A DNA stretch of 64,000 nucleotides, taken from contig JAGQKV010000019.1 in NCBI GenBank assembly GCA_020429915.1, positions 85,727 through 149,726 on the forward strand, read 5' to 3'. Below the pieces are notes generated by a model. That model ran no database searches, had not been told where the DNA came from, and saw nothing but the letters and a program-made list of their open reading frames with translations. A program made the position numbers and the translations under genes. Below are positions 1-64,000 of the stretch, in pieces (the first letter of the stretch is position 1; the number at the start of each line of letters is the position of its first letter). Source of the stretch: Candidatus Omnitrophota bacterium (GTDB taxonomy: Bacteria; Omnitrophota; Gorgyraeia; Zapsychrales; Zapsychraceae).

Positions 1-351
1 GATGAGATCCCAGACGGTACCGAAAGCATCGACATCGGACCCAAGACCCGTGAAGAATTTAAGAAAGTCCTGAGCACTGCCAAGACCATCGTTTGGAACG
101 GTCCGGTCGGCGTCTTCGAGATCGAACCCTACGCTCAGGGCACCAAGGAAATCGCCGAATACCTCGCGCAACTCGACGATGCCACCACGATCGTCGGCGG
201 CGGGGACTCGGCGGCGGCCGCCAAGAAGTTCGGCGTGGCCGAAAAAATGACACACATTTCAACCGGCGGTGGGGCGTCGCTCGAACTGCTGGAAGGCAAG
301 GAACTGCCCGGGATCGCCGCGTTGACCAACAAAGATGAGGTGAACGCATGA
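1..351 (+). CDS. pgk: Phosphoglycerate kinase, C-terminal fragment (5' end outside the window).
   Basis: Frame-1 translation from nt 1 gives ...[69 protein letters not shown]...[19 protein letters not shown], a typical PGK C-terminus. The stop TGA overlaps the tpiA ATG (ATGA). Confidence 0.85.
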
Positions 352-1115
352 GAAAATCAATTATTGCCGGCAACTGGAAACTCAACAAAACATGCAAGGA
401 GGCCGTTGAGCTGGTCACTGAACTCAACCGCGATTTGAGCGAGACCACGGATGTGGACGTGGTGGTCTGCCCGCCGTTTACGGCCCTGCGCGATATCAGC
501 GACGTTTTGGTCGACAGCAAGATCGGCCTGGGCGCGCAAAACCTTTATTGGGAAGACTCCGGGGCCTTTACCGGAGAAATCTCCGCGCCGATGATCAAGG
601 ACGCGGGCGCGCAGTACGTCATCATCGGTCACTCCGAACGGCGTCAGTTTTTCGGGGAAACCGACGAGACCGTGAACAAGAAGATCCGTGCGGCCCTGGC
701 GCATGACCTGACACCGATCGTCTGCGTCGGCGAGATGCTCGAAGACCGCGAGGCAGGCAAGACGGAAGATGTCATCAAGACCCAGTTCAGCGGATCGTTC
801 GCCGGATTGAGCGCGGAAGAGATGGAAAAGCTGGTTATCGCCTACGAACCGGTATGGGCGATCGGGACCGGCAAGACCGCGACCAAGGAACAGGCCCAGG
901 AAGTCCATCAACTGATCCGCCAGTTGCTGACTGCCGCGCACGGCGAAAGCACCGCGGAATCGATCCGGATCCAGTACGGCGGCAGCGTCAAGCCGGACAA
1001 TATCGCCGAGCTGATCGCTCAGCCCGACATCGACGGAGCGCTGGTCGGAGGAGCGAGTCTGAAGGCGGATTCGTTTACGCAAATCGTCAAGAATTCGCTG
1101 GGAGTGGCGAAGTAA
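348..1115 (+). CDS. tpiA: Triosephosphate isomerase.
   Basis: 255 aa. [14 protein letters not shown] and [14 protein letters not shown] signatures. Classic pgk-tpiA-secG order. Confidence 0.95.
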
Positions 1116-1136
1116 CCGCATAGAGGAGAGATTGAC

Positions 1137-1499
1137 ATGACAGGGTTTATTATGTTTATTCACGCGATTATCTGCATCTTGCTGACCGCGGTGATTTTGA
1201 TGCAAGCCGGACGCGGCGGGGGTCTGACCGAGGCCTTTGCCGGCGGTGAATCGATGTTCGGCGCGCAAACCAACGAGTTTATGATCAAGGCGACTTCCGT
1301 TTTGACCATCCTGTTCGTACTGACATGCCTGGGACTGGCGATCATGTCATCCCACAGCAGCAAATCGATCATGCCGGAACAGGTTGCGCCGCCGGTCGTC
1401 CCGGAAGCGCCGGCCCTGCCCAATCCGGATGCCGCGGCCACGGATATGATGGATAAGATTCCGGATAAGAAACCGGTCAAGCCGCAGCAACAGCTTTAA
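1137..1499 (+). CDS. secG: Preprotein translocase subunit SecG.
   Basis: 120 aa with two TM helices and an LTAVILMQAGRGGGL-type SecG motif. Position after tpiA is conserved. Confidence 0.8.
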   Translation: MTGFIMFIHAIICILLTAVILMQAGRGGGLTEAFAGGESMFGAQTNEFMIKATSVLTILFVLTCLGLAIMSSHSSKSIMPEQVAPPVVPEAPALPNPDAAATDMMDKIPDKKPVKPQQQL

Positions 1500-1536
1500 G
1501 CCGGGCGGCACGCCCGCGGGCCGGGCACCTTGATTT

Positions 1537-3282
1537 ATGGTAATTCAGGACTATTTCTATCCTAGTTTGGGGAAACGTGCCCTCGCGGCGCTGCTTGTCG
1601 TTCAGCTCATCTTTTGTCCTCCTTGTCTCGCCTTTGAACGCACGGCCAGGCATGGAGGACAAATTGTTTCCACCCTTTTGTCCGATCCCCGGACGTTCAA
1701 TCCGCTGGTCATCAAAGACGCCGGATCTTCCCGCGTCGTTTCCACGCTATTCGAAGGTTTGACGACGACGAATGCCTATGACGGGACTGTCGAGCCGAAT
1801 CTGGCGGAGTCATGGACGGTCAGTAACGACGGCCTGACGTGGACCTTTCATTTGCGCCACGATGTCCGCTGGAACGACGGGGAGCCGATGACCGCCGATG
1901 ACGTGGTCTTCACATTCAATGATCTCGTGTACAACGACGATATACCGGCCTCCGCCCGGGACATCTTTACGATCGAGGGCCAGGAGTTCGAGGTCTCCAA
2001 GATCGACGATTACACCGTACAGTTTGTCCTGCCGGTCAAGTTTGCCCCGTTCCTGCGCGCCTTGGGCCAGGAGATCCTTCCCAAACACCGGCTGAAGAAA
2101 TACGTCGATGACGGGACCTTTAACTTCACCTGGGGGATCGACACGCCCCCGGGAGACATTGTGGGAACCGGTCCGTTCATGATGAGGCGGTATGATCCGG
2201 GTCAACGGATCGTTTTGGTGCGCAATCCTTACTACTGGAAGAAGAGCAGGGAAGGGCATCAACTGCCGTACATCGACAAGTTAATTTATATGATCGTCCA
2301 AAGCGAGGACGTCATGATGCTGAAATTCCTCGAAGGGTCCACGGACTCCCTGGGGGTTTCGGGGCGCGACTATCCGTTGATCAAACCGCTGGAGAAAAAG
2401 AAGAACTTTACGGTCTATGAACTGGGCGCGGACTTCGGCAGTCAGTTCATCTTTTTCAATCAAAACCGGGGGAAGGATTCGGAGACGGGTAAACCGTACG
2501 TGCCGGAGCACAAGCTGCGCTGGTTTACGGACCTGAATTTTCGCCGGGCCGTGGCGCACGCGATTGATAAGGAGCAGATCATCGCAATTGTCAAAAACAA
2601 ACTCGGGTACCCGCAATACTCACCGATCGGGCCCGGGGCCGGATTCTTCCACAATCCGAACGTTCCCAAGCATGAGTACAATCCGGCCAAGGCCCGGCAA
2701 ATCCTGGCTGAGGCCGGTTATGTCGACCGTAACGGCGACGGCTTTATCGAGGACAAGGAAGGGAACCGGGTGGAATTCAACCTTAATACCAACGCGGGCA
2801 ATGATGAGCGGGAGGAGATCGCCGGGATCATCCGGACAGATCTTGAACGGATCGGCATGAAGGTCAACTTTCAGCAACTGGAATTCAACACGCTTGTGCG
2901 ACGGATCAACACCAGCTTTGACTGGGACGCGATCATCCTCGGTCTGACCGGCGGGGTCGAGCCGCACTTCGGCAAGAATGTGTGGGATTCCAGCGGTCAG
3001 CTGCACATGTGGTACCCCAAACAGGAATCGCCGGCCACCAAGTGGGAGGCGCGCATCGATGAAATCTTCAATAAGGCGGTGCAGGAGCTGGACCAGGACA
3101 AGCGCAAGGCTTACTACGATGAGTTTCAGGTTATTGTGGCAGAGAACCTGCCTTTGATTTACACCGTCCTCGGATCTTCGATCTCGGCGGTGCGCAATAA
3201 GTTCGGCAACCTTGATCCCACTAACCTCGGCGGGGTCTTTCACAATCTCGAAGAGCTGTACATTCTCGAGGAATACAAATAG
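1537..3282 (+). CDS. ABC transporter substrate-binding protein, family 5 (oligopeptide/dipeptide/nickel, OppA/DppA-like).
   Basis: 581 aa with a hydrophobic N-terminus. Followed by two permeases and two ATPases in Opp/Dpp order. Confidence 0.8.
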   Translation: MVIQDYFYPSLGKRALAALLVVQLIFCPPCLAFERTARHGGQIVSTLLSDPRTFNPLVIKDAGSSRVVSTLFEGLTTTNAYDGTVEPNLAESWTVSNDGLTWTFHLRHDVRWNDGEPMTADDVVFTFNDLVYNDDIPASARDIFTIEGQEFEVSKIDDYTVQFVLPVKFAPFLRALGQEILPKHRLKKYVDDGTFNFTWGIDTPPGDIVGTGPFMMRRYDPGQRIVLVRNPYYWKKSREGHQLPYIDKLIYMIVQSEDVMMLKFLEGSTDSLGVSGRDYPLIKPLEKKKNFTVYELGADFGSQFIFFNQNRGKDSETGKPYVPEHKLRWFTDLNFRRAVAHAIDKEQIIAIVKNKLGYPQYSPIGPGAGFFHNPNVPKHEYNPAKARQILAEAGYVDRNGDGFIEDKEGNRVEFNLNTNAGNDEREEIAGIIRTDLERIGMKVNFQQLEFNTLVRRINTSFDWDAIILGLTGGVEPHFGKNVWDSSGQLHMWYPKQESPATKWEARIDEIFNKAVQELDQDKRKAYYDEFQVIVAENLPLIYTVLGSSISAVRNKFGNLDPTNLGGVFHNLEELYILEEYK

Positions 3283-3284
3283 CC

Positions 3285-4250
3285 ATGTGGCGATACGTTA
3301 TCAAAAGACTCTTGATCTCTATTCCGATGCTGTTGGGGATATCTCTTCTGACCTTTGTGTTTATGCAGATGACGCCGGGCAATTACCTCGATACCCTCCG
3401 CCTGGACCCGACCGTGTCCGAGGACTTTATCACTGAACTGGAAAAGCTGTACCGCCTTGACCAGGGGATGATGGCCCAGTACTTTACCTGGCTGACCAAT
3501 ATTTTTCGCGGGGAATGGGGGTATTCCTTCCACTATCGTGTGGACGTCTTCGATATCATCAAAGGCCGGTTGTTCAATTCATTTATCTTGTCGTTGGCGA
3601 GTTTCCTGCTGACGTGGGCGGTGGCGATCCCGCTGGGGGTATGGGCGGCGCTGAACCGCAATAACCTGATCGACCGCGGGATCCAGTTCGGTTCCTATGT
3701 CAGTCTATCCATGCCGAGTTTCTTCCTGGCGATGATCCTCCTGTACTGGGCCTCGCAGACCGGATTTTTGCCGCTGGGCGGGATGTACTCGCCGAACCAT
3801 GACGATCTGGGTTTCTTCGGCAAGATCTGGGACGTGCTCAAACATTTGGCGATCCCGGCGGTGGCCTTGTCGATCGGCGGCATCGCGGGGCTGCAGCGTT
3901 TGATGCGCGGGAATATGCTGGAGATCCTCGGTCAAAAATATATCCTGACGGCCCGCTCCAAGGGGCTGCCCGAAAACCGGATCGTGTACCATCACGCCCT
4001 GCGCAACGCCATCAATCCGATGATCACCCTGCTCGGTTATGAGTTTTCCAGTCTCCTGAGCGGGGCGGCGCTGATCGAGATCATCTGCAGCTGGCCGGGG
4101 CTGGGGTCGCTTATGCTCACGGCGGTCCGTTCCAAAGACATTTACCTGGTCATGGCCAGTATGATGATGGGCGGGGCCATGTTCCTGATCGGCAATCTGC
4201 TGGCCGATATCGCCCTGGCCAAGGTCGACCCGAGGATTCGTTATGACTAA
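3285..4250 (+). CDS. ABC transporter permease (OppB/DppB-like).
   Basis: 321 aa polytopic membrane protein with the EAA-like loop of the binding-protein-dependent transport family. Operon position. Confidence 0.88.
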   Translation: MWRYVIKRLLISIPMLLGISLLTFVFMQMTPGNYLDTLRLDPTVSEDFITELEKLYRLDQGMMAQYFTWLTNIFRGEWGYSFHYRVDVFDIIKGRLFNSFILSLASFLLTWAVAIPLGVWAALNRNNLIDRGIQFGSYVSLSMPSFFLAMILLYWASQTGFLPLGGMYSPNHDDLGFFGKIWDVLKHLAIPAVALSIGGIAGLQRLMRGNMLEILGQKYILTARSKGLPENRIVYHHALRNAINPMITLLGYEFSSLLSGAALIEIICSWPGLGSLMLTAVRSKDIYLVMASMMMGGAMFLIGNLLADIALAKVDPRIRYD

Positions 4251-5349
4251 TCCCGCTACGCATTCCCTCAGCGAGTTTCAGATCGCCATGCGGACCTTCC
4301 GTAAAAACCGCCTGGCCATGCTGTGCGTGATGATCCTCGGCGCCTTGTATTTCAGCGCGATCTTTGCCGGATTCTTGTCACCCTATTCTTTTAAATCGGA
4401 ACGGCGCGAGCATTCCTACGCGCCGCCGACCCGGATTCATTTTGTCGATGAAAGCGGAGAATTCGGCTGGCCGTTCGTTTACGGGATCAAGCTGTCCTTT
4501 GACGAGTATTACAAGCGGATTTATCAGGAAGACCGCAGCGTGAAATATCCGGTGCAACTTTTTAATCACGGGGACGAGTACAAATTCCTCGGCCTGGTCC
4601 CGATGAACATTCATCTGTGGGGCGTGGAAGAGGGCGGGGCGGTGTATCTGCTGGGCGCCGACAACCGCGGCCGGGATTTGTTGTCGCGTATCCTGTGGGG
4701 CGGACGGGTCTCGCTGTCGATCGGTTTGATCGGCGTGGCGATTTCGTTTTCGATCGGATTGATTTTCGGCGGGATTTCCGGATATTACGGCGGATGGATC
4801 GACAATGTTTTGATGCGGGTCGCCGAGATGGTGATGATGGTCCCGGGATTCTATCTGCTGCTGGCGCTGCGCGCCGCGGTCCCCCCGGAGTTCAGTTCCG
4901 TTCAGGTGTACATCGCGATCGTGGTGATCCTGTCATTTATAGGCTGGGCGGGTCTGGCGCGGATCATCCGCGGGATGTGCCTGTCGCTGCGTGAGCGCGA
5001 ATTCGTGCTGGCGGCCAAGAGTATCGGCTTGTCGGATTTCTCAATCATCATCCGGCACATCCTGCCGCACACGCTGTCCTATTCGATCTTTGCGGTCATG
5101 CTGTCGATCCCCGGATATATCCTGGGCGAATCGGCGTTGAGTTTGCTCGGCTTGGGAATAGAGGACCCGTATTCCAGCTGGGGCTTGCTGTTGGCCGACG
5201 CGATGAGCATCGTCAAGATACGGTTTTACCCGTGGATCCTGATCCCGGCGTTCTTTATCTTCCTGACGATCATCAGCTTCAACGTCATCGGTGACGCCCT
5301 GCGCGACGCGCTGGACCCGATGATGAAGGCGGAGGGACAGCGGTCATGA
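4243..5349 (+). CDS. ABC transporter permease (OppC/DppC-like).
   Basis: 368 aa membrane protein. Overlaps the upstream permease by 8 nt. C-terminal half is typical OppC. Confidence 0.88.
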   Translation: MTNPATHSLSEFQIAMRTFRKNRLAMLCVMILGALYFSAIFAGFLSPYSFKSERREHSYAPPTRIHFVDESGEFGWPFVYGIKLSFDEYYKRIYQEDRSVKYPVQLFNHGDEYKFLGLVPMNIHLWGVEEGGAVYLLGADNRGRDLLSRILWGGRVSLSIGLIGVAISFSIGLIFGGISGYYGGWIDNVLMRVAEMVMMVPGFYLLLALRAAVPPEFSSVQVYIAIVVILSFIGWAGLARIIRGMCLSLREREFVLAAKSIGLSDFSIIIRHILPHTLSYSIFAVMLSIPGYILGESALSLLGLGIEDPYSSWGLLLADAMSIVKIRFYPWILIPAFFIFLTIISFNVIGDALRDALDPMMKAEGQRS

Positions 5350-6122
5350 GCCTGCTGACGATCAAAGATTTAACGGTGGTCATCGACAACCAGGCGCAGA
5401 CGCCGATCGTCAAGAACGTGTCGCTACGCGTCGAAGCGGGCGAGATCGTCGGTCTGGTCGGCGCCTCGGGCAGCGGCAAGACCACGACCGGTTACTCCGT
5501 GCTCGGTCTGCTCGATCCGGCCCTGGCGGTGCGCGCAGGTGAGATCATTTTCAAGGGAAAGAACCTGCTGCGCTGTCAGGAGGATTACCTGCGCAAGGTG
5601 CGCGGCGGGCAGATCAGCATGATTTTCCAGGAGCCGCTAAACGCCTTCAATCCGGTCTTCAGTATCGGCTACCAGATCGACGAGATGCTTCAGTTTCATT
5701 CCGACATGAACTCCGAGCAGCGACACAAGCGGACGCTGGAACTGCTCGACCTGGTCGGATTGCCGGAACCGCAGCGGGTCGTGAAGAATTATCCGCATCA
5801 GCTCAGCGGCGGCATGCGCCAGCGCGCTATGATCGCCCAGGCCATTGCCGCCAATCCCGCGTTGATCATCGCCGACGAACCGACCAGCAGTTTGGACGTG
5901 ACGCTGCAGGCGCGGATCATCGAGCTGTTCCAAAAGATCCGCAAGGAGCTGGGTCTGTCATTTTTATTGATCACCCATGATCTGGGCATGGTGGGCCATC
6001 TCTGCGACCGGACCGCGGTCATGTGTCAGGGCGAGATCGTGGAGACCGGCGAAACCACCAAGATCATTGACGAACCGCAGCATGAATATACCAAACGCTT
6101 ACTGGGGGCGCTGAAAGTCTGA
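5346..6122 (+). CDS. ABC transporter ATP-binding protein (OppD/DppD-like).
   Basis: Walker A GASGSGKT, signature LSGGMRQR, Walker B IIADEPTS. ATGA overlap with the upstream gene. Confidence 0.92.
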   Translation: MSLLTIKDLTVVIDNQAQTPIVKNVSLRVEAGEIVGLVGASGSGKTTTGYSVLGLLDPALAVRAGEIIFKGKNLLRCQEDYLRKVRGGQISMIFQEPLNAFNPVFSIGYQIDEMLQFHSDMNSEQRHKRTLELLDLVGLPEPQRVVKNYPHQLSGGMRQRAMIAQAIAANPALIIADEPTSSLDVTLQARIIELFQKIRKELGLSFLLITHDLGMVGHLCDRTAVMCQGEIVETGETTKIIDEPQHEYTKRLLGALKV

Positions 6123-6985
6123 TGATCCTCGAACTGAAAAACATCACCAAGACGTATCCGCTTAAGTCCGGCTTCGGTACCAAGACCGGCAAGGTTGTGC
6201 GCGCGGTCAACAATGTCAGCCTGGGCGTGGAGAAGGGGGAGAGCATCAGCCTGGTCGGCGAATCGGGGTGCGGGAAGACGACCCTGGCGCGGGTGATCAT
6301 GCAGCTGATTCGGCCCGACGGCGGTAACGTTCTCTATGACGGGAAAAAGGTTGACCGGACCAATATCGCCACCTACCGTAAGGACGTGCAGATGGTCTTC
6401 CAGGACCCTTATAGCAGTCTGGACCCGCGGTACACGATCCGCCGGGTCATCGATGAAGGCATGGCCCTCGACAAGACGCGCTTCAAGACCCAGCAGGAGC
6501 GCGAGATGCGTATCCAGAAGATGCTCGGGGCGGTCCAGTTGAAACAGGACATGCTCGGCCGGTATCCGCATGAGTTCAGCGGCGGCGAACGCCAGCGCAT
6601 CGCCATCGCCCGCGCGCTGGTTCTCAATCCGACGCTGTTGATCCTGGATGAAGCGGTCTCCTCGCTCGATGTGCTCGTTCAGGAAGAGATCCTCAAGCTG
6701 CTGACGTCATTGCAAAAAGATTTTAACCTCACCTACGTGTTTATTTCCCACAACCTGAAGGTCGTCAAACGGATCAGCCGGCGCGTGGCCGTCATGTACA
6801 AAGGCAAGATTGTCGAACTGGCCAAGACCGAGGACATCTTCAATAATCCGTTGCATTCGTATACGAGGGATTTATTGTCGGCGGCGGTGGACTACAAGTC
6901 GGTGATACGCGATATGGAAATCCGCATACCGGACGGGGCCCAGCTGGAAGACAAGGGGGGCGGGCATTGGGTTATGCCGGAATAG
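6122..6985 (+). CDS. ABC transporter ATP-binding protein (OppF/DppF-like).
   Basis: Walker A GESGCGKT, signature FSGGERQR, Walker B LILDEAVS. Confidence 0.92.
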   Translation: MILELKNITKTYPLKSGFGTKTGKVVRAVNNVSLGVEKGESISLVGESGCGKTTLARVIMQLIRPDGGNVLYDGKKVDRTNIATYRKDVQMVFQDPYSSLDPRYTIRRVIDEGMALDKTRFKTQQEREMRIQKMLGAVQLKQDMLGRYPHEFSGGERQRIAIARALVLNPTLLILDEAVSSLDVLVQEEILKLLTSLQKDFNLTYVFISHNLKVVKRISRRVAVMYKGKIVELAKTEDIFNNPLHSYTRDLLSAAVDYKSVIRDMEIRIPDGAQLEDKGGGHWVMPE

Positions 6986-7083
6986 AGGACGGGATTAATT
7001 TTGGATAAATTCCGAATCTTCGAATTTTCGAGACAATCTCGAATCTTCGAATCAACGAATCAGTTAAACGGCCGTTAAGTCTT

Positions 7084-9219
7084 ATGTTATCACTTAGATT
7101 TTGGAGAAACGTAAATCGTTGGATCGGCTGGATCGCGCTGGCTGTGCTTTTCGGTCTGACGATCCTGGTGACTAACATCGAGATCAAGGATGTGGACCTG
7201 TGGCTGCATTTGGCATCGGGACGGCATATCCTCGAGACGATGGGCATCCCGGCCCAGGACTTTCTCTCCTTTACCGTCAACAACCGGACCTGGAACAATC
7301 ATGAGTGGCTGTTCCAGATCATCACCCAACTGAGTTTTGAAGCGTTCGGCCCCGGCGGGCTGATCAATATCCGGGTGGTGGTGGTCTGTATGGTCCTGAT
7401 GCTGCTGGTGATGATCGGCTACAATGACCGCCGTTTGGGATTGACCGTGTTCCTGCTGGTCCTGGTCCTGCAGACATTCATGCTACGCCTGCAGCTGCGG
7501 CCGGATATGTTCAGCCTGCTGTACTTTATTCTGTTTATGTACACGCTCGCGGTGCAGATCGGCCAGCGCAGCTCATTGATATTTCTCTTTATCATCCAGG
7601 TGATGTGGGTCAACACGCACGGATTCTTTATCTTCGCGCCGGTACTGATCCTGCTGATGATCATCGCGGAATGGGCCAAACGCAACGTTAAGCTTCCCTA
7701 TGACTGGAACGCGGTCGGACGTTATACCGATGAGGAATTCACCCGGCTGTGCTGGGCGCTGTTGGTGGTGACGCTGGCATGCTTTGTGAATCCGCATCCG
7801 ATCCAGGGCGCGATCTATCCGCTGCAGGTCCTCACGTCGCTCGGCGGGGACACATCGATTTTCTTTCAGCACATCAAGGAGTTGGAAAAGCCGATCCGTT
7901 GGGACAATCTGCTGATGTGGCAGCAGAACTGGTCCTACCGGCTGCTGATCGTGCTGTCGACGCTGAGCTTCATCCTGAACCGCCGGCGGCTGGACATCGG
8001 GATGTTCGTGTTGTGGGTGATCTTCCTGATCTTTTCCCTGAATGCCTTGCGCAACATGATCTTCTTCGCGGTGATCGCGTATTTGGTCATCCTGATCAAT
8101 GTCCAGCACATCCGCTGGCGGCGGATCTTTTCGCCGGTCCTGCTGAAGAAGCGCCGGCTCAAGTACATGGGGTCGCTGGTCTTCAAGGGGATCCTGATCA
8201 CGTGGATGATCAACACCGGCTTGGACTTGTCGACGCACGGCTATTTCACATTCGATACGATGGAACGCAAAAGTGAGTTCGGCGGGATCACGCTCAAAAA
8301 TTATCCCTACCGCTCCGCTGATTTTCTGGTCGAAAACAAGATCAAGGGGAACTTCTTTAACGACTTCAACTCCGGCGCGTACCTGCTCGGCCGCGCGCAT
8401 CCGGATATCAAGGTCTACATGGACGGGCGCACCGAGGTGTACGGACCCGACTACTTCAAGACATACCTGAAGATCTGGAGGGGGGACGAGGAGCTCTTCC
8501 ACGAGCACGTCGCCAAATACAATATCACCGGGGCCTTTCTGAATTCCATACAACGCCCGGCCCCGGCGCGGTTCATACGGCACCTGTACCAAGATCCGGA
8601 ATGGGTGCTGGTCTATTTTGATTTCGACGCGGCGATCTTTCTGCGCGACATCCCCGCCAACCGGGAATGGATCGACAAGTTCGCGATCAACCTGGAAGAC
8701 TATGTGACCCCTAAGGTCGACATCGTTCCGATCGCCACCAAGCGCATCATTCCCTACGAGCATATTCAGCGCGCGCAGGCCCTCTTCGACATCGGTTTCC
8801 CGGACAAGGCCCGCGACGAGGCCTTTGAGGCGCTGCGCATTTACCCCAATGAGGCCGAGGCGCTCAAGGTCCTGGGCAAGGTGGCGGTGCTGCAGGGGGA
8901 ATACAGCAAGGCCTTTGCCATCCTGCGTAACGGTCTGCTCGTCAACAGCCGCGACAACGAGCTCCGCTATTATTTTGGCGTGAGCCTGTTTCATCTCGGC
9001 CGGTTCGAGGAGGCGGAACAGCAGATGCAGCGGGTGCTGGCCGCCAATCCGCGCAATACCAAGGCCCTGGTCCTGACCGCGTTGATCTACGCCTCCCAGG
9101 GCAAGACGGACATCGCGCGGCAACTTTGGCCCCGGCAGGACGGGGAGTTGTTCACGGTGGAGGAAACCGTGGCGGAGATCAATCCCAACAAAGAGCTGCT
9201 CGGCACATTGGAGTTGTGA
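7084..9219 (+). CDS. Large polytopic membrane protein with a C-terminal TPR array. Putative GT-C-type glycosyltransferase of an unrecognised family. Paralog 1 of a tandem pair.
   Basis: 711 aa with about 11 predicted TM segments in the first roughly 400 aa. Asp-rich first loop IEIKDVDLWLHL. TPR-like C-terminus (EAEALKVLGKVAVLQGEYSKAF...). Shares many motifs with the downstream ORF (WNNHEWLFQ, NTHGFF, LNRRRLDI, ERKSEFGGI, FNDFNSGAYLLGR, DGRTEVYGP). Confidence 0.8.
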   Translation: MLSLRFWRNVNRWIGWIALAVLFGLTILVTNIEIKDVDLWLHLASGRHILETMGIPAQDFLSFTVNNRTWNNHEWLFQIITQLSFEAFGPGGLINIRVVVVCMVLMLLVMIGYNDRRLGLTVFLLVLVLQTFMLRLQLRPDMFSLLYFILFMYTLAVQIGQRSSLIFLFIIQVMWVNTHGFFIFAPVLILLMIIAEWAKRNVKLPYDWNAVGRYTDEEFTRLCWALLVVTLACFVNPHPIQGAIYPLQVLTSLGGDTSIFFQHIKELEKPIRWDNLLMWQQNWSYRLLIVLSTLSFILNRRRLDIGMFVLWVIFLIFSLNALRNMIFFAVIAYLVILINVQHIRWRRIFSPVLLKKRRLKYMGSLVFKGILITWMINTGLDLSTHGYFTFDTMERKSEFGGITLKNYPYRSADFLVENKIKGNFFNDFNSGAYLLGRAHPDIKVYMDGRTEVYGPDYFKTYLKIWRGDEELFHEHVAKYNITGAFLNSIQRPAPARFIRHLYQDPEWVLVYFDFDAAIFLRDIPANREWIDKFAINLEDYVTPKVDIVPIATKRIIPYEHIQRAQALFDIGFPDKARDEAFEALRIYPNEAEALKVLGKVAVLQGEYSKAFAILRNGLLVNSRDNELRYYFGVSLFHLGRFEEAEQQMQRVLAANPRNTKALVLTALIYASQGKTDIARQLWPRQDGELFTVEETVAEINPNKELLGTLEL

Positions 9220-9226
9220 CAGTATT

Positions 9227-11581
9227 ATGAGCGAGATGGGAACCAAAATTCTGGAAAAGGCGAACATCTATGTCGGCCTGTTCGTGATCGGCGCGTTGTT
9301 CGGTCTTTTGATCTTTGTCTCGGGGGTTGAGATCAAGGACCTGGATCTGTGGTTGCACCTGGGCGTGGGCAAGTACATCATGCTGAGCGGATCGGTGCCG
9401 CAGGAGGATCTGTTTAATGTCGTGACCACCGGCCACTTCTGGAATAACCATGAGTGGCTGTTTCAACTTTTGGTGTGGAATGTCTTTTCGCAGTGGGGGG
9501 AGCAGGGCCTGTCGCAGATGCAGACGGTGGTGGTGACCTTCACGATGATGCTGCTGTTTTTTATCGGGTACAGCAAGGAGCGACAGTTCATCATGATCCT
9601 GTCGCTGATCTTCGTCTACTTCGTGTATATCTCGCGGTTTACCATCCGGCCGGACCTGTTCAGTCTGACTTTTTTTACGCTCTACATCTTTATTATGTCG
9701 CTGCACATCGACAAGCGTTGGTCGCTGCCGGCGCTGGTCATCGTGCAGGTCCTGTGGACGAATTTTCACGGGTTCTTTTTCTTCGGGCCGCTGTTTGTCC
9801 TGATCGGCCTGTTTTCGGAATGGATGAAACGTCACGTCAAGCTGCCGTGGGAGTGGAACCAGTCCGGCCGGTTGACCGACGAGGAGTACGGCCGGTTAAA
9901 GATCGCGCTGGTGCTGGTGTCGGTGGCGTGCCTGGCCAATCCCCAGGGCGTGGAAGGCGCGCTCTACCCGATCAAGGTATTCTTTTCGCTATCCGGCGGA
10001 GACAGCATCTTCTTCGATTATATCCAGGAACTCAAACCGCCCGTGGAATGGGGCGATTTCTTCGGCGGGGGAAATTACGCGTACTACAAGCTGATGATCA
10101 TCGTCTCGGCGCTCACTTTTTTCCTCAACCGGCGCCGGCTGGATATCAGCGCGTTGATTCTGTGGATTATCTTTCTGCTGTTTTCCCTGAAGGCGATTCG
10201 CAATATCTCGTTCTTCGCCTTTACCGCCTACCTGTGCATCATCTCCAACTGCTACTATCTGGCAGCCGCCGATGTAATCCCGCTGCGGTTCAACAGCAAA
10301 CGCTTCGTTTACATCACCGGCATTTTTTGCAAGATCCTGCTGCTCGGTTTTATCGCGGAGAATTACAACGTGATGGCCGAACGCGGGTATTACGACTTCG
10401 ACAAGTACCAACGCAAAAGCGAGTTCGGAGGCATCGCCAAGCGGACCTACCCGTCCGGGGTGGCGGACTTCATCATCGAGAACGGGATCAAGGCCAATAT
10501 CTTTAATGACTTCAATTCGGGCGCCTATTTGATCGGCCGCACCTTTCCCAATATCAAGGTGTTTATGGACGGCCGCACCGAACTGTACGGCGGAGAATTC
10601 TTCCGGCAGTATCTCAAGATTTGGGAGCAAGGCAATCCCGAGACCTTCGAGGCCATGGTCGCGAAATATAACCTGACCGGTGCCTTTCTTAATTCCTCCC
10701 GCGAGGATATTCCCAAGGAGATCATCAGATATCTCGATCGGCAGAAGGAATGGGTCCCGGTGTATTTTAATTCGGACGGGGTCTTCTTTTTGAAAGATGT
10801 CCCGGAACACCGCGCCATCATCGAGCGCTACGCGGTGGACTTCGAGAACTGGCAGCCGCCGTATACCGATTTGCTTAGGATGGGGATCGCCAAGGCCGAA
10901 CCTTATGAGCACAATTACCGGGCCTTCACGCTGGAAAGCATGGACTACGATGAAGCCGCGCTGCGCGAGGCCAAAGAGGCCCTGCGTATCAAGCCGAACT
11001 ATGCGGACCCGCTGAAACTGATCGGTAAGGTTTTTGCCAAACGCAAACAGTTCCGCTCGGCCTTTGAGGCGTTCCGGCACGCCTGCCTGTATGATCCCGG
11101 CAACAAAAAGCTGCGATACAATCTGGCGCTGTCGTATCTCGATATGTCGGAGTACGAGGGCGCAATTGCGGCGTACCGGGATATTCACGCGGCGTGGCCG
11201 ACCGATCCCAAGGCGGTTTTCTTTCTGTCCAAGGCCTATGCCTTTAACCGGCAGTATGACGAATCTTTGAAGATGTTCCAGGAGGCCGTAAAGATGGCCC
11301 CGGCCAGCGCGGGCGACGCGGTCAACATTGCCGATGTGATCTTCGCAGACGGCAAGTACGATACGGCCATTGAGATGTACCGGACGGCGCTGGATATCAA
11401 TGATAAATTACCCGCGGTCCATCGCAAAGTCGGCGAGGCCTATCGGGCGCTGGATCAGCCGGAACTGGCCGAAAAGCACCTGAAGCGGGCAGCCGAATTA
11501 AAACCTCCGGAAGACGAGGCCGCGGAAGACGCGGATGATTCTCCAGCGCCTGCTCCCGCTGTCGTGAACAGCGCTGAATAA
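9227..11581 (+). CDS. Large polytopic membrane protein with a C-terminal TPR array. Paralog 2 of the tandem pair, same putative GT-C-like family.
   Basis: 784 aa. Asp-rich loop VEIKDLDLWLHL. Same motif set as 7084-9219. Longer TPR region plus an acidic/Pro-Ala tail. Confidence 0.8.
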   Translation: MSEMGTKILEKANIYVGLFVIGALFGLLIFVSGVEIKDLDLWLHLGVGKYIMLSGSVPQEDLFNVVTTGHFWNNHEWLFQLLVWNVFSQWGEQGLSQMQTVVVTFTMMLLFFIGYSKERQFIMILSLIFVYFVYISRFTIRPDLFSLTFFTLYIFIMSLHIDKRWSLPALVIVQVLWTNFHGFFFFGPLFVLIGLFSEWMKRHVKLPWEWNQSGRLTDEEYGRLKIALVLVSVACLANPQGVEGALYPIKVFFSLSGGDSIFFDYIQELKPPVEWGDFFGGGNYAYYKLMIIVSALTFFLNRRRLDISALILWIIFLLFSLKAIRNISFFAFTAYLCIISNCYYLAAADVIPLRFNSKRFVYITGIFCKILLLGFIAENYNVMAERGYYDFDKYQRKSEFGGIAKRTYPSGVADFIIENGIKANIFNDFNSGAYLIGRTFPNIKVFMDGRTELYGGEFFRQYLKIWEQGNPETFEAMVAKYNLTGAFLNSSREDIPKEIIRYLDRQKEWVPVYFNSDGVFFLKDVPEHRAIIERYAVDFENWQPPYTDLLRMGIAKAEPYEHNYRAFTLESMDYDEAALREAKEALRIKPNYADPLKLIGKVFAKRKQFRSAFEAFRHACLYDPGNKKLRYNLALSYLDMSEYEGAIAAYRDIHAAWPTDPKAVFFLSKAYAFNRQYDESLKMFQEAVKMAPASAGDAVNIADVIFADGKYDTAIEMYRTALDINDKLPAVHRKVGEAYRALDQPELAEKHLKRAAELKPPEDEAAEDADDSPAPAPAVVNSAE

Positions 11582-11586
11582 CAATA

Positions 11587-11615
11587 TTGAAAAAGGCCGG
11601 CGCGCGGCTTATAAT
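11587..11615 (+). promoter_or_regulatory. Near-consensus sigma-70 promoter upstream of glgC.
   Basis: TTGAAA (11587-11592), 17-nt spacer, TATAAT (11610-11615), about 30 nt before the glgC ATG. Confidence 0.5.
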
Positions 11616-11645
11616 ACGATTTTTAAATTTTAATCCCACGACACC

Positions 11646-12851
11646 ATGCGCGAGATACTGACATTCATCCTGGCCGGCGGGCGCGGCGAACGCCTGGACC
11701 CCCTGACGCGGGACCGGGCCAAACCGGCGGTGCCGTTCGGCGGCATCTACCGGATCATCGACTTCACTCTGAGTAATTGCGTAAACTCAGGTATGCGAAG
11801 GATTTATGTGTTAACGCAGTACAAATCCTTTTCGCTGCAAAAGCATCTGCTCTCCGGCTGGGATATTGTGTCCAACCAGCTGGGCGAATTTATCGATGTT
11901 ATCCCGGCCCAGCAACGGATCGGGCAGGACTGGTATCGCGGGACGGCCGACGCGATTTATCAGAACAATTACGCGATCAAGGACCTCAATCCGGACCTGA
12001 TCCTGATTCTGGCGGGCGACCACATTTACAAAATGGACTACCGGGAGATGGTCAATTACCATCAGGCCAAAGGTGCAGATATGACCTTGGCCTGTATCCC
12101 GATGCCCAAGGAGACGGCCCGTGACTTCGGCGTGATTCAGGTCGACAAAGATAATCATGTGCGCGGATTTCAGGAGAAGCCGGACAAACCCAAGACGATT
12201 CCCGGCCGGCCGCAGGAGATTTATGCCTCGATGGGCATCTACCTGTTCAGTCGCAGCGCGCTGGACGCGGAGCTGGCTGTTGATGCCAAGAATAAAGACA
12301 GCCAGCATGACTTCGGCAAAAACATCGTGCCGCAGATGCTGGCGAATAAGCGCAAGATCTACGTCTATAATTTCACCGACGAAAAGAACCGCCCGCGATA
12401 CTGGCGCGACATCGGGACCCGGGACGCCTATTATCAGGCCAATATGGATTTGTTGCGGACCCGGCCGCCGTTCAATCTTTACGACCGCGGTTGGCCGGTC
12501 AGGACTTTTCACGAACAGTATCCGCCGATCATGACGATGAGCACGCGTTCGCACGACAGCTCGATTATCAATTCGATGATCTCCGGCGGGTGTATGCTCC
12601 AGGGGGCCAAGGTCGAGAATTCCGTTCTGTCGCCGAACGTCCGGATCGAGGCCGGCGCGCATGTCAAGAATTCGATCATTATGGAGAGCGTCACTATCGG
12701 CCGTAATGCCGTGATTCACAACGCGATTATCGACAAGGAAGTCAATATCCCGGGACGCATGCAAGTCGGTGTGGACCGCAAGGCGGATGAAAAGAACTTT
12801 ATCCTGACGACCTCCGGGATCGTCATCGCTTTGAAACGACAGAAGCTGTAA
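11646..12851 (+). CDS. glgC: Glucose-1-phosphate adenylyltransferase.
   Basis: 401 aa. N-terminus ILAGGRGERLDPLTRDRAKPAVPFGGIYRIIDFTLSNCVNSG plus a C-terminal left-handed beta-helix. Classic GlgC. Confidence 0.92.
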   Translation: MREILTFILAGGRGERLDPLTRDRAKPAVPFGGIYRIIDFTLSNCVNSGMRRIYVLTQYKSFSLQKHLLSGWDIVSNQLGEFIDVIPAQQRIGQDWYRGTADAIYQNNYAIKDLNPDLILILAGDHIYKMDYREMVNYHQAKGADMTLACIPMPKETARDFGVIQVDKDNHVRGFQEKPDKPKTIPGRPQEIYASMGIYLFSRSALDAELAVDAKNKDSQHDFGKNIVPQMLANKRKIYVYNFTDEKNRPRYWRDIGTRDAYYQANMDLLRTRPPFNLYDRGWPVRTFHEQYPPIMTMSTRSHDSSIINSMISGGCMLQGAKVENSVLSPNVRIEAGAHVKNSIIMESVTIGRNAVIHNAIIDKEVNIPGRMQVGVDRKADEKNFILTTSGIVIALKRQKL

Positions 12852-12867
12852 ACGAAAGAGGAACACC

Positions 12868-14076
12868 ATGATTGTGAAACCGAAGATTCGGGGCTTTATT
12901 TGCACCACCGCGCATCCGGTCGGCTGCGCGCACAATGTCCAACGACAAATCGACTATGTCCTCGGGCACGGTCCGATCAAAGACGGACCCAAGAAGGTGC
13001 TGGTCTTGGGGGCGTCCACGGGTTACGGTTTGGCATCACGGATCGTCGCGGCGTTCGGTTCCCGCGCTGAGACGGTGGGTGTCTTTTTCGAGAAGGAAGC
13101 CGACGGCAAGCGCACGGCCACGGCCGGATACTATAACTCCGTCGCGCTGGAAGAAAAGATTCTGGCCGAGGGGCTGTATACCCGCAGCGTCAACGGCGAT
13201 GCATTTTCCGACGAAGTCAAACAGCAGGTGGTCGAGATCCTCAAGAGGGATGTCGGCCCGGTCGATCTGGTTGTCTACAGTGTCGCCGCGCCGCGCCGTG
13301 TTCATCCGCGCACCGGCAAGGTCAGCAAGTCGGTGCTCAAACCGGTGGGAAGAGGATATACCAACAAGTCGATCGATATGCAGAATGCCGCCCTCGAAGA
13401 GGTAACGTTGCCGGCCGCCACGGAGGAAGAAATCGAACAGACGGTGGCCGTGATGGGCGGAGAGGACTGGCACTACTGGATCGACATTCTGGAGGAAAAC
13501 GGTCTGCTCGCCGACGGGGTCACGACCGTGGCATATTCTTACATCGGCCCCGAGGTCACGCAGGGTGTCTACCGCAACGGGACGATCGGCAGAGCCAAGG
13601 ATCATCTCGAGCGCACTGCCAATGAGCTCGACGCGCGACTGAAGAAAATCAACGGCCGCGCGCTGATCTCCGTCAACAAGGCCCTGGTCACCCAGTCTTC
13701 CTCGGCCATTCCCTTTATTCCGCTCTACTTCGTCATCCTCAGCAAGGTCATGAAAGAAAAGGGCCTGGAGGAAGACACGGTCATGCAGATCGACCGCCTG
13801 TTCCGCGATTTTCTTTACAGCGGTGAGCCGCCCGCCACCGATGAAGCCGGCTTCATTCGGCTGGACGACCGGGAATTGCGTGATGATGTCCAGGCGATCG
13901 TCAACGAACGTTGGGACCAGCTCACCCAGGAGACGCTCAGCGGCCTGGCCGACCTGGAGGGCTACCAATCCGACTTTTTGCGGTTGTTCGGTTTCGGCCT
14001 GCCCGGTGTCGACTATGACGCGGACGTCGACGTCGGCCGCACCCTGCCGTCCTTAAAAGAATCCCCCGCATCTTAA
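12868..14076 (+). CDS. fabV: trans-2-enoyl-ACP/CoA reductase, FabV/TER family.
   Basis: 402 aa. N-terminus MIVKPKIRGFICTTAHPVGCAHNVQRQIDYV and GASTGYGLASRI match the FabV hallmark. Confidence 0.88.
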   Translation: MIVKPKIRGFICTTAHPVGCAHNVQRQIDYVLGHGPIKDGPKKVLVLGASTGYGLASRIVAAFGSRAETVGVFFEKEADGKRTATAGYYNSVALEEKILAEGLYTRSVNGDAFSDEVKQQVVEILKRDVGPVDLVVYSVAAPRRVHPRTGKVSKSVLKPVGRGYTNKSIDMQNAALEEVTLPAATEEEIEQTVAVMGGEDWHYWIDILEENGLLADGVTTVAYSYIGPEVTQGVYRNGTIGRAKDHLERTANELDARLKKINGRALISVNKALVTQSSSAIPFIPLYFVILSKVMKEKGLEEDTVMQIDRLFRDFLYSGEPPATDEAGFIRLDDRELRDDVQAIVNERWDQLTQETLSGLADLEGYQSDFLRLFGFGLPGVDYDADVDVGRTLPSLKESPAS

Positions 14077-14333
14077 CCCACCTTTATCCCGGCCCGGCCG
14101 GTGTTTTTCGGTAATGGCAGAGAATGTCAAAATGTGCGCGAGATTGACGTAATTCTCCTGCAATTGCCGCAATTTTGGGCAATCCGTCATAAAATACAGA
14201 ATTTTTAGGCATTTAGAAAAAACCGATTATATGATTGACAAGGCACAGGGTCGATAATAAAGTGGTTAAGTATTTCCGAAAATGCTTAACCCCCCTAAAA
14301 TGAGCTATTTATAAAATGTCAGAGCAGGAAATC

Positions 14334-14483
14334 ATGACAATTGACGAGGTGGCGGATTATCTGCGCGTTAAAAAGCGCACCATCTACGAATGGCTCAAAA
14401 AGGGGAAGATTCCGGCTATTAAAACGGTCGGGCAGTGGCGTTTCAAGAAATCGAAAATCGATGACTGGCTCGAAAGCCAGTAA
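14334..14483 (+). CDS. Small helix-turn-helix (excisionase/HTH_17-type) DNA-binding protein.
   Basis: 50 aa MTIDEVADYLRVKKRTIYEWLKKGKIPAIKTVGQWRFKKSKIDDWLESQ. Below the 60-aa cutoff of the supplied ORF track. Lies immediately upstream of acpP. Confidence 0.55.
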   Translation: MTIDEVADYLRVKKRTIYEWLKKGKIPAIKTVGQWRFKKSKIDDWLESQ

Positions 14484-14499
14484 CACGAGGAAGGCAGCT

Positions 14500-14760
14500 A
14501 TGGCACACCCAGAAGATAACGCTAACGTGGAAGCACAGATCCGGGCATTGGTGGCGGAAATATTGGAAGAAGAGCCTGAGTCGATCAAGAATGATGCACA
14601 TTTTGTCAAGGACCTGGGCATGGATTCCATGATGGCGCTCGAGATACTGGCGAGCATCGAAAAGATGTACCGGATCGCTATTCCCGAAGAATCGCTGACT
14701 AAATTCACCAATCTCAATGAGACGGTCAAGGTCGTCTCGGAGATCTTGGCGGATAAATGA
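14500..14760 (+). CDS. acpP: Acyl carrier protein.
   Basis: 86 aa from the ATG preceded by GAGGAAGG. DLGMDSM phosphopantetheine-attachment motif. The track ORF 14341-14760 is an upstream out-of-context extension of this frame. Confidence 0.85.
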   Translation: MAHPEDNANVEAQIRALVAEILEEEPESIKNDAHFVKDLGMDSMMALEILASIEKMYRIAIPEESLTKFTNLNETVKVVSEILADK

Positions 14761-14783
14761 CGTGCCCCGGCACATAAGGGAGT

Positions 14784-17700
14784 TTGCCCATGTATTTTAA
14801 GAAGTTGGAAATTTTCGGCTTCAAGTCTTTTGCCGAGAAGACCGTCCTTAACTTCGAAGAAGGGATCACCGCTATCGTCGGGCCCAACGGCTGCGGCAAG
14901 AGTAACGTGTTCGATTCTATCCGGTGGGTTCTCGGTGAGCAGAGCATCAAACAGCTGCGCGGGTCCTCCAAGGAAGACATTATATTTAACGGCACGCAAA
15001 GCAAACCCGCCCTCAGCATGGCCGAGGTCAGTCTGACATTCTCCAACCAATCACGTGCCCTGCCGATCGAGTATGACGAGGTGACCGTGACCCGCAAGCT
15101 CTTCCGTTCAGGTGAGAGCGAGTACCTCCTTAATAAGACCCAGGTCCGTTTAAAAGACATTCAGGAATTGTTCATGGGGACCGGTATAGGATCGGCGGCC
15201 TATTCACTGATCCCCCAGGGGAAAGTGGACCTGGTCGTCAGCGCCAAACCGGAGGAACGTCGCTCGATTTTCGACGAAGCGTCCGGGATTACCAAGTACA
15301 AGGCCAAGAAAAAGGAGGCCCTGAACAAGCTCAAGGCGACCGAAGACAATCTCCTGCGCGTCAACGATATCGTCACGGAAGTCAAGCGCCAGATCACGTC
15401 CTGCGAACGCCAGGCCAACAAGGCCCGCAAATACAAAGAGGAATTCGAAAAGCTCAAGGATCTGGAATTCCGCATGGCCCGTTTTCAGATGAGCCAGTAC
15501 ACCGGCAAGAAAGAGCGGTTGACGCAAAAGATCCGGCAGCATCAGCGCCGGCTCGAGGAGCTGACCGTACAGCATGAGCAGGCCGCCCAGGCCCTTTCCC
15601 GCGAGATCAACGTGCTCAGCGAAGTGGAACAGCAGATCAACGATATCAATGCCCGGCAGATCAAGCTCGACGGTCAAATTGACATCAACAACCGTCAGAT
15701 CGGTTTCAATCACGAACGGATCGAAACCCTTACTCAGACCGGAATCCGCCAACGGGAACAGAAGGAACAACTCATCGAACGCTGCCGGCAGCAACAGGAG
15801 AAGATTGAAGGATACCGTCAGGCGTTGGAAAAGTTACAGGCCGCCAGCCTCACCAACAAAGAACGGCTGCGGCAGAAACGCGACGAATTGGCTGCGCTGG
15901 AATCGTTGATCGAAGAGGCCCGCCAGCGGATCACCGACGATGAGGACAAAATCCTGTCCTTCATGGCGCATCAGGAACGCGTGCGCGACAATCTTACCGA
16001 GGTGATGAAGACGGTCCAGAATTGTCTGGCCCGCAAGAAACGTCTCGAACTCGAACTCGAGAAGGTGTCGCAGGAAAAACAGGAATGCGATCAGCGTCTG
16101 CAAAACATCGGCTATCAGATCAATACCATCGAAGGCAGTATTCACGATCTGCGGGCCGAACGGGTCAAGAAGGAAGAGGTCATCACGCATCTCAAGGAAC
16201 GTCTGCGGCATACCAACGATACCATCAACTCAAAAGAGAAGGAAAGCGTCTTTCTCAAGTCGCAGAAGGCATTTATTCAGCAGATGACCACCCAGTACAA
16301 AGGGATGCCGAACCCGATCATGGAAGGGCGGATGATCGTCGACAGCAAGCCGCAGCAAAACCATTCGGGGATCATCGGAAAGGTTACGGAGGTGGTGCCG
16401 CTGGAGCAGACGATTCCCACTTTATTTGAATTCCGCAAACAGCCGGCGCCCAAACCTAAATATGAAATCACCTGCGAGTTCAAGTTTGTGGAACTCGATC
16501 AGCAAAAACTGATTGACCGTATCGAGTCGATCCAGACGGAAATAACCGACCTGCTGCGCCAAAAGAACGAGTTGGAGGAAATCCTGAACGTCGAGCAGGA
16601 AGTTCTGCAGGAATTCGGCGACGAGATATTTGCGAAGGAAAAGACGCGCTCCATCCTCGAGGCCCAGAAAGACGATATCTCCGCCGGCGCCCGCAAGTTA
16701 TTGGACGAACTTTCCATCGTGGACCAGGAAACGGTGGAGGTGGAGCAGACCCTCACCGACGCTAAGGCCAAGGAACAAGAATTCACCTTCGAGCTGGAAA
16801 CGATCAACCAGGAAATCGAGTGGTGTCAGAACGATATCAAGGAAAAGCAGCGTGCCATTAATACCCGGGCCCAGGAACGCGAGAACGTCAGCGTGACCAT
16901 CGCCCAGATTGAGACCGAGGTCCAGTCGGAACAAGAGAAGATCAACGACCAGCAGGACAATTTACGCATGTTCAGTGAGGCGCTCGACAACTGGTTGGAG
17001 GAGATCCAGAAAATCGACGAAGATCTCACCAAGCATGATTCCAAACACCAGGAATATCAGCGCGAAATCGAAGAATTGACGGCGAAGATTCAGCAATTGC
17101 GGACGGAGAAGGATTCGACGGAGGAAGTGTTGCGCGATTGCCGCTCCCGCAAGGAGGAACTGACCGGCCGCATCAAAGAGATTCGCGGCCAGTTAACTGC
17201 TGCCGAAGACGAACTGGAAACCATCAAGCGCTCGCTGCATGAGATGCAGATGGAGGCGCAGGAACTGGAATTTTCCGAGAAAGGGATCAAGGACCGGCTG
17301 TTGCAGTCCTATCGTATCGACTACGATGAGATGCTGGCCGGACTTCCCGCCAACGATTCCGAGGAAAATCCGTTCAACCCCGAGCAGGCCGAGACGGAGC
17401 TGACCGGCTTGCGCAAGCGTTGTGAATCCTTCGGCAACGTCAACCTCGACGCGATGGATGAATATGAAGGATTGAAGGAACGTTATGAATTTCTCACCCA
17501 GCAGCAGGCCGATCTTCTGGAGGCCAAATCGCAGCTGCTGAGCACCATCAGCAAGATTAACCGCTCGACACGGCAAATGTTCATGGATACGTTCAACAAG
17601 GTCAGCGAAGAGTTCCGGATCTACTTCCGCATGTTATTCGGCGGCGGAGAGGCCCAGCTGATTTTGCTCGATCCGGAAAACGTGCTTGAGTCGGGCATCG

Positions 17701-18068
17701 ACATTATCGCCCGGCCTCCGGGCAAGAAGTTGCAGAACATCAGCCTGCTGTCCGGGGGAGAGAAAACCTTGACGGCGATCGCGCTGATCTTCGGCGTCTT
17801 CAAAGTCAATCCGTCCCCCTTCTGCGTACTGGACGAAATCGATGCCGCGCTGGACGAGTCCAATGTCGGCCGCTTCAGCTATCTGCTGCAGGAATTCGCC
17901 AAGATCGCTCAATTCATTGTCATTACCCACAATAAGAAAACCATCGCCAGTTCGGATGTCATGTACGGCATTACGATGCCGGATACGGGAATATCCAAGG
18001 TGGTTTCCGTAAAATTCGCTGAGGACGAGAAGAAGCCGCAGACGGCCGCGGAAGCAGCCGCCGTTTAA
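14784..18068 (+). CDS. smc: Chromosome segregation protein SMC.
   Basis: 1094 aa. N-terminal Walker A GPNGCGKSN, long coiled coils, C-terminal LSGGEKTLTAIALIFGVF...CVLDEIDAALDE signature. Confidence 0.9.
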   Translation: MPMYFKKLEIFGFKSFAEKTVLNFEEGITAIVGPNGCGKSNVFDSIRWVLGEQSIKQLRGSSKEDIIFNGTQSKPALSMAEVSLTFSNQSRALPIEYDEVTVTRKLFRSGESEYLLNKTQVRLKDIQELFMGTGIGSAAYSLIPQGKVDLVVSAKPEERRSIFDEASGITKYKAKKKEALNKLKATEDNLLRVNDIVTEVKRQITSCERQANKARKYKEEFEKLKDLEFRMARFQMSQYTGKKERLTQKIRQHQRRLEELTVQHEQAAQALSREINVLSEVEQQINDINARQIKLDGQIDINNRQIGFNHERIETLTQTGIRQREQKEQLIERCRQQQEKIEGYRQALEKLQAASLTNKERLRQKRDELAALESLIEEARQRITDDEDKILSFMAHQERVRDNLTEVMKTVQNCLARKKRLELELEKVSQEKQECDQRLQNIGYQINTIEGSIHDLRAERVKKEEVITHLKERLRHTNDTINSKEKESVFLKSQKAFIQQMTTQYKGMPNPIMEGRMIVDSKPQQNHSGIIGKVTEVVPLEQTIPTLFEFRKQPAPKPKYEITCEFKFVELDQQKLIDRIESIQTEITDLLRQKNELEEILNVEQEVLQEFGDEIFAKEKTRSILEAQKDDISAGARKLLDELSIVDQETVEVEQTLTDAKAKEQEFTFELETINQEIEWCQNDIKEKQRAINTRAQERENVSVTIAQIETEVQSEQEKINDQQDNLRMFSEALDNWLEEIQKIDEDLTKHDSKHQEYQREIEELTAKIQQLRTEKDSTEEVLRDCRSRKEELTGRIKEIRGQLTAAEDELETIKRSLHEMQMEAQELEFSEKGIKDRLLQSYRIDYDEMLAGLPANDSEENPFNPEQAETELTGLRKRCESFGNVNLDAMDEYEGLKERYEFLTQQQADLLEAKSQLLSTISKINRSTRQMFMDTFNKVSEEFRIYFRMLFGGGEAQLILLDPENVLESGIDIIARPPGKKLQNISLLSGGEKTLTAIALIFGVFKVNPSPFCVLDEIDAALDESNVGRFSYLLQEFAKIAQFIVITHNKKTIASSDVMYGITMPDTGISKVVSVKFAEDEKKPQTAAEAAAV

Positions 18069-19312
18069 GGCAGGCAGGTCCGGTTCTTTCCGGAGAATTT
18101 AGCGACGTACATTGCCTTGTCGGCCATGCCGATCAGTTCGGCTTTATCGGCCGCGTCGTCGGGGAATGTGGCGACGCCCATGCTGGCCGTGACGGTCATA
18201 CCGTTGGGAAGCAGACCGACTTGGTGTGATTCGATATTTTTGCGCAGACGTTCGGCAATCGTGAAGGCTTGTTTGCGGCTGGTGTTGGTCAGAATGATAC
18301 CGAACTCCTCGCCGCCGTACCGGCAGACGAAATCGATGTCCCGGGATGACTTTTTCAGGACTCCGGCCACTTCCTTTAAAACGCAGTCGCCGGTCTGGTG
18401 GCCGAAGCTGTCATTCAGCATTTTAAAATCATCCAGGTCCAGAATGACCAGGCTGACCGTTTGGTGATTGCGTTTGGCCTGTTCGATCGCCGCGTTCAAC
18501 CGATCCTGAAAGAACCCGTGGTTGTAGACTTCCGTGAGCGAGTCCGTGTAGCTTTTATGTTTGATGCGTTCGTAGAGCTGTGAATTCTCGATCGCCAGGC
18601 CGGCCTGGTTGCACAGCATGGTAAACATTTTGATATCGTCTTCGTTGACCGGCCGGCGCGTAAAGTGATTGTCGGCCACGATGACCCCGTTGACCGTGTC
18701 TTTGGCCTTCAGCGGCATCACCACCAGCTCCTGTGATTTAAGTTTTTCCAGGAGCGGATCCTCGGCATACTGCTGCAGCTCATCGTCGCCCAGATGGACA
18801 GGTGCCCCGAAATGATAGACGTATGCCAGGAGGTTATTTTTCTCGGTGGTGAGGGGGATCTTGAGTTCTTTGACCGCCTGAAAGAGGGACGAGTGGGCGC
18901 GTTGGCCGCGCGCGTCCTCGGCGATCAGATCGTCGAGTTGATAATTTTGTTCGGCTATGTATTTCCAAATTTTTTGCGCGTGTTCCAGGGAGTCCGGGCC
19001 CAAAGCCACCTTGGGTTCCAGGCAGCGTTCCTTGCTATTGACCAAGTAAAGGATGGCGCGGTTGAAGCCCAGTCCGTCATGCGACGTCACGCTGGTGAGG
19101 ATAATATAGAGGATGGACTCCAGTTCCAGGGTGGTGCGCATGGCGTTGCTGATCTCGTAGAGCATTTTGAGATCATGCTGAGCGCGGGCTAACTTATCGT
19201 TATATGCGGGTGTAGTTTCCATAAAATCGCCCATTCCGGTCAATATTTTACAGTTGGCGGCCAAAAAATGCCAGTTTGAACTGACTTTTTTTAATGACTT
19301 AAAAGGTAACAT
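18065..19312 (-). CDS. GAF-domain diguanylate cyclase (GGDEF; motif GGEEF).
   Basis: 415 aa. C-terminal RYGGEEFGIIL with DDFKMLND. N-terminal GAF-like region. The only confident minus-strand gene. Its 3' end overlaps the smc stop by 4 nt. Confidence 0.85.
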   Translation of the reverse strand: MLPFKSLKKVSSNWHFLAANCKILTGMGDFMETTPAYNDKLARAQHDLKMLYEISNAMRTTLELESILYIILTSVTSHDGLGFNRAILYLVNSKERCLEPKVALGPDSLEHAQKIWKYIAEQNYQLDDLIAEDARGQRAHSSLFQAVKELKIPLTTEKNNLLAYVYHFGAPVHLGDDELQQYAEDPLLEKLKSQELVVMPLKAKDTVNGVIVADNHFTRRPVNEDDIKMFTMLCNQAGLAIENSQLYERIKHKSYTDSLTEVYNHGFFQDRLNAAIEQAKRNHQTVSLVILDLDDFKMLNDSFGHQTGDCVLKEVAGVLKKSSRDIDFVCRYGGEEFGIILTNTSRKQAFTIAERLRKNIESHQVGLLPNGMTVTASMGVATFPDDAADKAELIGMADKAMYVAKFSGKNRTCLP

Positions 19313-19480
19313 CCCGCTATATGCTTGTCAAGAAATCGGCGGGCAACAATCATTTCGCGGGTTTGTAAGTGTAATTGTATCAGCATTTTATGAGATTGTG
19401 GAAAAGGAAGCGCTTCCTTGACACCCAATAGGGCGTGTGGTATACTTTAGGCTCAAATTGCTGTAACTACCTGAAATTAT

Positions 19481-20059
19481 ATGGGTTTTAATTGGGTCGA
19501 CATAGTTATGGCCGTGATTATTCTGAAAGGGATGCATTCCGTACAGAAAAGCATCTTCGTTACAGAAGTATATCACTTTGTCGGTGCCGCACTTGCGACG
19601 TTTATCACGCTGCATTATTACGTCGGATTCGGTCATTATCTGCACAAGAGTTTCTCCGTGCCGGAATCGGTGCAAAGTTTCGCCGCATTCTGTTTGCTGG
19701 GGGGCGGGATCATCTTCTTCTTTTTCGTATCCCAGGGAGGATGGAAGGCCCTCTTGAGCGTGACCATGCCGAATTTTCTGGAACACTGGGGATGTCTCGT
19801 GCTGGCGGCGTTGCGGAATTTTATGTACGCGGGATTGGCCTTTTTGGCATTGACCATGTTTGATAACGGCCTGTTTGCCCGCGAGACCCAGGGGTCCTTC
19901 GGCAGTCGGATATTTCAAAACATGTCGATAGCGACCTACAGCTTTATGCACCAGAATATCGTGCAGCCGCTGTTCAAGCACGAGCGGTTTAACGATCAGG
20001 TTTACCATATTATCTCGCCTCCGCGGAAGACGCCGGTCGAGGTCAAGAAAGAACAGTAG
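19481..20059 (+). CDS. cvpA: CvpA-family membrane protein.
   Basis: 192 aa with 4 TM segments. N-terminus NWVDIVMAVIILKG resembles the CvpA/colicin V production family. Confidence 0.55.
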   Translation: MGFNWVDIVMAVIILKGMHSVQKSIFVTEVYHFVGAALATFITLHYYVGFGHYLHKSFSVPESVQSFAAFCLLGGGIIFFFFVSQGGWKALLSVTMPNFLEHWGCLVLAALRNFMYAGLAFLALTMFDNGLFARETQGSFGSRIFQNMSIATYSFMHQNIVQPLFKHERFNDQVYHIISPPRKTPVEVKKEQ

Positions 20060-20076
20060 TCCCTGAGGAGATCCGG

Positions 20077-21030
20077 TTGAAAATACGTGACATATACCAG
20101 CTCTGTGTTGAAGAAGGGATGAAGGCGGACCCGCGGACCAGGGAACAGGTCCGGAAGTACTTTAGCGACAAGCGTAAGGAGTTGCGCGGTTTATCGGCGC
20201 GCGATAAGAAGTTCTTTGATAAAGATTGTTTGTTTAATCCCTATGCGGACACGCGGGTACTCTACGGTGATCCGCAACGGGAAGTCAGGCGTATCCTGGT
20301 CGGTATCGACATCGGTCCGGGTGAAATCGTCATGGCCGATCAGCTTGCGTATCGCGGGGACGAGATCGACTTGATTATCGCGCATCACCCCGAAGGGGCG
20401 GCCCTGGCCGGATTGCACGACGTGATGCATATGCAGACCGATTTTCTGACGAATATCGGTTTGAAGGAAGAATCGGCCCGGCAGATGATGAAGTCGCGTA
20501 TCGACGAGATCGGCCGCCGGTTGCATTCGATCAATCACACGCGGGCCGTGGACAGCGCGCGGTTGCTTGATATTCCGCTGATGTGCTGCCATACGCCGGC
20601 CGACAATCACGTGAACACATATTTGCAGAGACTGGTCAACCGGGAAAAGCCCAAGACCCTGAAGAGTATCGTCGGTCTCCTGATGAAGGAGCCGGAATAC
20701 GTCGAGGCCGCCCGCCTCAAAGCGGGACCGGAGATTCTCGTCGGAAAAGAAAGTTCCAAGGCCGGCCGGGTTCACGTGGACATGACCGGCGGGACCGAGG
20801 GATCGGCCACCGTCTTCGGACGGATGTCGCAGTGCGGGGTCGAAACGCTGTTGGGGATGCATTACTCCGAGAATCACTATAAAAATATCAAGGCGGAACA
20901 CATCAACGTGGTGAATGCGGGGCATATGGCGAGTGATAATTTGGGGATGAATTTGCTGTTGGACAAGATTGAAAAGAAGGGTAAGGTTGAGATCATTGCG
21001 TGTTCCGGGTTCCGCAGGTTCAGACGCTGA
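20077..21030 (+). CDS. Nif3-family dinuclear metal-centre protein.
   Basis: 317 aa. DLIIAHHPEG and C-terminal NAGHMASDNLGMN align with the two His clusters of YbgI/NIF3. Confidence 0.55.
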   Translation: MKIRDIYQLCVEEGMKADPRTREQVRKYFSDKRKELRGLSARDKKFFDKDCLFNPYADTRVLYGDPQREVRRILVGIDIGPGEIVMADQLAYRGDEIDLIIAHHPEGAALAGLHDVMHMQTDFLTNIGLKEESARQMMKSRIDEIGRRLHSINHTRAVDSARLLDIPLMCCHTPADNHVNTYLQRLVNREKPKTLKSIVGLLMKEPEYVEAARLKAGPEILVGKESSKAGRVHVDMTGGTEGSATVFGRMSQCGVETLLGMHYSENHYKNIKAEHINVVNAGHMASDNLGMNLLLDKIEKKGKVEIIACSGFRRFRR

Positions 21031-22805
21031 TGGCCCGCATACCGGATGAAATTGTCGATCAGGTCAAAGATCGCAGCGATATCGTTGAGATCGTTTCGGG
21101 GTATGTGACCCTGAAGAAGGCCGGGAAGGATTTCAAGGCGTTGTCTCCGTTTAACAGCGAGAAGACGCCGTCGTTCATTGTCAGTCCGCAAAAACAGATT
21201 TTTAAATGCTTTTCGAGCGGTATCGGGGGCAACGTCTTTACCTTTATCATGCACATGGAAAGGCTGGAATTTCCCGAGGCGGTCCGGTTTCTGGCCCGCA
21301 AATGCGGGATCGAGGTGCCGGAAGACAGGGAATACGACGACGGCGCCACCAAAGTGCGCGACCAGATATTCGGCGCCAACAACCAAGCCGCCCAGTATTA
21401 TCATGAGCTATTGCTACACGATGCATCGCCGGCCGCAGCCCGGGCACGCGAGTACCTGAAGAATCGCGGCGTCACGCTCGAAACCGTTAAGAATTTTCGC
21501 TTGGGATTCGCGCCGGACAGTTGGGACAGTCTGATACGGCATATGCAGAACAGAAACGTGACCCTGCGCGTCCTGGAGCAAGCCGGTTTGATCAAGGCCC
21601 GGCAGAACAAAGAAGGTTTTTACGACGGTTTTCGCAACCGGATTATTTTTCCGATCACCGACACCCAGGGACGTGTCCGGGCGTTCGGCGCGCGGGCCCT
21701 GGCCGATGACGGGGCCAAGTACATCAATTCGCCGGAAACGGCGGTGTACACGAAAGGGGAGCACGTCTACGGCTTTGAACTGGCCAAAGCGACGGTGACC
21801 CAGGAAGATTTTGTGGTGATTGTCGAGGGGTACATGGATTGTGTGATGCCCCATCAGGCAGGTTTCGCGAACATCGTGGCCTCCCTGGGAACGGCACTGA
21901 CCCAACAGCAGGTCCGGAACATCCGGCGTTTTACGCACAATGTCGTTATGCTGTACGACAACGACAAGGCGGGCGAGGCCGCGATGATCCGCAGTTTCGA
22001 TATGCTCATTGAAGAAGGAATGAACGTACGGGTCGCCAGTCTGGAGGTCGGCGAAGATCCCGATTCGTTCGTTCGAAAAAACGGCGTAGAGGAGTTTCAG
22101 GCGCGCGTCGCCGCGGCGGTCGATTTGTTCGATTACAAATTGAACAAACTCTGCCAGCGGTTTGATCCGGCGACCGTTCAAGGCAAGGCCAAGATTTGCG
22201 ACGAGATGATCCCCACCATCGACCGCTACCCGCACGCGGTCAAACAGGCGGGATACATCCAGCAGCTGGCGGCCAAGATCGGCATTTCGGAGAAAGTCCT
22301 TAACGTCGAGTTGACCAAGCACCGCGAAGGCATCCGCCGGCCGGCCACTCCCGTGGAAGTCCGGGAACCCCGGCCGGAACCGTCAGCACCGCCGCGCACC
22401 GTCGAATGCAGTCTCCTGAAGTTGTTGCTGGAGGAGCAGGCTTATATCGCGACGACGCGGGCGGAATTGAGCGCGGAGGATTTTCAGGACCGCAAGGTTC
22501 GCGCCGTGATCGATAAGATCTACGAGATCGCGGACCAGGGGCGGGAGGTTCAAAGTTCGGATTTGGTCAACCGTTTTGAAGATCAGGATATAGTTCGGCT
22601 CATTGCTCGATTGGCTACGGACGATCAACTTATCGCCGGAGACAAAGACAAAATCCATCGCGATTGCGTCACCCGGCTCAAACAGGATCGGATCAAGAGC
22701 CATCGCAAGGAGCTGATTGAAAAAATGAAGCAGGCCCAGGAAGCAGGAGACACGGAAGCGCTCGAACGTCTCAAACAGGAATTTTACCAATCTATCAAAA
22801 ACTGA
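21030..22805 (+). CDS. dnaG: DNA primase.
   Basis: Zn-finger region FKCFSSGIGGNVFTFIM, TOPRIM region VIVEGYMDCV. dnaG-rpoD synteny. Start taken at the ATG overlapping the upstream stop (MARIPDEIVDQ). Confidence 0.9.
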   Translation: MARIPDEIVDQVKDRSDIVEIVSGYVTLKKAGKDFKALSPFNSEKTPSFIVSPQKQIFKCFSSGIGGNVFTFIMHMERLEFPEAVRFLARKCGIEVPEDREYDDGATKVRDQIFGANNQAAQYYHELLLHDASPAAARAREYLKNRGVTLETVKNFRLGFAPDSWDSLIRHMQNRNVTLRVLEQAGLIKARQNKEGFYDGFRNRIIFPITDTQGRVRAFGARALADDGAKYINSPETAVYTKGEHVYGFELAKATVTQEDFVVIVEGYMDCVMPHQAGFANIVASLGTALTQQQVRNIRRFTHNVVMLYDNDKAGEAAMIRSFDMLIEEGMNVRVASLEVGEDPDSFVRKNGVEEFQARVAAAVDLFDYKLNKLCQRFDPATVQGKAKICDEMIPTIDRYPHAVKQAGYIQQLAAKIGISEKVLNVELTKHREGIRRPATPVEVREPRPEPSAPPRTVECSLLKLLLEEQAYIATTRAELSAEDFQDRKVRAVIDKIYEIADQGREVQSSDLVNRFEDQDIVRLIARLATDDQLIAGDKDKIHRDCVTRLKQDRIKSHRKELIEKMKQAQEAGDTEALERLKQEFYQSIKN

Positions 22806-22820
22806 TGTTGGAGTGAACAC

Positions 22821-24419
22821 ATGAAAAAAGAGAAAAAGCCAAAAGACGATATCCAGAACGATATCGAAAAGTTGGTGACCTTGGGCAAGAAGAAGGGATT
22901 TTTGACTTATGACGAAGTCAACGAGGCGCTTTCCGAATCTGTAGAGTCTTCCGAAGAAATCGACAAGGTATTTGATATTCTCGACGGGAAAGACATCAAG
23001 ATCATCGAATCCGACGACGGTGATGACGACGACAAAAAGGAGACCCTGGAAGGGGAATCCCGTGAGCAGGAGATTCGCCGGATCCGCGAAGAGAGCAAGG
23101 AAGACGACGTTTACTCGGACAAATTCATCCCGCTTGATGACCCGGTCAAGATGTACCTGAAGCAGATGGGTTCCATTCCTCTGCTATCGCGTGAAAATGA
23201 AATTAGTCTGGCTAAGCGTATCGAGGAAGCGGAACTGAAATTTGCCGAGGCTTTGTACGTGACGGCATACGCCCGGCGCGAAGCGTTGGCCAAGATCAAG
23301 GAAGTTCTCAGTGAGGAAGTTAATCCCGAGGACGTTATCAAGGACGAGCTCGAACGCCGGCCGAAGCTGATCCAGGAATTGAAGCAGATCCGCGCCAGCG
23401 TCACGCGCACGCGCGTCGGTTCCGACAAGTCAGCCATGATGTTGGCACAGTTCAAGCTGACCGCCGCCTTTAACGAAAATCTCGTTGAACGGATTATTGC
23501 CATGGTGGATCGGATCGAGAAGATCGAGCGCAAGCTGAAAGGCAAGCGCAAGGTTCCCAACGTGACGGCGCTGCGTAAGGAAAAAACGCAGTTGAGCAAG
23601 GAACTCGGCCAGCCGGTCAAGAAGGTCAAGGAACAGCTGCGCGTTATCAAGATCCGTCAGTCCAAATTCAACAAAGCGAAGAAACTGCTGGTCGAAGCCA
23701 ATCTGCGTCTGGTCGTGTCGATTGCCAAGAAATACATCAACCGCGGATTGTCGTTCCTCGACCTGATTCAGGAAGGCAACATGGGCCTGATCCGTGCGGT
23801 GGAGAAATTCGAATACAAGCGCGGATACAAGTTTTCGACTTACGCGACGTGGTGGATCCGTCAGGCCATCACCCGTTCGATCGCCGATCAGGCACGAACG
23901 ATCCGCATTCCGGTCCACATGACCGAGACGATCAACAAGATCATCCGCGTGTCCCGCCTGTTCGTGCAGGAGTACGGGCGCGAACCGACGGCGCAGGAAA
24001 TCGCCAAACAAATGCGCATTCCCATCGCCAAGGTGAAGGAAATTCTCAAGATCTCCCAGGTGCCGATCTCACTCCAAACGCCCATCGGTGATGAAGGCGA
24101 TACGCACTTCGGTGATTTTATCGAAGACAAGAAAGCCGTTTCGCCGGCCAATGCGACGTTGCAGTCCATGTTGAAGGACGAAATCACCGCGGTCCTCAAC
24201 ACGCTGGACGAACGCGAGCGTAAGATACTGGAGCTGCGCTTCGGTATCCATGACGGGACGACCCGCACGCTGGAGGAAGTCGGCAGCGAGTTTAACGTCA
24301 CGCGGGAGCGTGTCCGCCAGATCGAATCCAAGGCCTTACGCAAGCTGCGCCATCCCACGCGGTCACGCCGGGTCAAGCAGTTCCTTGACATGGCCTCTAA
24401 GGAAGATGTTATAATTTAA
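22821..24419 (+). CDS. rpoD: RNA polymerase sigma factor RpoD (sigma-70).
   Basis: 532 aa. Region 2 [20 protein letters not shown]. Region 4 [29 protein letters not shown]. Confidence 0.95.
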
Positions 24420-24425
24420 TCCGGT

Positions 24426-24453
24426 CCCGGGAAGCGCCGGTGCGCTTCCCGGG
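24426..24453 (+). terminator. Strong hairpin after rpoD (putative terminator).
   Basis: Perfect 12-bp stem CCCGGGAAGCGC/GCGCTTCCCGGG with loop CGGT. Weak U-tract (ATTAATTT). Confidence 0.45.
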
Positions 24454-24487
24454 AGGATTAATTTCCGGAAAATCGTTATTTTTAGTT

Positions 24488-25303
24488 ATGCGTTTGACAA
24501 CCCCTCTCATAGCAGTCAGTCTACTCATTGCGACATCTCTGCCGGCCGTCGCTGAAAAGATGGTCGATCCTGAGGTGACGCGAACCCTCTGCAACCAGAT
24601 CATCAAGCAAGTCTACAAAGACATCGAACAGCAGAAGCCGAAATTTCCCGACCTTGAATTGTACAATCTCATCGCGCTGAAGGAAAACGACTGGGGGTAC
24701 AGTTATATTAAGTACCATTACGTTGATATCCAAGGCAGCCGGAAAAAGGACGAGCTGAAGTTCCTGATTGAGTTTCTGCCGATCGACGCGGAGCAGAGTT
24801 ATGAATACGACGGCACGCATCTGGAGTATTCTTTTCCGCTGTTGAATGTCAAACTGGTTGTCTACCAGAATGACAGCGCCAAGCAGGAGCAGATCGAAGT
24901 CATGCCGTTCGTGAAGCGCCACGCGCGCAAGTTGCTGGATTATCAGACCCAGTTCATGCCCGTCCGGTTCCGGTTGTATCCCGAGCAGGAAACGTACCGG
25001 GTGGGCGAAGAAGTCACGCTGGTCGCGGAGCTGGATAACCTGTCCGGAGCGAATATCAAGCTCAAAGATCTGTCCTCCCGGTCCGTGGCCATGACCGATG
25101 ATCCCTCCAAGTGGGGCTTCGACCTCGGCCGCCGGCCCCGCAATGCCGGAACGGAGATGCTGCGGCCGAACGGGAACCTGAAGCGTAAATTCCGCATAGG
25201 GACCTTTGACAAGCCGCAGACCAAGTTTATCCACGCCATTTATCTTATGGAATTCCGGGGCGCCGAACCGACCATAACCACTCAGATCAATATCGTGGAA
25301 TAG
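24488..25303 (+). CDS. Hypothetical secreted protein.
   Basis: Start chosen at MRLTTPLIAVSLLIATSLPAVA (signal-peptide-like). The track start at 24440 lies inside the terminator hairpin. No recognisable domain. Confidence 0.5.
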   Translation: MRLTTPLIAVSLLIATSLPAVAEKMVDPEVTRTLCNQIIKQVYKDIEQQKPKFPDLELYNLIALKENDWGYSYIKYHYVDIQGSRKKDELKFLIEFLPIDAEQSYEYDGTHLEYSFPLLNVKLVVYQNDSAKQEQIEVMPFVKRHARKLLDYQTQFMPVRFRLYPEQETYRVGEEVTLVAELDNLSGANIKLKDLSSRSVAMTDDPSKWGFDLGRRPRNAGTEMLRPNGNLKRKFRIGTFDKPQTKFIHAIYLMEFRGAEPTITTQINIVE

Positions 25304-25397
25304 CCCGCCGGCCCTGCCCGCGCAAACCGTCCGCCTTCCGAACTCTAAATAATTGACACTGATACACTTTCCGAGATATTAACGGGGATCAAATCAG

Positions 25398-25426
25398 TTG
25401 AAAATCCACAGGTCATATGATATGCT
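25398..25426 (+). promoter_or_regulatory. Candidate sigma-70 promoter upstream of the tRNA and zinc-ribbon genes.
   Basis: TTGAAA, 17-nt spacer, TATGCT. The tRNA 5' end is about 115 nt further downstream, so the assignment is uncertain. Confidence 0.3.
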
Positions 25427-25547
25427 GAAGGACAAAATTTGCGGCTAAGACGGTGTTTCTGCAGTTTTTAACGGCTTTCGGCCCGGGGCGGGTCGCGCTT
25501 GGCAGATACCGCTATCGAATATTCATCATAAGGATGGAATGCTTTTC

Positions 25548-25621
25548 GGGCCTTTAGCTCAGTCGGTTAGAGCAGCTGACTCATAATCAGTTGGTCCCTG
25601 GTTCAAGTCCAGGAAGGCCCA
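25548..25621 (+). tRNA. tRNA-Met (anticodon CAT). Elongator-type anticodon stem. Could alternatively be tRNA-Ile2 (lysidine).
   Basis: Cloverleaf: acceptor GGGCCTT/AAGGCCC, D-arm GCTC...GAGC, anticodon loop CTCATAA, T-arm CCTGG-TTCAAGT-CCAGG, discriminator A. No encoded CCA. Confidence 0.85.
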
Positions 25622-25666
25622 GAGAGTTTGCCTCCGTTTCACGGATCACCAATAAAGGATACTCAC

Positions 25667-26389
25667 GTGGAAACTTCGGTCCATGATCAGATCAAACGCA
25701 TGGTAGAAATTCAGAAACTGGACGGCGAAATTTACGACTTGCGCAAGGAGATGGGCGAAAAGCCGAAACTGATTGACAAGTTGAAAGGCGAATTCGAGGC
25801 GACCAAGGCCAAACTGAACGGTCTGGAAGAGAAGGCCAAATCCATCGTGGTCTCCCGCAAGGAATTCGAACTTGAGCTTCAATCCAAGGAGGACGTTATC
25901 GCCAAGGCGAACGCCGATCTCAATCAGCTGAAGACCAATAAGGAATATTCGGCAAAAATATCGGAAATCGAAAGCCTGAAGGCCGATAAGTCGCAGGTCG
26001 AGGAGAAGATATTGCGATCCTACGACGCGGCCGACGCGGTCAACGCCGATATCGAGAAGGAAAAGGCGGAGGTGGCCGAGCGGGAGAAGGTTTATCTCTC
26101 GAAGAAGAAGGAAATCGAAGATGAGGTGCGGGTGCTGGACGACCGCGTCAAGGTCCTGGATTCCCAGCGCAGCGAGATCGCGCCGCACATCGATCCGCAG
26201 ATACTCAAGCAGTACGAAAAGCTGCTGGAAGTCAAGGAAGGGCGTGCCATCGTTCCGGTGAACGGTTTGGCCTGCGGCGGCTGCTACATGAATGCGATGC
26301 CTCAGACCGTGAATCAAATCAAGATGCGGCAGGAACTCATCCGTTGCGAGTATTGCGCGCGATTTTTATATTTAGAGGACGATCTTTGA
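25667..26389 (+). CDS. C4-type zinc-ribbon, coiled-coil protein (COG1579/DUF164 family).
   Basis: Long coiled coil followed by C-terminal CGGC...CEYC zinc ribbon. The family is classically found upstream of rnhA. Start uncertain: GTG 25667 has an AAAGGA RBS; ATG 25700 is an alternative. Confidence 0.7.
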   Translation: METSVHDQIKRMVEIQKLDGEIYDLRKEMGEKPKLIDKLKGEFEATKAKLNGLEEKAKSIVVSRKEFELELQSKEDVIAKANADLNQLKTNKEYSAKISEIESLKADKSQVEEKILRSYDAADAVNADIEKEKAEVAEREKVYLSKKKEIEDEVRVLDDRVKVLDSQRSEIAPHIDPQILKQYEKLLEVKEGRAIVPVNGLACGGCYMNAMPQTVNQIKMRQELIRCEYCARFLYLEDDL

Positions 26390-26853
26390 GCCAAGGGGAA
26401 CTGCTCATCAACATTGACGGGGCGTCGAGCGGCAATCCCGGTCCGGCCGGAATCGGGGTGGTGATCCGGCAGGACGGCACGATCATCCACGAAATATCCA
26501 AGGCCATCGGTGAGGCCACCAACAATGTGGCGGAATACACCGCGTTGGTATACGCTTTACAGGAGGCCCTGATCCGACGGGCCGACACGGTCACGGTGAT
26601 CACCGACAGCGAGTTGGTGCACCGGCAGGTGACCGGAGAATACAAGGTCAAGAACGCGAATATCAAACCGCTCTTTGAACAGGTTCAGCATCTGTTGCGC
26701 GGCTTTAAGCAGGTGAAAATGAAACACGTGCTGCGCGAAGAAAACAAGGATGCGGACCGGTTAGCGACAAAATCGATCAAGTCTAAGCAGGCACAAGTGG
26801 TTGCCCCGTTGTTCGATAACCACGGGGAGGAAAGTCCGAGCTCCACAGGATGA
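26386..26853 (+). CDS. rnhA: Ribonuclease HI.
   Basis: TTG start overlapping the upstream stop, with a GAGGA RBS. INIDGASSGNPGPAGIGVV...EYTALVYAL...VITDSELV...DADRLA catalytic motifs. The 3' end runs into rnpB. Confidence 0.75.
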   Translation: MSQGELLINIDGASSGNPGPAGIGVVIRQDGTIIHEISKAIGEATNNVAEYTALVYALQEALIRRADTVTVITDSELVHRQVTGEYKVKNANIKPLFEQVQHLLRGFKQVKMKHVLREENKDADRLATKSIKSKQAQVVAPLFDNHGEESPSSTG

Positions 26854-27152
26854 TGCACCCAGGTAACGCTGGGCCCCGCTGTCAGCGGGAGGATTAGAGC
26901 TACAGTGACGATACTTGGCGATCGGTCGGCGACCAATCGCCTTGGGTGAAACGAGCAATCTCTGCATGGAGCAATGCTAAATAGGCAGAAACTTCGGTGA
27001 TGCTGCGCATCACCGTGACGAACTGATCCGGTTCGTTTGATCTGCGGGTAGGCTGCAAGAGTTCGCGGAGTGATCCGCGAAGTCAGTTGAATAACCACTC
27101 TTGGCGTTCTGACGAACGCCTTGCACTCAACTCGGCTTATGTCTGCTGTGAC
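26781..27152 (+). ncRNA. rnpB: RNase P RNA, bacterial type A (M1 RNA homolog).
   Basis: P4 5' strand GGAAAGTCCGAGCTCC (26828-) pairs with ACTCGGCTTATG (27130-), showing a compensatory CCGAG/CTCGG change. Also GGGTGAAA, GGGTAGGCTGC and GGTAACGC conserved blocks. Ends approximate, set by a putative P1 helix. Confidence 0.8.
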
Positions 27153-27294
27153 ACCGTTCCGGTTCAGGCCTTCGGGCCTGATACCGGATCCGTCATGATC
27201 CCCGGCCGCGGGGCGGAAAATTTAGCGATCGTTAAGATAAAGTCACACAAATAGGAAACGGGTTCCCTTCGAGGGACCATGGAGGAGGACGTCA

Positions 27295-28050
27295 ATGTCA
27301 GGACATAGTAAATGGGCAAGTATTAAGCATAAAAAAGGCGCAGCTGACGCCAAGCGGGGTGCCGCCTTTTCGAAGATGGCCAAAGAGCTCACCGTTATCG
27401 CCAAAAACGGAGGAGGAAATCCCGACACGAACGCGACGCTGCGCAATGCCATCGACCGCGCCCGCGGTATCAACATGCCCAAGGACAAGATTGAGAACGC
27501 CATCAAGAAAGGCACGGGCGAGATCCCCGGTGTAACTTATGAGGAGATTTCTTTTGACGCCTACGGTCCGGGCGGTGTGGCCATGATGATTACCGGCCTG
27601 ACTGATAACAACAACCGCACCACTGCGGAGATCAAGGCCATTCTGAAACGCAAGAACGGAAGTTCCGCCGGTGCCGGGGCGACGTCGTTCCTGTTCTCCA
27701 AAACCGGATACATCTCCATCGAGAAGGACAAGGTCGGTGAAGATGAAATCATGGAAATCGCTATCGAGGCCGGCGCCGAAGATGTGAAGACGGACGGCGG
27801 CTTTTATGAAATCTATACGGATATCAGTAATCTGCAGGCCGTCAAGGAAGCCATCGCGGCGAAGGAGATCCCGGTTGTCACCGCCGAGATGACGATGATC
27901 CCCAGCACCACGGTCAAGCTGGAAGGCAATGACGCCAAGTCCCTGCTGGCCTTGGTGGAGGCGCTCGAAGAGCATGAGGACGTGCAGAACGTCTACGCGA
28001 ATTTTGAGATTTCTGACGAAGAAATGGAACGCATCGCGGCCGAAGAGTAA
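27295..28050 (+). CDS. yebC: YebC/PmpR-family transcriptional regulator.
   Basis: MSGHSKWASIKHKKGAADAKRG N-terminus. 251 aa. Precedes ruvC-ruvA as in many bacteria. Confidence 0.9.
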   Translation: MSGHSKWASIKHKKGAADAKRGAAFSKMAKELTVIAKNGGGNPDTNATLRNAIDRARGINMPKDKIENAIKKGTGEIPGVTYEEISFDAYGPGGVAMMITGLTDNNNRTTAEIKAILKRKNGSSAGAGATSFLFSKTGYISIEKDKVGEDEIMEIAIEAGAEDVKTDGGFYEIYTDISNLQAVKEAIAAKEIPVVTAEMTMIPSTTVKLEGNDAKSLLALVEALEEHEDVQNVYANFEISDEEMERIAAEE

Positions 28051-28526
28051 TGCGCATTGTCGGCGTTGATCCGGGGACTCGGGCCACGGGATACGGGTTC
28101 ATCGAAGCCCGTGGCAGCCGTCTGACATTGCTGGAGGTGGGCACCATCGTTCCCAAGGCCGCGGACGGGTTGCCGCAGCGGATCCACAAGATTTACTCCA
28201 TCCTCGATTCACTGATCGGACAGTACCAGCCGGAAATTCTTGTCCTGGAAAAGTTGTATTCGCATCACCGGCACCCCGCTACGGTGGCGGTGATCGGGCA
28301 TGTCCGCGGAGTCATTTGCCTGCTGACAGCCGCGCGGGGACTGCGGCTGGTTGAGCACAGCGCCAAACGGATTCGCAAAGCAGTTACGGGCAACGGGAAT
28401 GCCACCAAGGCCCAGACCCGGCGCATGATCGCCCATGTATTCGGTATCGATGAGAAGGTGTTGACCCTGGATGCCAGTGACGCGTTGGCCCTGGGGCTGG
28501 GCTACATTTACATGAACGGCAGGTGA
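28050..28526 (+). CDS. ruvC: Holliday junction resolvase RuvC.
   Basis: MRIVGVDPGTRATGYG...LVLEKLY... catalytic carboxylates. 158 aa. Confidence 0.92.
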   Translation: MRIVGVDPGTRATGYGFIEARGSRLTLLEVGTIVPKAADGLPQRIHKIYSILDSLIGQYQPEILVLEKLYSHHRHPATVAVIGHVRGVICLLTAARGLRLVEHSAKRIRKAVTGNGNATKAQTRRMIAHVFGIDEKVLTLDASDALALGLGYIYMNGR

Positions 28527-28527
28527 G

Positions 28528-29157
28528 ATGATTGTCAAAATCCGCGGACAACTGGTCGAAAAAAAGGAACATTCGGTTGTCTTGGGCGTACAGGGCCTAT
28601 ATTATGAAGTGATGGTACCGCAATCGGTGCTCCGCCGCATCGAAGAGGCGCCGGATGCCCCGCAGGAGATCGAATTGATCACGTATCATTATCTGCAGGT
28701 CAGCCAGTCCAGCGCCGTGCCGGTCCTGATCGGATTCTTGAACGAAATCGAATGCGAATTTTTCCAGCAGTTCATTAAGGTCTCGGGGATCGGTCCGCGA
28801 GCCGCCGTCAAGGCGATCAGCAAACCGATCAGCGAGATCACGCAGGCCATACACCAGGGGGACACAGCCAGCCTTAAGACACTGCCCGGCATAGGTTTGC
28901 AGCGCGCCAAGGAAATCGTGGCCAAGTTGCAGGATAAAGTCGGCAAATACGGCCTGATTCAGGATGCGGCATTGCCCGAAATCCCGGCTGATGCGGTGCC
29001 GGACTGGCAGAACGAAGCTCTGGATGTCTTACTGCAACTGCAGTACAAGAGACCCGAGGCGCAAGTGATGATCCAAAGAGCGCTTGAGCGCAACGAAAAG
29101 ATCAACTCGGCCCAGGAGCTTCTCAACGAAATCTATAAGCAAAAGGTGAGCGGTTAA
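28528..29157 (+). CDS. ruvA: Holliday junction DNA helicase subunit RuvA.
   Basis: 209 aa. MIVKIRGQLVEK OB-fold N-terminus and the helix-hairpin-helix region GIGPRAAVKAI/LPGIGLQRAKEIV. No ruvB follows. Confidence 0.9.
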   Translation: MIVKIRGQLVEKKEHSVVLGVQGLYYEVMVPQSVLRRIEEAPDAPQEIELITYHYLQVSQSSAVPVLIGFLNEIECEFFQQFIKVSGIGPRAAVKAISKPISEITQAIHQGDTASLKTLPGIGLQRAKEIVAKLQDKVGKYGLIQDAALPEIPADAVPDWQNEALDVLLQLQYKRPEAQVMIQRALERNEKINSAQELLNEIYKQKVSG

Positions 29158-30050
29158 TGGAGAATAATTCAACTGAACCTCTGCAGCACATTCAAGGTAC
29201 CGTAGAAGCCCTTCTCTTTGTCAATGAAAGACCTATCACGCTGGAACAGATTAAACGCACCCTGGTGACGGTGTCGCCAACGGAAATCAAGGCGGCCATT
29301 GCCGCGCTGAACGACGGCTATCAGGCCCGGCACGCCGGGATAACTATCGAGGAGATCGCGGGCGGATACCAGATGCTGAGCAATCCCAGTTACGTGTCTT
29401 ATATCCGTAAGTTTTACAAGACCAAGCATAAGGAAAAGTTGTCCAAACCGGCGCTGGAAACGTTGGCCATTATCGCTTACAAGCAGCCGGTCACGCGGGC
29501 TGACGTTGAGCTGATCCGCGGCGTCAATTCCGACGGTATCGTCGCCAATCTGCTGGACAAGGAACTGATCAAACTCGCCGGACGCAAGGACGTGCCGGGG
29601 CGGCCTTTCCTTTACGCCACCACCAAGCAGTTTCTGGAATACTTCGGATTAAAATCTCTGGATAATCTGCCCAATCTGGCTGAACTGGAGGCGTTGCAGA
29701 AGAATCGGGACGATGATCTCGCGGATGCCCAATCCGTCGACGGAATCCCGCCGGAGGAATTGCCGCTGAATGATTTGGAACGGCAAAAACAGTCGGCCAT
29801 CGCCAAGGCCGAGGCTGCGGCGCCCGCATCGGTTCCGCATACAGCGACCGAACCGGGGGAGCCCATTCAGGAGCTGGAAGAACTGGATCACAGTGGGCCG
29901 GAAGAGGCGGAAGTCCCCCGGAACGAGTCCGGCGAAGATACGGTAGACTCAATTAATGAACCGGCCGAACAGGAGGCCGAACCGGTGGGGGCATCCACGG
30001 AACAGACGCCGTCCACGGAATACGAGAGTGATGAGCCTAGACAGTCTTAG
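29157..30050 (+). CDS. scpB: Segregation and condensation protein B, with an acidic C-terminal extension.
   Basis: EALLFVNERPITLEQI...GGYQMLSNPSY...LETLAIIAYKQPVTRADVELIRGV winged-helix ScpB domains. No scpA in the window. Confidence 0.85.
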   Translation: MENNSTEPLQHIQGTVEALLFVNERPITLEQIKRTLVTVSPTEIKAAIAALNDGYQARHAGITIEEIAGGYQMLSNPSYVSYIRKFYKTKHKEKLSKPALETLAIIAYKQPVTRADVELIRGVNSDGIVANLLDKELIKLAGRKDVPGRPFLYATTKQFLEYFGLKSLDNLPNLAELEALQKNRDDDLADAQSVDGIPPEELPLNDLERQKQSAIAKAEAAAPASVPHTATEPGEPIQELEELDHSGPEEAEVPRNESGEDTVDSINEPAEQEAEPVGASTEQTPSTEYESDEPRQS

Positions 30051-31092
30051 AAAGAAAATTGATAGCATCGATGCCCGCATGATAGATCTGCTGAATGAGC
30101 GGGCTGCGCTGTGCCAGGAGATCGGACAGCACAAATTGAAATCCCGCAAGGGAATTTATGCCCCGGCCCGCGAGAAGCAGGTCCTGGAAAACATCCGCAA
30201 GCTTAACAAGGGGCCGATGACCGCCGAGGCGTTTGAGGCGATCTACCGGGAAATCATGTCCAGTTCACTGGCCCTTGAGAAGCCGTTGCAAATTGCCTAT
30301 CTGGGCATCGACGGGTCATACACGCACCTGGCGGCCAACAAGAAATTCGGCTCGCAGGTCGACTACCTGCCCTGCGATACGGTCCTTGATGTCTTTCAAC
30401 AGGTGGAAAGCGATGCCTGCGACTACGGTGTGGTCCCGATCGAGAACTCCACCGAAGGCGTGGTCACCCATACCATCGATATGCTGGTCGATTCCGAGTT
30501 GAAGATTTGTGCTCAGATCTTGATGAAGATATCCCACAATCTCGTTTCAAAGGTCTCGCTCCGGCAGGTGAAGAAGATCTACTCCAATCCGCAGGTCTTC
30601 GGCCAGTGTCGGAACTGGCTGCACAAGAATATACCCGGCGCGGCGCTGGTGCCGTGTGAGTCCACCAGCAAAGCCGCGCAGAAGGCGGCCAAGGAAAAGC
30701 AGACCGGCGCGATTTGCTCCAGCCTGGCGGCCCAAATTTACGGATTAAAGGTGCTGAAGAGTAACATTCAGGATATCGCGCACAACAGCACCCGGTTTCT
30801 CGTCATCGCCAAACAGGACGTTCCCGCGACCGGTCGGGACCGGACCACGATCCTTTTTTCCATCAAGGACAAGGCCGGAGCCCTGCACGCGATGCTGACG
30901 CCGTTTCTTAAACACAAAATCAATTTGACGAAAATCGAGTCCCGACCATCGAAAAAGCGTGCGTGGGATTATTATTTCTTTGTCGACTTTGAAGGGCACC
31001 GCACCGACCGCAAGGTGAAGCTCGCCCTGAGTCAGCTGGAGAATATGTGCAAGTACCTGAAAGTTGTCGGCTCGTACCCCGTCGTGGACTGA
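30031..31092 (+). CDS. pheA: Bifunctional chorismate mutase / prephenate dehydratase.
   Basis: CM domain LDSLRKKIDSIDARMIDLLNERAALCQEIGQHK, PDT domain, C-terminal ACT (ESRPSKKRAWDYYFFVDFEGH). Start at the ATG at 30031 overlapping scpB; the Arg-rich track extension is rejected. Confidence 0.88.
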   Translation: MSLDSLRKKIDSIDARMIDLLNERAALCQEIGQHKLKSRKGIYAPAREKQVLENIRKLNKGPMTAEAFEAIYREIMSSSLALEKPLQIAYLGIDGSYTHLAANKKFGSQVDYLPCDTVLDVFQQVESDACDYGVVPIENSTEGVVTHTIDMLVDSELKICAQILMKISHNLVSKVSLRQVKKIYSNPQVFGQCRNWLHKNIPGAALVPCESTSKAAQKAAKEKQTGAICSSLAAQIYGLKVLKSNIQDIAHNSTRFLVIAKQDVPATGRDRTTILFSIKDKAGALHAMLTPFLKHKINLTKIESRPSKKRAWDYYFFVDFEGHRTDRKVKLALSQLENMCKYLKVVGSYPVVD

Positions 31093-31093
31093 C

Positions 31094-32188
31094 ATGTCTG
31101 ATCTGATCAGTAAGGCCAAGAGCACCGTATTGACCGTAAAACCTTATGTTCCGGGCAAACCGATTGATGAGGTGAAGCGCGAGCTCGGTTTGCAGAACGT
31201 GATCAAACTGGCCTCCAACGAAAATCCCTATCCGCCGTCGCCCAAGGTCCTGAAAGCCCTGCAAGAGGCCCTGCCATCGGTCAACCGCTATCCCAACGGC
31301 GACTGTCATACCCTGCGCGAGGAACTGAGCAAGTTTCTCAACGTGAAACCCGCGCAACTCATTTTCGGCAACGGCTCCGACGAGCTGATCGTGCTGGCGG
31401 TACGCTTGTTTGTACGCGAGGGCGACGAAGTCATCATCGCCCAGCCCTCATTTTTGGTCTACGACATAGCCTCCAAGATTGCCGGCGCCGATATCGTCAG
31501 TGTGCCGCTCAAAGATTTTCATTACGATCTGGACGCGATGCAAGAGGCCGTCACACCGCGGACGCGAATTATCTTTCTCGGCAATCCCGACAACCCGGCC
31601 GGAACTTATCTGACGCAGCGGGCAGTGGAAGAATTCCTGGCGGGAGTCCCCAGGGATGTGCTGGTCTTTATCGACGAAGCTTATTTTGAGTATGTCCAGG
31701 CGGAAGATTATGTGGACTCGCTGGGTTTGCTGGACCGCTATCCGAATCTGATTGTTTCCCGGACTTTCTCCAAGATGTACGGGCTGGCCGGACTGCGCGT
31801 CGGCTATGCGGTCGGCGGGGAAGAGCTGTGCGGTCTGTTTAACCGGATCCGCGAACCGTTCAATGTGAATTCCATGGCCCAGGCCGCGGCCGTTGCCTGT
31901 CTGCAGGACCAAGCCTACTACCGGGATATCGCCCGGCAGGTCGAAGAGCAGCGCCGGTATCTTTATATTGAACTCACCCGGCTGAACCTGGAATACCGAG
32001 AAACCTACACCAATTTTATTATGGTGAAGGTTTCCCGGGACGCCAAAGAGATGACCGGTCACTTGATGCGCCTCGGCGTCATCGTGCGCGACATGAGCTT
32101 CTGGGGAATGAACAATTATATCCGCGTTTCCATCGGAACGGCGGAAGAAAACCGGACGTTTGTCGCAGCCCTGGAGAAAATCATATGA
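31094..32188 (+). CDS. hisC: Histidinol-phosphate / aromatic aminotransferase.
   Basis: LASNENPYPPSP, PLP-lysine region FSKMYGLAGLRVGY. 364 aa from the ATG 2 nt after the pheA stop. Confidence 0.85.
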   Translation: MSDLISKAKSTVLTVKPYVPGKPIDEVKRELGLQNVIKLASNENPYPPSPKVLKALQEALPSVNRYPNGDCHTLREELSKFLNVKPAQLIFGNGSDELIVLAVRLFVREGDEVIIAQPSFLVYDIASKIAGADIVSVPLKDFHYDLDAMQEAVTPRTRIIFLGNPDNPAGTYLTQRAVEEFLAGVPRDVLVFIDEAYFEYVQAEDYVDSLGLLDRYPNLIVSRTFSKMYGLAGLRVGYAVGGEELCGLFNRIREPFNVNSMAQAAAVACLQDQAYYRDIARQVEEQRRYLYIELTRLNLEYRETYTNFIMVKVSRDAKEMTGHLMRLGVIVRDMSFWGMNNYIRVSIGTAEENRTFVAALEKII

Positions 32189-33201
32189 TCGTCGTTTTTA
32201 AACCCGACGCGACTCCCGAGCAAGTGGAACAGATCCTGACCAAGGCGGCCGAGCTCGGACTCAAGACCAATGTTTCCGAAGGGGTGGAACGGACCATCGT
32301 CGGTCTGATCGGTCCGGAAGACGTACTGCAGGTCACGCCGCTGGCTGCCTTTGAGGGCGTCGAGAAAGTCATTCCGGTGCTGGCCCCGTACCGTTTGGTA
32401 TCCCGGGAGTACCAGCCCGAGGATTCGGTCGTTGATATCAACGACCACATCCGCATCGGCGGATCGCGCCTGCATGTCATCGCCGGGCCGTGCTCGGTAG
32501 AAGGGGAGGAACGGCTGCTGGAAGTCGCGGCGAAAGTCAAGGCGGCCGGAGCGACGCTCTTGCGGGGCGGGGCGTTCAAGCCGCGCACGTCCCCCTATGA
32601 TTTTCAGGGGCTGGGCGAGGAAGGGCTAAAGATTTTGCAGAAGGCCGGCAAGGAGTATCAGTTAGCCACGGTTTCCGAGGTCATGGACCCTCGGGACGTC
32701 GAGTTGATGTGCGGATATGTGGACGTGTTGCAGGTCGGCGCACGCAATATGCAGAACTTTTCGTTGCTCAAAGAGTTGGGCAAGGTGGACAAGCCGGTCC
32801 TGCTCAAACGCGGGATCAGCGCCACCATCAAGGAATGGCTGATGTCGGCGGAGTATATCCTGGCCAACGGGAACTTCAGGGTTATCTTTTGCGAACGCGG
32901 GATCCGCACCTTCGAAACGGCTACCCGCAACACACTGGATATCAACGCGGTGAGCGTGGTTAAGCAATTGTCTCATCTGCCGGTCCTTGTCGATCCCAGT
33001 CATGCCACCGGGCGCTGGGGACTCGTCGCGCCGGCGGCCCGGGCTTCGATCGCCGCAGGTTGCGACGGTCTGATGATCGAAGTGCATCAAAATCCCAAGG
33101 CGGCTCTCTCCGATGGTGTTCAGTCCCTGGTCCCGGAAAACTTTGAAACCTTAATGCGTGAGCTTCAGCCTTTGGCCCACGCCGTACAACGAGAACTTTA
33201 A
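32185..33201 (+). CDS. 3-deoxy-7-phosphoheptulonate (DAHP) synthase, class I-beta, with an N-terminal regulatory domain.
   Basis: 338 aa. AGPCSVE...KPRTSPY...GARNMQN...LKRG...DPSHATG motifs of AroA(G)/KDOPS-type DAHP synthase. Confidence 0.88.
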   Translation: MIVVFKPDATPEQVEQILTKAAELGLKTNVSEGVERTIVGLIGPEDVLQVTPLAAFEGVEKVIPVLAPYRLVSREYQPEDSVVDINDHIRIGGSRLHVIAGPCSVEGEERLLEVAAKVKAAGATLLRGGAFKPRTSPYDFQGLGEEGLKILQKAGKEYQLATVSEVMDPRDVELMCGYVDVLQVGARNMQNFSLLKELGKVDKPVLLKRGISATIKEWLMSAEYILANGNFRVIFCERGIRTFETATRNTLDINAVSVVKQLSHLPVLVDPSHATGRWGLVAPAARASIAAGCDGLMIEVHQNPKAALSDGVQSLVPENFETLMRELQPLAHAVQREL

Positions 33202-33213
33202 CAAAGCGAGCGA

Positions 33214-34080
33214 ATGATGATTGGAAGAACAAATTGTACGTTTAAACGCGTCACGATTGTGGGTGTCGGATTAATGGGCGGATCGCTGGCCATGGCTCTC
33301 AAGAAATACGAAGTGGCCAAGGAGATCACCGGTCTGTCCCACCGGCAGACTTCGTTGCAAACGGCACTGGAAATGAAAGCCATCGATCTGGGTGTCTCCG
33401 ATGTCCGCAAGGGAGTTCAAAACGCCGATTTGGTCGTTCTGGCCACTCCGGTGGACGACATTATCAAACTGATGAAGACCATCAAACCGTACCTGAAACG
33501 GGGGACGGTGGTAACGGATGTCGGCAGTACGAAGCTGGAGATCGTCGAGGCCGCCGAGGAAATCCTGCCGTATCCGGGGATGTTTGTCGGCAGCCACCCC
33601 TTGGTTGGTTCGGAGAAGAAAGGCGTTCAGCACGCCAGCGGTGAACTGTTCGACGGGTCGATTTGCGTGATGACGCCTACGAAGAAGACCAGTCAGGTCG
33701 CCAAGGCACGCGTCAAACAGATGTGGTCGCGCGTCGGGGCCGACGTCAAATACCTGAATCCCCCCGATCACGACGACAGTTTGGCGTATATCAGTCATCT
33801 GCCGCATCTGGTGGCATTCGGCCTGATGGAAATGCTCCCCGACCAGTACCTCGATCTGGCCACCAAGGGGTTGCGCGACACGACCCGCATTGCCGCGTCG
33901 TCGCCGAAGATGTGGAACGATATTTGCGTGTCGAATGTCAAAAATGTTGTGAAGGCCCTCGACGAATATATTGCGGACCTGTCCCAGCTGCGGATCGCCA
34001 TGATCAATCGCGACGAAAAGGCCCTGATCAAACATTTCACCACCGCCAAGGAAAAGCGCGAAAAGATCGCCGAACAATGA
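33214..34080 (+). CDS. tyrA: Prephenate dehydrogenase.
   Basis: Rossmann VTIVGVGLMGGSLA, catalytic GSHPLVG. 288 aa. Confidence 0.85.
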   Translation: MMIGRTNCTFKRVTIVGVGLMGGSLAMALKKYEVAKEITGLSHRQTSLQTALEMKAIDLGVSDVRKGVQNADLVVLATPVDDIIKLMKTIKPYLKRGTVVTDVGSTKLEIVEAAEEILPYPGMFVGSHPLVGSEKKGVQHASGELFDGSICVMTPTKKTSQVAKARVKQMWSRVGADVKYLNPPDHDDSLAYISHLPHLVAFGLMEMLPDQYLDLATKGLRDTTRIAASSPKMWNDICVSNVKNVVKALDEYIADLSQLRIAMINRDEKALIKHFTTAKEKREKIAEQ

Positions 34081-34739
34081 TCATTACCATCGACGGTCCG
34101 GCCGGGGCGGGTAAAAGTACGATTGCCAAGCGTCTGGCCAAGGAGCTCAAGATCACATATCTGGATACCGGCGCCATGTACCGGGCCGTGACCCTAAAGG
34201 CGCTTCAGCAGGGGGTCGACACCCTGGATGAGGACGCGCTGGCCGAGCTGGCGGCCGTCACACGGGTACAGGTCTTGCCGGCGGAGGACGGCGTCCGGGT
34301 GTTGCTCGATGACGTCGATGTCACTGCGGCCATCCGCACCGAGGAGGTGACCCGGCACAGCAGTATCGTGGCCGGCAAACCCAAGGTTCGCGCCACGATC
34401 GTGGATTGGCAGCGCAGGATCGGCCGTGAGCAAAGTATTGTCATTGAAGGCCGCGATATCGGGACGGTCGTCTTTCCCGACGCGGAGGTGAAGTTTTTTA
34501 TGGACGCGGAACTTGAAGAACGCGTCCGGCGCCGAGCCCGGGAACTGGAAGAGGCCGGACATCCCGTGGACCGTGAGGCGCTGACCGCGGACCTGCGTGA
34601 ACGCGACCGCCGTGACCAGGAACGCTCGGTCGGACCCTTGGTCAAGGCCGAAGACGCGGTGGCGATCAATACCACCGCCTATACCATCGACGAGGTGGTC
34701 GCCAAGATGCTCGAGGAGATCCGCCGGCATAACCAATAA
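34077..34739 (+). CDS. cmk: Cytidylate kinase.
   Basis: MIITIDGPAGAGKSTIAKRLAKEL...LDTGAMYRA. Start at the ATG overlapping the tyrA stop; the long track extension (33663-) is rejected. Confidence 0.9.
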   Translation: MIITIDGPAGAGKSTIAKRLAKELKITYLDTGAMYRAVTLKALQQGVDTLDEDALAELAAVTRVQVLPAEDGVRVLLDDVDVTAAIRTEEVTRHSSIVAGKPKVRATIVDWQRRIGREQSIVIEGRDIGTVVFPDAEVKFFMDAELEERVRRRARELEEAGHPVDREALTADLRERDRRDQERSVGPLVKAEDAVAINTTAYTIDEVVAKMLEEIRRHNQ

Positions 34740-34767
34740 ACCGAATGACCATCGTCACAGTAACCCT

Positions 34768-36558
34768 ATGGACAAATCCCGCATACGAAATTTCTCCATC
34801 ATCGCCCATATCGATCACGGCAAATCCACACTGGCCGATCGCCTGCTGTTGACCACCGGCGCCATCGACGAGCGGAAGTTCAAGAATCAACTGCTCGATG
34901 ACATGGATCTCGAACGCGAACGCGGCATCACCATCAAGGCGTCGGCAGTTCGTCTGCAGTACAAGGCCAAGGACGGTCATGCGTATGTGTTTAATCTGAT
35001 CGACACTCCGGGCCACGTGGATTTTGCCTACGAAGTCGAGAAGTCGTTGCGCGCCTGCGAGGGGGCGTTGCTGGTGAGCGACGCGTCGCAGGGCGTGGAA
35101 TCGCAAACGGTGGCCAACTATTACCTGGCCATCGATAACAATCTCGAAATCCTTCCCGTTATTAACAAGATCGACATCGCCAATATAGATTTGGACTATG
35201 CCAAACTGCAGATGATGGAAGTCTTCAACTTTGATGAGGAAGATATGGTGTGCGTCTCCGCCAAGGAGGGGATCAACATCATCGACTTGTTTGAAAAGAT
35301 TATCGAGGTGATCCCGGCTCCGGAAGGCAGTAATGACGCTCCGCTGGAGGCGCTGATCTTCGATATGAAATACGACATTTACAAAGGGATCATCATCTAC
35401 GTGCGGGTGTATAACGGACAGCTGAAACCCGGGATGAAAATCCGGATGATGAATATGGACAAAACCCTGAATGTCGAAGAAAGCGGCGTTTTTGTCCCGG
35501 AAATCACCAAGAACAAGGGGCTCAGTGCCGGTGAAGTCGGTTATATCACCTGCAACATTCACGAGCCTAGCGAGGTGCGGGTCGGAGACACCATCACGGA
35601 TCCGGCCAACCCGGTCAGCCAACCGCTCGAAGGATATCGCCAGCTGAATCCGTTAGTCTTCTGCGGGGTGTATCCGGTGAATTCCAAGGACTTTATGCCG
35701 CTGCGTGAGGCTATCAGCAAGCTGCGCCTGAATGATCCCAGTTTCGTCAATGAGCCCGAGACGTCCCAATCGTTCGGTCACGGATTCCGCTGCGGTTTTC
35801 TCGGACTGTTACACATGGAGATCGTGCAGGAACGTCTGGAGCGGGAGTACAACCTGAATCTGATCCTGACCACACCGAACGTGAAGTACCAGGTGGTCCA
35901 CAAGGACGGTAAAACCGATTTTATCGAAAGCCCGAATGAACTGCCGGAGGCGGGTGCCTACGACCGCATTGAGGAACCGATCCTGACGGTCACCATCCTT
36001 TCTCCGGTCAGCCACATGGACGGCGTGATGGAGCTGGCCAAGCGCAAACGCGGAACGTTTGTCAGCAGCGAATATGTCTCGGACCGGATGAAGATCCTTT
36101 TTGATATCCCGCTGTCCGAGGTAATCGTCGATTTCAACGATATGATCAAATCCATCACCCGGGGCTACGGATCGATTGATTATAAATTTAAGGGATATTT
36201 GCCGACAAAAGTGTCAAAACTTGATATATTAATCAACGATAAAATTTGCGATGCTTTTTCCTTTTTGGTACACAAGGACCGGGCCTATGAAAAGGGGCTG
36301 GCCTTGGTGACCAAACTCAAAGAGCTGATCCCGCAGCAGCTGTTCGAGGTGAGGGTGCAGGCCAGTTGTGACGGCCGCATCATCTCCAGCGCGCGGATCA
36401 AATCGATGGGTAAGAACGTCACCGCGAAGTGTTACGGTGGGGATATCACCCGCAAACGCAAATTGTGGGAGAAACAAAAGGAAGGCAAGAAGAAGCTCAA
36501 ACAAATCGGCAATGTCGAATTGCCGCAGGAAGCCTTCACCGCGGCGCTGAAATTATGA
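34768..36558 (+). CDS. lepA: Elongation factor 4.
   Basis: IRNFSIIAHIDHGKSTLADRLL G-domain, LIDTPGHVDF, and the characteristic LepA C-terminal domain. 596 aa. Confidence 0.95.
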   Translation: MDKSRIRNFSIIAHIDHGKSTLADRLLLTTGAIDERKFKNQLLDDMDLERERGITIKASAVRLQYKAKDGHAYVFNLIDTPGHVDFAYEVEKSLRACEGALLVSDASQGVESQTVANYYLAIDNNLEILPVINKIDIANIDLDYAKLQMMEVFNFDEEDMVCVSAKEGINIIDLFEKIIEVIPAPEGSNDAPLEALIFDMKYDIYKGIIIYVRVYNGQLKPGMKIRMMNMDKTLNVEESGVFVPEITKNKGLSAGEVGYITCNIHEPSEVRVGDTITDPANPVSQPLEGYRQLNPLVFCGVYPVNSKDFMPLREAISKLRLNDPSFVNEPETSQSFGHGFRCGFLGLLHMEIVQERLEREYNLNLILTTPNVKYQVVHKDGKTDFIESPNELPEAGAYDRIEEPILTVTILSPVSHMDGVMELAKRKRGTFVSSEYVSDRMKILFDIPLSEVIVDFNDMIKSITRGYGSIDYKFKGYLPTKVSKLDILINDKICDAFSFLVHKDRAYEKGLALVTKLKELIPQQLFEVRVQASCDGRIISSARIKSMGKNVTAKCYGGDITRKRKLWEKQKEGKKKLKQIGNVELPQEAFTAALKL

Positions 36559-37157
36559 AAGAGATCGATACCAAAAAACGAGGTTTGTGGGACAAGAATT
36601 CGCCCTTCCGCGAATGGACCGAGTCGATTGTCATCGCCTTTATCCTCGCGATGCTGATCCGGACATTCTTTCTGCAGGCCTTTAAGATCCCCAGCGGCTC
36701 GATGCGGGACACACTCATCGAAGGCGACCGTTTGATGGTCAATAAATTGCGTTACGGTGCCAAAGTTCCGTTCAGCGACAAACGATTGCCCGGTTTCAAT
36801 CAGCCGCAGCGCGGCGACATCATCGTGTTTAAGTATCCCAAGAACCCCAAGCGCGACTTTATCAAGAGGCTGATCGGCTTCGGCGGCGAGACGGTGGAAA
36901 TTATCGAGGGTGATATCTACATCAACGGAAATCTGATCATGGATCCGCGCATCAAAAACATATTTTATTATAACGACACCCCGTACGGCGAAGAGGGGGA
37001 ACCGACGGTCATCCCCGAGGGCTTCGTTTTTGTCTTGGGTGACAATTCCGGTTCCAGTCACGACAGCCGCAAATGGGGCTTTGTGCCGGAGGAAAACATT
37101 ATCGGCCGGGCCGAGCTGATCTATTGGCCGTTTAGCCGGATCCGGATTTTGGAGTAG
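36555..37157 (+). CDS. lepB: Signal peptidase I.
   Basis: IPSGSMRDTL (catalytic Ser box), RGDIIVFKYP, GDNSGSSHDSR boxes. ATGA overlap with lepA. Confidence 0.9.
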   Translation: MKEIDTKKRGLWDKNSPFREWTESIVIAFILAMLIRTFFLQAFKIPSGSMRDTLIEGDRLMVNKLRYGAKVPFSDKRLPGFNQPQRGDIIVFKYPKNPKRDFIKRLIGFGGETVEIIEGDIYINGNLIMDPRIKNIFYYNDTPYGEEGEPTVIPEGFVFVLGDNSGSSHDSRKWGFVPEENIIGRAELIYWPFSRIRILE

Positions 37158-37161
37158 CGCC

Positions 37162-37506
37162 ATGCGCCGTCTGCTGATCGCCTTGGGATGCGCCTTGCTG
37201 CTGACCGGTTGCGAAACGGTCAAGAACGTGGAAAGGCAGCGGGAATATCTCGAGGAGACCGAAGTGGCGGTCGGCGTGATTGCCGAGGCGGTCACCGGTC
37301 AGGCGCTCAGTGAGGAAGAAAAGAAAGAGCTGCAAGAGCAAATCAGAAATGATCCGGAAGCCCAATCGGCCGTGCAGGCGATTGCCGACTCCCACACCAA
37401 ACCGATGCGCATGAAGTATTCCCCGGCAACCGGTAAACGCTACGCCGGTCACCTCGAAGTGGATCCCGAGACCGGCGTCAAGCTGCTCTGGCTTGACGAG
37501 GAGTAG
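37162..37506 (+). CDS. Hypothetical lipoprotein.
   Basis: 114 aa. Lipobox LLLTGC after a signal peptide. No recognisable domain. Confidence 0.5.
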   Translation: MRRLLIALGCALLLTGCETVKNVERQREYLEETEVAVGVIAEAVTGQALSEEEKKELQEQIRNDPEAQSAVQAIADSHTKPMRMKYSPATGKRYAGHLEVDPETGVKLLWLDEE

Positions 37507-37517
37507 ACCCACGTCCC

Positions 37518-38159
37518 ATGATAATCCTGCTGATCGGAATTGTCGTTAGCTACATTGTCGGATCGATTCCCACCGCCTATATCTTCGGAAAACTACTCAA
37601 AGGTATCGATATCCGCGAGCACGGATCCGGTAATGTCGGGGCCACAAACGTATTTCGCGTCCTCGGCAAATGGCCCGGGATCGTGGTGCTGCTGCTGGAC
37701 ATCTATAAAGGTTTCTGGGCGGTCGGCATTGTCTCGGAGATTCTGGGCATGACGTCGGTCTGGCAGCGCGTGTTGATGAGCGTGGCCGTGGTCGCCGGGC
37801 ACAACTACACCGTGTTTCTGGATTTCAAGGGCGGCAAGGGGGTAGCCACCAGCCTCGGGGCCCTGCTCGGTCTGGCCCTGCGCATACCCTCCATCGGCCC
37901 GGTTTTACTGATCACGCTGGGCGTTTTTCTGCTGATCTTTCTGTCCTCACGGATCGTTTCCCTGTCGTCCATTTGCGCCGCCGCAGCGCTGCCCCTGATG
38001 ACCTTTATCCTGCCCCAACCTGTCGAAATCCGGGCCTTGGGCCTGCTGATTGGAGGGTTTGTAATCTTCCGCCACCGTCCCAATATCCAGCGTCTGCTGA
38101 CCGGTTCCGAGCCCCGGGTTCCGCTATTCGGAGCTTCCCGTAAAAACCCCAAAAAATAA
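37518..38159 (+). CDS. plsY: Glycerol-3-phosphate acyltransferase PlsY.
   Basis: GSIPTAYIFGK...GSGNVGATN...AGHNYTVFLDFKGGKGVAT PlsY motifs. 213 aa. Confidence 0.9.
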   Translation: MIILLIGIVVSYIVGSIPTAYIFGKLLKGIDIREHGSGNVGATNVFRVLGKWPGIVVLLLDIYKGFWAVGIVSEILGMTSVWQRVLMSVAVVAGHNYTVFLDFKGGKGVATSLGALLGLALRIPSIGPVLLITLGVFLLIFLSSRIVSLSSICAAAALPLMTFILPQPVEIRALGLLIGGFVIFRHRPNIQRLLTGSEPRVPLFGASRKNPKK

Positions 38160-38361
38160 TCCCCTTCAGACACCCTGTCCCGGACGGTATCCCTAACCGA
38201 TTGCGGGCGTGGGCCCCCCGGAACTGCCTTTTCGGCCATGTCCATGTCATTTGAGGAAAGCGGTTTCTTACCGACGGGCCTGTCGTCTTGTGACGGGTAC
38301 GCCGGGTGTTATACTTGGAATGTTCGCGACAAATGAATGCCGGACAAACGTCAGGATATGA

Positions 38362-38715
38362 ATGAAAACTATCAATTTCAAGAGACACAAGGACGTCAAA
38401 CGCGGCACAAAATATCTGCACATCAGTTCTCGGACCGAGAGCAAGGAGTGCATTACCTTAGTGCGTAAGGGATTCCTGTACAAGGCACAAATTTCTCAGG
38501 AAACGGAGCCGGAACAAAGCTCCCCTGAAATCTTCATCCGCAAGGCGATCGATACCGAAAAGAACATCGAAAAGTTCAGTTTTCATGTAAAGGGTACGTT
38601 TTACATGTCCCATGCCAGAAAGTCGATTCGCGTCGATTTTCATCATTCACTGAACATCAAGATCGTCTGGAAGAAGAAGGTTTTCTCCCCCGAAAAGTCA
38701 GAGGTTCTGACTTAA
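38362..38715 (+). CDS. Orphan hypothetical protein in a low-GC islet.
   Basis: 117 aa ORF with AT-rich codon usage, atypical for the window. Followed by a strong intrinsic terminator. No domain recognised. Confidence 0.35.
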   Translation: MKTINFKRHKDVKRGTKYLHISSRTESKECITLVRKGFLYKAQISQETEPEQSSPEIFIRKAIDTEKNIEKFSFHVKGTFYMSHARKSIRVDFHHSLNIKIVWKKKVFSPEKSEVLT

Positions 38716-38737
38716 AACGAGCCTGTACCACCCAAGA

Positions 38738-38772
38738 ACAGCGGAAGGGACTATCTCTTCCGCTGTTTTTTT
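38738..38772 (+). terminator. Rho-independent terminator.
   Basis: 10-bp stem ACAGCGGAAG/CTTCCGCTGT, 9-nt loop, then a T7 run. Confidence 0.75.
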
Positions 38773-38875
38773 ATTATTTGAATATTTAACCTCTCAGAAT
38801 GTTCTTGATCCCGAGGGGTTTTTTTTGGTAATATATTGGCTCGGTTAAACTTTACATCCATGTGCTAAATGTATT

Positions 38876-39595
38876 ATGTTAAAACACTTACGGTTAGTTA
38901 TCGTGCTCTTCGTCCTGAGCGGATGTGCCGCCAAGATGCAGAAGGCCGTAGTGGAACCCGAGCCGCCCGCCCTTCCGGTTGTCAACGCAGTCGTCCCCGT
39001 AATTGAGGATGCCAGCCCGCCGGTCACCTTGGAGGTCACCGGCACCCAGACCGCGGCCCTGCCTCAGGAAAACCAGGCAACAGCGGAAATCCCTGAGGCG
39101 GAGCGGGAACCCGTCGGCATAGTTTTTGCCAAGACACAGTTCGAGGGAGTTCTCAAGACCAGTTATGTCCGGCTTGCGATCGTAAATCTCGAGGATCCCG
39201 CGAAGACCTTCGAACTGCAGATCGGCGAAAAAACGGCCCCGCAGCCGTTCTCTTTCAATGTCAAGACGGTCAACCCGGGCTACTTTTTTATCGAACTGCC
39301 GTCGGGCCCCTACCGTTTTTCATCCGTTTCGATCCCGGTCGGGGGAGCCACCGCCACGGAACCGCTGGACGTCACCTTCCAGGTGCTGCCGGACCAAATC
39401 AATTATCTGGGGACCTTGCGTTTGAACGGAACCAAGGAGACAATCAAACTCGGTGGAGTGCCGGTGATCAAACCGGGCTTCGAATACCAGGCCCAGGTTA
39501 TCGACGAACTGCAGGAAGGGATCGCCACCTTCAAGCAGCGTTATCCCAATGTCCCCGGCACGCTCACCAATCAACTGATGCGAATCAACCGCTGA
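38876..39595 (+). CDS. Hypothetical lipoprotein.
   Basis: 239 aa. Signal peptide plus lipobox VLSGC. Pro/Ala-rich linker then a beta-rich domain. Directly upstream of dsbD with overlapping stop/start. Confidence 0.55.
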   Translation: MLKHLRLVIVLFVLSGCAAKMQKAVVEPEPPALPVVNAVVPVIEDASPPVTLEVTGTQTAALPQENQATAEIPEAEREPVGIVFAKTQFEGVLKTSYVRLAIVNLEDPAKTFELQIGEKTAPQPFSFNVKTVNPGYFFIELPSGPYRFSSVSIPVGGATATEPLDVTFQVLPDQINYLGTLRLNGTKETIKLGGVPVIKPGFEYQAQVIDELQEGIATFKQRYPNVPGTLTNQLMRINR

Positions 39596-41688
39596 TGAAT
39601 TTCTTCAAACGTAACCGGATAGCGCGTCTCATCGCGTGTATGATATTACTGCTTGGTTTCGGTGTGTCGTCGGCCCCGGCGCAGACCGAACCGGTGCGCC
39701 AGGCCAATACCGAGGTGGAACTCATTCCGCAGTTCTTGAGCTTGTCCCGCGGTCAAGAATTCTGGGTCGGAGTCCGATTCACCCCCGATCCCGATTGGCA
39801 CACCTACTGGCGCAATCCCGGAGATTCGGGGTTGCCACCCAGCGTGGATTGGCAGTTTCCGCCGGGATTCACAGTAGAGGAGGTGGTCTGGCCGCGTCCG
39901 CACCGGATCCTGGCCGGACCGTTGGTGACCTTCGGGTATGACGGTGAGACATTCCTGCTGTTTCGCATCCGCTCACCGACGGATGTGTTCCCCACCGACG
40001 AAATCCCGCTGACGGCCAGGGTCAAGTGGTTGACCTGCCAGGAAATCTGTATCCCCGGAACGGCCAGCTTCAGCTGGACTTTTGCTGTCAGTGATGCGAG
40101 CCCGGCGCCCAATCCCCGATTTCTCAAGTACCACAAAAAACACCGCGAACAGTATCCTTTTCACGAAGACGTGAACGCGATTCGGGCGTATGATCGCGGA
40201 CCGGTATGGGAGATTGTATACAGGCCGTCCCAATTCGTCCCCGGAATGGATCAGGTCCAGTTTTATCCGTATGATGCCGATATCGTCGATTATCAGGCGA
40301 TGCATGAATTTACCGTCAAGGACGGGGTGTATTCCGTCCGAATTAAGAAAGCGGAGACCGCGGATGAAGGATCTATCCAACGGTTGGAGGGATTGTTGGT
40401 ATTTGATAAAGAAGGCTATCCGCCATTGAGGCCTGTGAGGATTGACGTGGCCCTGGAGAAGTCGGAAATGGAATTCGGCTCCCGGCCGATCACCGGGCTG
40501 AGCAGTCTCTGGGGGGCCATGGTCTTTGCCTTTATCGGCGGACTCATTCTTAATCTGATGCCGTGCGTACTGCCGGTCCTATCGATCAAGGTGCTCAGCC
40601 TGATAGAAAAATCCAAACACGGGGACGACAAGATCTTCGGCAGCGGTGTCATGTTCACCTTCGGCGTGGTCGTGAGCTTTTGGGTCCTGGCCGGGGTGAT
40701 GCTGGGCCTGCGCTTTGCCGGCCAGCAGATCGGTTGGGGATTCCAGTTTCAGTCGCCGTATTTCATTGTCTTCATGGCTGTGCTGTTTTTTTGCCTGGCA
40801 TTGAATCTGTTCGGCCTGTTCGAAATAGGGACCGGGCTGACCCGGGTCAAGGCGAGTGACAATTCTTTCATGAACGGCGTGCTGGCCACCATTGTGGCGA
40901 CGCCCTGTACGGCGCCGTTTATGGGATCGGCTATCGGTTATGTTCTGACAAAGCCGCCGGTTTATACCGTGATCGTCTTTACGGCCCTCGGTTTCGGCAT
41001 GGCCGCGCCGTATTTGCTTTTGACCAAATATCCCCGCTTTCTCCGGGCGGTACCCAAACCCGGGCCCTGGATGGCGCACCTCAAGCAGTTCCTGGGATTT
41101 GTCCTGATGGCGGTGGTGGTGTGGTTGTGCTGGGTGCTGTCGCTCCAGAATGGGGCTTTGTCGGTGATCCTGCTGTTGGGCGGTTTGCTGATCCTCGGAC
41201 TCGGTTGCTGGGTCTATGCCGTAAGCCGCAAAGGTCCGGTAATGCTGGTCGTGGCGGCGTTGATCGGCCTGGCGGGATTGTACACCGCCTGCCTGGCGGC
41301 TGCCACGCCGGAGGCCGCGGCGGAGGAGGGGATCGTTTGGGAGCCCTATGATGAGGAAAAGTTGCTGGCCTACCTGAAAACCGACCGTCCGGTTTTCCTG
41401 GATTTTACCGCCGCCTGGTGCCTGTCATGCCAGGTGAACGACCGCACCGTATTTCAAGACAAACGGGTGGCGGCCCGGTTCCGCGAACTCGACGTAATCG
41501 CCGTCAAAGCGGACTGGACCAATCATGATCCGAAAATCACCCGGGCGGTCAATGGCTACGGCAAGAACAGCATCCCGTTTTACGTCCTGTACCCGCGGGA
41601 CAAAGTTAAAGAGTATATTATGTTGCCCGAACTCATTACCCCGGGGATCGTACTGAACGCACTGGAGAAGTACGCCGTCGATCCGTGA
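39595..41688 (+). CDS. dsbD: Thiol:disulfide interchange protein DsbD (periplasmic N-domain, CcdA-like TM core with two Cys, C-terminal thioredoxin domain).
   Basis: 697 aa. Central TM domain with LMPCVLPVLS and ATPCTAPF cysteines. C-terminal Trx motif AAWCLSCQ. Confidence 0.85.
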   Translation: MNFFKRNRIARLIACMILLLGFGVSSAPAQTEPVRQANTEVELIPQFLSLSRGQEFWVGVRFTPDPDWHTYWRNPGDSGLPPSVDWQFPPGFTVEEVVWPRPHRILAGPLVTFGYDGETFLLFRIRSPTDVFPTDEIPLTARVKWLTCQEICIPGTASFSWTFAVSDASPAPNPRFLKYHKKHREQYPFHEDVNAIRAYDRGPVWEIVYRPSQFVPGMDQVQFYPYDADIVDYQAMHEFTVKDGVYSVRIKKAETADEGSIQRLEGLLVFDKEGYPPLRPVRIDVALEKSEMEFGSRPITGLSSLWGAMVFAFIGGLILNLMPCVLPVLSIKVLSLIEKSKHGDDKIFGSGVMFTFGVVVSFWVLAGVMLGLRFAGQQIGWGFQFQSPYFIVFMAVLFFCLALNLFGLFEIGTGLTRVKASDNSFMNGVLATIVATPCTAPFMGSAIGYVLTKPPVYTVIVFTALGFGMAAPYLLLTKYPRFLRAVPKPGPWMAHLKQFLGFVLMAVVVWLCWVLSLQNGALSVILLLGGLLILGLGCWVYAVSRKGPVMLVVAALIGLAGLYTACLAAATPEAAAEEGIVWEPYDEEKLLAYLKTDRPVFLDFTAAWCLSCQVNDRTVFQDKRVAARFRELDVIAVKADWTNHDPKITRAVNGYGKNSIPFYVLYPRDKVKEYIMLPELITPGIVLNALEKYAVDP

Positions 41689-41739
41689 TCAAGAGAGAAA
41701 ATCCAACACCGAGTAAAACTCAAACGAAAGGATAATCAC

Positions 41740-42351
41740 ATGAAAAAACTGACCGCACTTATGGGAGCGCTGGTCCTGGCTGCCGTCGTCGGCACGGGCT
41801 TGGCGCAAGCCACCGTGCAAAACGGCGCCATGGCGCCGGACTTCACGCTGAAAGATTCCAACGGGAACACGCATTCGCTGTCCGATTTCAAAGGCAAGTA
41901 TGTTGTTCTGGAATGGGTCAACTTCGACTGCCCCTTCGTGAAGAAGCACTACGTTCCCGGCAACATGCAGGCCCTGCAAAAAGACCTGACCGCCAAAGGG
42001 GTCGTCTGGCTGTCGATCAATTCATCGGCGCCCGGCAAGCAGGGCAGTTATTCCCCCTCGGAAGTCAATCAGATCATGGAAAACAGCAGCGCCATGCCCA
42101 CCGCTTACCTGTTTGATTCCGACGGAAAAGTCGGAAAACAGTACGGCGCCAAGACGACACCGCATATGTTTGTGGTCGATCCGGAAGGTATGCTGGCTTA
42201 CCAGGGGGCTATCGACAGCATTCCCAGCTTTGATTCGGCTGATATCCCCAAGGCCCGCAATTACGTGACCGCCGCTATCGACAATCTGATGAGCGGAGAG
42301 CCGGTGGCCGACGCCGCGACCACCCCGTACGGCTGTTCGGTAAAGTACTAA
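41740..42351 (+). CDS. Secreted thioredoxin-fold (redoxin/AhpC-TSA-like) protein.
   Basis: 203 aa with a signal peptide. FKGKYVVLEWVNFDCPFV resembles the redoxin-family active-site context. Adjacent to dsbD. Confidence 0.55.
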   Translation: MKKLTALMGALVLAAVVGTGLAQATVQNGAMAPDFTLKDSNGNTHSLSDFKGKYVVLEWVNFDCPFVKKHYVPGNMQALQKDLTAKGVVWLSINSSAPGKQGSYSPSEVNQIMENSSAMPTAYLFDSDGKVGKQYGAKTTPHMFVVDPEGMLAYQGAIDSIPSFDSADIPKARNYVTAAIDNLMSGEPVADAATTPYGCSVKY

Positions 42352-42478
42352 TTCCCCTTGTTTCCGCCTGGCCGGGGCTCCGGTCAGGCGGAAAATATCT
42401 TATTCCCCGGTAGCATCCCGTCGAGCCTGTGTTAGAATAGGGAAGAAATCATTCGCCTATCTGCCATACCGCACGCCC

Positions 42479-44287
42479 ATGGACAATTACAACTATGGAA
42501 TCATAGGGAACTGTTCCAGTGCCGCGCTGGTATCGACCGACTGCAGCATCGACTGGTTGTGCCTGCCGAATTTCGATTCTCCCTCGCTGTTTGCCCGCAT
42601 CCTCGACCAAGCCGACGGCGGGCATTTCAAGATTACGGGATACGAACAGCATGACAGCCACCAGGAATATCTGCGGCTGACCCCGATCCTGCGGACGGTT
42701 GTCCATACCGCGCACGGTTCCTACCAAGTCAACGATTACATGCCACGCTACCGGGATGCCCGCGGCGAGTACCAGTGCCCGTCCGAGGTCCACCGGATGA
42801 TCCGCGTCCTTTCCGGTAATCCCAAAATCCACATTGATTTTGCACCCCGTCCCAACTATGCCCTCGGCGCGCCGGAATTCCGACCCACGTCCGACTATAT
42901 CAAAATCACGTCCACCAAAGGGCCCTACAACAGTTACTATCTCTACAGTAATCTCGATTTCGACAAGATCCTCAGCGGCGAGGAGATCGAACCGGAACCG
43001 GTCAGCTATTTCGTGCTGTCCTATCATGAAAAGCTGGAACAAATCAACTGCGACCGGATTTACCTGGCCTATCAGCGGACCAAATCCTACTGGCTGGAGT
43101 GGATGCAGCGTTCGCGCTATACCGGACGTTTTGCGGAGGAGTTTCAACGTTCTTCCATTACCCTGAAATTGCTGATGTACCAGCGTACGGGAGCCGTGAT
43201 CGCCGCACCAACGACCTCGCTCCCCGAGATTATCGGGCAGGAGCGCAATTGGGACTATCGCTTTTGCTGGGTGCGAGACGCGGCGATGATCGTCGATACT
43301 TACGTGCGTATCGGTCATATCCAGACGGCCGACGGATTTATCAATTTTCTGCTCAACCGTATGCAGCTCAAACATGAGGACATCGGTGTGATGTACGGGA
43401 TCAACGGGGAGGAGAAGCTTGACGAGGTCATCCTGGACCACCTGCCCGGTTACAAAGACTCCAAGCCGGTCCGTATCGGCAACGCGGCCTATCTGCAGAA
43501 GCAGAATGATCTGTACGGAGAGCTTATCGAGACGATCTATACATACTTTTTCATCAACCGGCGGGCCAGTTTTCAGGTCAATGAGGAGATTTGGACCATG
43601 GTCCGTTCGCTGGTCAACCGGGTCCGGGACTGCTGGCGGGAGAAGGACAGCGGTATTTGGGAGCGCCGGGAGGCCATGCAGCACTACACGCATTCCAAAC
43701 TGATGGCCTGGGTGGCCATGGACCGCGCCTGCAAAATCGCCCGGTTTATCCGCAAACCCGAGTATGTCAACGGCTGGGCCCAGCTGGCCGAGGACATCAA
43801 AGTTGATATTTTGAAGAATGCGTGGAACGAAGACCTCAAATGTTTTACAATGTACTACGGTTCGGAGTTATATGACGCGTCCAACCTGCTGATGCTGCAT
43901 TACGGGTTTCTCAGCCCGGACGATCCTCGGATGATCTCCACGGTCGAGGAACACTACAAGCATCTGGTGAAGAACGGATTTACATTCCGCTACACGTCCG
44001 ATGATGAATTCGGCACGCCGGAAAACGCCTTTATTGTCTGCTCCTTCTGGATGATCAACGCCCTGTACCTGATCGGCCGGGAGGACGAGGCCCGACAAAT
44101 GTTTGATCACGTGCGCTCCTGCGCCAATCATCTCGGTCTGTTTTCCGAGGACGTCGACATCACCACCAAGAGATTGACCGGAAATTTTCCGCAGGGTTAT
44201 TCCCATCTGGCCTATATTCAGACCGCCCTATTACTGGAGACGGATTACAATTGGAGCGACGCGTGCGCTCTGAAACCGAATAACTAA
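42479..44287 (+). CDS. Glycoside hydrolase family 15 (glucoamylase/glucodextranase/trehalase-like).
   Basis: 602 aa. N-terminal YGIIGNCSSAALVSTDCSIDWLCLPNFDSP is the GH15-related N-domain. C-terminal (alpha/alpha)6 catalytic region with the WEE/R motif (IWERRE). Confidence 0.85.
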   Translation: MDNYNYGIIGNCSSAALVSTDCSIDWLCLPNFDSPSLFARILDQADGGHFKITGYEQHDSHQEYLRLTPILRTVVHTAHGSYQVNDYMPRYRDARGEYQCPSEVHRMIRVLSGNPKIHIDFAPRPNYALGAPEFRPTSDYIKITSTKGPYNSYYLYSNLDFDKILSGEEIEPEPVSYFVLSYHEKLEQINCDRIYLAYQRTKSYWLEWMQRSRYTGRFAEEFQRSSITLKLLMYQRTGAVIAAPTTSLPEIIGQERNWDYRFCWVRDAAMIVDTYVRIGHIQTADGFINFLLNRMQLKHEDIGVMYGINGEEKLDEVILDHLPGYKDSKPVRIGNAAYLQKQNDLYGELIETIYTYFFINRRASFQVNEEIWTMVRSLVNRVRDCWREKDSGIWERREAMQHYTHSKLMAWVAMDRACKIARFIRKPEYVNGWAQLAEDIKVDILKNAWNEDLKCFTMYYGSELYDASNLLMLHYGFLSPDDPRMISTVEEHYKHLVKNGFTFRYTSDDEFGTPENAFIVCSFWMINALYLIGREDEARQMFDHVRSCANHLGLFSEDVDITTKRLTGNFPQGYSHLAYIQTALLLETDYNWSDACALKPNN

Positions 44288-44312
44288 ATTAACAATTGGT
44301 AAGGAGGAAGAC

Positions 44313-44831
44313 GTGAGAGTACACTCATTACTCGGCATCTTGGCTGTTTCGCTATTCCTGATCGGATGTTCCACCCATACGCAAAGCCCCACGGCGGTGA
44401 ATCGCTTGCAGATCCAGGTCGCCCAGATGGAACGGCAGCTGGAAAACCGGGACAAGGCCATCGGTGATCTGCAGGCCCAGGTTCACGATATGTCTTCCGA
44501 GCTGAACGAGATCAAGACCTACTCGCTGTACGAACCGATCGAGGAGTACGACTACCGGAAAACCGCGCGCGCACCGTTGATTGAAGAGGATGAAGACGAA
44601 CCCGCGGTCCGTGAGACCGAACAGGACGAACGGATTATTCGGGTCAAGGCGACCGAACGGGAAGTTCAGCAGGCCTTAAAGAATGCCGGCTTCTATAACG
44701 GCAAGATCGACGGCAAGATCGGCGCCCAGTCCCGGAAGGCCATTCAAGACTTTCAGCTGGACCACAAACTGAAGGCCGACGGTATAGTCGGCCGCCGGAC
44801 CTGGACCGAACTCAAGACCTACCTTGATTGA
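44313..44831 (+). CDS. Lipoprotein with a C-terminal peptidoglycan-binding (PG_binding_1-like) domain.
   Basis: Lipobox LIGC. Coiled-coil middle. C-terminus LKNAGFYNGKIDGKIGAQSRKAIQDFQ...DGIVGRRTW is a typical PG-binding repeat. Confidence 0.6.
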   Translation: MRVHSLLGILAVSLFLIGCSTHTQSPTAVNRLQIQVAQMERQLENRDKAIGDLQAQVHDMSSELNEIKTYSLYEPIEEYDYRKTARAPLIEEDEDEPAVRETEQDERIIRVKATEREVQQALKNAGFYNGKIDGKIGAQSRKAIQDFQLDHKLKADGIVGRRTWTELKTYLD

Positions 44832-45660
44832 GAACGACCTCGCTGACCGCCGGCCCGCGGTGAGCGTCTTCGGCTGCGGCTGGATGGGATTGCCCGTTGC
44901 CTGCCGGCTGCGCAGCGAAGGTTATCCTGTGAAAGGATCAACCACGGCGGCCGCCAAGATTCCCGTTCTCCGGGAGGCCGGGATACAGCCGTATCTGCTG
45001 TGTTGTGCGCCCGAACTCAGTGGAGAAGATGCGTCGGAATTCTTTGCCTCCGAAATTCTCTTTTTAACGCTGCCGTTTCGACGTAACATGCCCGACCCCG
45101 AAGAGTACCGGCGCCAAATTGCCGCGGTGATCGACCAGGCCCGCACCGGATCGGTGCGATGGATTATTTTTACCAGTTCCACATCCGTATACCCGCCCGC
45201 CGGCACCGAGGTGACGGAGGATGACATCATCGTCCCGCAGAACGCGCGGCAACGCGTACTGCGCGACGTCGAGCAGGACATACTCGGCGCTGCGCCGATT
45301 TCGGGAACGGTGCTTCGTTTCGGCGGATTGTATGGCGGTGATCGTGAGCTGGGCCGGTTTCTCGGGGGTACGGCCGCCGTCCAGCGGGACGGTGAAAGCC
45401 GCGTAAACCTGATCCATCTGGACGATTGTGTGGGCATCGTGAGCGCGGTGATTGCCGCCGGTGCGACGGGGGAGATCTTCAACGCCGTCGGCGACGCCCA
45501 TCCGACCCGGCGTGAATTGTATACCCGCAAGGCCCGGGAATGCGGATTACCCGCTCCCGATTTTGCCGGCTCACCGGGGGGGCCGGATAAAATCGTGTCC
45601 AACCGCAAACTGAAGACGGTTCTGTCTTATTCCTTCATTCATCCCGATCCGCTGGAGTGA
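44824..45660 (+). CDS. NAD(P)-binding Rossmann-fold protein (SDR/epimerase-like).
   Basis: N-terminal VFGCGWMGLPVA glycine-rich NAD(P)-binding motif. 278 aa. Overlaps the upstream gene by 8 nt. Confidence 0.55.
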   Translation: MIENDLADRRPAVSVFGCGWMGLPVACRLRSEGYPVKGSTTAAAKIPVLREAGIQPYLLCCAPELSGEDASEFFASEILFLTLPFRRNMPDPEEYRRQIAAVIDQARTGSVRWIIFTSSTSVYPPAGTEVTEDDIIVPQNARQRVLRDVEQDILGAAPISGTVLRFGGLYGGDRELGRFLGGTAAVQRDGESRVNLIHLDDCVGIVSAVIAAGATGEIFNAVGDAHPTRRELYTRKARECGLPAPDFAGSPGGPDKIVSNRKLKTVLSYSFIHPDPLE

Positions 45661-45661
45661 C

Positions 45662-47485
45662 GTGATGAAGTTTTCTTCTCTGAGTAAAGCCTGGTTGGCG
45701 ACGCCGGCCTTCGTGCTGGCCGCTTTTCTCCTTTACGGAAACACCCTCTCCAGCGCCTTTCATTTCGACGATTTCATCTTTATTGTGCAGAATCCGGAAC
45801 TGACCGATCCCTTTGATATCCGCACGATCTGGGCAGAAGGCAGCGCTCCGACGAGATTTATCGCTTACTGGACCTTCGCCTGGAACTACTATTTTCATCA
45901 GTACGACGTGACCGGCTATCATGTCGTCAATATTTTGATTCACGCGCTGAACGCGATGTTGGTTTATTGGGTCACCGGGTTGCTGGCGACCCGTCTGGCC
46001 GAATCAAACCGGATGCCCGCCAGCCGTGTGCGGGTCGCCGCTGTCATCGCGGCCTTGATTTTCCTGTGTCATCCGCTGCAAACCCAGGCGGTCACGTACT
46101 TGTGCCAACGTTTTGCCTCGTTGGCGACGCTATTCTATGTGCTCGCCGTCGGGTGTTATGTGCGGGGGCGCATGACCGCGCGACCGGTATGGTGGGCCGC
46201 CGCGGGCGTTGCGGCCTTGGCCGGGATGTTCACCAAGCAGATCGTCATGACCCTGCCTGTGACGGTGCTCCTAACGGAATGGTTTTTCTTTCGCGAGGCG
46301 AGGATCACTCCGCGCGCGGTTTGGCGTCACTGGAGATTAATGGCGATGGGAGGGGCGGTATTCCTGCTAATCCCGGCGGTCTATTCTTTCAATGTGCAAT
46401 CCATCCTGCTGCGGGAGTATGAATCCTTGTCCCACCGCGGCGATACACTTGATTTGTGGACCTATTTCCTGACCCAGTCGCGGGTTATCTGGACTTACAT
46501 CCGGTTGCTCGTGTTCCCGGTCGGGCAAAACCTATTGTATGATTTTTCCGCCTCTACCGTGTGGTGGGAGCCGAAGGTCATCGCGGGTTTCAGCGGCATT
46601 ATCGCGCTGACGGCGGCGGCCCTGGTGTGGCGCCGGCGCTATCCGTTGGCTGCCTTCGGTGTCTTGTGGTTTTTTACGACGCTGCTGGTGGAGTCGAGCA
46701 TTATTCCCATCCGGCACGTGATCTTTGAGCACCGCCTGTATCTGCCGATGTTCGGGGTTGCGCTGGTCGCGGCTCAAGTCTTTACCGGACGGCGGCTGCC
46801 GGTCAAAGCGGGGATCGCTTTGGTCACCGCGGCCGTCGTAACGCTTTCCGTGCTGACGATCCGCCGCAATGCCGTGTGGCGCGACGGCATTACCTTATGG
46901 TCGGATGTCCTCGAGAAGTCTCCCGGCCTGATCCGGCCTTACACCCATTTGGCCACCGCCTATTTGAACCAGGGGAATTATGAGCGGGCACTGGAAATCT
47001 ATTCGGCGGCCATCGCGACCGATCCCGAACGGGCCGAGTCCTACAACAACCGCGGAAATGTGTACACGGTCCTCAAACAATATGACCGTGCCCTCGACGA
47101 CTACCGGCAGGCGCTGGTGTTGGACCCGACACTGGAAAAGACGTACAATAACGTCGGGATCATCTACAATAAACGAAAACAATTTGCCGAGGCCCTCGAC
47201 CACTATAACCGGGCGATCGCGCTCAATCCGTCCAATGCCGGCGCGTATTTTAACCGGGCCAATGTGTATCTGCAGCGGAATGAACTCGACAAGGCCTTTG
47301 CCGATTATACGCGCAGTATCGAGAGTAACCCGTTTCAGAAAAAAGCGTATTACTACCGTTCGCAGATTTACGCGACGGGTGGAGATTTTGAGAACGCGTT
47401 GCAGGATGTCCTCGAGGCCCAGTCACTGGGTGTGAAGGTGGATAAGCGGTATGTCGAAGATTTAAGGAAGAAGGTGGCGCCATGA
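45662..47485 (+). CDS. TMTC/PMT-like polytopic membrane protein (DUF1736-type) with C-terminal TPR repeats. Putative protein O-glycosyl(mannosyl)transferase. Paralog 1.
   Basis: 607 aa. Loop-1 motif NTLSSAFHFDDFIFIVQNPEL. HPLQTQAVTYLCQRFASLATLFYV, RLLVFPVGQNLLYDF, IPIRHVIFEHRLYLP. C-terminal TPRs (YNNRGNVY...). Confidence 0.8.
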   Translation: MMKFSSLSKAWLATPAFVLAAFLLYGNTLSSAFHFDDFIFIVQNPELTDPFDIRTIWAEGSAPTRFIAYWTFAWNYYFHQYDVTGYHVVNILIHALNAMLVYWVTGLLATRLAESNRMPASRVRVAAVIAALIFLCHPLQTQAVTYLCQRFASLATLFYVLAVGCYVRGRMTARPVWWAAAGVAALAGMFTKQIVMTLPVTVLLTEWFFFREARITPRAVWRHWRLMAMGGAVFLLIPAVYSFNVQSILLREYESLSHRGDTLDLWTYFLTQSRVIWTYIRLLVFPVGQNLLYDFSASTVWWEPKVIAGFSGIIALTAAALVWRRRYPLAAFGVLWFFTTLLVESSIIPIRHVIFEHRLYLPMFGVALVAAQVFTGRRLPVKAGIALVTAAVVTLSVLTIRRNAVWRDGITLWSDVLEKSPGLIRPYTHLATAYLNQGNYERALEIYSAAIATDPERAESYNNRGNVYTVLKQYDRALDDYRQALVLDPTLEKTYNNVGIIYNKRKQFAEALDHYNRAIALNPSNAGAYFNRANVYLQRNELDKAFADYTRSIESNPFQKKAYYYRSQIYATGGDFENALQDVLEAQSLGVKVDKRYVEDLRKKVAP

Positions 47486-49731
47486 ATTTAGCCAAGTCCG
47501 CGGCCGTCCGGCTGAGCGCCGCGGTGATTATTATTGTGACCGTCGGACTGCTGGCCTACGCGAACAACTACCGCAACAGCTGGCACTTCGACGACCAAAG
47601 CTATATCGTGCAGAATCCGACCATCCGCTCGCTGGACAACTTCAGGGGGATGTGGGATCGGTTGAGCGCCCCGGGGCGGGTTGTCGTTCTGTACAGCTTC
47701 GCTCTCAATTACCATTTCGGCGGGACCGATGTTTTCGGATACCATGTCGTTAACAATGCGATTCATGTTACCGCCGCGGTGTTCGTCTTCGGCATTGTCT
47801 GGATGCTGATGGCCACACCCCGGATGGCGGGATCACCTCCGGCCCGTGGCCGTTGGTTGGTGGCCCTGTTCACAGCATTGATCTTTGTCAGTCATCCGTT
47901 GCAGACGCAGGCGGTTACTTATATTTGTCAACGTTTCGCGTCGTTGGCGACCCTGTTTTATGTTATGAGCGTGTTTTGGTATCTGTGCGGCCGGTTACGC
48001 CGTAGGGGGGCGTCCGTCTATTTTGTCCTGGCTGCGGTGTCCGCGGTCCTGGGGATGTTCAGCAAGCAGATCGTGATTACGTTACCGGTTGTAATCCTGA
48101 TTATCGAATGGCTTTTTTTCGGGGCGTTTACACGGCACGGGGGAAGGCTCCGTATTCCCTGGAAAGTCATCGTCCCCTTGGCCGTGCTGCTTATGATTAT
48201 TCCCGCGCTGTATTCATTTCGGGCCGGGGCCATTCTCTCGATCAAGCACAAATCCTCGGGATCATACCGCGGTGAACTCATCAACCGGCAATCGTATTCA
48301 TTGACGCAATTGCGCGTTATTCCGACGTACATACGCCTGCTCGTGTTTCCCGTGGGACAAAACCTCTTGTATGATTTCAAGACATCCAAGAGTCTGACGG
48401 AACCCAAGACGCTGGCCGGATTAATACTGATCCTGAGTTTGATCGCGCTCGCCCTGGCGCTGCGCCGACGGAACCCGCTGGCGGCCTTCGGAATCTTTTG
48501 GTTTTTTGTGACACTTTCGGTTGAATCCACTGTCATACCGATCCGGCACGTCATTTTTGAGCACCGGGTGTATTTGCCGAGCGTCGGATTTTGTTTGTTG
48601 GCTGCCTCGCTGGTCTATCAGTGGTCCCGGCAACCCCGCCGGGCAGCCGCGGTATTGTCTGTGATTGTTTTGGCCCTGACCGTGCTGACGCACGAACGCA
48701 ACAAGGTGTGGCGGGATGAACTGACGTTGTGGGAAGACGTCAAAGAAAAGTCGCCGCACAAGATGCGCCCGTATCTGAATACCGGCATCGCGCATTCGGC
48801 GAACGGGGAGTTTGAAAAGGCTATTGCCGATTTTCAGATCGCGCTGGAAAAGGTCCCCAACAGCATCATGGCGCTCAATAATCTCGGGATCACCTACACC
48901 CGGCAGCATCGTTATGAAGAGGCCCTCGCCGCGTTTGACCGCGCGTTGGCCATCAGCGACAAATGGGAGGAGGTGTGGAACAATCGCGGCGATGTCTTTC
49001 GGCACCGCGGGGAATTTGCCGCGGCCTTGGCCGACTATGACCGGGCCTTGTCCATCAATCCGCAGATGTACCAAACATTAAGCAATCGCGGGGTGGTTCT
49101 GGCACACTTGGGCCGCGACGAAGAGTCCTTGGCTGATTTTCAACGGTCGCTGGAGATCGCGCCGGGTTTTATTGAGGCCCACCAAAATCGTGGGAATTTG
49201 CTGGGCCGGATGCGCCGCTACGAAGAGGCCATTGCAGATTTCACGGTGGTCATTCGCAGCAATCCACGCATTCCGCAAATCTATAACAACCGGGGCAACG
49301 CCTACCGGCGGCTTAAGCAATATGACCTGGCACTGGCCGACTACAACCGGGCGATTGACCTCGACCCGGATTTTGCCGAGGCCTACAATAACCGGGGAGT
49401 GGTGTATCGTGAACAGGGTCGGGCAGACCTTGCCCTCAAGGACTACGATAAGGCCCTGTCACTCGATCCCCGCTACGTCACCGCATACAATAACCGCGGA
49501 AATCTTCATAAGGTGGAAGGGCGCTACGGAGCTGCCCTTGAGGACTTCAACACCGCGTTGAAGATCGAACCGGAAAACCGGTACGTGTATTTTAACCGTG
49601 CCAAGACGCATTTAAGCCGGCATGATTTTCAGGCCGCCCTGCGCGATGCTGAAATATCCCGGCATCTCGGCTACAGTCAGGCGGCGCCGTTTATCAACCG
49701 TATCAAGCAGGTGATGCATGCCCGGCCTTGA
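47482..49731 (+). CDS. TMTC/PMT-like membrane-TPR protein, paralog 2.
   Basis: 749 aa. WHFDDQSYIVQNP and the same conserved blocks as 45662-47485. 8-9 C-terminal TPR units. ATGA overlap with paralog 1. Confidence 0.8.
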   Translation: MNLAKSAAVRLSAAVIIIVTVGLLAYANNYRNSWHFDDQSYIVQNPTIRSLDNFRGMWDRLSAPGRVVVLYSFALNYHFGGTDVFGYHVVNNAIHVTAAVFVFGIVWMLMATPRMAGSPPARGRWLVALFTALIFVSHPLQTQAVTYICQRFASLATLFYVMSVFWYLCGRLRRRGASVYFVLAAVSAVLGMFSKQIVITLPVVILIIEWLFFGAFTRHGGRLRIPWKVIVPLAVLLMIIPALYSFRAGAILSIKHKSSGSYRGELINRQSYSLTQLRVIPTYIRLLVFPVGQNLLYDFKTSKSLTEPKTLAGLILILSLIALALALRRRNPLAAFGIFWFFVTLSVESTVIPIRHVIFEHRVYLPSVGFCLLAASLVYQWSRQPRRAAAVLSVIVLALTVLTHERNKVWRDELTLWEDVKEKSPHKMRPYLNTGIAHSANGEFEKAIADFQIALEKVPNSIMALNNLGITYTRQHRYEEALAAFDRALAISDKWEEVWNNRGDVFRHRGEFAAALADYDRALSINPQMYQTLSNRGVVLAHLGRDEESLADFQRSLEIAPGFIEAHQNRGNLLGRMRRYEEAIADFTVVIRSNPRIPQIYNNRGNAYRRLKQYDLALADYNRAIDLDPDFAEAYNNRGVVYREQGRADLALKDYDKALSLDPRYVTAYNNRGNLHKVEGRYGAALEDFNTALKIEPENRYVYFNRAKTHLSRHDFQAALRDAEISRHLGYSQAAPFINRIKQVMHARP

Positions 49732-50674
49732 TTCCGGACAACGTTATATTTTGACCGTGACCTTGAACACAACCGTCGACACGATGCTCCGCTACCGGCG
49801 CGTTGGAGGAAGTTGCCGTTTCGAGAAGGAAACCCGTGTGGCCGGCGGAAAGGGGCTCAATGTGTCACGAGCCCTGCGCCGGCTGGGCCGGGCGAGTCTG
49901 GCTGCCGGAATCGTCGGCGGTTGTACCGGGCGGGACATCGAACAGCTGTTACGCCGGGAAGGTCTGCGGTACCGGTTTTATCGGAACGACGCCGAGAGCC
50001 GACAGAATCTCATTCTGTGTCTGCCGGAGTTGTCCCCGGCCAACCGGGTCTTCCGGCAGACGCCGTCGATTTCGGGCCATGGATACAGGGAGTTCCGCGG
50101 ACTCTACCGGGACGCCCTGCATCGGGCCGACATGGCGGTGCTCAGCGGTAGTGTGCTGGACGGACTTCCGCCGGCGGTATACGCGGATTTGATCCGCGAT
50201 GCGCGCCGACGAAAGATTCCGGTGCTGCTGGATGCCAGCGGCACCCCCCTGCGTGAGGGTTTGAGGGCCCGGCCGACGTTCATCAAGCCGAACCTAACCG
50301 AAATTCAACACGCCACCGGTATCCGCGTCCGGACGTTAAACGACGCGGTGAAGGCTGCCGCATCGTTGCGGCGGATGGATCTTCCCAATATTTATCTCAG
50401 CCTCGGCGAGCGCGGGGCGATCGGTTGCAATCATAACGAATTGTGGTATGCTAAGGCGCCGAAGGTCGCCGTCCGCAATACAGTCGGCTGCGGGGACGCG
50501 TTCGTCGCCGCCGTTTGCGCCGCTCACTTGGACAAGCTGTCTTTGTCTGTTGCGCTTTCGTTGGCCGTGGCGGCGGGAACCGTCAGCGCGACCAATTTTG
50601 TTCCGGGTTTGGTCGATCCGACTGCCGTACGCGATATGGCCGCCCGCATTAAATTGAGGAAACTCCCTTTATAG
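49718..50674 (+). CDS. PfkB-family carbohydrate kinase (1-phosphofructokinase/tagatose-6-P kinase-like).
   Basis: 318 aa. GGKGLNVSRAL N-motif and C-terminal TVGCGDAFVAA (PfkB signature 2). Overlaps the upstream gene by 14 nt. Confidence 0.75.
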   Translation: MPGLDSGQRYILTVTLNTTVDTMLRYRRVGGSCRFEKETRVAGGKGLNVSRALRRLGRASLAAGIVGGCTGRDIEQLLRREGLRYRFYRNDAESRQNLILCLPELSPANRVFRQTPSISGHGYREFRGLYRDALHRADMAVLSGSVLDGLPPAVYADLIRDARRRKIPVLLDASGTPLREGLRARPTFIKPNLTEIQHATGIRVRTLNDAVKAAASLRRMDLPNIYLSLGERGAIGCNHNELWYAKAPKVAVRNTVGCGDAFVAAVCAAHLDKLSLSVALSLAVAAGTVSATNFVPGLVDPTAVRDMAARIKLRKLPL

Positions 50675-50686
50675 GAAAGGACCGGC

Positions 50687-51325
50687 ATGGAAACGTTGGA
50701 AGCACACGCCTCCGAATCCACTCACTATATCGACGATACCCTGAGGGCCGAGATCATTGCCCTGTCCAAAGACTTTAAACGTTCCTGGATCAGTCTGGGC
50801 CGGCATTTGTACGCGGTTTGGCAGGACAAACTCTACCGCAACTGGGGTTTTGAGAAGTTCGAGAACTATATCGAAGGGGAAGTGGGACTCAAAAAGAATC
50901 TGGCCACGAAGCTGCTGCGGTCGTACCTCTTTCTCGAGCAGGACGAACCCCAATACCTGGACGCCGAGTTTACCAACGAGCGGGACGCCATGAAAGTGCC
51001 CGGGTATGAAGAAATTAACTTTCTGCGCTTAGCCAAGCACAAGAAGGAAGTGAAGAGAGACGACTACGCCCGGATGAAGAAGGATGTGTTCGAGAAGGGC
51101 AAGAACGCGACGGTGATGCGCAAGGATCTGACCGCGTTGATGAAGGAACGCAAATACGTCGATCCGGATCAGGAGCGCGAAGACCGTCATCAGACAGCCA
51201 TCCGCCGGGTCGTCCATTCCCTGAAGAACTTCCAGAAGGATATGGAAGCCCTGCAGCTCATTCCCGCCGCCATTATGGACGACACCAAGAAATTGCTCGA
51301 CCGCCTGGAAGCCGAGCTGGATTAA
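50687..51325 (+). CDS. Hypothetical protein (first gene of the ATP-grasp cluster).
   Basis: 212 aa, charged and helical. No domain recognised. 2-nt gap to the next gene. Confidence 0.5.
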   Translation: METLEAHASESTHYIDDTLRAEIIALSKDFKRSWISLGRHLYAVWQDKLYRNWGFEKFENYIEGEVGLKKNLATKLLRSYLFLEQDEPQYLDAEFTNERDAMKVPGYEEINFLRLAKHKKEVKRDDYARMKKDVFEKGKNATVMRKDLTALMKERKYVDPDQEREDRHQTAIRRVVHSLKNFQKDMEALQLIPAAIMDDTKKLLDRLEAELD

Positions 51326-51327
51326 GG

Positions 51328-52359
51328 ATGCCGCTAAAATCTCCCGTTAACCTCGATTCGATCAGCGATGAGGCGCTGCTCGGGACCCGGGTCTGCGATC
51401 TTCCTGTTACGGTATCCGGGACCTGGCTGGCGGACTGCGTGGAGCAACTGTACCGGGAGTTGGCGGACAACGGTATTTTGTTCCGGCCAAAATGCTTCCT
51501 TGCCGACGAGTGGCTCACACCGGAAAATGAAACCTGTATCGGCATTCCTTTTTACCTGGCACATCCGCGATTGACCGCCTTGGAAAAACATTTTATGGAA
51601 CGTGCGGAAGGCGAGGAGCGGACCGAGTGCATGAAGCTGTTGCGACATGAGGCCGGTCACGCATTGTACTACGCCTACCGCATCCACGCCCGCCGGAAGT
51701 GGCAGCGTTTGTTCGGTTCGGCCAAGACCGAGTACGGTGAGACCTACCGCTACCGGCCCTACAGCCGCAATTTTGTCAGACATCTCGAGGGCCATTACGC
51801 CCAATACCATCCTGAAGAAGATTTTGTGGAAACGTTCGCCGTCTGGCTCACGCCCGGACTGGACTGGCGCAGCCGTTACCGCGGCTGGAAGGCGCTGGAC
51901 AAACTCAATTACGTGGATCGCCTGATGAATACCTTGCGCGGTCGTCCGCCGCGGCACACCAGCGCCCGTCAATATTGGCGGATCTCTACGCTGCGTTGCA
52001 CCCTGCGGCATTATTACAAACGCAAACGCCGTGCCATGGCCGAGGAATTTCCCGACTTTCATGATTCATTTCTGAAAAAGCGTTTTCTTTCGGGGACGGA
52101 AAACGGCACCGGATCGCAGCCCGCCGCCGCCATTTTGCGTAAATACCGGAAAGAGCTGGTGGACAACATCGCCCTGATTTCCGGAGAACCCAAACACTTG
52201 ATCCGGGAGTTGCTCACGGCCATTCAGAAACGCAGCCGTCAATTGGATCTCTCCACCGTTGACAATGAATCCGCCGTACTGCTGAGCATCTCCGCTTACA
52301 TTACGTCACTCGCCAAGAATTATCAGTACACCGGTCGCTACCGGGGAAAGAAGGCATAA
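51328..52359 (+). CDS. HExxH-motif protein (putative zinc-dependent hydrolase or regulatory domain).
   Basis: 343 aa. LLRHEAGHALYYAY contains HExxH, with a downstream acidic block HPEEDFVETFAVWL. Confidence 0.5.
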   Translation: MPLKSPVNLDSISDEALLGTRVCDLPVTVSGTWLADCVEQLYRELADNGILFRPKCFLADEWLTPENETCIGIPFYLAHPRLTALEKHFMERAEGEERTECMKLLRHEAGHALYYAYRIHARRKWQRLFGSAKTEYGETYRYRPYSRNFVRHLEGHYAQYHPEEDFVETFAVWLTPGLDWRSRYRGWKALDKLNYVDRLMNTLRGRPPRHTSARQYWRISTLRCTLRHYYKRKRRAMAEEFPDFHDSFLKKRFLSGTENGTGSQPAAAILRKYRKELVDNIALISGEPKHLIRELLTAIQKRSRQLDLSTVDNESAVLLSISAYITSLAKNYQYTGRYRGKKA

Positions 52360-52365
52360 CAGGCT

Positions 52366-53373
52366 ATGGGTAGACGAACAAAGGTCTTGATGTTGTTCAG
52401 CAGTCCGTATAACCGTCCGCGGGGATACGATTACGCCGAGGAATTCGCGGACCCCGATGACATGTATACCGAGAATGATGTCCATCGCGCCCTGCTGGAG
52501 AATAACTACGATGTGCGCCTGTTGGGAATTCACAATGATCTGGGAACTTTTTTCGAAGAGATCCGGGAGGATCGACCGGATGTCATCTTTAACCTGATGG
52601 AAGTCTTCGACGGAAAATCGCATTTGGAAAAGAATATCGCCGCCCTGTTGGAAATGGTCGGCATTCCATTTACGGGTTCTTCGTCCGACACGCTGCACCT
52701 GTGCAATAACAAGGAGCTGAACCGCAAGCTCTTTCGTTTTCACCGGATCAAGATTCCATACTTTCAAGCCTTTCACCGTCATCACAAGGTTTGGTTGCCC
52801 AGGAAAATGAGTCTGCCCTGTATCGTTAAACCATTGGCCGAAGAGGCCTCGCGGGGGATCTCCCAGGCCTCGATCGTCGACAGCGAGGAGGCGTTTGTGG
52901 ACCGGGTCCGCTTTATTCATGAGAAGATGCAGCAGGACGCAATCGGGGAGGAGTTTATCGACGGGCGCGAGCTCTATGTTACGGTCATGGGACACAAGAA
53001 GCTGACGGTTTTTCCGCCGCGTGAGATGCGTTTTGGTGAACTGCCGGAGGACGCACGCATCGCGACTTACAAAGCCAAGTGGGACGATCAGTACCGGGCC
53101 AAGTGGGGGATTAAGAGTGTGCATGTCGGCAAGCTTCCCGCGGGGGCCGAGCAGGAGATTGCCGAGGTCTGCAAACGCGCCTACCGCGCGTTGAACGCGC
53201 GTAGCTACCTGCGGTTCGATATTCGGCTTAACAGCGCCGGTCAGGTGTACATCATCGAACCCAATGCCAACCCGTGTATCGCCCGTGTTGACGAAGTGGC
53301 GCTCAGCGCGGAGAAGGCCGGGGTAGCGTTTTCCCGGTTGATCAGGAAGATCGTGCAGCTTGCCGTTAAATAA
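52366..53373 (+). CDS. ATP-grasp ligase of the D-alanine--D-alanine ligase-like family.
   Basis: 335 aa. Pre-ATP-grasp domain, PCIVKPLAEEASRGI, ELYVTVMG, and C-terminal FDIRL...YIIEPNANP Mg/ATP-binding motifs. Confidence 0.75.
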   Translation: MGRRTKVLMLFSSPYNRPRGYDYAEEFADPDDMYTENDVHRALLENNYDVRLLGIHNDLGTFFEEIREDRPDVIFNLMEVFDGKSHLEKNIAALLEMVGIPFTGSSSDTLHLCNNKELNRKLFRFHRIKIPYFQAFHRHHKVWLPRKMSLPCIVKPLAEEASRGISQASIVDSEEAFVDRVRFIHEKMQQDAIGEEFIDGRELYVTVMGHKKLTVFPPREMRFGELPEDARIATYKAKWDDQYRAKWGIKSVHVGKLPAGAEQEIAEVCKRAYRALNARSYLRFDIRLNSAGQVYIIEPNANPCIARVDEVALSAEKAGVAFSRLIRKIVQLAVK

Positions 53374-53525
53374 CTTACCCGCCTGCCGTAGTTATTTCCG
53401 CTTTCTCAAAATCGTAAATCTTACGGTTTCCCGTCGAAAAAATTATTTTAATCGCTTGATTTTGTCGGCATTATCCCAATAATAAAAAGTGTGTCCTTTA
53501 ACAATCTCAGTTAAAAGGAGGCTCC

Positions 53526-54722
53526 ATGACCGACCCGACGCAGATCCCCTTCCTGATTAAGCTCCTCGATGACGAATCACCCAACATTCAAAGCAAAGTC
53601 AAAAGAGAGCTCGATGCCTTCGGCCCCCTGCTGATGAGTGAACTGCGCAAGATTTCATTTCCGCTGTCCAACAGACAAAAGGAAAGTCTGGATCTGATTT
53701 TCGAACGCCAGCAACGGGCGCAGCTGCGTCGTTTGTGGTCGAGCTGGTACACGGTGGAAGGAGGGTATCCCCGGTTGGAGGCGGCCTTGAGCCTTATCAG
53801 CGACTATCTGACCGCCTATGATTACGACATCCGTCTCAGCGGTTTATTGGATGATTTGGCGACGCAATACCGGCGCAAGTACAACAGCAAGGATCCGCGA
53901 CTGCTCGCGCAATTTCTGTTTGATGATCTGGGCATGCAGGGAAACGATGAGGATTACTACAATCCCCAGAACAGCAATATGAACTTTGTCATCAACGAGA
54001 AACAGGGGATCCCCATCAGTCTGGTGAGTATTTACATGCTCGTCGGATACCGGGTGGGAATACCCATTGAGGGATGCCCGTTTCCGGGACATTTCCTGGC
54101 CCGTATCGAATTGTACGGCCAGAACGCGTTTATTGACTGTTACAGTAACGGTCAGCTAATCATGGAAAGCGATTTTCTCAAAGCCCGTGACGAGATCGCC
54201 GAAAACATCACCGATACCCTGTATGAACAAATCTCGACCGAGGCCATGATCCGCCGGTATCTGGCGAACCTGGTGCGAGCCTTCCAGATCGAGGAGGACC
54301 TGACATCCGCCAATTTTGTCGCCGGGCTGTTCGAGGACCTGGAATTCCGCATCGCCAACAAGACCTTCGAAACCATCACGCCGGATCAGATCATCAATTG
54401 CAGTGAACCGCGCTATCTTCCCGGGAATCTGGTTAAACACAGCCGCTACGGTTACCGGGCTATTGTCGTGGACATCGATCCGGAATGCCGGGCCACGGAC
54501 GAATGGTACTATGGTAATCAAACCCAACCATCCCGTGAGCAGCCGTGGTTTCACCTGCTGGTCCACGATTCGGAACAGGTCACGTATGTGGCGGAAAACA
54601 ATTTATTGCCGGATGAGTCCCGTCACGAGATCAAGCATCCGCTGTTATCCTATTTCTTCGTCCGCTCGGATGGAGGCGCTTATCTGCGCAACGAGAATCA
54701 GTGGCCGGAAACGGATTTTTAG
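53526..54722 (+). CDS. Fusion protein: N-terminal transglutaminase-like/SirB1-type domain plus C-terminal YccV/HspQ-like (hemimethylated-DNA-binding-type) domain.
   Basis: 398 aa. C-terminus VKHSRYGYRAIVVDIDPEC...WFHLLVHD closely resembles HspQ (RHSLLGYLGVVVDVDPEY...WYHVVMED). Confidence 0.65.
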   Translation: MTDPTQIPFLIKLLDDESPNIQSKVKRELDAFGPLLMSELRKISFPLSNRQKESLDLIFERQQRAQLRRLWSSWYTVEGGYPRLEAALSLISDYLTAYDYDIRLSGLLDDLATQYRRKYNSKDPRLLAQFLFDDLGMQGNDEDYYNPQNSNMNFVINEKQGIPISLVSIYMLVGYRVGIPIEGCPFPGHFLARIELYGQNAFIDCYSNGQLIMESDFLKARDEIAENITDTLYEQISTEAMIRRYLANLVRAFQIEEDLTSANFVAGLFEDLEFRIANKTFETITPDQIINCSEPRYLPGNLVKHSRYGYRAIVVDIDPECRATDEWYYGNQTQPSREQPWFHLLVHDSEQVTYVAENNLLPDESRHEIKHPLLSYFFVRSDGGAYLRNENQWPETDF

Positions 54723-54734
54723 TGATTTCAGGGC

Positions 54735-54763
54735 TTGACGGCCACATTTATGTGTGGTATAAA
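54735..54763 (+). promoter_or_regulatory. lexA promoter with an embedded palindrome (candidate SOS operator).
   Basis: TTGACG, 17-nt spacer, TATAAA. The spacer contains CCACA-N6-TGTGG (54742-54757), positioned for autorepression. Confidence 0.5.
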
Positions 54764-54770
54764 GTAGGCT

Positions 54771-55370
54771 ATGAACAGTCCCCGACTCACTAATAAGCAG
54801 AAAGACGTCCTCAAATACATTTACCGAAGTATCCGGCAAAACAAGCTGCCGCCCACCATTCGCGAAATCGCCCGCGAATTCGGATTTTCTTCCACAGGAA
54901 CTGTCAGGGATTATCTAAAAGCCTTGGTTTCCAAAGGTTACATCCGCATCACTGCCAACAAGTCACGGGCTATTGAGCTGGTCTCGGAAAGTCTGTTTTC
55001 GCTGCCAATTCTTGGCCGCGTGCAGGCCGGGTTGCCGACATTGGCCGTAGAGGAGATCGAAGGCTACCTGAATCTCGATGCCCTTCTGTTTGAGGAGGAA
55101 TCGGCCTTTGCTCTGCGGGTCCGGGGCGACAGCATGAACGGTGCCGGCATCATGCCGGATGACCTGGTCCTCGTCCGCCGGCAAAATGTGGCCCAGACCG
55201 GCGAGACCGTGGTGGCGCTCATTGACGAGGAAGCCACCGTCAAATACCTCCAAAAGCAAAACGGCGGCTATGTCCTGCAGGCCGCCAATCCCGCCTATCC
55301 GCCTATTCCGGTCGACGAAAACGTGTCCATTATCGGCAAGGTGATCAGCGTCGTCCGCCGTTACCGCTAA
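54771..55370 (+). CDS. lexA: LexA repressor.
   Basis: 199 aa. N-terminal winged HTH (LTNKQKDVLKYI...IREIAREFGFSSTGTV). Cleavage-site region. S24 peptidase motifs GDSMNGAGI and K in VVALIDEEATVKYL. Confidence 0.9.
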   Translation: MNSPRLTNKQKDVLKYIYRSIRQNKLPPTIREIAREFGFSSTGTVRDYLKALVSKGYIRITANKSRAIELVSESLFSLPILGRVQAGLPTLAVEEIEGYLNLDALLFEEESAFALRVRGDSMNGAGIMPDDLVLVRRQNVAQTGETVVALIDEEATVKYLQKQNGGYVLQAANPAYPPIPVDENVSIIGKVISVVRRYR

Positions 55371-55485
55371 GTCGTCCCGTCCTAAAGACTGCTTCGCCCT
55401 CAATTTCTCATTGTCTTTACTGGTCGATCATAGGATAATGTAGCCTGCGTTTAATCCGAAACGGAAGATAAAACAGGGAAGTGGT

Positions 55486-56733
55486 ATGGAATCCGGTGGA
55501 AAATTGATCATGTTCCTCAGCCGGCATTTTGAGGAAATCACCTATGCCTTGGCCGCGCTGCTGAGCCTTTTTTTGGGCATGTATGTCATTTATCAGTTCA
55601 AGCGGCGGCCGCTGGGCGTGCAGGTGCGTTCGTACGTCGAGACCGCCATCGGATCGACGCTCATCTTCCTGTTGCTTTTCGGCAGCACCTTGATATTGGC
55701 CATTTATTGGGCCAACTACAAAAGCCCCTATATCCACTTCGATCTGTATGATTCCATCTCCCGGAATGCCAACTGGGTACGAGAGGATTTGACCATTTAC
55801 CTGGTCAACGACAATGAGCTGATCGCCTTATCATGTGACGGTAACCATCAGGAAGTAGTCTTTACCAGCGACGAGGAGCCCATCCGGCAGTTCGAGTTCT
55901 CGCCGCACGGCCGTTACATACTGGTTTCCACGTATAAAAAGTTGTTCATGATCGATACCGAGGAGAAGAAAGATTGGTTGGTCGATCAGGTCCAGTTGCC
56001 CGGTTCCGAGGAAGATCTGAAGGGATCGATCTCCGGGATCAGCTGGTCGCCCGGAGGGGACAGGTTCTCATATGAACTATCCCGTTGGTCGAATTTCGGG
56101 TCGCAGGCCAAGGTCTACATCTACGATATCAACGACCGTAGCAAGAAGTCGATTGACAGCCCCACCCGCCGGCTGGGTACGCTCTACTGGGACCTGGCCG
56201 GAGAGAATCTGTATTACCTCAAACAGGCTTCCAGTGAACTTGAGGAAAGGCAATTGGTATACAAGCTGAAGGTCTACCGTGTGGACCTGAGCGATCTTAA
56301 GGTTCATTTCGTGGATGATATCATGATGGAAGAGGAGAACTTTTCTCCGATCCATTTGTCATTGCTGGGGATAAAACTATATCAGCCGGAGCGTGGGTTG
56401 ACCTTCGACCGCTTGGGGAATCAAACCGTGCTGAAATCCCGGCAGGGTCACCTGATCGGGATCGACCGTTACAACTATTTCTTCTACCAAGGCAAGTGGT
56501 TCCGCCGACGTCTGTTCCGGGTCAAACGTGACGTAGACACGAGTAAGAAACAGACGATGGTCAACGCCTATGGCGAGCACGTGTTGCGTCAGATCCGGTG
56601 GACGCCGTCCGGCCGTTATGTGGTGATGGACCATAGTTACTGGGGCATTCTCATTATGGACCCGCGGCGCCAGAAGGTGGCCCAGATTTATCCCTATGAC
56701 GTCAATGTTTACGGCTGGTTTTCGGAAATTTAG
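55486..56733 (+). CDS. Membrane-anchored beta-propeller (TolB/WD40-like) protein, function unknown.
   Basis: 415 aa. Two N-terminal TM helices. Repeated FSPHGRY/WSPGGDRF/WTPSGRY blade motifs. Confidence 0.5.
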   Translation: MESGGKLIMFLSRHFEEITYALAALLSLFLGMYVIYQFKRRPLGVQVRSYVETAIGSTLIFLLLFGSTLILAIYWANYKSPYIHFDLYDSISRNANWVREDLTIYLVNDNELIALSCDGNHQEVVFTSDEEPIRQFEFSPHGRYILVSTYKKLFMIDTEEKKDWLVDQVQLPGSEEDLKGSISGISWSPGGDRFSYELSRWSNFGSQAKVYIYDINDRSKKSIDSPTRRLGTLYWDLAGENLYYLKQASSELEERQLVYKLKVYRVDLSDLKVHFVDDIMMEEENFSPIHLSLLGIKLYQPERGLTFDRLGNQTVLKSRQGHLIGIDRYNYFFYQGKWFRRRLFRVKRDVDTSKKQTMVNAYGEHVLRQIRWTPSGRYVVMDHSYWGILIMDPRRQKVAQIYPYDVNVYGWFSEI

Positions 56734-56797
56734 TGTCAAAGATCTTGTGTTCGTATCCGAATGCGGCTAGAATAAGCATAGTATCCCTGATTGTCAA

Positions 56798-56980
56798 ATG
56801 ACAAACGACACACCACTCGCATTTTCCAAGGAACAACTCAACGGCATCATCGACCAGATTGCCTCCGATTCCAGTGTCGGCATAGACACACGGTTGACCC
56901 ACGCGGTCAGCATTGCCTACTTGCAGCGTATCGAGGCCCGCCTCGAACGCGTTGAGCAAAGCTTGAACCTTCAGGATTAG
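56798..56980 (+). CDS. Small hypothetical ORF (60 aa).
   Basis: ATG embedded in the palindrome TTGTCAAATGACAA. Helical, amphipathic prediction. No similarity recognised. Weak. Confidence 0.2.
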   Translation: MTNDTPLAFSKEQLNGIIDQIASDSSVGIDTRLTHAVSIAYLQRIEARLERVEQSLNLQD

Positions 56981-57108
56981 CAGAGACCACTTCGAATAAA
57001 ACAACGCGCCTATTGAAGGAAGCGCATCCGGAAGCGAATTGCGTATGCCCGCCAGACGGTGCTGTGGCCGAGAGCATGGCTTCCGACGGCATCAAAAAGG
57101 AGAACAAT

Positions 57109-57702
57109 ATGAAAAACTCGTGGCTGATTTGGGTGTTTGTGGTTGGGATCGTACTGACGATTTTAATAGCGTTTAATTATCAGGGGGCGCAGGATACCGT
57201 TCCCCTCAGTGAGATCTTCCCGGAAACCGAGACGTATCCGTTGGAAATAGAATATGTTGACGAGCAGCCGGTCAGCGAACCGCCCGCGATCGCGCGTACC
57301 GCACCGGCAGCAAGTCAGCCGGTGACGCAAATCGTCCGGACGCCGACCGAGCCGCCGAGTCCACCGGTGCCGGAGCCGGTCGTCGCAAAAGTCGCTGCGG
57401 CACCGCCTAAACCTGCGCCTGCGGCCGCTCAAACTCCCGCGGCCGCCCAAACAACTGCGGCCAAGCCATACAAATACAGCATCCAGGTGGCATCGTTCAA
57501 GGACAAAGATAAGGCGCAGCAGAAGGTCGAAGAGCTGAACCAGAAGGACTACCAGGCCTTTCTCGTTTCCAAGGATCTCCGCGACAAAGGCACTTGGCAT
57601 CGTGTGTATGTGGGTAAATTTGATTCCAAATCCGAAGCCGACAGCTATCTGCCGAAGGTCAAAAAGAATTATTCATCCAGTTTTATTATCGCCACCAAAT
57701 AA
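57109..57702 (+). CDS. SPOR-domain (peptidoglycan-binding) membrane-anchored protein.
   Basis: Start at the ATG with an AAAAGGAGAAC RBS. One TM helix, Pro/Ala-rich linker. C-terminal SPOR domain YSIQVASFKDKDKAQQKVEEL...WHRVYVGKFDSKSEA. Confidence 0.7.
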   Translation: MKNSWLIWVFVVGIVLTILIAFNYQGAQDTVPLSEIFPETETYPLEIEYVDEQPVSEPPAIARTAPAASQPVTQIVRTPTEPPSPPVPEPVVAKVAAAPPKPAPAAAQTPAAAQTTAAKPYKYSIQVASFKDKDKAQQKVEELNQKDYQAFLVSKDLRDKGTWHRVYVGKFDSKSEADSYLPKVKKNYSSSFIIATK

Positions 57703-57710
57703 ACTTGAAG

Positions 57711-57765
57711 GAATGCCATTCCCCATGCGATCCCCGGAAACGGGGCCATGGGGATTTATACTTTT
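57711..57765 (+). terminator. Rho-independent terminator (nested hairpins plus T-rich tail).
   Basis: GGAATGCCATTCC, then CCCCATG...CCCCGGAAACGGGG...CATGGGG, followed by ATTTATACTTTT. Confidence 0.5.
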
Positions 57766-57814
57766 ATGACCTTCAGGCCCGGGCCGAAAGGGACGGGCGG
57801 AGCCCCATCCGCAA

Positions 57815-59563
57815 TTGGAGCCTATGAACGCCAAACTCAGAAATATCGGTTCCGGTCTGCTGATTTTCCTGCTGGGTTGTCTGGTGTATGCCAACGGTTT
57901 GAACGTGCATGGGTTCGAATTCCGTGACGATGAGGTGTTCTATAAAAAGAGTACCCAGGAAATGGTGGCGACCGGCGAGATCCTTTCGCCGAAGTACTTC
58001 GGCGAAGATCGGTTCCAGAAGCCCATACTCTACTACTGGTTCATCCTCGCCGCCTACCGGGTATTCGGAGTGAGCTGGTTTGCCGCTCGCATCACTTCGT
58101 GTCTGTTTGCCGCCGGTGCCTTGGTCCTGACCTGGTTAATTGCGAAATCCCTGTTTGACCGCCGCACGGGATACGTCAGCGTCTTCATTCTGATGACGAT
58201 GCCGCTGTTCTTTCGTCATGCCAAGAATGCCGTCCCGGACATGGCGCTCAATTTCTTTATCGTCTTGGCCCTGTATCTGTTTATCCGTTTCGTTGAAGAC
58301 GGGCACCGCTGGCGTTTTGCCGCCGGTTTCTTCCTGGCCTGCGGCGCCGGATTTATGGTCAAGGGTTTTGCCGCGTTGCTGTTTCCCTACCTGACCGTGA
58401 TCCTGTACGCGGTCTGGGAACGGGACTGGAGCATCCTGCGGGATATGCGCTTCTTCCGCGGCACTCTGCTGTTTCTGGCCGTGGTTCTGCCGTGGTTTAT
58501 TTTTATGACCGTTGTTCACGGAAGCGAATACATCGAGTACATGTGGTTCCGGGAGACCACGGACCGCTTGTTGAAGGTGGAGGAAGGCCATTTCGTGCTA
58601 CGCAAGATCGGAGACTTTCTGCGTCACTTCGGATTTTATGTCGCGGTCCTCTTCCAGCAGTATGCCCCGTGGTGTCTCGTTTCCGGCGCCGCGCTGGTGG
58701 CTGCATTTGTCGGTTGCCGGCGGGGAGGGGACCACCGGGAGCCCTACCGGTTTTTGATGTTGTGGATTGCGACCGTAATCGTCTTTTTCTCCTTCATGTA
58801 TTTTACGATCAGCCACTACATGCTGGTCTTATCCACACCGCTGGCCATAGCTACCGCCGCGTTCGTGCTGCGTCCCCTGCCCGACACACGCTGGCTGGCT
58901 GTGCTGATGACATGGTTACGCCGGCATCTGCTTTTTCTGGCTTATTTTGTGTTGCTTGCCGTCTACGTATTCGTGCTGCTGTTTTTCGGCGGTGCTCCGC
59001 TCGTCCTGGCGGGGGCGGTCGGCGCCCTGGGTGTGACGATCGGTATTCTAGGAATTCGCACTCCCGGTCCGGTTGCGCCGGTGGCCCTGCTGGCGGCCCT
59101 GCTGGCGGCGGTGATGTTCCAAACCCCGTATCTTTCACAGCTGGGCCTGACGACCCACACTGCCTGGCGAAAATTTGCCGGGGAAATTCAGCGGAGGGGC
59201 CATCAACCTTATACGGTCGGAGTGGCCAGCCATGATCTCCATGAAAAAGAGCTGCAGATCTATTTTCCGAGCCAGCGCATCGGCAAATATGCCAACGACA
59301 ATGAGGAGTACACGGTCTATATGTTGCGCCAGCTCTTCGGCAATAAGCAAAGAGTCTATTGTCTGATGACGGAAAAAGACTATAATAAGTACTTAAAAGA
59401 CACCCGGGAACCGGTGGAGATCATTCGGCGGGATTATATGCTGCGAAAGAGGCTGAATATTGACGGCGGATTCTTCATGGCCCTCTTGCGGTTGGATCGC
59501 CGGACGATCTTTCACTATTTCATGGAAAATGTGGTGTTGATCAAGAGGGAGCAACGTGTCTGA
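57815..59563 (+). CDS. ArnT/PMT-family (GT-C fold, GT39/GT83-like) polyprenyl-phosphate-sugar-dependent glycosyltransferase.
   Basis: 582 aa with about 12 TM segments. Loop-1 motif FEFRDDEVFY. KPILYYW, RHAKNAVPDMALNFF. Confidence 0.8.
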   Translation: MEPMNAKLRNIGSGLLIFLLGCLVYANGLNVHGFEFRDDEVFYKKSTQEMVATGEILSPKYFGEDRFQKPILYYWFILAAYRVFGVSWFAARITSCLFAAGALVLTWLIAKSLFDRRTGYVSVFILMTMPLFFRHAKNAVPDMALNFFIVLALYLFIRFVEDGHRWRFAAGFFLACGAGFMVKGFAALLFPYLTVILYAVWERDWSILRDMRFFRGTLLFLAVVLPWFIFMTVVHGSEYIEYMWFRETTDRLLKVEEGHFVLRKIGDFLRHFGFYVAVLFQQYAPWCLVSGAALVAAFVGCRRGGDHREPYRFLMLWIATVIVFFSFMYFTISHYMLVLSTPLAIATAAFVLRPLPDTRWLAVLMTWLRRHLLFLAYFVLLAVYVFVLLFFGGAPLVLAGAVGALGVTIGILGIRTPGPVAPVALLAALLAAVMFQTPYLSQLGLTTHTAWRKFAGEIQRRGHQPYTVGVASHDLHEKELQIYFPSQRIGKYANDNEEYTVYMLRQLFGNKQRVYCLMTEKDYNKYLKDTREPVEIIRRDYMLRKRLNIDGGFFMALLRLDRRTIFHYFMENVVLIKREQRV

Positions 59564-60281
59564 TCCGGAATCCCGGGAAAATCGCGTCAAAAAGGTCATT
59601 TGTTCGGTCATCTTCCCGGTCTATAATGAGGAAGAGTCTCTGGAGCCGTTGCTGTCCGAAGTGCTCACCGTGATGTCCGGTCTGAACAAGCCTTACGAGA
59701 TTATCTTTGTGGACGACTCCTCATCGGATGACTCCCCGAGAATTTTAAGTCGGTTCCGGGACGAGCTTCCGGAGATTATCCGCATCGTCACCTTGCCGGA
59801 GCGCAGCGGTCAGACCAAGGCGTTGCGGGTTGGCCTGGATAAGGCCCGCGGTGAAGTTGCCGTGACGCTGGACGCGGATCTGCAGAATGATCCTGCGGAT
59901 ATCCCGGCGTTGTTACAGAAGCTGGAAGAGGGATTTGACTGTGTTTGCGGTTGGCGGAGAGACCGTCAGGATACGCTTGTGAAGGCGGCGTTATCCAAGC
60001 TGGGAAATATCCTGCAACGGATATTTACCCGGCTGACCATTCATGACGTCTCTTGTACCCTGCGGGCCTACCGGCAAGAGTGTATCGCGCGCATTCCGCT
60101 CAACTGGGAGGGGCAGCATCGGTTCATACCCTTGTGCCTTTCGCTCCAGGGATTTAAGGTGGGGGAGATCGAAAGTCACCACCGCGCGCGCCGGTTCGGT
60201 GCGACCAAATACAGTCACAAAAGGATTTTTCGGGTCGTGACCGATTTTTTCAGAATACTTAAAGCGGGAGGCAAGGCGTGA
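59556..60281 (+). CDS. GT2-family polyprenyl-phosphate glycosyltransferase (ArnC/DPM1-like).
   Basis: CSVIFPVYNEEESL, IFVDDSSSD (DxD), LDADLQND. 241 aa. Overlaps the upstream GT-C gene. Confidence 0.85.
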   Translation: MSDPESRENRVKKVICSVIFPVYNEEESLEPLLSEVLTVMSGLNKPYEIIFVDDSSSDDSPRILSRFRDELPEIIRIVTLPERSGQTKALRVGLDKARGEVAVTLDADLQNDPADIPALLQKLEEGFDCVCGWRRDRQDTLVKAALSKLGNILQRIFTRLTIHDVSCTLRAYRQECIARIPLNWEGQHRFIPLCLSLQGFKVGEIESHHRARRFGATKYSHKRIFRVVTDFFRILKAGGKA

Positions 60282-60604
60282 CGGGCGAGATGTTTTTGGG
60301 AATGGAAATGAAGTACTGGTTGATTATCGGCTTTATCGGGCAACTCACCTTCGGGGCGCGGTTTATCGTGCAATGGATATGTTCGGAATTCCGCCAGGAA
60401 AGCCACATTCCGGTGGCCTTTTGGTATCTGAGCATCGTGGGCGGGTTGATTCTGCTGATGTACGCGATTTCGCGACAGGATCCGGTTTTCATCATGGGCC
60501 AGTCGATGGGTGTATTGATTTATGCCCGTAATTTACGGCTGATTTACAAGAAAAAACGGCGCCGGACCACCTTTAAACAATCGGTGGAGCTGTCCGGCAC
60601 TTGA
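60278..60604 (+). CDS. Small membrane protein of the lipid-A-biosynthesis N-terminal (LAB_N) domain family.
   Basis: 108 aa with 3 TM segments. YWLIIGFIGQLTFGARFIVQW. Commonly partnered with ArnC-like GT2 enzymes. Start may be the internal Met. Confidence 0.55.
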   Translation: MTGEMFLGMEMKYWLIIGFIGQLTFGARFIVQWICSEFRQESHIPVAFWYLSIVGGLILLMYAISRQDPVFIMGQSMGVLIYARNLRLIYKKKRRRTTFKQSVELSGT

Positions 60605-60688
60605 CAGGCACCCGGCTTAGCGGTTGAATTTTTTCCGAAAAGCCGATAGAATTGAACAGGTTTAGCGCCTAAGTAAAGAGGAGTATTC

Positions 60689-61066
60689 GTGAAGATACTT
60701 ATTGTTGATGATTCCGTTATGGACCGGCGGTTGACGATCAATCTGCTCCGTAAAAACAACGTCACCAATGATATCCTGGAGGCGGTTGACGGCGAGGAGG
60801 GATTGGAGGTCCTGAGTCAACATTATAAGGAAATTTGCCTGATCTTGCTCGACTGGCAGATGCCGAAAATGGATGGGATCGAATTCATGAAAGGGGTGGT
60901 TAAGGTCCCCGAAGTCGCTTCGATCCCGATTGTGATGATCACCGCTTCCGGTTCCGATGACAGCAAGCGGGAGGCGCGTGACGCGAATCCCAGCTTGGCC
61001 GGCTATGTGGTCAAGCCTTTCAAACCGGCTGAACTTCTGGAAACGATCCAACCTTATCTTAAGTAA
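60689..61066 (+). CDS. Single-domain response regulator (CheY-like receiver).
   Basis: 125 aa. ILIVDDS, phospho-acceptor D in ILLDWQMPKMDG, and K in VVKPF. Confidence 0.85.
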   Translation: MKILIVDDSVMDRRLTINLLRKNNVTNDILEAVDGEEGLEVLSQHYKEICLILLDWQMPKMDGIEFMKGVVKVPEVASIPIVMITASGSDDSKREARDANPSLAGYVVKPFKPAELLETIQPYLK

Positions 61067-61079
61067 ACGGTGTACCCGC

Positions 61080-61676
61080 ATGGTGCATATACCGCTTGAC
61101 GACAACGATCAACTCGACGAACGCTACATCCAGGCGTTGATGCTTTCCCGTGTCATTAAGCGCATTCTCAAGAATCGCGCCGACATCGAGCTGTCCTCCA
61201 ATCCCGTCTTTATCGAAAAACCCATCGCGGAATTCATGAATCGTCTGAAGGTCGACAGTATCGACAAGTTCAACGAAACGACCTATATTTCATCGATTAA
61301 TTTCTACAAAGACCGTGCTTCACTCGACAAACACGAAGCCCTCGGCGCTTTGATCATTTATGTCGGCGCAAGTTATCTGGTGGAGTTGGTCAAAAAACTT
61401 GACTATCCGGAGGTGGACGAGGATGATCCGGAGGCTATGCTGGATGCTATCGGAACATTCTGCAATCTGATCGCCGGCAACTTTAAGGCCGGCCTGACGC
61501 AGTTGGGATATATCGAGCTGGTCATGTCGCATTTTTCCGGATACGAAAACAAGGTGCTACTCGGGGTCGACTTCTCACCCAATGAATCCCGCATGTATGA
61601 AATCGAATTCGAAATCCGCGGCGAGAAGCGGATCGTAGCCGAGTTCTCCATGGCGTCCATACCTCTGGAAACCTGA
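61080..61676 (+). CDS. Hypothetical protein, possibly CheX/CheC-like phosphatase fold.
   Basis: 199 aa. MLDAIGTFCNLIAGNFKAG resembles the CheC/CheX D/E..G..NI..G motif. Adjacent to the orphan receiver. Low confidence. Confidence 0.35.
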   Translation: MVHIPLDDNDQLDERYIQALMLSRVIKRILKNRADIELSSNPVFIEKPIAEFMNRLKVDSIDKFNETTYISSINFYKDRASLDKHEALGALIIYVGASYLVELVKKLDYPEVDEDDPEAMLDAIGTFCNLIAGNFKAGLTQLGYIELVMSHFSGYENKVLLGVDFSPNESRMYEIEFEIRGEKRIVAEFSMASIPLET

Positions 61677-61750
61677 TTGTCACCGGCCCGGCAGCCGAAC
61701 CCGCGGGCATACCTGTTAGCCGAACGTTTCAATACCGAAAGGGATTACTT

Positions 61751-62383
61751 ATGAGCGGAAAAAGCAAACAATGGATCACCGTTGCCGTTGTCGTGGCCGT
61801 CGTGGCTGTGGTGGCGGGCGTTCGTTTATACCTGAACAATCAGGCCGTCAACGCCGTCACCGGACGGACAAAGGGAAATCCTCAAGCCAAGGTAAAGATC
61901 GTCGAGTTCATTGATTTTCAATGTCCTGCCTGCGCGCAGGGTGCGAAAATGCTGAATGCCCGCTTTAAGCAGTATCCGGATCAGCTTCATTTGGAAATGA
62001 AGTACTTCCCGCTCAAGATGCACGCGCATGCCTTTCTCAGTTCACGTTTTGCCGAGTGTGCCGCCCGTCAGCAGAAATTCTGGGAATACCATGATCAGTT
62101 GATATATAAACAAAAGGATTGGAGCCAAGTCGTGAATGCGTATCCTATGTTTCAACAGATGGCCCAGGAGGTCGGTGTGGACATGGACCAATTACACGGG
62201 TGCCTGAACGACACGCGCGTGGACAAGGTAATCAGTGAGCATCAGACCGAAGGGCGCAAACGCGGGGTTCGCAGTACGCCGACATACTACGTCAACGGAG
62301 ATATGGTCGTGGGAACGCGGGATTTGGACAAGCGCATCAAGGAGTTGCTGGAAGAACCGGATGAACAGGGAGGCCAAAATTAA
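61751..62383 (+). CDS. DsbA-family thiol:disulfide oxidoreductase, membrane-anchored.
   Basis: 210 aa. N-terminal TM helix. CxxC active site FIDFQCPACAQG. Confidence 0.75.
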   Translation: MSGKSKQWITVAVVVAVVAVVAGVRLYLNNQAVNAVTGRTKGNPQAKVKIVEFIDFQCPACAQGAKMLNARFKQYPDQLHLEMKYFPLKMHAHAFLSSRFAECAARQQKFWEYHDQLIYKQKDWSQVVNAYPMFQQMAQEVGVDMDQLHGCLNDTRVDKVISEHQTEGRKRGVRSTPTYYVNGDMVVGTRDLDKRIKELLEEPDEQGGQN

Positions 62384-62819
62384 TCCGTTTGTCATCATTC
62401 GATTAGTGATCGGGACGATATTTGTCGTCTCCGGGTTCGAGAAGGCGATCACACCGTACCAGAACTTTCAGTACGTCATCCAGGCCTACCGGCTTTTTCC
62501 GGAGTTTGCCGAACCGCTCATCGCCCAGATATTTCCCTGGATCGAACTGCTCACCGGTATATTTTTGATATTGGGTTTATGGTTGCGCTGGGCCCTGACC
62601 GTCTCGGGTTTGATGCTGGCCGGCTTTCTGACGATTGTGGGCCAGGCCTTGATACGCGGGTTACCGATCGGCGAGTGCGGTTGTTTCGGGTCGTTGATCA
62701 GTCTGCCGCTCTACGGTGTTTTTACGATGGATACGATCCTGATGACCGGCACGGTTCTGGCCTATAAGAACTTGGCCAAGACCTCCCGATGGGCGATCGA
62801 CGGCCGGTCAAATGAGTAG
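62361..62819 (+). CDS. MauE/DoxX-like membrane protein (probable partner of the adjacent DsbA-like protein).
   Basis: 152 aa with 4 TM segments. Conserved GECGCFG motif. Confidence 0.6.
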   Translation: MNREAKINPFVIIRLVIGTIFVVSGFEKAITPYQNFQYVIQAYRLFPEFAEPLIAQIFPWIELLTGIFLILGLWLRWALTVSGLMLAGFLTIVGQALIRGLPIGECGCFGSLISLPLYGVFTMDTILMTGTVLAYKNLAKTSRWAIDGRSNE

Positions 62820-64000
62820 GCGACATCGACTTATCGGTTTAGTGTGTTTAACGTTACTGCTGGGGGAGACTATGGTATCTGCGGAAGGCTTTATCAAGCG
62901 CCCGAACGTCAGCGGACAGTTTTATACGGACGATCCCGGCGAGTTGTCCCGGCAAGTCGACGCCTTCATCGGCAACGCCAGCGTCGATCCCTACGAGACG
63001 GCGGTGCCGATTATCATCGCGCCGCACGCCGGCTATTACTTCTCCGGCGCAGTGGCCGGACACAGTTTTAAGGCCGTCAAGAACCGCGATATCCAGACGG
63101 CCGTCGTCCTGGCGCCCAGTCATTTTTACGGTTTCGACGGAGTCTCGATTTGGGACAAGGGAGGGTTCGAAACACCACTGGGTGTTATCGATGTCGATGA
63201 AGATTTTGCCGGCGAGCTGAGCGCGGCCGGCGATGACTTTGTTTTTGATGCCAAGGCGTATGAACGGGAGCATGCGTTGGAGGTGGAGCTTCCATTCATT
63301 CAACGTGCCTTTCCCGAGGCGCGGCTTGTTCCCGTAATTATCGGCACGCCCACTCCGAAGACTTTGCTTGACTTTGCCCGCGCTTTAGACCGGCTGATCG
63401 GCGACCGCAAAGATGTATTGGTCGTGGTCAGCACGGACCTCTCCCACTATCATCCCGACGAGGTGGCTCGCGATATGGATGCCACCGCCATCGAAGCGAT
63501 CAAGAATCTTCAGGCCGAAAGAATTTACCGCGAATGCCGGCAGGGTTCGATGGAGATGTGCGGTTGCATGCCGGTCACGGCGGCGCTGCTGTTGGCGAAA
63601 CTGCGCGGGTTGACCAGCGTGGACCTGTTGCGTTACAGCAATTCGGGCGATGTCAGCCGCGACAAAGATCGGGTGGTCGGTTACAGCGCGTTGGCGATAT
63701 ATGGCCAGGCACAAGCCGGATCCGAAACGGGGGGACTCAATACGGGGCAAAAGCAGCGTCTTTTGGACCTCGCTCGCGAGGCGATAACCACCTATGTCGT
63801 GGACGGGAGAAAGATTCCCGTCAATGAGCCGGATCCCCGGCTGAGCGCGGAGGAAGGAGCCTTCGTTTCGGTGTACAAAGGCGATCGGTTGCGCGGTTGC
63901 ATAGGAAATATCATCGCCGACGGCCCCTTGTGCGGGACCGTGCGGAATATGGCCATCGCGGCGGCGACCGAAGATCCGCGTTTTGCGGCAATACGGCCGG
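62812..64000 (+). CDS. Memo-like (AmmeMemoRadiSam system protein B) fused to an AMMECR1 domain (AmmeMemoRadiSam system protein A). 3' end outside the window.
   Basis: Translation (not in the supplied track; no stop before the window end): IIIAPHAGYYFSGAVAGHSF...VLAPSHF...VVSTDLSHYHPD...EMCGCMPV (Memo/extradiol-dioxygenase-like), then SVYKGDRLRGCIGNIIADGPLCGTVRNMAIAAATEDPRF (AMMECR1 CxG-containing core). Confidence 0.75.
   Translation, partial: MSRRHRLIGLVCLTLLLGETMVSAEGFIKRPNVSGQFYTDDPGELSRQVDAFIGNASVDPYETAVPIIIAPHAGYYFSGAVAGHSFKAVKNRDIQTAVVLAPSHFYGFDGVSIWDKGGFETPLGVIDVDEDFAGELSAAGDDFVFDAKAYEREHALEVELPFIQRAFPEARLVPVIIGTPTPKTLLDFARALDRLIGDRKDVLVVVSTDLSHYHPDEVARDMDATAIEAIKNLQAERIYRECRQGSMEMCGCMPVTAALLLAKLRGLTSVDLLRYSNSGDVSRDKDRVVGYSALAIYGQAQAGSETGGLNTGQKQRLLDLAREAITTYVVDGRKIPVNEPDPRLSAEEGAFVSVYKGDRLRGCIGNIIADGPLCGTVRNMAIAAATEDPRFAAIRP

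What the first reader, a model, noticed from the sequence alone, without database searches (positions are those of the whole stretch)
54735..54771. Non-canonical palindrome (CCACA-N6-TGTGG) inside the lexA promoter spacer: candidate lineage-specific SOS box
The lexA promoter reads TTGACG, 17 nt, TATAAA. Its spacer holds the inverted repeat CCACATTTATGTGTGG.

LexA genes are almost always autoregulated through an operator that overlaps the -35/-10 region. This repeat does not match the E. coli box (CTGT-N8-ACAG), the Cheo box (GAAC-N4-GTTC), the alpha-proteobacterial box (GTTC-N7-GTTC) or the cyanobacterial box. It may define the LexA box of this lineage.

I did not see the same motif upstream of yebC-ruvC-ruvA in this window, so the SOS regulon content is open.
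Basis: seen in the sequence. Interest (0 to 1): 0.5.

Follow-up and report, generated by a model that had tools for sequence, protein, structure and literature searches.

The report
Undescribed LexA operator in Omnitrophota lexA promoter
The small palindrome between the two promoter boxes of this lexA gene is almost certainly where the LexA repressor binds its own promoter, and the same sequence, not found in the searchable literature, marks lexA and several DNA-damage genes across the phylum Omnitrophota and in some Planctomycetota.

Summary
TTGACG (54735-54740), a 17-nt spacer and TATAAA (54758-54763) precede a canonical, cleavable lexA (54771-55370). The spacer holds CCACATTTATGTGTGG (54742-54757).

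Alone this is weak: about 3% of random 17-mers hold a 5+5 inverted repeat. Comparison settles it.
- The window is Candidatus Omnitrophota. In 34 of 35 orthologous lexA promoters the same position reads CCACAC-N4-GTGTGG (at least 10 of 12 bases), always between -35 and -10.
- A metagenome scan for the promoter-plus-palindrome module gave 120 hits. 83 sit directly before lexA; many drive lexA-imuB-C-like-polY operons.
- Other hits precede recN, a dinD homologue, a stand-alone imuB-C-like-polY operon, and restriction-modification or mobile-element genes.
- The box also occurs in a Planctomycetota clade.
- Every box-associated LexA examined carries the helix-3 signature ST(G/A)(T/S)VRD(Y/H), with one variant.
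- One syntenic Planctomycetota orthologue with VHD instead of VRD has a Cheo-type CGAAC-N4-GTTC at the same spot.

So this is a LexA operator with Cheo geometry (AC-N4-GT core kept) but a new consensus. No paper describing it was found.

The parts
54735..54740 (+). -35 hexamer TTGACG of the lexA promoter
   Evidence: Read. TTGAC(A/G/T) is conserved 2-3 nt upstream of the palindrome in all 35 orthologous promoters.
54742..54757 (.). Predicted LexA operator CCACATTTATGTGTGG, an 11/12 match to the clade consensus CCACAC-N4-GTGTGG, filling the -35/-10 spacer
   Evidence: Scores 21.3 bits on a PWM built from 34 site sequences (this site and one duplicate included), whose sites range 12.6-24.6 bits. 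It is conserved in position and sequence in 34 of 35 orthologues. 83 of 120 metagenome matches to the module precede lexA. The box co-varies with the LexA recognition helix.
54755..54763 (+). Extended -10 element TGgTATAAA. The TG (54755-54756) belongs to the right operator arm; the hexamer TATAAA is 54758-54763.
   Evidence: Read. TGG followed by TAnnnN is invariant in the orthologues.
54771..54773 (+). lexA start codon ATG, 7 nt after the -10 hexamer. It is the predicted transcription start, so the mRNA would be leaderless with no Shine-Dalgarno sequence.
   Evidence: Read. In 100 of 119 box-carrying lexA promoters the first start codon assigned in the lexA frame lies no more than 10 nt after the -10 hexamer, with a mode of 6-7 nt; 84 fall at 5-10 nt.
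54771..55370 (+). lexA, 199 aa. Helix 3 reads S41-T-G-T-V-R-D-Y48. Cleavage site Ala86-Gly87, Ser121 and Lys158 are present.
   Evidence: Pfam hits. Alignment to E. coli LexA structures (7b5g, 3jso; E = 6e-37) shows the Ala-Gly, Ser and Lys residues conserved and the helix-3 residues replaced.

Best explanation
The palindrome is the autoregulatory operator (SOS box) of LexA in this Omnitrophota bacterium.

Proposed mechanism:
- A LexA dimer binds one winged-helix domain to each arm of CCACAC-N4-GTGTGG.
- The site fills the whole spacer between -35 and -10, and its right arm supplies the TG of the extended -10. Bound LexA would therefore exclude RNA polymerase and shut off the lexA mRNA, which is predicted to be leaderless.
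- After DNA damage, RecA-ssDNA filaments trigger LexA self-cleavage at Ala86-Gly87 (Ser121/Lys158). The operator clears and lexA is transcribed.
- In relatives the same happens to lexA-imuB-C-like-polY, recN, dinD-like and several restriction-modification or mobile-element genes.

The box is a derivative of the Gram-positive Cheo box. Both have a pentamer-N4-pentamer layout and an AC-N4-GT core, but the arms read CACAC instead of CGAAC. It is associated with a recognition helix reading ST(G/A)(T/S)VRD(Y/H) instead of STS(T/S)VH..

Shown:
- the sequence anatomy;
- conservation of the site in orthologues;
- its association with lexA and damage genes;
- co-variation between the recognition helix and the box;
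- intact catalytic residues in LexA.

Inferred:
- physical binding by LexA;
- repression by promoter occlusion;
- RecA-dependent induction;
- the leaderless transcription start.
For: 1. Identity of the gene and organism.
- The gene is a canonical LexA with the cleavage dyad.
- The organism is Candidatus Omnitrophota. L003 from MAG HK-STAS-OMNI-4 is 99% identical, and source names agree.

2. Phylogenetic footprint.
- 35 Omnitrophota lexA loci were fetched by protein similarity alone (63-99% identity).
- 34 carry at least 10 of 12 bases of CCACAC-N4-GTGTGG, 1-3 nt after TTGAC(A/G/T) and immediately before TAnnnN.
- The flanks further upstream show no comparable conservation on inspection. The PWM holds 18.4 bits.

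3. Specificity.
- In 201 kb of those loci, the only sites scoring at least 15 bits are the lexA promoters plus one extra promoter, L030:3044.
- In 810 kb of all related loci, only 2 sites with at most one mismatch lie outside such promoters, against about 1.8 expected by chance.

4. Metagenome scan for TTGAC-N2-3-CCRCAC-N4-GNGTGG-TA.
83 have lexA directly downstream.
- The large cluster at about 48% identity is also named Omnitrophota.
- Of 39 such loci with at least 1.2 kb of downstream sequence, 28 continue into an ImuB-C-like gene of about 85 aa and then a Y-family polymerase gene.

5. Non-lexA targets.
- recN (L211; its nearest named relatives are Omnitrophota).
- A gene that NCBI names DNA damage-inducible protein D in an Omnitrophota MAG (L116).
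- An ImuB-C-like-polY operon in Planctomycetota (L139, L213, L214).
- RhuM/Fic in Ca. Aceula lacicola, an Omnitrophota species (L178).

6. Co-variation.
- All 36 Omnitrophota LexAs have the helix ST(G/A)TVRD(Y/H); L034 has A at the third position. Their Clostridia relatives have STSTVH.. or STSSVQ.N, with AAAC/GAAC-N4-GTTT boxes.
- Planctomycetota LexAs with STG(S/T)VRD carry the box (L222, L223).
- The syntenic orthologue L224 (67% identical, helix STASVHD) has CCGAACGCCTGTTCTC at the same promoter position.

7. Prediction test.
- LexAs were chosen by helix alone. P0298 (VRD helix, L229) has the box, and P0267, whose helix reads STGSTRD rather than VRD, has an 11/12 box (L230).
- The NGV-type control P0303 (L231) lacks it.

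8. A control pattern with the right arm reversed gave 3 viral-contig hits, against 17 for the palindromic pattern.
Against: - No binding or expression experiment exists; everything here is comparative.
- Within this 64-kb window no other promoter carries the box, including yebC-ruvC-ruvA.
- recN in four other Omnitrophota contigs lacks it. The regulon is therefore small or variable.
- recA, uvrA and dinB of this genome could not be examined.
- One VRD-helix LexA (P0301, L228) has no box within 308 nt upstream.
- The right arm overlaps an extended -10, so part of its conservation could be a promoter constraint.
- The same module occurs in a family of phage contigs that includes human-gut samples. 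Omnitrophota are not expected there, so another protein may recognise a similar palindrome.
- The metagenome pattern included promoter hexamers. It could therefore only find promoter-embedded sites.
Confidence: 0.85

Rival explanations
1. The palindrome is the operator of another transcription factor that controls lexA and the other genes. Candidates are a phage-type or mobile-element repressor, or an unknown global regulator.
For: Many non-lexA targets are restriction-modification, NYN, RhuM/Fic or Bro-N genes typical of mobile elements. The module also occurs in phage contigs, some from human gut. One VRD-helix LexA lacks the box.
Against: - 83 of 120 hits lie directly before lexA.
- The box changes to a Cheo-type box exactly where the LexA recognition helix changes, with synteny otherwise conserved.
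- All box-associated LexAs share one helix signature.
- LexA control of prophage and mobile-element genes is well established elsewhere (general knowledge).
Confidence: 0.07
2. The conservation reflects promoter function only, and the dyad symmetry is incidental. The right arm would act as an extended -10 (TGTGn) and the left arm as a spacer or -35-proximal element.
For: The right arm overlaps TGn-TAnnnN in every case. About 3% of random 17-mers hold such a repeat.
Against: - The left arm CCACAC carries 1.1-1.7 bits per position at spacer positions where sigma-70 promoters show little sequence preference (the promoter point is general knowledge).
- The uvrD-like promoters next to lexA in the same genomes have TATAAT without the palindrome.
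- The reversed-arm control pattern is about 6-fold rarer.
- L224 keeps the promoter but replaces both arms with a different palindrome.
Confidence: 0.03
3. The palindrome is a chance feature of this particular spacer and has no function.
For: There is a single copy in the window, and one-mismatch copies are not enriched.
Against: The site is conserved in 34 of 35 orthologues that share as little as 63% LexA identity, and in a second phylum.
Confidence: 0.01

Closest known systems
Cheo box / Gram-positive LexA (DinR) box, CGAAC-N4-GTTCG (Firmicutes, Actinobacteria, Chloroflexi)
   Same: Both are palindromes of two pentamers separated by 4 bp, with an AC-N4-GT core and A/T-rich spacers (AAAT, ATTT). 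The site overlaps the lexA core promoter. The LexA protein's best non-Omnitrophota relatives are Clostridia LexAs at 43-48% identity. A syntenic Planctomycetota orthologue uses a Cheo-type box at the same place.
   Different: The arms read C-A-C-A-C instead of C-G-A-A-C, two changes per half-site, plus an extra conserved outer C/G. No Cheo match within one mismatch exists in the promoter. The recognition helix is STGTVRD rather than STS(T/S)VH..
Verrucomicrobia LexA box TGTTC-N4-GAACA (Erill et al. 2016, PMC4951493)
   Same: It comes from the same PVC superphylum. It is a spaced-dyad pentamer-N4-pentamer variant of the Gram-positive motif, defined first by comparing lexA, recA and imuA promoters. 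That paper attributes the change in specificity to helix-3 residues.
   Different: The arm sequence and arm orientation differ. The Verrucomicrobia motif was confirmed by EMSA and mutagenesis, whereas this one was not. There recA carries the box; here recA could not be examined. Tandem sites are common there, whereas here there is a single site inside the spacer.
Cyanobacterial LexA box RGTAC-N3-DGTWCB (as named in the finding; I recall it as AGTAC-N4-GTACT)
   Same: It has the same 14-bp dyad geometry and AC-N4-GT core.
   Different: The arms read GTAC rather than CACAC (no match near the promoter).
E. coli SOS box CTGT-N8-ACAG with LexA structure 3JSO
   Same: The protein has the same architecture and catalytic residues. 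Autoregulation is through an operator overlapping the lexA promoter.
   Different: Spacing is 8 rather than 4 bp and the arms differ. The residues at E. coli helix-3 positions 41, 42, 44 and 45 (N, A, E, E) are G, T, R, D here. That these four residues contact the bases in 3JSO is recalled from memory, not checked here.
lexA-imuB-C-polY damage-inducible cassette (Geobacter sulfurreducens; also noted in Deferribacteres and Planctomycetes, PMC6511836)
   Same: In 28 of 39 informative relatives the box-carrying promoter drives lexA, an ImuB-C-like gene of about 85 aa, and a Y-family polymerase gene.
   Different: Geobacter LexA uses a different box (GGTT-N10-AACC, as cited in PMC8565304). In this window lexA stands alone, and no polY gene is present in the 64 kb.

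Membership tests
LexA autoregulatory operator (SOS box) | Lies in the promoter of a lexA gene, overlapping core promoter elements | tested here: met
   The site at 54742-57 lies between the -35 (54735-40) and the -10 (54758-63) of lexA.
LexA autoregulatory operator (SOS box) | Dyad (or direct-repeat) symmetry suited to a LexA dimer | tested here: met
   The window copy is a perfect 5+5 inverted repeat. The clade consensus is a 6+6 palindrome with a 4-bp spacer.
LexA autoregulatory operator (SOS box) | Conserved in orthologous lexA promoters | tested here: met
   34 of 35 Omnitrophota loci match at least 10 of 12 bases at the same position. 83 of 120 metagenome module hits precede lexA.
LexA autoregulatory operator (SOS box) | Also found upstream of other DNA-damage-response genes (a regulon) | tested here: inconclusive
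   Met in relatives: polY operons, recN (L211) and a dinD homologue (L116). Not met in this window or for recN in four other Omnitrophota.
LexA autoregulatory operator (SOS box) | The cognate LexA has an intact self-cleavage site and Ser/Lys dyad | tested here: met
   Ala86-Gly87, Ser121 and Lys158 align with E. coli A84-G85, S119 and K156.
LexA autoregulatory operator (SOS box) | Specific binding by purified LexA, and damage-inducible expression | not testable with these tools
   This needs EMSA, DAP-seq or expression data. The organisms are uncultured.
Cheo box (GAAC-N4-GTTC) | Half-site GAAC/GTTC | tested here: not met
   No match within one mismatch in 54500-54800. The arms read CACA(C/T) and GTGTG.
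Cheo box (GAAC-N4-GTTC) | 4-bp spacer between pentameric arms, with an AC-N4-GT core | tested here: met
   Shown by the consensus table. L224 has a Cheo-type box at the homologous position.
E. coli-type SOS box (CTGT-N8-ACAG) | CTGT/ACAG arms 8 bp apart | tested here: not met
   No match within one mismatch.
Verrucomicrobia LexA box (TGTTC-N4-GAACA) | TGTTC/GAACA arms | tested here: not met
   No match within one mismatch.
MerR-type spacer operator | A palindrome inside an over-long (19-20 bp) -35/-10 spacer, allowing activation by DNA distortion | tested here: not met
   The spacer is 17 nt here and 17-18 nt in the orthologues.

The most novel reading that the evidence does not exclude
CCACAC-N4-GTGTGG is a previously undescribed LexA-binding motif shared by two PVC phyla, Omnitrophota and a Planctomycetota clade. 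It arose from the Cheo box through a change in the recognition helix (His to Arg in ..V-H-. versus ..V-R-D, plus Ser/Ala to Gly). Syntenic Planctomycetota orthologues that differ in both helix and box preserve a natural "before and after" pair. That pair would make the long-standing question of how LexA changes specificity directly testable. The motif also places restriction-modification and mobile-element genes under SOS control in these uncultured bacteria.
Probability: 0.6. Interest if true: 0.6.

Novelty: new variant of a known kind. Interest (0 to 1): 0.5.

Why it matters
LexA is the standard example of a transcription factor whose binding motif has changed repeatedly; a 2021 paper counts 17 motifs (PMC8565304). 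For the PVC superphylum only the Verrucomicrobia motif is documented. For Planctomycetes the literature says only that LexA does not use the E. coli box (PMC3108266).

A defined box for Omnitrophota and Planctomycetota would have three uses:
- It lets the SOS regulon of these mostly uncultured phyla be predicted from MAGs.
- It shows that the core of that regulon is an error-prone polymerase cassette together with defence and mobile-element genes.
- It offers a helix/box switch pair for specificity experiments.

For this window, it explains the promoter anatomy of lexA, including a predicted leaderless transcript.

Tried and rejected
- **Window-only statistics.** Exact and one-mismatch counts and a PWM scan found no second credible site. 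The hits at 42160 and 46864 are intragenic.
- **Consensus promoter scanner.** It missed the promoter because of its T6 rule.
- **uvrD as a regulon member.** A UvrD-like helicase follows lexA in 12 loci. Several of these helicase genes have their own TATAAT 6-7 nt before the start and a terminator-like hairpin after lexA. Co-transcription is therefore not assumed.
- **recN as a conserved regulon member.** Rejected: four Omnitrophota recN promoters lack the box.
- **Human-gut phage family carrying the module.** The ORFs around the site in L104 gave no repressor or host clue.
- **Literature.**
  - Searches for LexA with Omnitrophica, Omnitrophota or Planctomycetota found nothing relevant.
  - A search for the sequence string GTGTGG returned only noise.
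- **MerR-type activation.** Rejected because of the spacer length.
- **An RNA hairpin.** Rejected because the site lies upstream of the predicted transcription start.

Full report
**1. The observation**

The window reads TTGACG (54735-54740), then the 17-nt spacer GCCACATTTATGTGTGG, then TATAAA (54758-54763). Seven more bases follow before the ATG at 54771 of a 199-aa ORF ending at 55370.

The ORF is a canonical LexA by Pfam: LexA_DNA_bind at 6e-21 and Peptidase_S24 at 2e-34. It aligns over its whole length to E. coli LexA structures such as 7b5g and 3jso at E = 6e-37. The cleavage site Ala-Gly (A86-G87), the nucleophile Ser121 and Lys158 are all conserved.

CCACA-N6-TGTGG at 54742-54757 is the only exact copy in the window. 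One-mismatch copies are not enriched: 4 were found against 1.43 expected, and 12 of 100 shuffles reach 4. About 3% of random 17-mers of this composition contain an inverted repeat with arms of at least 5.

No E. coli, Cheo, alpha-proteobacterial, Verrucomicrobia or Bdellovibrio box occurs within one mismatch in 54500-54800. The only one-mismatch hits to the cyanobacterial and Leptospira patterns lie inside the upstream coding region.

**2. Organism and orthologous promoters**

The closest LexA proteins are named Candidatus Omnitrophota or Omnitrophica. A scan of one genome per species returned 36 Omnitrophota loci. These include L003 from MAG HK-STAS-OMNI-4, which is 99% identical, and others down to 63% identity.

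In the 35 loci with upstream sequence, the promoter has one architecture: TTGAC(A/G/T), 1-3 nt, CCACAC-N4-G(T/A/G)GTGG, then immediately TAnnnN. Thirty-four loci match at least 10 of the 12 specified bases, and one (L001) matches 8 of 12. Upstream of the -35 the sequences show no comparable conservation on inspection.

A PWM built from 34 site sequences, which include the window's own site and one duplicate, holds 18.4 bits. The window site scores 21.3 bits, within a range of 12.6-24.6. The conserved unit is therefore CCACAC-N4-GTGTGG, and the window copy has T for C at 54747.

The left arm lies in the promoter spacer, where sigma-70 promoters normally show little sequence preference (general knowledge). 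The right arm contributes the TG of an extended -10.

**3. Specificity**

- In the window, the next-best PWM hits (14.3 and 12.3 bits) are intragenic. No hit lies upstream of yebC-ruvC-ruvA-scpB at 27295-30050.
- In 201 kb of Omnitrophota loci, the only sites of at least 15 bits are the lexA promoters and one further promoter, L030:3044. That promoter has the identical module and drives a transcript of about 100 nt ending in an intrinsic terminator.
- In 810 kb of all related loci, only two sites with at most one mismatch lie outside such promoters, against about 1.8 expected by chance.

**4. Scanning public collections for the module**

The pattern was TTGAC-N2-3-CCRCAC-N4-GNGTGG-TA.

Eighty-three have lexA directly downstream: 77 by BLAST, plus 6 recognised on inspection. 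Their LexAs are 36-75% identical to the window protein. The largest cluster, at about 48% identity, carries NCBI names from Candidatus Omnitrophota.

Nearly all hits have A at the R position and T, A or G at the N position. A few GC-rich hits look like chance matches: L146, L181, L185 and L210, which read CCGCAC and lie in GC-rich DNA, and probably L159.

Among 39 lexA loci with at least 1.2 kb of downstream sequence, 28 continue into two further genes. The first encodes a protein of about 85 aa, homologous to the small protein before polY in L139 (weak DUF6504 hit). The second encodes a Y-family polymerase. This is the lexA-imuB-C-polY cassette described for Geobacter and noted in Planctomycetes (PMC6511836).

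Non-lexA promoters carrying the box include:
- recN (L211). Its closest named relatives are Omnitrophota.
- A Bro-N protein that NCBI names DNA damage-inducible protein D in an Omnitrophota MAG (L116).
- A stand-alone imuB-C-like-polY operon in Planctomycetota (L139, L213, L214).
- RhuM/Fic proteins, one from Ca. Aceula lacicola, which is an Omnitrophota species.
- NYN-domain proteins, three DNA methyltransferases, DpnI and an MTaX1-HNH protein.
- A tRNA-Val gene.

In viral contigs the palindromic module gave 17 hits in about seven families. All are perfect CCACAC..GTGTGG with good -10 boxes. A control pattern with the right arm reversed gave 3 hits.

**5. Range beyond Omnitrophota**

A high-GC group of box-associated LexAs (L120 and relatives) belongs to Planctomycetota MAGs; one is labelled Candidatus Brocadiia. 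Loci L222 and L223 carry gcgcTTGACATCCACACAT(T/A)TGTGTGGTATCCT before lexA-(85 aa)-polY.

**6. Co-variation of protein and site**

- All 36 Omnitrophota LexAs have helix 3 reading ST(G/A)TVRD(Y/H); L034 has A at the third position.
- Their Clostridia relatives, at 43-48% identity, read STSTVH.. or STSSVQ.N. Those promoters carry AAAC/GAAC-N4-GTTT/GTGC boxes.
- In the Planctomycetota clade almost all members read STG(S/T)VRD.
- The exception, P0290, reads STASVHD. Its locus L224 keeps the synteny (Macro-domain gene, lexA, 85-aa gene) and the same promoter frame. Between -35 and -10 it has CCGAACGCCTGTTCTC, a Cheo-type GAAC-N4-GTTC.
- Against E. coli LexA, positions 39-46 (S P N A A E E H) read S T G T V R D Y here. 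That these include the base-contacting residues of structure 3JSO is recalled from memory.

A prediction test selected LexAs by helix alone:
- P0298 (VRD helix, L229) has a 12/12 box.
- P0267 (helix STGSTRD, L230) has an 11/12 box, with two extra TGTGTGG half-sites.
- P0301 (VRD helix, L228) has none within 308 nt upstream.
- The NGV-helix control P0303 (L231) has none.

**7. Mechanism**

The best-supported reading is a LexA operator embedded in the core promoter. A LexA dimer on the 16-bp dyad covers the whole -35/-10 spacer and the extended -10, excluding RNA polymerase. RecA-stimulated self-cleavage then relieves repression.

Of 119 box-carrying lexA promoters, 100 have the first assignable start codon in the lexA frame no more than 10 nt after the -10 hexamer, with a mode of 6-7 nt. 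Eighty-four fall at 5-10 nt. The other 16 were assigned an in-frame alternative start overlapping the -10, with the true ATG probably at 6-7 nt. In the window the distance is 7 nt. The lexA mRNA is therefore predicted to be leaderless, which also independently supports the promoter assignment.

Binding, repression, induction and the transcription start are all inferred, not shown.

**8. Comparison with known systems and novelty**

The box has the geometry and the AC-N4-GT core of the Gram-positive (CGAAC-N4-GTTCG) and cyanobacterial motifs, but its arms read CACAC. It differs from the only published PVC motif, TGTTC-N4-GAACA of Verrucomicrobia (PMC4951493).

The 2021 count of 17 LexA motifs does not mention Omnitrophota (PMC8565304). 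The literature states only that Planctomycetes LexA does not use the E. coli motif (PMC3108266). Searches for LexA together with Omnitrophica, Omnitrophota or Planctomycetota found nothing relevant. Subscription-only papers could not be searched.

I classify this as a new variant of a known kind.

**9. Caveats**

- There are no experimental data.
- There is only one site in this window, and recA, uvrA and dinB of this genome could not be reached.
- recN lacks the box in four other Omnitrophota.
- uvrD-like genes next to lexA seem to have their own promoters.
- One VRD-helix LexA has no box.
- A phage family that includes human-gut samples carries the same module and has an unknown host.

Noticed in passing
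L218:1501-3165 and L221:1501-3168: recN in two divergent Omnitrophota contigs (GC 0.35 and 0.54) has a single in-frame TAA at the homologous position, about codon 300, just before K(Y/F)DIY..RKYGP. The same frame continues into the C-terminal SMC_N part, which gene callers list as a separate 144-146-aa ORF. Several other Omnitrophota RecN fragments end at 299-301 aa, while L220 has no stop there. This could be a split gene, readthrough or recoding.
   Followed up: partly
window 54758-54773; L001-L034 and L098-L223 lexA promoters; uvrD-like promoters in L011, L015, L022, L034: Start codons lie 6-7 nt after the -10 hexamer with no Shine-Dalgarno sequence. This holds in about 84% of 119 lexA promoters and in neighbouring helicase genes. 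Leaderless mRNAs therefore seem common in Omnitrophota.
   Followed up: partly
L109, L112, L189, L137, L174, L100, L184, L194, L178, L106, L116: Box-carrying promoters sit in front of restriction-modification and mobile-element genes: Dcm, an N6/N4 methylase, a D12 Dam-type methylase, DpnI, MTaX1-HNH, NYN, RhuM-Fic and Bro-N/DinD-like genes. This suggests SOS control of defence and mobile genes in these phyla.
   Followed up: partly
L030:3030-3165 (same as L174): In Omnitrophica WOR_2 GWA2_47_8 a second box-carrying promoter drives a transcript of about 100 nt. It ends in the terminator CCTTCGCA-N9-TGCGAAGG-T6. It could encode a peptide of about 30 aa or a small RNA, and it lies upstream of an MTaX1-HNH gene.
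   Followed up: no
L191:1-131: A box-carrying promoter lies about 15 nt upstream of a tRNA-Val gene with the unusual anticodon AAC.
   Followed up: no
L082-L097 (viral contigs), L104, L166, L179: A family of low-GC phage contigs, including one from a human-gut metagenome, carries TTGACGTACCACACGAATGTGTGGTATAAT. It sits before a 67-aa gene and a 408-aa gene that has no Pfam match. Host and binding protein are unknown, and Omnitrophota are not expected in the gut.
   Followed up: partly
L007, L011, L013, L015-L018, L020, L022, L028, L033, L034 (downstream of lexA): A UvrD/PcrA-like helicase gene (650-685 aa) lies downstream of lexA on the same strand in 12 Omnitrophota loci. In seven of them it is 34-133 nt away. 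Several have their own -10 box.
   Followed up: partly
window 26784-27153: A bacterial RNase P RNA (class A, 149 bits) lies directly upstream of yebC-ruvC-ruvA-scpB at 27295-30050. A tRNA gene is at 25548-25621.
   Followed up: yes
window 53526-54722: The gene immediately upstream of lexA encodes a fusion of a transglutaminase-like domain (Transglut_core2) and a YccV-like hemimethylated-DNA-binding domain. The same gene end (..W P.. D F stop) precedes lexA in several relatives (L001, L002, L004, L019, L029).
   Followed up: no
L230:520-600: In the Planctomycetota lexA promoter with helix STGSTRD, the main box (CCACACATAAATGTGG) is followed by two extra half-sites, TTGTGTGG and ATGTGTGG, downstream of the -10. 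These may be auxiliary LexA sites.
   Followed up: no

Follow-up and report, generated by a model that had tools for sequence, protein, structure and literature searches.

In the Arn system of E. coli and Salmonella (ArnC, ArnE/ArnF and ArnT), a GT2 enzyme charges undecaprenyl phosphate with a sugar, a small membrane protein brings it to the other side, and a GT-C enzyme carries out the periplasmic transfer. The Gtr system of O-antigen glucosylation (GtrA flippase, GtrB GT2, GtrC GT-C) has a like three-part logic and is encoded in a compact cluster (yfdG, yfdH and yfdI in E. coli). Some polyprenyl-phosphate sugar synthases are split, the catalytic GT2 having no transmembrane (TM) helices and relying on a separate small membrane protein: eukaryotic DPM1 on DPM2/DPM3, mycobacterial Ppm1 on Ppm2, and PpgS on Rv3632. 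These membrane partners belong to families unrelated to LAB_N, the small membrane protein discussed below. By published descriptions, the Rgt system of rhizobia (the bactoprenyl-P-GalA synthase RgtE, the GT-Cs RgtA-D/F and the LpxE/LpxF phosphatases) and the Lgm system of Bordetella use an ArnC-like GT2 and ArnT-like GT-Cs to put an untailored or lightly tailored sugar on lipid A or core; no LAB_N component is mentioned in the accounts compared. In Mesorhizobium, rgtE, rgtF and lpxE are clustered (PMC5644692, PMC7663294).

Here we compare with these systems a three-gene module from a Candidatus Omnitrophota bacterium, found in the 64,000-nucleotide stretch of DNA that was analysed (the window). 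As a system for decorating the cell envelope the module is ordinary; its unusual part is LAB_N, a strongly conserved protein, unstudied to date, that may take the carrier lipid with its sugar through the membrane. New here are a GT2 without TM helices, its pairing with LAB_N, the SemiSWEET fold predicted for LAB_N, the tandem forms and GT-C fusions of its family, and a conservation of LAB_N above that of its partners.

Layout and neighbourhood of the module

Corroborating the first-pass annotation, which had described a three-gene module with overlapping boundaries, a check of the open reading frames finds the GT-C, GT2 and LAB_N genes at the same coordinates, co-directional on the + strand (Table 1). 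The GT2 start overlaps the GT-C stop by 8 nt, and the LAB_N start overlaps the GT2 stop by 4 nt (GTGA). For the GT-C gene (579-582 aa), the tabulated ATG, which public gene calls use, is likelier than an alternative TTG at 57815. The Pfam matches (PMT_2 4.4e-23 and PMT 2.1e-16 for the GT-C; Glycos_transf_2 5.4e-33 for the GT2; LAB_N 1.8e-31) put the predicted domain assignments far beyond chance, and the gene order is kept in orthologous contigs at 38-83% identity.

Table 1. Features of the module and its upstream flank, in window coordinates.
Feature	Position	Strand	Details
SPOR-domain protein	57109..57702	+	Bitopic; N-terminal TM helix, Pro/Ala/Thr-rich linker, SPOR (Pfam 4.1e-17)
GC-rich hairpin and U-rich tract	57720..57767	+	Between SPOR gene and GT-C; RNA fold
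ArnT-like GT-C	57824..59563	+	ATG start, 579 aa; Pfam PMT_2/PMT
Loop-1 motif FRDDEVFY	57920..57943	+	D36/E37 = ArnT D55/E56, PMT 'DE' motif; CmArnT alignment
Other ArnT-type residues	58019..58819	+	K66 58019-58021, D139 58238-58240, R248 58565-58567, Y332 58817-58819
GT-C C-terminal periplasmic alpha/beta domain	59195..59560	+	About residues 458-579; AF2 secondary structure
ArnC-like GT2	59556..60281	+	GTG start, 241 aa; Pfam Glycos_transf_2
DADLQN, DXD metal/catalytic motif	59871..59888	+	Aligned to ArnC 100-105
LAB_N protein	60278..60604	+	108 aa; Pfam LAB_N

The window module belongs to an Omnitrophota type that always has a SPOR-domain gene upstream. This gene lies directly 5' in L001 (the public contig identical to the window's), L002, L084-L088, L021 and L028; it precedes every Omnitrophota-type locus, including L087 with its differing wider context, and one locus labelled Planctomycetales, and was not seen before the module in the loci sampled from other phyla. 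On this synteny, the SPOR protein is a conserved upstream neighbour and may be a member of the system. RNA folding of positions 57700-57823 (-50.2 kcal/mol, z -2.27) yields the hairpin between the two genes, a possible terminator or attenuator marking off the three genes as a unit of their own; a simple terminator scan did not pick it up.

Between about 7.5 kb before the module and 10 kb after it, gene calls and Pfam on L001 show no family that modifies sugars, and nothing resembling arnA, arnB, arnD, arnE or arnF in that span or among the other window proteins scanned, which are housekeeping (about half of the window's open reading frames). This agrees with the first-pass annotation, which saw no arnA/arnB-type genes nearby and assigned neither sugar nor acceptor. 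A crude hydropathy screen of the window returned no GtrA/ArnE-like small polytopic frame, and hence no flippase candidate besides LAB_N. The first-pass annotation suggested that the GT2 could also supply TPR-fused GT-C enzymes elsewhere in the window; in sequence searches the membrane domains of those four TPR proteins hit neither a Pfam family nor a solved structure. In the window's Omnitrophota clade no PAP2 or lipid A gene adjoins the module.

The two glycosyltransferases

The GT-C enzyme has CmArnT (5EZM) as its best sequence match in the PDB. Its AF2 model (pLDDT 90.5) contains about 13 membrane helices, so an earlier estimate of roughly 12 was fair, and a C-terminal periplasmic domain that is presumed to face the acceptor. 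Foldseek with this model ranks ArnT first (E 3e-18, TM 0.65-0.69) and OST second (9e-8), with Pmt1/2/4 at E 1e-4 or worse in partial alignments. The loop-1 motif FRDDEVFY is present where it was first noticed, and the catalytic residues proposed for checking are kept: besides the tabulated acidic pair, D139 aligns with ArnT D158, and K66, R248 and Y332 with the polyprenyl-phosphate-binding triad K85, R270 and Y345. Among 45 homologues K66, D139 and R248 are invariant, and D36, E37 and Y332 are kept in at least 90%. In the CmArnT alignment, the ArnT Zn ligands E84/H265/H267 are replaced by Q65, R243 and T245; a Pfam scan finds no ArnT_C domain (PF18583), unlike in ordinary ArnT-like proteins, and MIR domains are absent. 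The enzyme is not an ArnT orthologue. Its own full-length orthologues are 36-83% identical; those with a source name (about 10 of 97) come from Omnitrophota metagenome-assembled genomes, except one partial Lysobacterales sequence, and one orthologue sits on a contig recorded as Planctomycetales.

Among solved relatives the GT2 matches ArnC best (147 bits, residues 12-233 against ArnC 8-226; about 35-38% identity to the E. coli protein, depending on the alignment), then GtrB (79 bits; 25% identity) and PfDPMS (73 bits). The NCBIfam ranking is the same; there PgaC matches only the first ~120 residues, and PpgS matches weakly (38 bits). In a rough neighbour-joining tree with two reference sequences and no support values, the GT2 clade is sister to E. 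coli ArnC, with GtrB as the outgroup. The clade question raised beforehand is thus answered in favour of ArnC's neighbourhood, not that of GtrB or of processive, cellulose-synthase-like enzymes, although the GT2 is not an ArnC orthologue. Both points named in advance as tests, a GT2 that is not processive and a GT-C that keeps the ArnT residues, thus came out in favour of the reading first proposed for this locus.

In polyprenyl-phosphate GT2s, the DAD of DADLQN serves as catalytic DXD (ArnC 100-105, GtrB 94-99, PfDPMS 89-94; bioRxiv 10.1101/2025.01.29.634835); DADLQN is common to ArnC and the window GT2. The latter contains both IFVDDSSSDDS and TLDADLQND; the first-pass annotation was right to report DDS and LDADLQND but had taken DDS for the DxD. 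R134 and K143 align with ArnC R128 and R137. ArnC, GtrB and DPMS all have TM domains, unlike the window GT2: its maximum 19-residue hydropathy is 0.76, which leaves no TM segment, whereas the same comparison places ArnC TMs at 236-254 and 270-288. The protein stops shortly after its second juxtamembrane helix, at the point where TM1 of ArnC starts, and its homologues are 223-254 aa long.

Fold, fusions and linkage of LAB_N

The first-pass annotation left the role of LAB_N open, and the interesting content lies there. The protein has three TM helices and a basic C-terminal tail, presumably cytoplasmic. SemiSWEETs are the sole PDB matches of its profile; by sequence the similarity to solved SemiSWEETs is marginal (E 0.03-0.1), and MtN3_slv is matched weakly, below threshold, by 14 of 22 family members. 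With an AF2 model of moderate confidence (pLDDT 75), 15 of the 16 top Foldseek matches are SemiSWEETs and one is a SWEET, the best SemiSWEETs reaching target-normalised TM-scores of up to 0.80-0.85 at probability 1.0. Profile and model together predict that LAB_N has a SemiSWEET-like triple-helix-bundle fold, which is a new observation. Aligned with SemiSWEETs, LAB_N retains neither their sugar-binding Trp/Asn positions nor the PQ proline. It does not resemble GtrA (hhalign probability 0.3%) or to ArnE/F, which have four TM helices.

Across 28 distant loci the median identity of LAB_N is 59%, where that of the GT2 is 35% and that of the GT-C 26%. On each helix its conserved residues line up as a single polar stripe, and loop 1, likewise conserved (SExxxESHIP), is predicted to be cytoplasmic; the identity and the stripes suggest that LAB_N is more than a passive anchor. 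Additionally, 89 of the 150 best family matches are 191-300 aa long, nearly all of these carrying the LAB_N stretch twice. Where inspected, the repeats are joined by a hydrophobic segment, as in the 3+1+3 layout of SWEET and PQ-loop proteins (7-TM duplicates), implying that a parallel dimer is the functional unit. Natural fusions include 2xLAB_N-PMT_2 (five scanned) and 2xLAB_N-GT87 (four scanned), so that 9 of the 11 long fusions among the top matches are polytopic GT-C enzymes; in both GT-C fusion loci fetched, one PMT_2 and one GT87, a short GT2 gene lies immediately 5'. Other fusions join LAB_N to chlamydial LpxB (NF002173 match), from which the family takes its name, to an LpxL-type acyltransferase (P0394) and to a Metallophos protein (P0416).

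By crude in-house calling of reading frames, a GT2 gene ends directly before LAB_N in 60 of the 73 loci whose upstream sequence was long enough to judge (Acidobacteriota, Proteobacteria, Nitrospinota, Planctomycetota, Omnitrophota and others). The callable GT2s are about 225-295 aa long and almost always lack a predicted TM helix. Among large polytopic neighbours of the pair, 34 of 44 are PMT_2 proteins; 7 of 23 small membrane neighbours, in other lineages, are PAP2 phosphatases, with canonical motifs in L062, L076 and L078.

A proposed sugar relay and its alternatives

With moderate confidence, we read the three genes as a single operon, coupled in translation, that relays a polyprenyl-phosphate sugar across the inner membrane, with LAB_N as the translocating or presenting subunit. 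In a well-supported first step, the soluble or peripheral GT2 would use a nucleotide sugar to load polyprenyl phosphate with a single sugar on the cytoplasmic side. LAB_N, as a parallel dimer of SemiSWEET/SWEET architecture, may then supply the membrane subunit missing from the GT2, dock that enzyme through its conserved cytoplasmic loop, and translocate the lipid-linked sugar or present it to the periplasmic side for the GT-C. It would thereby take the role of ArnE/F or GtrA and resemble, by analogy, the supposed role of MPDU1 for dolichol-phosphate sugars. The GT-C would bind the lipid-phosphate sugar through K66/R248/Y332 and pass the sugar to a periplasmic acceptor via D36/E37/D139, which is well supported as chemistry. 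More tentatively, the acceptor would most likely be lipid A or LPS core; the module comes without tailoring genes, so that the sugar is probably a common one left untailored. The logic first proposed for this locus, a polyprenyl-phosphate sugar made inside and transferred outside, is supported by the ArnT residues and model of the GT-C and by the ArnC-like GT2. If true, this would add a new type of relay to the Arn/Gtr/Rgt scheme, with LAB_N as its membrane subunit.

MPDU1 belongs to the clan that contains LAB_N and is required for all Dol-P-monosaccharide-dependent reactions, lumenal GT-C enzymes needing it (as Lec35) to use these lipids (PMC3281891). LAB_N sits genetically at the same step. 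CLPTM1L, also placed in MPDU1's family (PMC3281891), is identified as a lipid scramblase on which GPI synthesis depends (PMC9169118). Counting against the relay reading are the SemiSWEET sugar-binding residues and PQ proline that LAB_N does not keep and the pLDDT of the LAB_N model, and against a translocator, the fusions with cytoplasmic-face enzymes that need no flipping; these fusions agree no less well with a LAB_N that anchors its partner or binds lipid.

A less likely reading, though one with real arguments, makes LAB_N only the membrane anchor or activator of the GT2, as if the TM domain of ArnC/GtrB were encoded by a separate gene, the lipid-linked sugar flipping spontaneously or by an unlinked protein. 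It draws on the split synthases as precedents, on a strict complementarity between TM-less GT2s beside LAB_N and TM-bearing ArnC without it, on the LpxB, LpxL-like and Metallophos fusions, and on the basic tail and loop 1 predicted on the cytoplasmic side. However, the polytopic GT-C enzymes in most long fusions need no anchor, LAB_N is conserved across phyla far above its enzyme partners, intramembrane polar residues included, and tandem duplication preserves the dimeric SWEET-type architecture. It is very improbable that LAB_N transports small sugars as ordinary SemiSWEETs do, or serves lipid A biosynthesis, and stands beside the glycosyltransferases by chance: its fold and the LpxB-derived family name invite the idea, but the adjacent TM-less GT2s across phyla and the GT-C fusions cannot be chance, and neither the substrate-binding residues nor the MtN3_slv score agrees.

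A genuine Ara4N (ArnC/ArnT) polymyxin-resistance system is effectively refuted. ArnC and ArnT are the top-scoring named families and solved structures, but the scores lie far under equivalog cut-offs (160 against 529 bits and 116 against 567 bits), and the module differs from Arn in having no ArnA, B or D tailoring enzymes in the flanks and among the window proteins scanned, a GT2 without the two TM helices and C-terminal hairpin of ArnC, whether by loss or from the outset, a three-TM LAB_N in place of the unrelated ArnE/F, and a GT-C without Zn site or ArnT_C domain.

As to the acceptor, it is rather unlikely that the relay serves, rather than LPS, periplasmic or membrane proteins (PMT-style O-glycosylation), for instance the linker of the adjacent SPOR protein, or a division-site, peptidoglycan-associated target. 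The invariable SPOR gene 5' of Omnitrophota-type loci, the length of its P/A/T-rich linker, the Pfam assignment of the GT-C to PMT/PMT_2 with its DE motif, and the want of a PAP2 or lipid A neighbour in the window's clade all favour it. Nevertheless, the GT-C is structurally far nearer ArnT than Pmt1/2/4 and is devoid of MIR domains, the link to SPOR could simply be synteny inherited within the lineage, the hairpin with its U-tract stands between the two genes, and other phyla have the module beside PAP2, lipid A acyltransferase (L090) or LptF/G and acyltransferase genes (L089).

In the window's clade, a SPOR gene and not a PAP2 or lipid A gene adjoins the module, which counts against an LPS acceptor there. 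LPS cannot be the universal acceptor, since a replicon of a Gram-positive Paenibacillus carries LAB_N modules too. The hints of a lipid A acceptor (PAP2 neighbours, lipid A acyltransferase, LptF/G and Azospirillum lipoferum) all come from other lineages. A likeness to Rgt is that in several Proteobacteria the LAB_N modules adjoin PAP2 phosphatases, whereas no PAP2 gene accompanies the window module. Azospirillum lipoferum 4B carries the same module as a GT2-LAB_N-GT39 cluster, and the lipid A of A. lipoferum bears alpha-1,1-GalA (PMC5644692).

The ArnT-like and ArnC-like enzymes

The first-pass annotation described a three-gene module with overlapping boundaries, and the three open reading frames lie at the coordinates it gave, all on the forward strand. 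Pfam assigns the three products unambiguously: the GT-C enzyme to PMT_2 (4e-23) and PMT (2e-16), the GT2 to Glycos_transf_2 (5e-33), and the small membrane protein to LAB_N (2e-31). Because of the start/stop overlaps listed below, translational coupling of the genes is likely.

Features of the glycosyltransferase module and of other loci in the window
Feature	Coordinates	Strand	Description
TPR proteins, first paralogous pair	7084-9219, 9227-11581	+	Adjacent genes; 8-TM-plus N-terminal domain, C-terminal TPR
TPR proteins, second paralogous pair	45662-47485, 47482-49731	+	Adjacent genes; 8-TM-plus N-terminal domain, C-terminal TPR
SPOR-domain protein	57109-57702	+	Bitopic, long Pro/Ala/Thr-rich linker; directly upstream of the GT-C gene
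Hairpin	57720-57767	+	Strong, GC-rich, with a U-rich tract after it; within the 121 nt that separate the SPOR and GT-C genes
GT-C gene	57815/57824-59563	+	Open reading frame; public calls on an identical metagenomic contig begin at ATG 57824, giving 579 aa
GT2 gene	59556-60281	+	Shares its first 8 nt with the end of the GT-C gene
LAB_N gene	60278-60604	+	Shares its first 4 nt (GTGA) with the end of the GT2 gene

Cupriavidus ArnT is the sole solved relative of the GT-C enzyme by sequence. The catalytic residues, whose conservation had been left to an alignment, are all kept: ArnT D55/E56, K85, D158, R270 and Y345 correspond to D36/E37, K66, D139, R248 and Y332 (counted from the ATG at 57824), and across aligned GT-C homologues (n = 45) K66, D139 and R248 are invariant, with D36, E37 and Y332 conserved in at least 90%. 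In ArnT, K85, R270 and Y345 form the undecaprenyl-phosphate triad. The ArnT zinc ligands E84, H265 and H267 are replaced in the alignment by Q65, R243 and T245. The loop-1 motif FRDDEVFY is present at 57920-57943, and the earlier estimate of about 12 transmembrane helices becomes about 13 in an AlphaFold2 model (pLDDT 90.5, pTM 0.91), which also contains a C-terminal periplasmic alpha/beta domain. Foldseek searches with this model return ArnT first (5F15 and 5EZM, E-values 3e-18 and 1e-16, TM 0.63-0.69); the next family, OST, lies ten orders of magnitude behind (9e-8), and the Pmt1, Pmt2 and Pmt4 structures give partial matches only (1e-4 to 2e-2).

The enzyme carries the marks of the PMT family, scoring 60.7 bits against PMT (cut-off 22.7) and 82.7 bits against PMT_2 (cut-off 26.1), with D36-E37 as the DE motif; a Pfam scan found neither a MIR domain nor the ArnT_C domain (PF18583). 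It reaches 116 bits against the NCBIfam ArnT equivalog, for which the cut-off is 567, and this score, the missing ArnT_C domain and the replaced zinc site rule out a true ArnT. Its full-length orthologues share 31-83% identity and stand clearly apart from other proteins; beyond them come ordinary ArnT-like proteins with scores of 100 bits or less. The named orthologues belong to Omnitrophota MAGs, except for a partial one from Lysobacterales; one more lies on a contig recorded as Planctomycetales.

The GT2 finds its best solved relatives in ArnC (147 bits), GtrB (79) and PfDPMS (73), and is 35-38% identical to E. coli ArnC, depending on the alignment. Clustering with processive, cellulose-synthase-like enzymes, which had been named as the outcome that would overturn the annotation, is not seen: processive or soluble GT2s match only about the first 100 residues (PgaC, 50 bits over residues 12-133), and a processive enzyme of the cellulose-synthase/PgaC type is ruled out by this partial match, the lack of TM helices and the absence of a QxxRW motif from the sequence. 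Both motifs reported earlier, DDS and LDADLQND, are present; DDS is not the DxD, which is instead the DAD inside DADLQN (residues 106-111), a motif shared with E. coli ArnC. This DAD is the DXD of the polyprenyl-phosphate GT2 class (10.1101/2025.01.29.634835). R128 and R137 of ArnC, proposed undecaprenyl-phosphate ligands, align with R134 and K143. The GT2 is nonetheless no ArnC equivalog, scoring 160 bits against a cut-off of 529 and covering only positions 4-226 of the 316 in the NCBIfam profile. In a rough neighbour-joining tree, built with two reference sequences and no support values, 46 LAB_N-linked GT2s from many phyla, including those beside LAB_N-GT-C fusions, form one clade that is sister to ArnC, with GtrB as the outgroup; on the question of ArnC versus DPM1/GtrB affinity, this points to the ArnC side.

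Polyprenyl-phosphate GT2s such as ArnC, GtrB and DPMS have a C-terminal domain of 2-4 TM helices in the same polypeptide. The window GT2 has no TM segment and ends just past the second juxtamembrane helix, aligned to about residue 233 of ArnC, and its 120 closest homologues are all 223-254 aa long. From the conserved catalytic residues and what is known of the two families, the GT2 is expected to make a polyprenyl-phosphate monosaccharide that the GT-C enzyme would use in the periplasm. The module conforms in function to the Arn/Gtr/Rgt scheme and lies outside the ArnT and ArnC equivalogs and the Gtr families; it is set apart by its architecture, a split, TM-less synthase with a SemiSWEET-fold partner.

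A genuine Arn (Ara4N) system is rejected, since both enzymes score far below the ArnT and ArnC cut-offs and, unlike in Arn, no arnA, B, C, D, E or F context exists within about 7.5 kb upstream and 10 kb downstream of the module. The earlier statement that arnA/arnB-type sugar-modifying genes are lacking nearby thus holds, and extends to the other window genes scanned; no sugar-tailoring gene was found over the same range or among those other genes, which suggests a common nucleotide sugar. The flippases of the Gtr and Arn systems, GtrA (PF04138) and ArnE/ArnF, are unrelated to the LAB_N protein: hhalign against E. coli YfdG gives a probability of 0.3%, and phmmer against ArnE/ArnF gives no match. 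Linkage to the Rgt (RgtE/RgtF/RgtD) GalA system is circumstantial and confined to other phyla (PAP2 neighbours and the Azospirillum lipoferum module). In Bordetella, lgmD, whose product might be a LAB_N protein, is reported to be dispensable.

Fold, conservation and genomic company of LAB_N

The window LAB_N protein scores 108.5 bits against PF07578 (gathering score 26.7) and belongs to a family of 3-TM proteins of about 90-110 aa. Among 22 LAB_N sequences from different phyla, 24 positions are invariant and lie as one stripe per helix; they include R28, Q32, S36, E37, Y50, S52, Q75, Y82, R84 and N85. Against the PDB, the LAB_N profile matches only SemiSWEETs (E-values 0.03-0.1), and 14 of the 22 members match MtN3_slv weakly; a score of 13.8 bits falls under the MtN3_slv threshold of 23.7. 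An AlphaFold2 model of moderate confidence (pLDDT 75) predicts the three-TM triple-helix-bundle fold of SemiSWEET and the MtN3/PQ-loop clan: 15 of its 16 top Foldseek matches are SemiSWEETs and the other is a SWEET, with target-normalised TM-scores of 0.80-0.85 and rmsd of 1.3-2.3 Å for the best SemiSWEETs. The SemiSWEET PQ motif reads VQ in LAB_N, and the sugar-binding Trp and Asn positions are occupied by Leu and Gln.

Searched with the LAB_N profile, 1.84 billion representative proteins yielded 2,802 LAB_N proteins, 1,895 of them at E-values of 1e-10 or below (about 1,900 clusters at 50% identity). Proteins of about 200-240 aa that contain two LAB_N repeats predominate in the top 150 (P0361-P0510); in the tandem proteins inspected, the repeats are joined by a hydrophobic segment that fits the 3+1+3 (7-TM) layout of SWEET and PQ-loop proteins. 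This tandem arrangement implies that the functional unit of LAB_N would be a parallel pair of bundles, that is, a dimer. Eleven of these best 150 matches are long fusions, all with the double LAB_N at the N-terminus, and the partners are PMT_2 GT-C enzymes (five), GT87 GT-C enzymes (four), an LpxL-type lipid A acyltransferase (P0394) and a calcineurin-like phosphoesterase (Metallophos; P0416). A further fusion, to chlamydial LpxB, appears as an NCBIfam match.

A scan of one genome per species confirmed at least 595 LAB_N relatives, and we retrieved 80 loci. Judged by stop-to-stop open reading frames, 60 of the 73 loci whose upstream sequence suffices have a GT2 homologue that ends just before LAB_N in the same orientation; these synteny counts rest on in-house ORF calling, and our crude greedy gene caller fails in high-GC loci, leaving the LAB_N gene uncalled in 12. 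Where callable, the upstream GT2s are about 225-295 aa long and almost always have no predicted TM helix. Large polytopic proteins encoded no more than three genes from LAB_N number 44, and 34 of them are PMT_2 GT-C enzymes, which precede the GT2, as in the window, or follow LAB_N; 7 of 23 small membrane neighbours are PAP2 phosphatases. In both GT-C fusion loci that we fetched, one PMT_2 and one GT87 (loci group L090-L092), a GT2 gene of 262-265 aa lies directly upstream and, in one of the two, overlaps the fusion gene, and no GT2-LAB_N fusion was found among the 80 loci. Thus LAB_N is tied to the producer of the lipid-linked sugar by gene order and to its consumer by gene fusion. Chance association of LAB_N with glycosyltransferases was considered and rejected.

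Clusters annotated in cultured organisms include AZOLI_RS27860/55/50 on plasmid AZO_p5 of A. lipoferum 4B (GT2, LAB_N and GT39, with LAB_N annotated as a 'lipid-A-disaccharide synthase N-terminal domain-containing protein') and a GT2-LAB_N-GT39 cluster on pILYOP01 of Ilyobacter polytropus, where a second GT39 gene and an SDR are present and a divergent two-component system adjoins. In four Nitrospina-type loci (L009, L012, L017, L023), what follows GT2-LAB_N, directly or past a small ORF, is not a PMT_2 protein but one of 630-705 aa that spans the membrane 12-14 times. Those of L009 and L012, the two scanned, match only Cyt_bd_oxida_I, and weakly; these proteins could represent a GT-C family not yet recognised, or another kind of consumer.

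A proposed role for LAB_N in handing over the lipid-linked sugar

To our knowledge, the membrane crossing of polyprenyl- and dolichyl-phosphate monosaccharides is poorly understood: the bacterial candidates ArnE/F and GtrA are little characterised, and we know of no identified eukaryotic scramblase for Dol-P-Man or Dol-P-Glc and of no established role for MPDU1, which shares the structural clan of LAB_N and is a disease gene. An exact-word search of literature of incomplete coverage returned passing mentions of LAB_N/PF07578 and no functional study, and no paper on the GT2-LAB_N association was found in this partial coverage; annotations routinely give such genes generic names. In 28 distant loci, LAB_N keeps a median identity of 59% to its window counterpart, against 35% for the GT2 and 26% for the GT-C enzyme; LAB_N is therefore the invariant core of the module, around which the enzymes diversify.

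We favour a combined role, in which LAB_N would dock the GT2 and translocate the sugar-loaded polyprenyl phosphate, or present it, to the GT-C enzyme acting in the periplasm. This role is favoured because the GT2 has no membrane domain of its own, because fusion to GT-C enzymes would be senseless for a mere anchor, because fold and duplication pattern are those of a transporter, and because the conservation pattern points to activity on the invariant part of the substrate. The main alternative, which we judge less likely, is that LAB_N serves only as an anchor or activator, in the manner of DPM3, Ppm2 or Rv3632; LAB_N fusions to cytoplasmic-face lipid A enzymes support it. More broadly, and tentatively, docking and translocation by LAB_N could be general: in bacteria, LAB_N proteins would be devoted to translocating or presenting polyprenyl-phosphate monosaccharides, as prokaryotic equivalents of MPDU1 at half its size. 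They would do so in a universal three-part relay, with a LAB_N dimer receiving the TM-less GT2 and passing the loaded lipid to a GT-C enzyme across the membrane. MPDU1, in the clan of LAB_N, is required for every Dol-P-monosaccharide-dependent reaction, and CLPTM1L has been grouped with its family (PMC3281891); CLPTM1L is described as a lipid scramblase (PMC9169118).

If the relay exists, the window operon would show it in minimal and genetically clean form. As an instance the window copy is ordinary, an Omnitrophota-type organism probably decorating an envelope component with a lipid-carried sugar, which is routine biology, and the interest lies in the family, which is large and extremely conserved, stands in fixed gene order with a TM-less ArnC-like synthase and is fused to GT-C consumers. 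It provides a simple bacterial setting for testing the flipping of lipid-linked monosaccharides, with tractable carriers in Azospirillum, Paracoccus, Legionella and Ilyobacter.

Candidate acceptors and neighbouring genes

LPS is weakly supported as the acceptor. ArnT is the closest fold to the GT-C enzyme; PAP2, lipid A acyltransferase, LptF/G and acyltransferase genes adjoin related modules; and A. lipoferum, whose lipid A is reported to bear alpha-1,1-GalA (PMC5644692), has the module. In the window's own clade, however, the only conserved neighbour is the SPOR-domain protein, whose gene precedes the module in every Omnitrophota-type locus, even where the wider context changes (L001, the public contig identical to the window; L002; L021; L028; L084-L088), and in none of the other phyla sampled. 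A protein acceptor (O-glycosylation) or a septal target is therefore a real, though less likely, alternative. In the window, a hairpin with a U-tract separates the SPOR gene from the GT-C gene. The SPOR protein may be a functional partner or acceptor, or reflect mere lineage synteny, and the hairpin could terminate transcription of the SPOR gene or have a regulatory function; a promoter/terminator scan performed no better than on shuffled sequence, and a simple terminator scan missed this hairpin.

L089 is the full-length orthologous locus furthest from the window in sequence (38% identity). There, acyltransferase genes of the FeeM/Acetyltransf_5 and PlsC types lie upstream of the module (5391-6987) and resemble an OlsB/OlsA-like pair for ornithine lipids, with LptF and LptG close by. 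Downstream of the module, Omnitrophota relatives share a conserved block, represented in the window at 60689-62819 on the forward strand by a CheY-like receiver, a CheX-like protein, a DsbA-like thioredoxin and MauE/DoxX, and continuing in L001 (12595-15919, partly past the window end) with Memo/AMMECR1 and an HTTM/DCC1-like protein.

The TPR proteins are 41% and 44% identical within their two pairs, and their membrane domains have no Pfam match even at an E-value of 1 and no PDB sequence match. Those of the second pair carry HFDD..QNP in the first loop and are TMTC-like by eye only, and two other loci (L086, L088) also encode similar TPR proteins, a few genes before the module.

Follow-up and report, generated by a model that had tools for sequence, protein, structure and literature searches.

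A Memo–AMMECR1 fusion protein of Omnitrophota with a predicted export signal, encoded beside dsbA-like and mauE genes, with no linked radical SAM gene

The 64,000-nucleotide stretch of Omnitrophota DNA analysed here (the window) ends within a gene for a Memo–AMMECR1 fusion. This protein is predicted to be an exported variant of the known AmmeMemoRadiSam system, and its gene has no radical SAM gene linked to it. The fusion is the third gene of a conserved Omnitrophota operon, in which it follows a dsbA-like gene and mauE and often precedes two more genes, one for a membrane protein of 204 aa and one for an HTTM/DCC protein. Its export signal is conserved and its operon is a periplasmic disulfide operon with no radical SAM neighbour; therefore, it probably works outside the cytoplasm in this bacterium. 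The explanation to which we lean, with a confidence slightly better than even, is an exported, metal-dependent Memo–AMMECR1 enzyme acting on an envelope substrate and partnered by DsbA and MauE, with no radical SAM enzyme encoded alongside. The features concerned are the following:

61751–62383, + strand: DsbA-like thioredoxin-fold protein (PF13462, E 3.4e-28; PF01323, E 2.7e-18)
62361–62819, + strand: MauE/DoxX-family membrane protein with a CGCFG motif (PF07291, E 7e-22; PF07681)
62812–62819, + strand: 8-nt overlap between the fusion ATG (62812) and the mauE stop TAG (62817–62819), read from the sequence
62812–64000, + strand: Memo–AMMECR1 fusion ORF (AmmeMemoRadiSam B-A), from stop-free translation with Pfam and NCBIfam matches
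62812–62883, + strand: predicted Sec-type signal peptide MSRRHRLIGLVCLTLLLGETMVSA, N-terminal to the Memo profile, with N-termini of like kind in homologues
62902–63690, + strand: Memo domain, residues 31–293 (PF01875, E 2.5e-63; MEMO1 alignment; AF2 fold match)
63691–63765, + strand: variable, low-complexity interdomain linker containing YGQAQAGSETGGLNTGQKQ, from length-variable gaps in alignment A1
63766–64000, + strand: N-terminal half of the AMMECR1 domain, residues 319–396 (PF01871, profile positions 2–79 of 168)

The preliminary description had read a single ORF joining Memo (protein B) to AMMECR1 (protein A), and this reading is borne out. The frame contains 396 codons with no stops and continues beyond the window end, the window holding 396 of approximately 491 codons as judged from the length of the relatives L008 and L002 (491 aa). 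All the motifs quoted earlier are located in it: IIIAPHAGYYFSGAVAGHSF at residues 67–86, VVSTDLSHYHPD at residues 205–216, CGCMPV at residues 250–255, and RGCIGNIIADGPLCGTVRNMAIAAATEDPRF at residues 361–391. The Pfam match to AMMECR1 (residues 319–395, E 1.6e-18) is cut by the window end. Against TIGR04336 (AmmeMemoSam_B) the ORF scores 281.8 bits over profile positions 1–269 of 270, well past the cut-off of 26. Against TIGR04335 (AmmeMemoSam_A) it scores 76 bits over positions 2–82 of 175, a shortfall against the cut-off of 99 that is due only to the loss of half the AMMECR1 domain beyond the window end. Full-length relatives with 94–99% identity pass both cut-offs; P0001 (99% identity; 471 aa in its gene call) and L008 (94%, 491 aa) score 172–174 bits against TIGR04335, and the complete window gene therefore almost certainly passes it as well. 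No stop or frameshift separates the two domains in the window ORF or in its full-length relatives, and the identity of the domains and their continuity in one frame are thus direct observations.

In the Memo domain, the candidate metal or active-site residues are H72, H104, D209, H212, and C250, plus H154. The first five are invariant in alignments A1 and A2 and in all genomic-context groups, and the catalytic residues are accordingly conserved in the fusion. H72, H104, D209, and H212 align with the APHAGY, PSH, and SSDxxH (SxDxxH) motifs of human MEMO1, and we take C250 to be the counterpart of MEMO1 C244, an equivalence that also rests on the fold match. The AF2 model superposes on Cu- and Fe-bound human MEMO1 with a TM of 0.82–0.83. 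The AMMECR1 half carries the invariant C363 within its LRGCIG motif; the complete domain of P0001 aligns with PH0010/1VAJ with an E of 1.8e-28, and the folds match with a TM of 0.75. In the AF2 model (pTM 0.63), both domains are predicted with confidence and the linker between them is disordered, the pLDDT being below 50 at the corresponding P0001 residues 280–286; the model gives no support to a fixed interdomain active site.

The B-A fusion itself is already known and not new. All of the 120 best database proteins and all of the 80 best genomic loci have the fused architecture, and in existing annotations these genes appear as amrB or "protein B/protein A". The suggestion that fusion strengthens the case for one substrate shared by B and A therefore gains little, because the fused form is common in this part of the family and already annotated as such; in the AF2 model, the two domains sit on a disordered linker. 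Among the signal-bearing fusions with neither a radical SAM gene nor DsbA/MauE, the neighbours are mixed (PilZ, pilins, Lon, and an M23 peptidase) and share no theme.

The predicted signal peptide consists of a basic n-region (MSRRHR), a 12-residue h-region (LIGLVCLTLLLG), and the segment ETMVSA followed by EG, so that V-S-A occupies −3 to −1 and the predicted cleavage site lies just ahead of EGFIKRPNVSG. It falls outside the Memo profile, whose match begins at residue 29–31. The window protein displays the Sec pattern of n-region, h-region, and small residues at −3/−1, all N-terminal to the core. Signals were recognised by a heuristic of our own, a hydrophobic run with K/R, plus conservation among homologues. 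This heuristic is passed by 77 of the 83 genomic homologues (about 93%), which come from many phyla, and, in an independent set, by 88 of the 89 database proteins whose N-terminus is of sufficient length. The N-termini of the homologues are unrelated in sequence, yet they share a basic n-region, a hydrophobic run of 12–16 residues, and small residues at −3/−1. In fused homologues, the invariant IKxPNVSGQFY comes after a signal of Sec or lipoprotein type; lipoboxes are found in 10 of the 83 genomic homologues (for example, LLAGC in WOR-3), spread over at least six phyla. Almost all fused homologues keep a signal of this kind, although its sequence is not conserved, and export of the protein is therefore most likely. 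The N-terminus had earlier been called signal-peptide-like, which agrees with both the segment itself and the recurrence of the type.

Were the hydrophobic run an uncleaved membrane anchor, the catalytic domains would face the cytoplasm, a site that fits the classical view of AmmeMemoRadiSam, and the charge difference across the run is indeed small in several homologues. However, runs of 12–16 residues are too short for a membrane helix and are followed by small-x-small motifs, the window protein has a charge of +3 on the N-side of its run, and the lipoboxes of at least six phyla are a mark of extracytoplasmic lipoproteins. We consider such an anchor very unlikely, and a cleaved export signal is preferred.

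The choice of start codon also bears on export. The fusion ATG overlaps mauE, and an overlap of 4–8 nt or a gap of at most 15 nt is found at this junction in 29 of 36 related loci, which suggests translational coupling. The preliminary description had raised the possibility that the signal is an artefact of a start placed too far upstream, the true start being the internal Met of MVSAEGF, and had expected a radical SAM gene just downstream. A canonical cytoplasmic B-A protein would result, with its radical SAM gene just past the window end. An SD-like GGGGGAG does stand 3 nt upstream of ATG 62872 (Met21), and gene callers place the start at the internal Met in 30 of 120 database entries, including P0001–P0005. 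Nevertheless, the SD-like motif is missing in L008 (94% identical) and in other relatives, where most starts lack an SD, and a comparison of Shine–Dalgarno sequences at the two starts in these loci does not discriminate between them. Moreover, the in-frame hydrophobic extension upstream of the internal Met is kept in 81 of 83 loci, and the N-terminal signal is kept in kind in nearly all fused homologues. At the place where the radical SAM gene was expected, the syntenic relatives with 94% (L008) and 80% (L001) identity, together with L003, L004, and L009, carry the 204-aa membrane protein, which has no family match, and then an HTTM/DCC1-like protein; beyond these lie a Y1 transposase and a giant repeat protein. 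Neither the artefactual signal nor the downstream radical SAM gene is thus upheld, and the cytoplasmic protein is scarcely credible.

Both starts could also be used, ATG 62812 giving an exported form and ATG 62872 a cytoplasmic one. Of the 83 loci, 50 (most of the Omnitrophota ones among them) have a Met 10–15 residues ahead of the Memo core, an unusually position-specific occurrence for a signal peptide; the window has its SD-like motif ahead of this Met, and some genomes encode two paralogues, one a lipoprotein and the other signal-less (L069). Against this, the relatives have no conserved ribosome-binding signal before the internal Met, and Met is a common hydrophobic residue of signal peptides. 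Dual localisation is therefore judged improbable, and translation from ATG 62812 alone is retained as the preferred reading.

The operon partners are in accord with an envelope location. The DsbA-like protein has an N-terminal membrane anchor or signal (VAVVVAVVAVVAG) and a CPAC active site (FQCPAC). The likely start of mauE is M43 of its longest ORF (62235), which gives a protein of about 152 aa, within the 144–159 aa of its homologues. In 33 loci the fusion directly follows the dsbA-like and mauE genes, and in 25 it is followed by those for the 204-aa membrane protein and HTTM/DCC; the synteny and the coupling of the operon are conserved. In an NJ tree, the DsbA/MauE-type loci form one clade, in which wider synteny (LexA, SPOR, PMT) is also kept; the adjacency of dsbA and mauE could thus be inherited synteny of a housekeeping pair and not a functional link. 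A promoter and terminator scan of positions 60500–64000 gave counts at chance level. To our knowledge, the pairing of DsbA/MauE with Memo–AMMECR1 has not been described.

No radical SAM gene is linked to fusions of the window type. The 64-kb window contains no ORF of at least 180 aa with CxxxCxxC, and neither the window nor the 10 kb to either side of the fusion in 38 loci of the DsbA/MauE clade has a TIGR04337-like gene. Immediately upstream of more distant exported fusions (Acidobacteriota, Anaerolineales, some Omnitrophota, and others) there is a TIGR04337 gene scoring 369–381 bits, and the catalytic residues are identical in the linked and unlinked groups. Given the same residues and the adjacent TIGR04337 gene in distant exported fusions, the chemistry may therefore still need a radical SAM partner. 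The exported fusion might then rely on a radical SAM enzyme of the AmmeMemoRadiSam type from elsewhere in the genome, which would be either cytoplasmic, acting on the fusion or its substrate before export in the manner of the anaerobic sulfatase maturases, or itself exported or membrane-anchored; dsbA and mauE would reflect general disulfide formation or descent. The signal-bearing fusion of Segatella hominis, which adjoins a signal-less amrS, is compatible with such an arrangement. By contrast, the gene stands immediately beside the fusion in every radical-SAM-linked locus, whereas it is missing from the 62.8 kb upstream in the window and from the 10 kb around the fusion in the 38 clade loci. 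A weak argument in the same direction is that none of the best 120 of 7995 homologues of an Omnitrophota AmrS lies on the large contigs with window-type fusions (1.63 Mb, 872 kb, 425 kb, and 3.36 Mb). We regard dependence on an enzyme encoded in trans as possible but doubtful.

As a separate observation, the TIGR04337 enzymes beside the distant exported fusions bear a predicted twin-arginine (Tat-type) signal or a membrane anchor. Tat-type signals on these enzymes would be unusual if confirmed, and no report of an exported or periplasmic radical SAM enzyme was found in the literature searched.

For the favoured exported enzyme, we infer export and cleavage, a redox partnership, an envelope substrate, and independence from any radical SAM enzyme elsewhere in the genome. 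Translation would begin at ATG 62812, coupled to that of the preceding mauE, and the fusion would be exported by Sec, its 24-residue signal being cut after V-S-A; the mature protein would then start a few residues ahead of IKxPNVSGQFY, the invariant Memo-core segment. The His/His/Cys (plus Asp/His) site, which in human MEMO1 binds Cu or Fe, is retained in the Memo domain, as is the LRGCIG cysteine in the AMMECR1 domain, and a flexible linker would tether the two domains. All the operon products are predicted to be membrane-bound or periplasmic and to belong to thiol–disulfide or quinone-linked redox families. The fusion may accordingly be pictured as a metal-dependent redox or modification enzyme for whose substrate an isoprenoid quinone or lipid and a secreted protein are the most plausible candidates, with the DsbA/MauE pair as the putative source of disulfide or oxidising equivalents. 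The radical SAM partner normally activates a C–H bond and needs SAM and low-potential electrons, and HTTM is vitamin-K-dependent carboxylase-like. In a more far-reaching form, which we think unlikely, the radical SAM partner would have been displaced in the Omnitrophota clade by a quinone/thiol envelope module (HTTM/DCC, the 204-aa protein, and DsbA/MauE) acting on a quinone, lipid, or secreted protein, and the fused branch would be broadly extracytoplasmic, its radical SAM enzyme being Tat-exported in some phyla.

Memo and AMMECR1 are ancient families with links to human disease. The main comparative study of Memo contexts, that of Burroughs et al. in 2019 in JBC, is said to link Memo to nucleotide-base and isoprenoid modification. 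The literature searched yielded no functional study of bacterial AmmeMemoRadiSam, which is mentioned only in passing, and nothing on exported AMMECR1 or Memo. If a large fused branch is exported, its substrate there must be extracytoplasmic or membrane-bound; branch-wide export would thus sharply narrow the search for the substrate and would weaken the case for one that is purely nucleotide or cytoplasmic in these proteins. The Omnitrophota operon serves as a natural experiment, with the same catalytic residues, no linked radical SAM gene, and partners of disulfide and quinone type.

Among known systems, the closest is the three-gene AmmeMemoRadiSam system (TIGR04335/TIGR04336/TIGR04337; amrA, amrB, and amrS). 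The fusion shares both non-radical-SAM parts with it, well above the cut-offs (for AMMECR1, in full-length relatives), as well as the His/His/Asp/His/Cys residues and the LRGCIG Cys. It differs in that A and B are fused, in its export signal, and in the lack of a linked amrS, in place of which the neighbours are dsbA-like, mauE, the membrane protein without a family match, and HTTM/DCC. The same B-then-A fusion, with 34–35% identity and the PGAP name amrB, is found on plasmids of Ideonella dechloratans (NZ_CP088082.1) and Segatella hominis (NZ_CP137560.1); unlike in window-type loci, amrS is directly downstream. The I. dechloratans fusion is without a signal peptide and serves as a signal-less fused control, whereas that of S. 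hominis has one and its amrS does not. The exported fusions with AmrS in metagenome-assembled genomes (for example, loci L074, L065, and L046) have the same fused architecture, Sec or lipoprotein signal, and catalytic residues as the window type. Their AmrS, encoded directly upstream of the fusion, carries an RRxFLK signal or a hydrophobic anchor, and a membrane protein with a spermidine-synthase-like domain is usually nearby, with no dsbA, mauE, or HTTM. Human MEMO1 (PDB 3BCZ; 7KQ8, Fe-bound; 7L5C, Cu-bound) resembles the fusion in the Memo fold and in the APHAGY, PSH, and SxDxxH motifs, but has 24% identity and is a cytosolic, single-domain protein without AMMECR1. Archaeal AMMECR1 homologues (PH0010/1VAJ, MM0484/1ZQ7, and ST0229/1WSC) share 33–38% identity over the entire C-terminal domain and the same fold, but are stand-alone cytoplasmic proteins. 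MauD/MauE of methylamine dehydrogenase maturation and the DsbA/DsbB-type disulfide systems pair a thioredoxin-fold CxxC protein with a MauE-family protein, as upstream of the fusion, while the window locus has no methylamine dehydrogenase genes.

The open reading frame at 62812-64000 (+), which runs off the end of the window, translates into 396 codons with zero stops and contains all four peptide strings quoted in the preliminary description. It carries a complete Memo domain and the N-terminal half of AMMECR1, and two genes for membrane or exported proteins lie directly upstream:

61751-62383 (+): DsbA-like thioredoxin-fold protein, membrane-anchored or signal-bearing, with a CPAC motif
~62361-62819 (+): MauE/DoxX-family membrane protein with a CGCFG motif
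62812-64000 (+), residues 31-293: Memo domain, complete (Pfam, E = 2.5e-63)
62812-64000 (+), residues 319-395: AMMECR1 domain, first half (Pfam, E = 1.6e-18, profile positions 2-79 of 168)

Among the NCBIfam models, TIGR04336 (AmmeMemoRadiSam protein B) reaches 281.8 bits (cut-off 26), and TIGR04335 (protein A) stays at 76 bits (cut-off 99) because the window end cuts the AMMECR1 domain. Therefore, the combination of Memo and AMMECR1 is real and far above chance. The same frame is carried on in P0001, a 99%-identical database protein, and in L008, a 94%-identical locus from an Omnitrophota MAG (contig of 1.63 Mb), and the full product with the long start comprises 491 residues. Full-length relatives exceed both family cut-offs (172-174 bits for protein A and 279-280 bits for protein B), and neither a stop nor a frameshift separates the domains in the window or in the relatives, in agreement with the single frame described initially. 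By sequence, the window protein is a predicted member of both families. The fusion as such is not unusual: all of the best 120 database matches are Memo-AMMECR1 fusions of 411-540 residues (all but one 460-540). Those to which a source gives a name appear as "AmmeMemoRadiSam system protein B" (NCBI), as "protein B/protein A" (JGI) or as "hypothetical protein". Both domains are also covered in nearly all of the best 80 genomic loci, from Omnitrophota, Acidobacteriota, Zixibacteria, WOR-3, Elusimicrobia, Aminicenantes and others, with a few shorter ones at contig ends.

The family profiles start at residues 29-31, so the first ~28 residues constitute an extension. In homologues, the extensions are unrelated in sequence and always alike in build: basic residues at the start, then 12-16 uncharged hydrophobic residues, and small side chains at -3/-1 (for example VSA, AHA, ASA, AFS or AFA) ahead of the invariant IKxPNVSGQFY. 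By a simple test, the hydrophobic run occurs in 81 of 83 genomic homologues and is preceded by K/R in 77, which bears out the early impression of a signal-peptide-like N-terminus; lipoboxes occur in 10 of the 83, such as LLAGC|SS in WOR-3 and YLSSC|G in Zixibacteria. In an independent database set, 88 of the 89 proteins whose N-terminal extension reaches at least 18 residues are hydrophobic there, and an internal start is called in a further 30 of 120. The Ideonella fusion, a signal-less control, begins right at the Memo core. The fusion ATG at 62812 and the mauE stop overlap by 8 nt, and the same overlap or a gap of at most 15 nt recurs in 29 of 36 related loci. The preliminary description had considered an internal Met (Met21) as the possible true start; the GGGGGAG preceding it in the window is gone in L008, and Shine-Dalgarno sequences are mostly absent at these loci. 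We conclude that initiation at ATG 62812 gives a genuine long form, most likely exported through the Sec pathway; a minor isoform may arise from the internal start. Met21 (62872-62874) lies within the predicted signal peptide, 10-15 residues ahead of the Memo core. An equivalent Met, a common gene-caller start, is present in 50 of 83 loci and in most Omnitrophota homologues, which may reflect an alternative start or mere composition.

The AlphaFold model of P0001 is confident, with a pLDDT of 92.6, and has a pTM of only 0.63 and a disordered interdomain linker at residues 280-286, and matches Cu- and Fe-bound human MEMO1 (TM 0.82-0.83) and archaeal AMMECR1 PH0010 (TM 0.75). The fusion is thus modelled as two well-folded domains joined by a flexible tether. 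Memo residues H72, H104, H154, H212 and C250 and C363 of the AMMECR1 LRGCIG motif are invariant across radical-SAM-linked, DsbA/MauE-linked and other loci; therefore, the window protein looks active, and its chemistry is probably that of its relatives. D209 is invariant in the Omnitrophota-type alignment, and the metal site of human MEMO1 aligns with the first Memo motifs of the window protein.

The longest mauE frame (62235-62819) shares 149 nt with the end of the dsbA-like gene, and from the likely start, ATG 62361, the overlap is still 23 nt; together with the mauE/fusion overlap, all three operon genes are thus overlapped or coupled. In HMM surveys of 87 loci, the dsbA-like gene and mauE lie directly upstream of the fusion in 33, and in 25 the fusion is directly followed by genes for a 204-aa-type protein and an HTTM/DCC protein, 20 of these loci having gaps of at most 30 nt. 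The 204-aa protein (L008:11503-12117, in the closest relative) belongs to an unannotated family of 150-205 residues with 355 homologues, whose named-source members all come from Omnitrophota MAGs. Three TM helices are predicted in it, next to a small alpha/beta domain in which H125, D136, N137, R140, C159 and C197 are invariant. It is always paired with the HTTM/DCC1-like protein and has no Pfam/NCBIfam match or PDB fold match. Beyond the HTTM/DCC gene, the loci continue with a Y1 transposase and a giant repeat protein in some cases and with TPR and AsmA proteins in others. In close relatives, the giant proteins are encoded a few kb past the operon, after the Y1-type transposase gene (L008:14989-21158; L003:15201-21485), and contain repeated ...NGMIAYDSTDDELQAYVGGTW... 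units; one of them, in L003, is 5097 aa long. On the upstream side, 54771-61676 encodes LexA, beta-propeller, SPOR-domain, PMT_2 glycosyltransferase, GT2, LAB_N and CheX-like proteins on the same strand, and ORF 60689-61066 is probably the counterpart of the 125-aa response regulator called there in relatives. This gene order is kept in related Omnitrophota loci, and such wider synteny makes adjacency weaker as evidence of function. Promoter and terminator scans of 60500-64000 gave counts at chance level.

The best reading, which we hold to be somewhat probable, is an exported, metal-dependent two-domain enzyme at work in the envelope. The fusion would be co-translated with the DsbA/MauE pair and usually accompanied by the HTTM/DCC protein, and the DsbA, MauE and HTTM/DCC families all act in membrane redox chemistry of thiol-disulfides or quinones. 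From these partner families, the most economical guess for the substrate would be an isoprenoid quinone or lipid, or a secreted protein.

A radical SAM gene had been expected just downstream. Instead, in the syntenic loci L008 (94%), L001 (80%), L003, L004/L005 and L009, the gene 3' of the fusion encodes the 204-aa protein, followed by the ~420-430-aa HTTM plus DCC1-like thiol-disulfide oxidoreductase protein. The 64-kb window contains no ORF of at least 180 aa with CxxxCxxC, and an HMM built from bona fide AmrS (radical SAM) proteins has zero matches in the window or in any DsbA/MauE-type locus. Both the gene order and the conserved signal contradict the reading as a canonical cytoplasmic protein followed by a radical SAM gene. 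In a neighbour-joining tree, the dsbA/mauE loci form one Omnitrophota clade, and its sister (L046) and the outgroups have a radical SAM gene adjoining the fusion, so the window arrangement looks derived. The main rival, in our view less likely, is that the fusion still depends on an unlinked AmrS, which would act on the cytoplasmic side before export or else outside the cytoplasm.

In 22 more distant loci, from Acidobacteriota, Anaerolineales, a Deltaproteobacteria MAG, a Verrucomicrobiota MAG, some Omnitrophota and unclassified MAGs, a radical SAM-type gene lies immediately upstream of a signal-bearing fusion. The four examples scanned score 369-381 bits with TIGR04337 against a cut-off of 220, and these enzymes carry N-terminal extensions of 35-100 residues. 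In 15, an RRxF[LF] twin-arginine motif precedes an Ala/Gly-rich stretch and, in several, AWA (DRRSFLKCALASGAALGV…AWA; L074:8674-9924, L075:8776-9933, L065:6409-7722, L083:8706-9857 and 11 other loci). Of 10 AmrS extensions tested, 9 have TIGR01409 (TAT_signal) as first or second match and as the sole signal-type model matched; three exceed its cut-off, and one of these three, L065, also passed as a full-length protein. The motifs predict a Tat-exported radical SAM enzyme; in the literature searched, neither an exported radical SAM enzyme nor an exported AMMECR1/Memo protein was found. Five other AmrS, and 85 of 120 among the database relatives listed, have a ~22-residue hydrophobic segment that looks like a membrane anchor, in the Omnitrophota type (L046:8699-9844; P0121-P0240) after a basic stretch (MIKKIRPYLFLILNIILCVIIVSIIAIYPPP). 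From these signals and anchors beside signal-bearing fusions, an apparently extracytoplasmic version of the whole three-part system exists, and the window clade is a branch of it without a linked radical SAM gene.

In addition, 19 radical-SAM-plus-fusion loci encode a 730-780-aa protein, taken to be membrane-bound, with a spermidine-synthase-like (SAM/dcSAM-binding fold) domain (L046:6519-8702, L074:11427-13793(-) and 17 others), and Acidobacteriota loci also have a polyferredoxin (Fer4) membrane protein and a DUF6599 protein nearby. The WOR-3 MAG locus L069 contains two Memo-AMMECR1 fusions ~370 bp apart, 9935-11407 and 11773-13140, one with a lipoprotein signal (LLAGC) and the other without a signal, starting at the Memo core. 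The remaining signal-bearing fusions, with neither radical SAM nor DsbA/MauE genes, have heterogeneous contexts and no common theme.

Compared with known systems, the fused genes of cultured Ideonella and Segatella are named amrB by PGAP and are followed by amrS, and Segatella represents a third pattern, in which the fusion has a signal and amrS has none. The AmmeMemoRadiSam three-gene system is described as "encoded with a TIGR04337 enzyme", whereas the window fusion is locally encoded without one. The window protein is best filed as an exported, fused, dsbA-mauE-linked and radical-SAM-unlinked variant of the known AmmeMemoRadiSam families.
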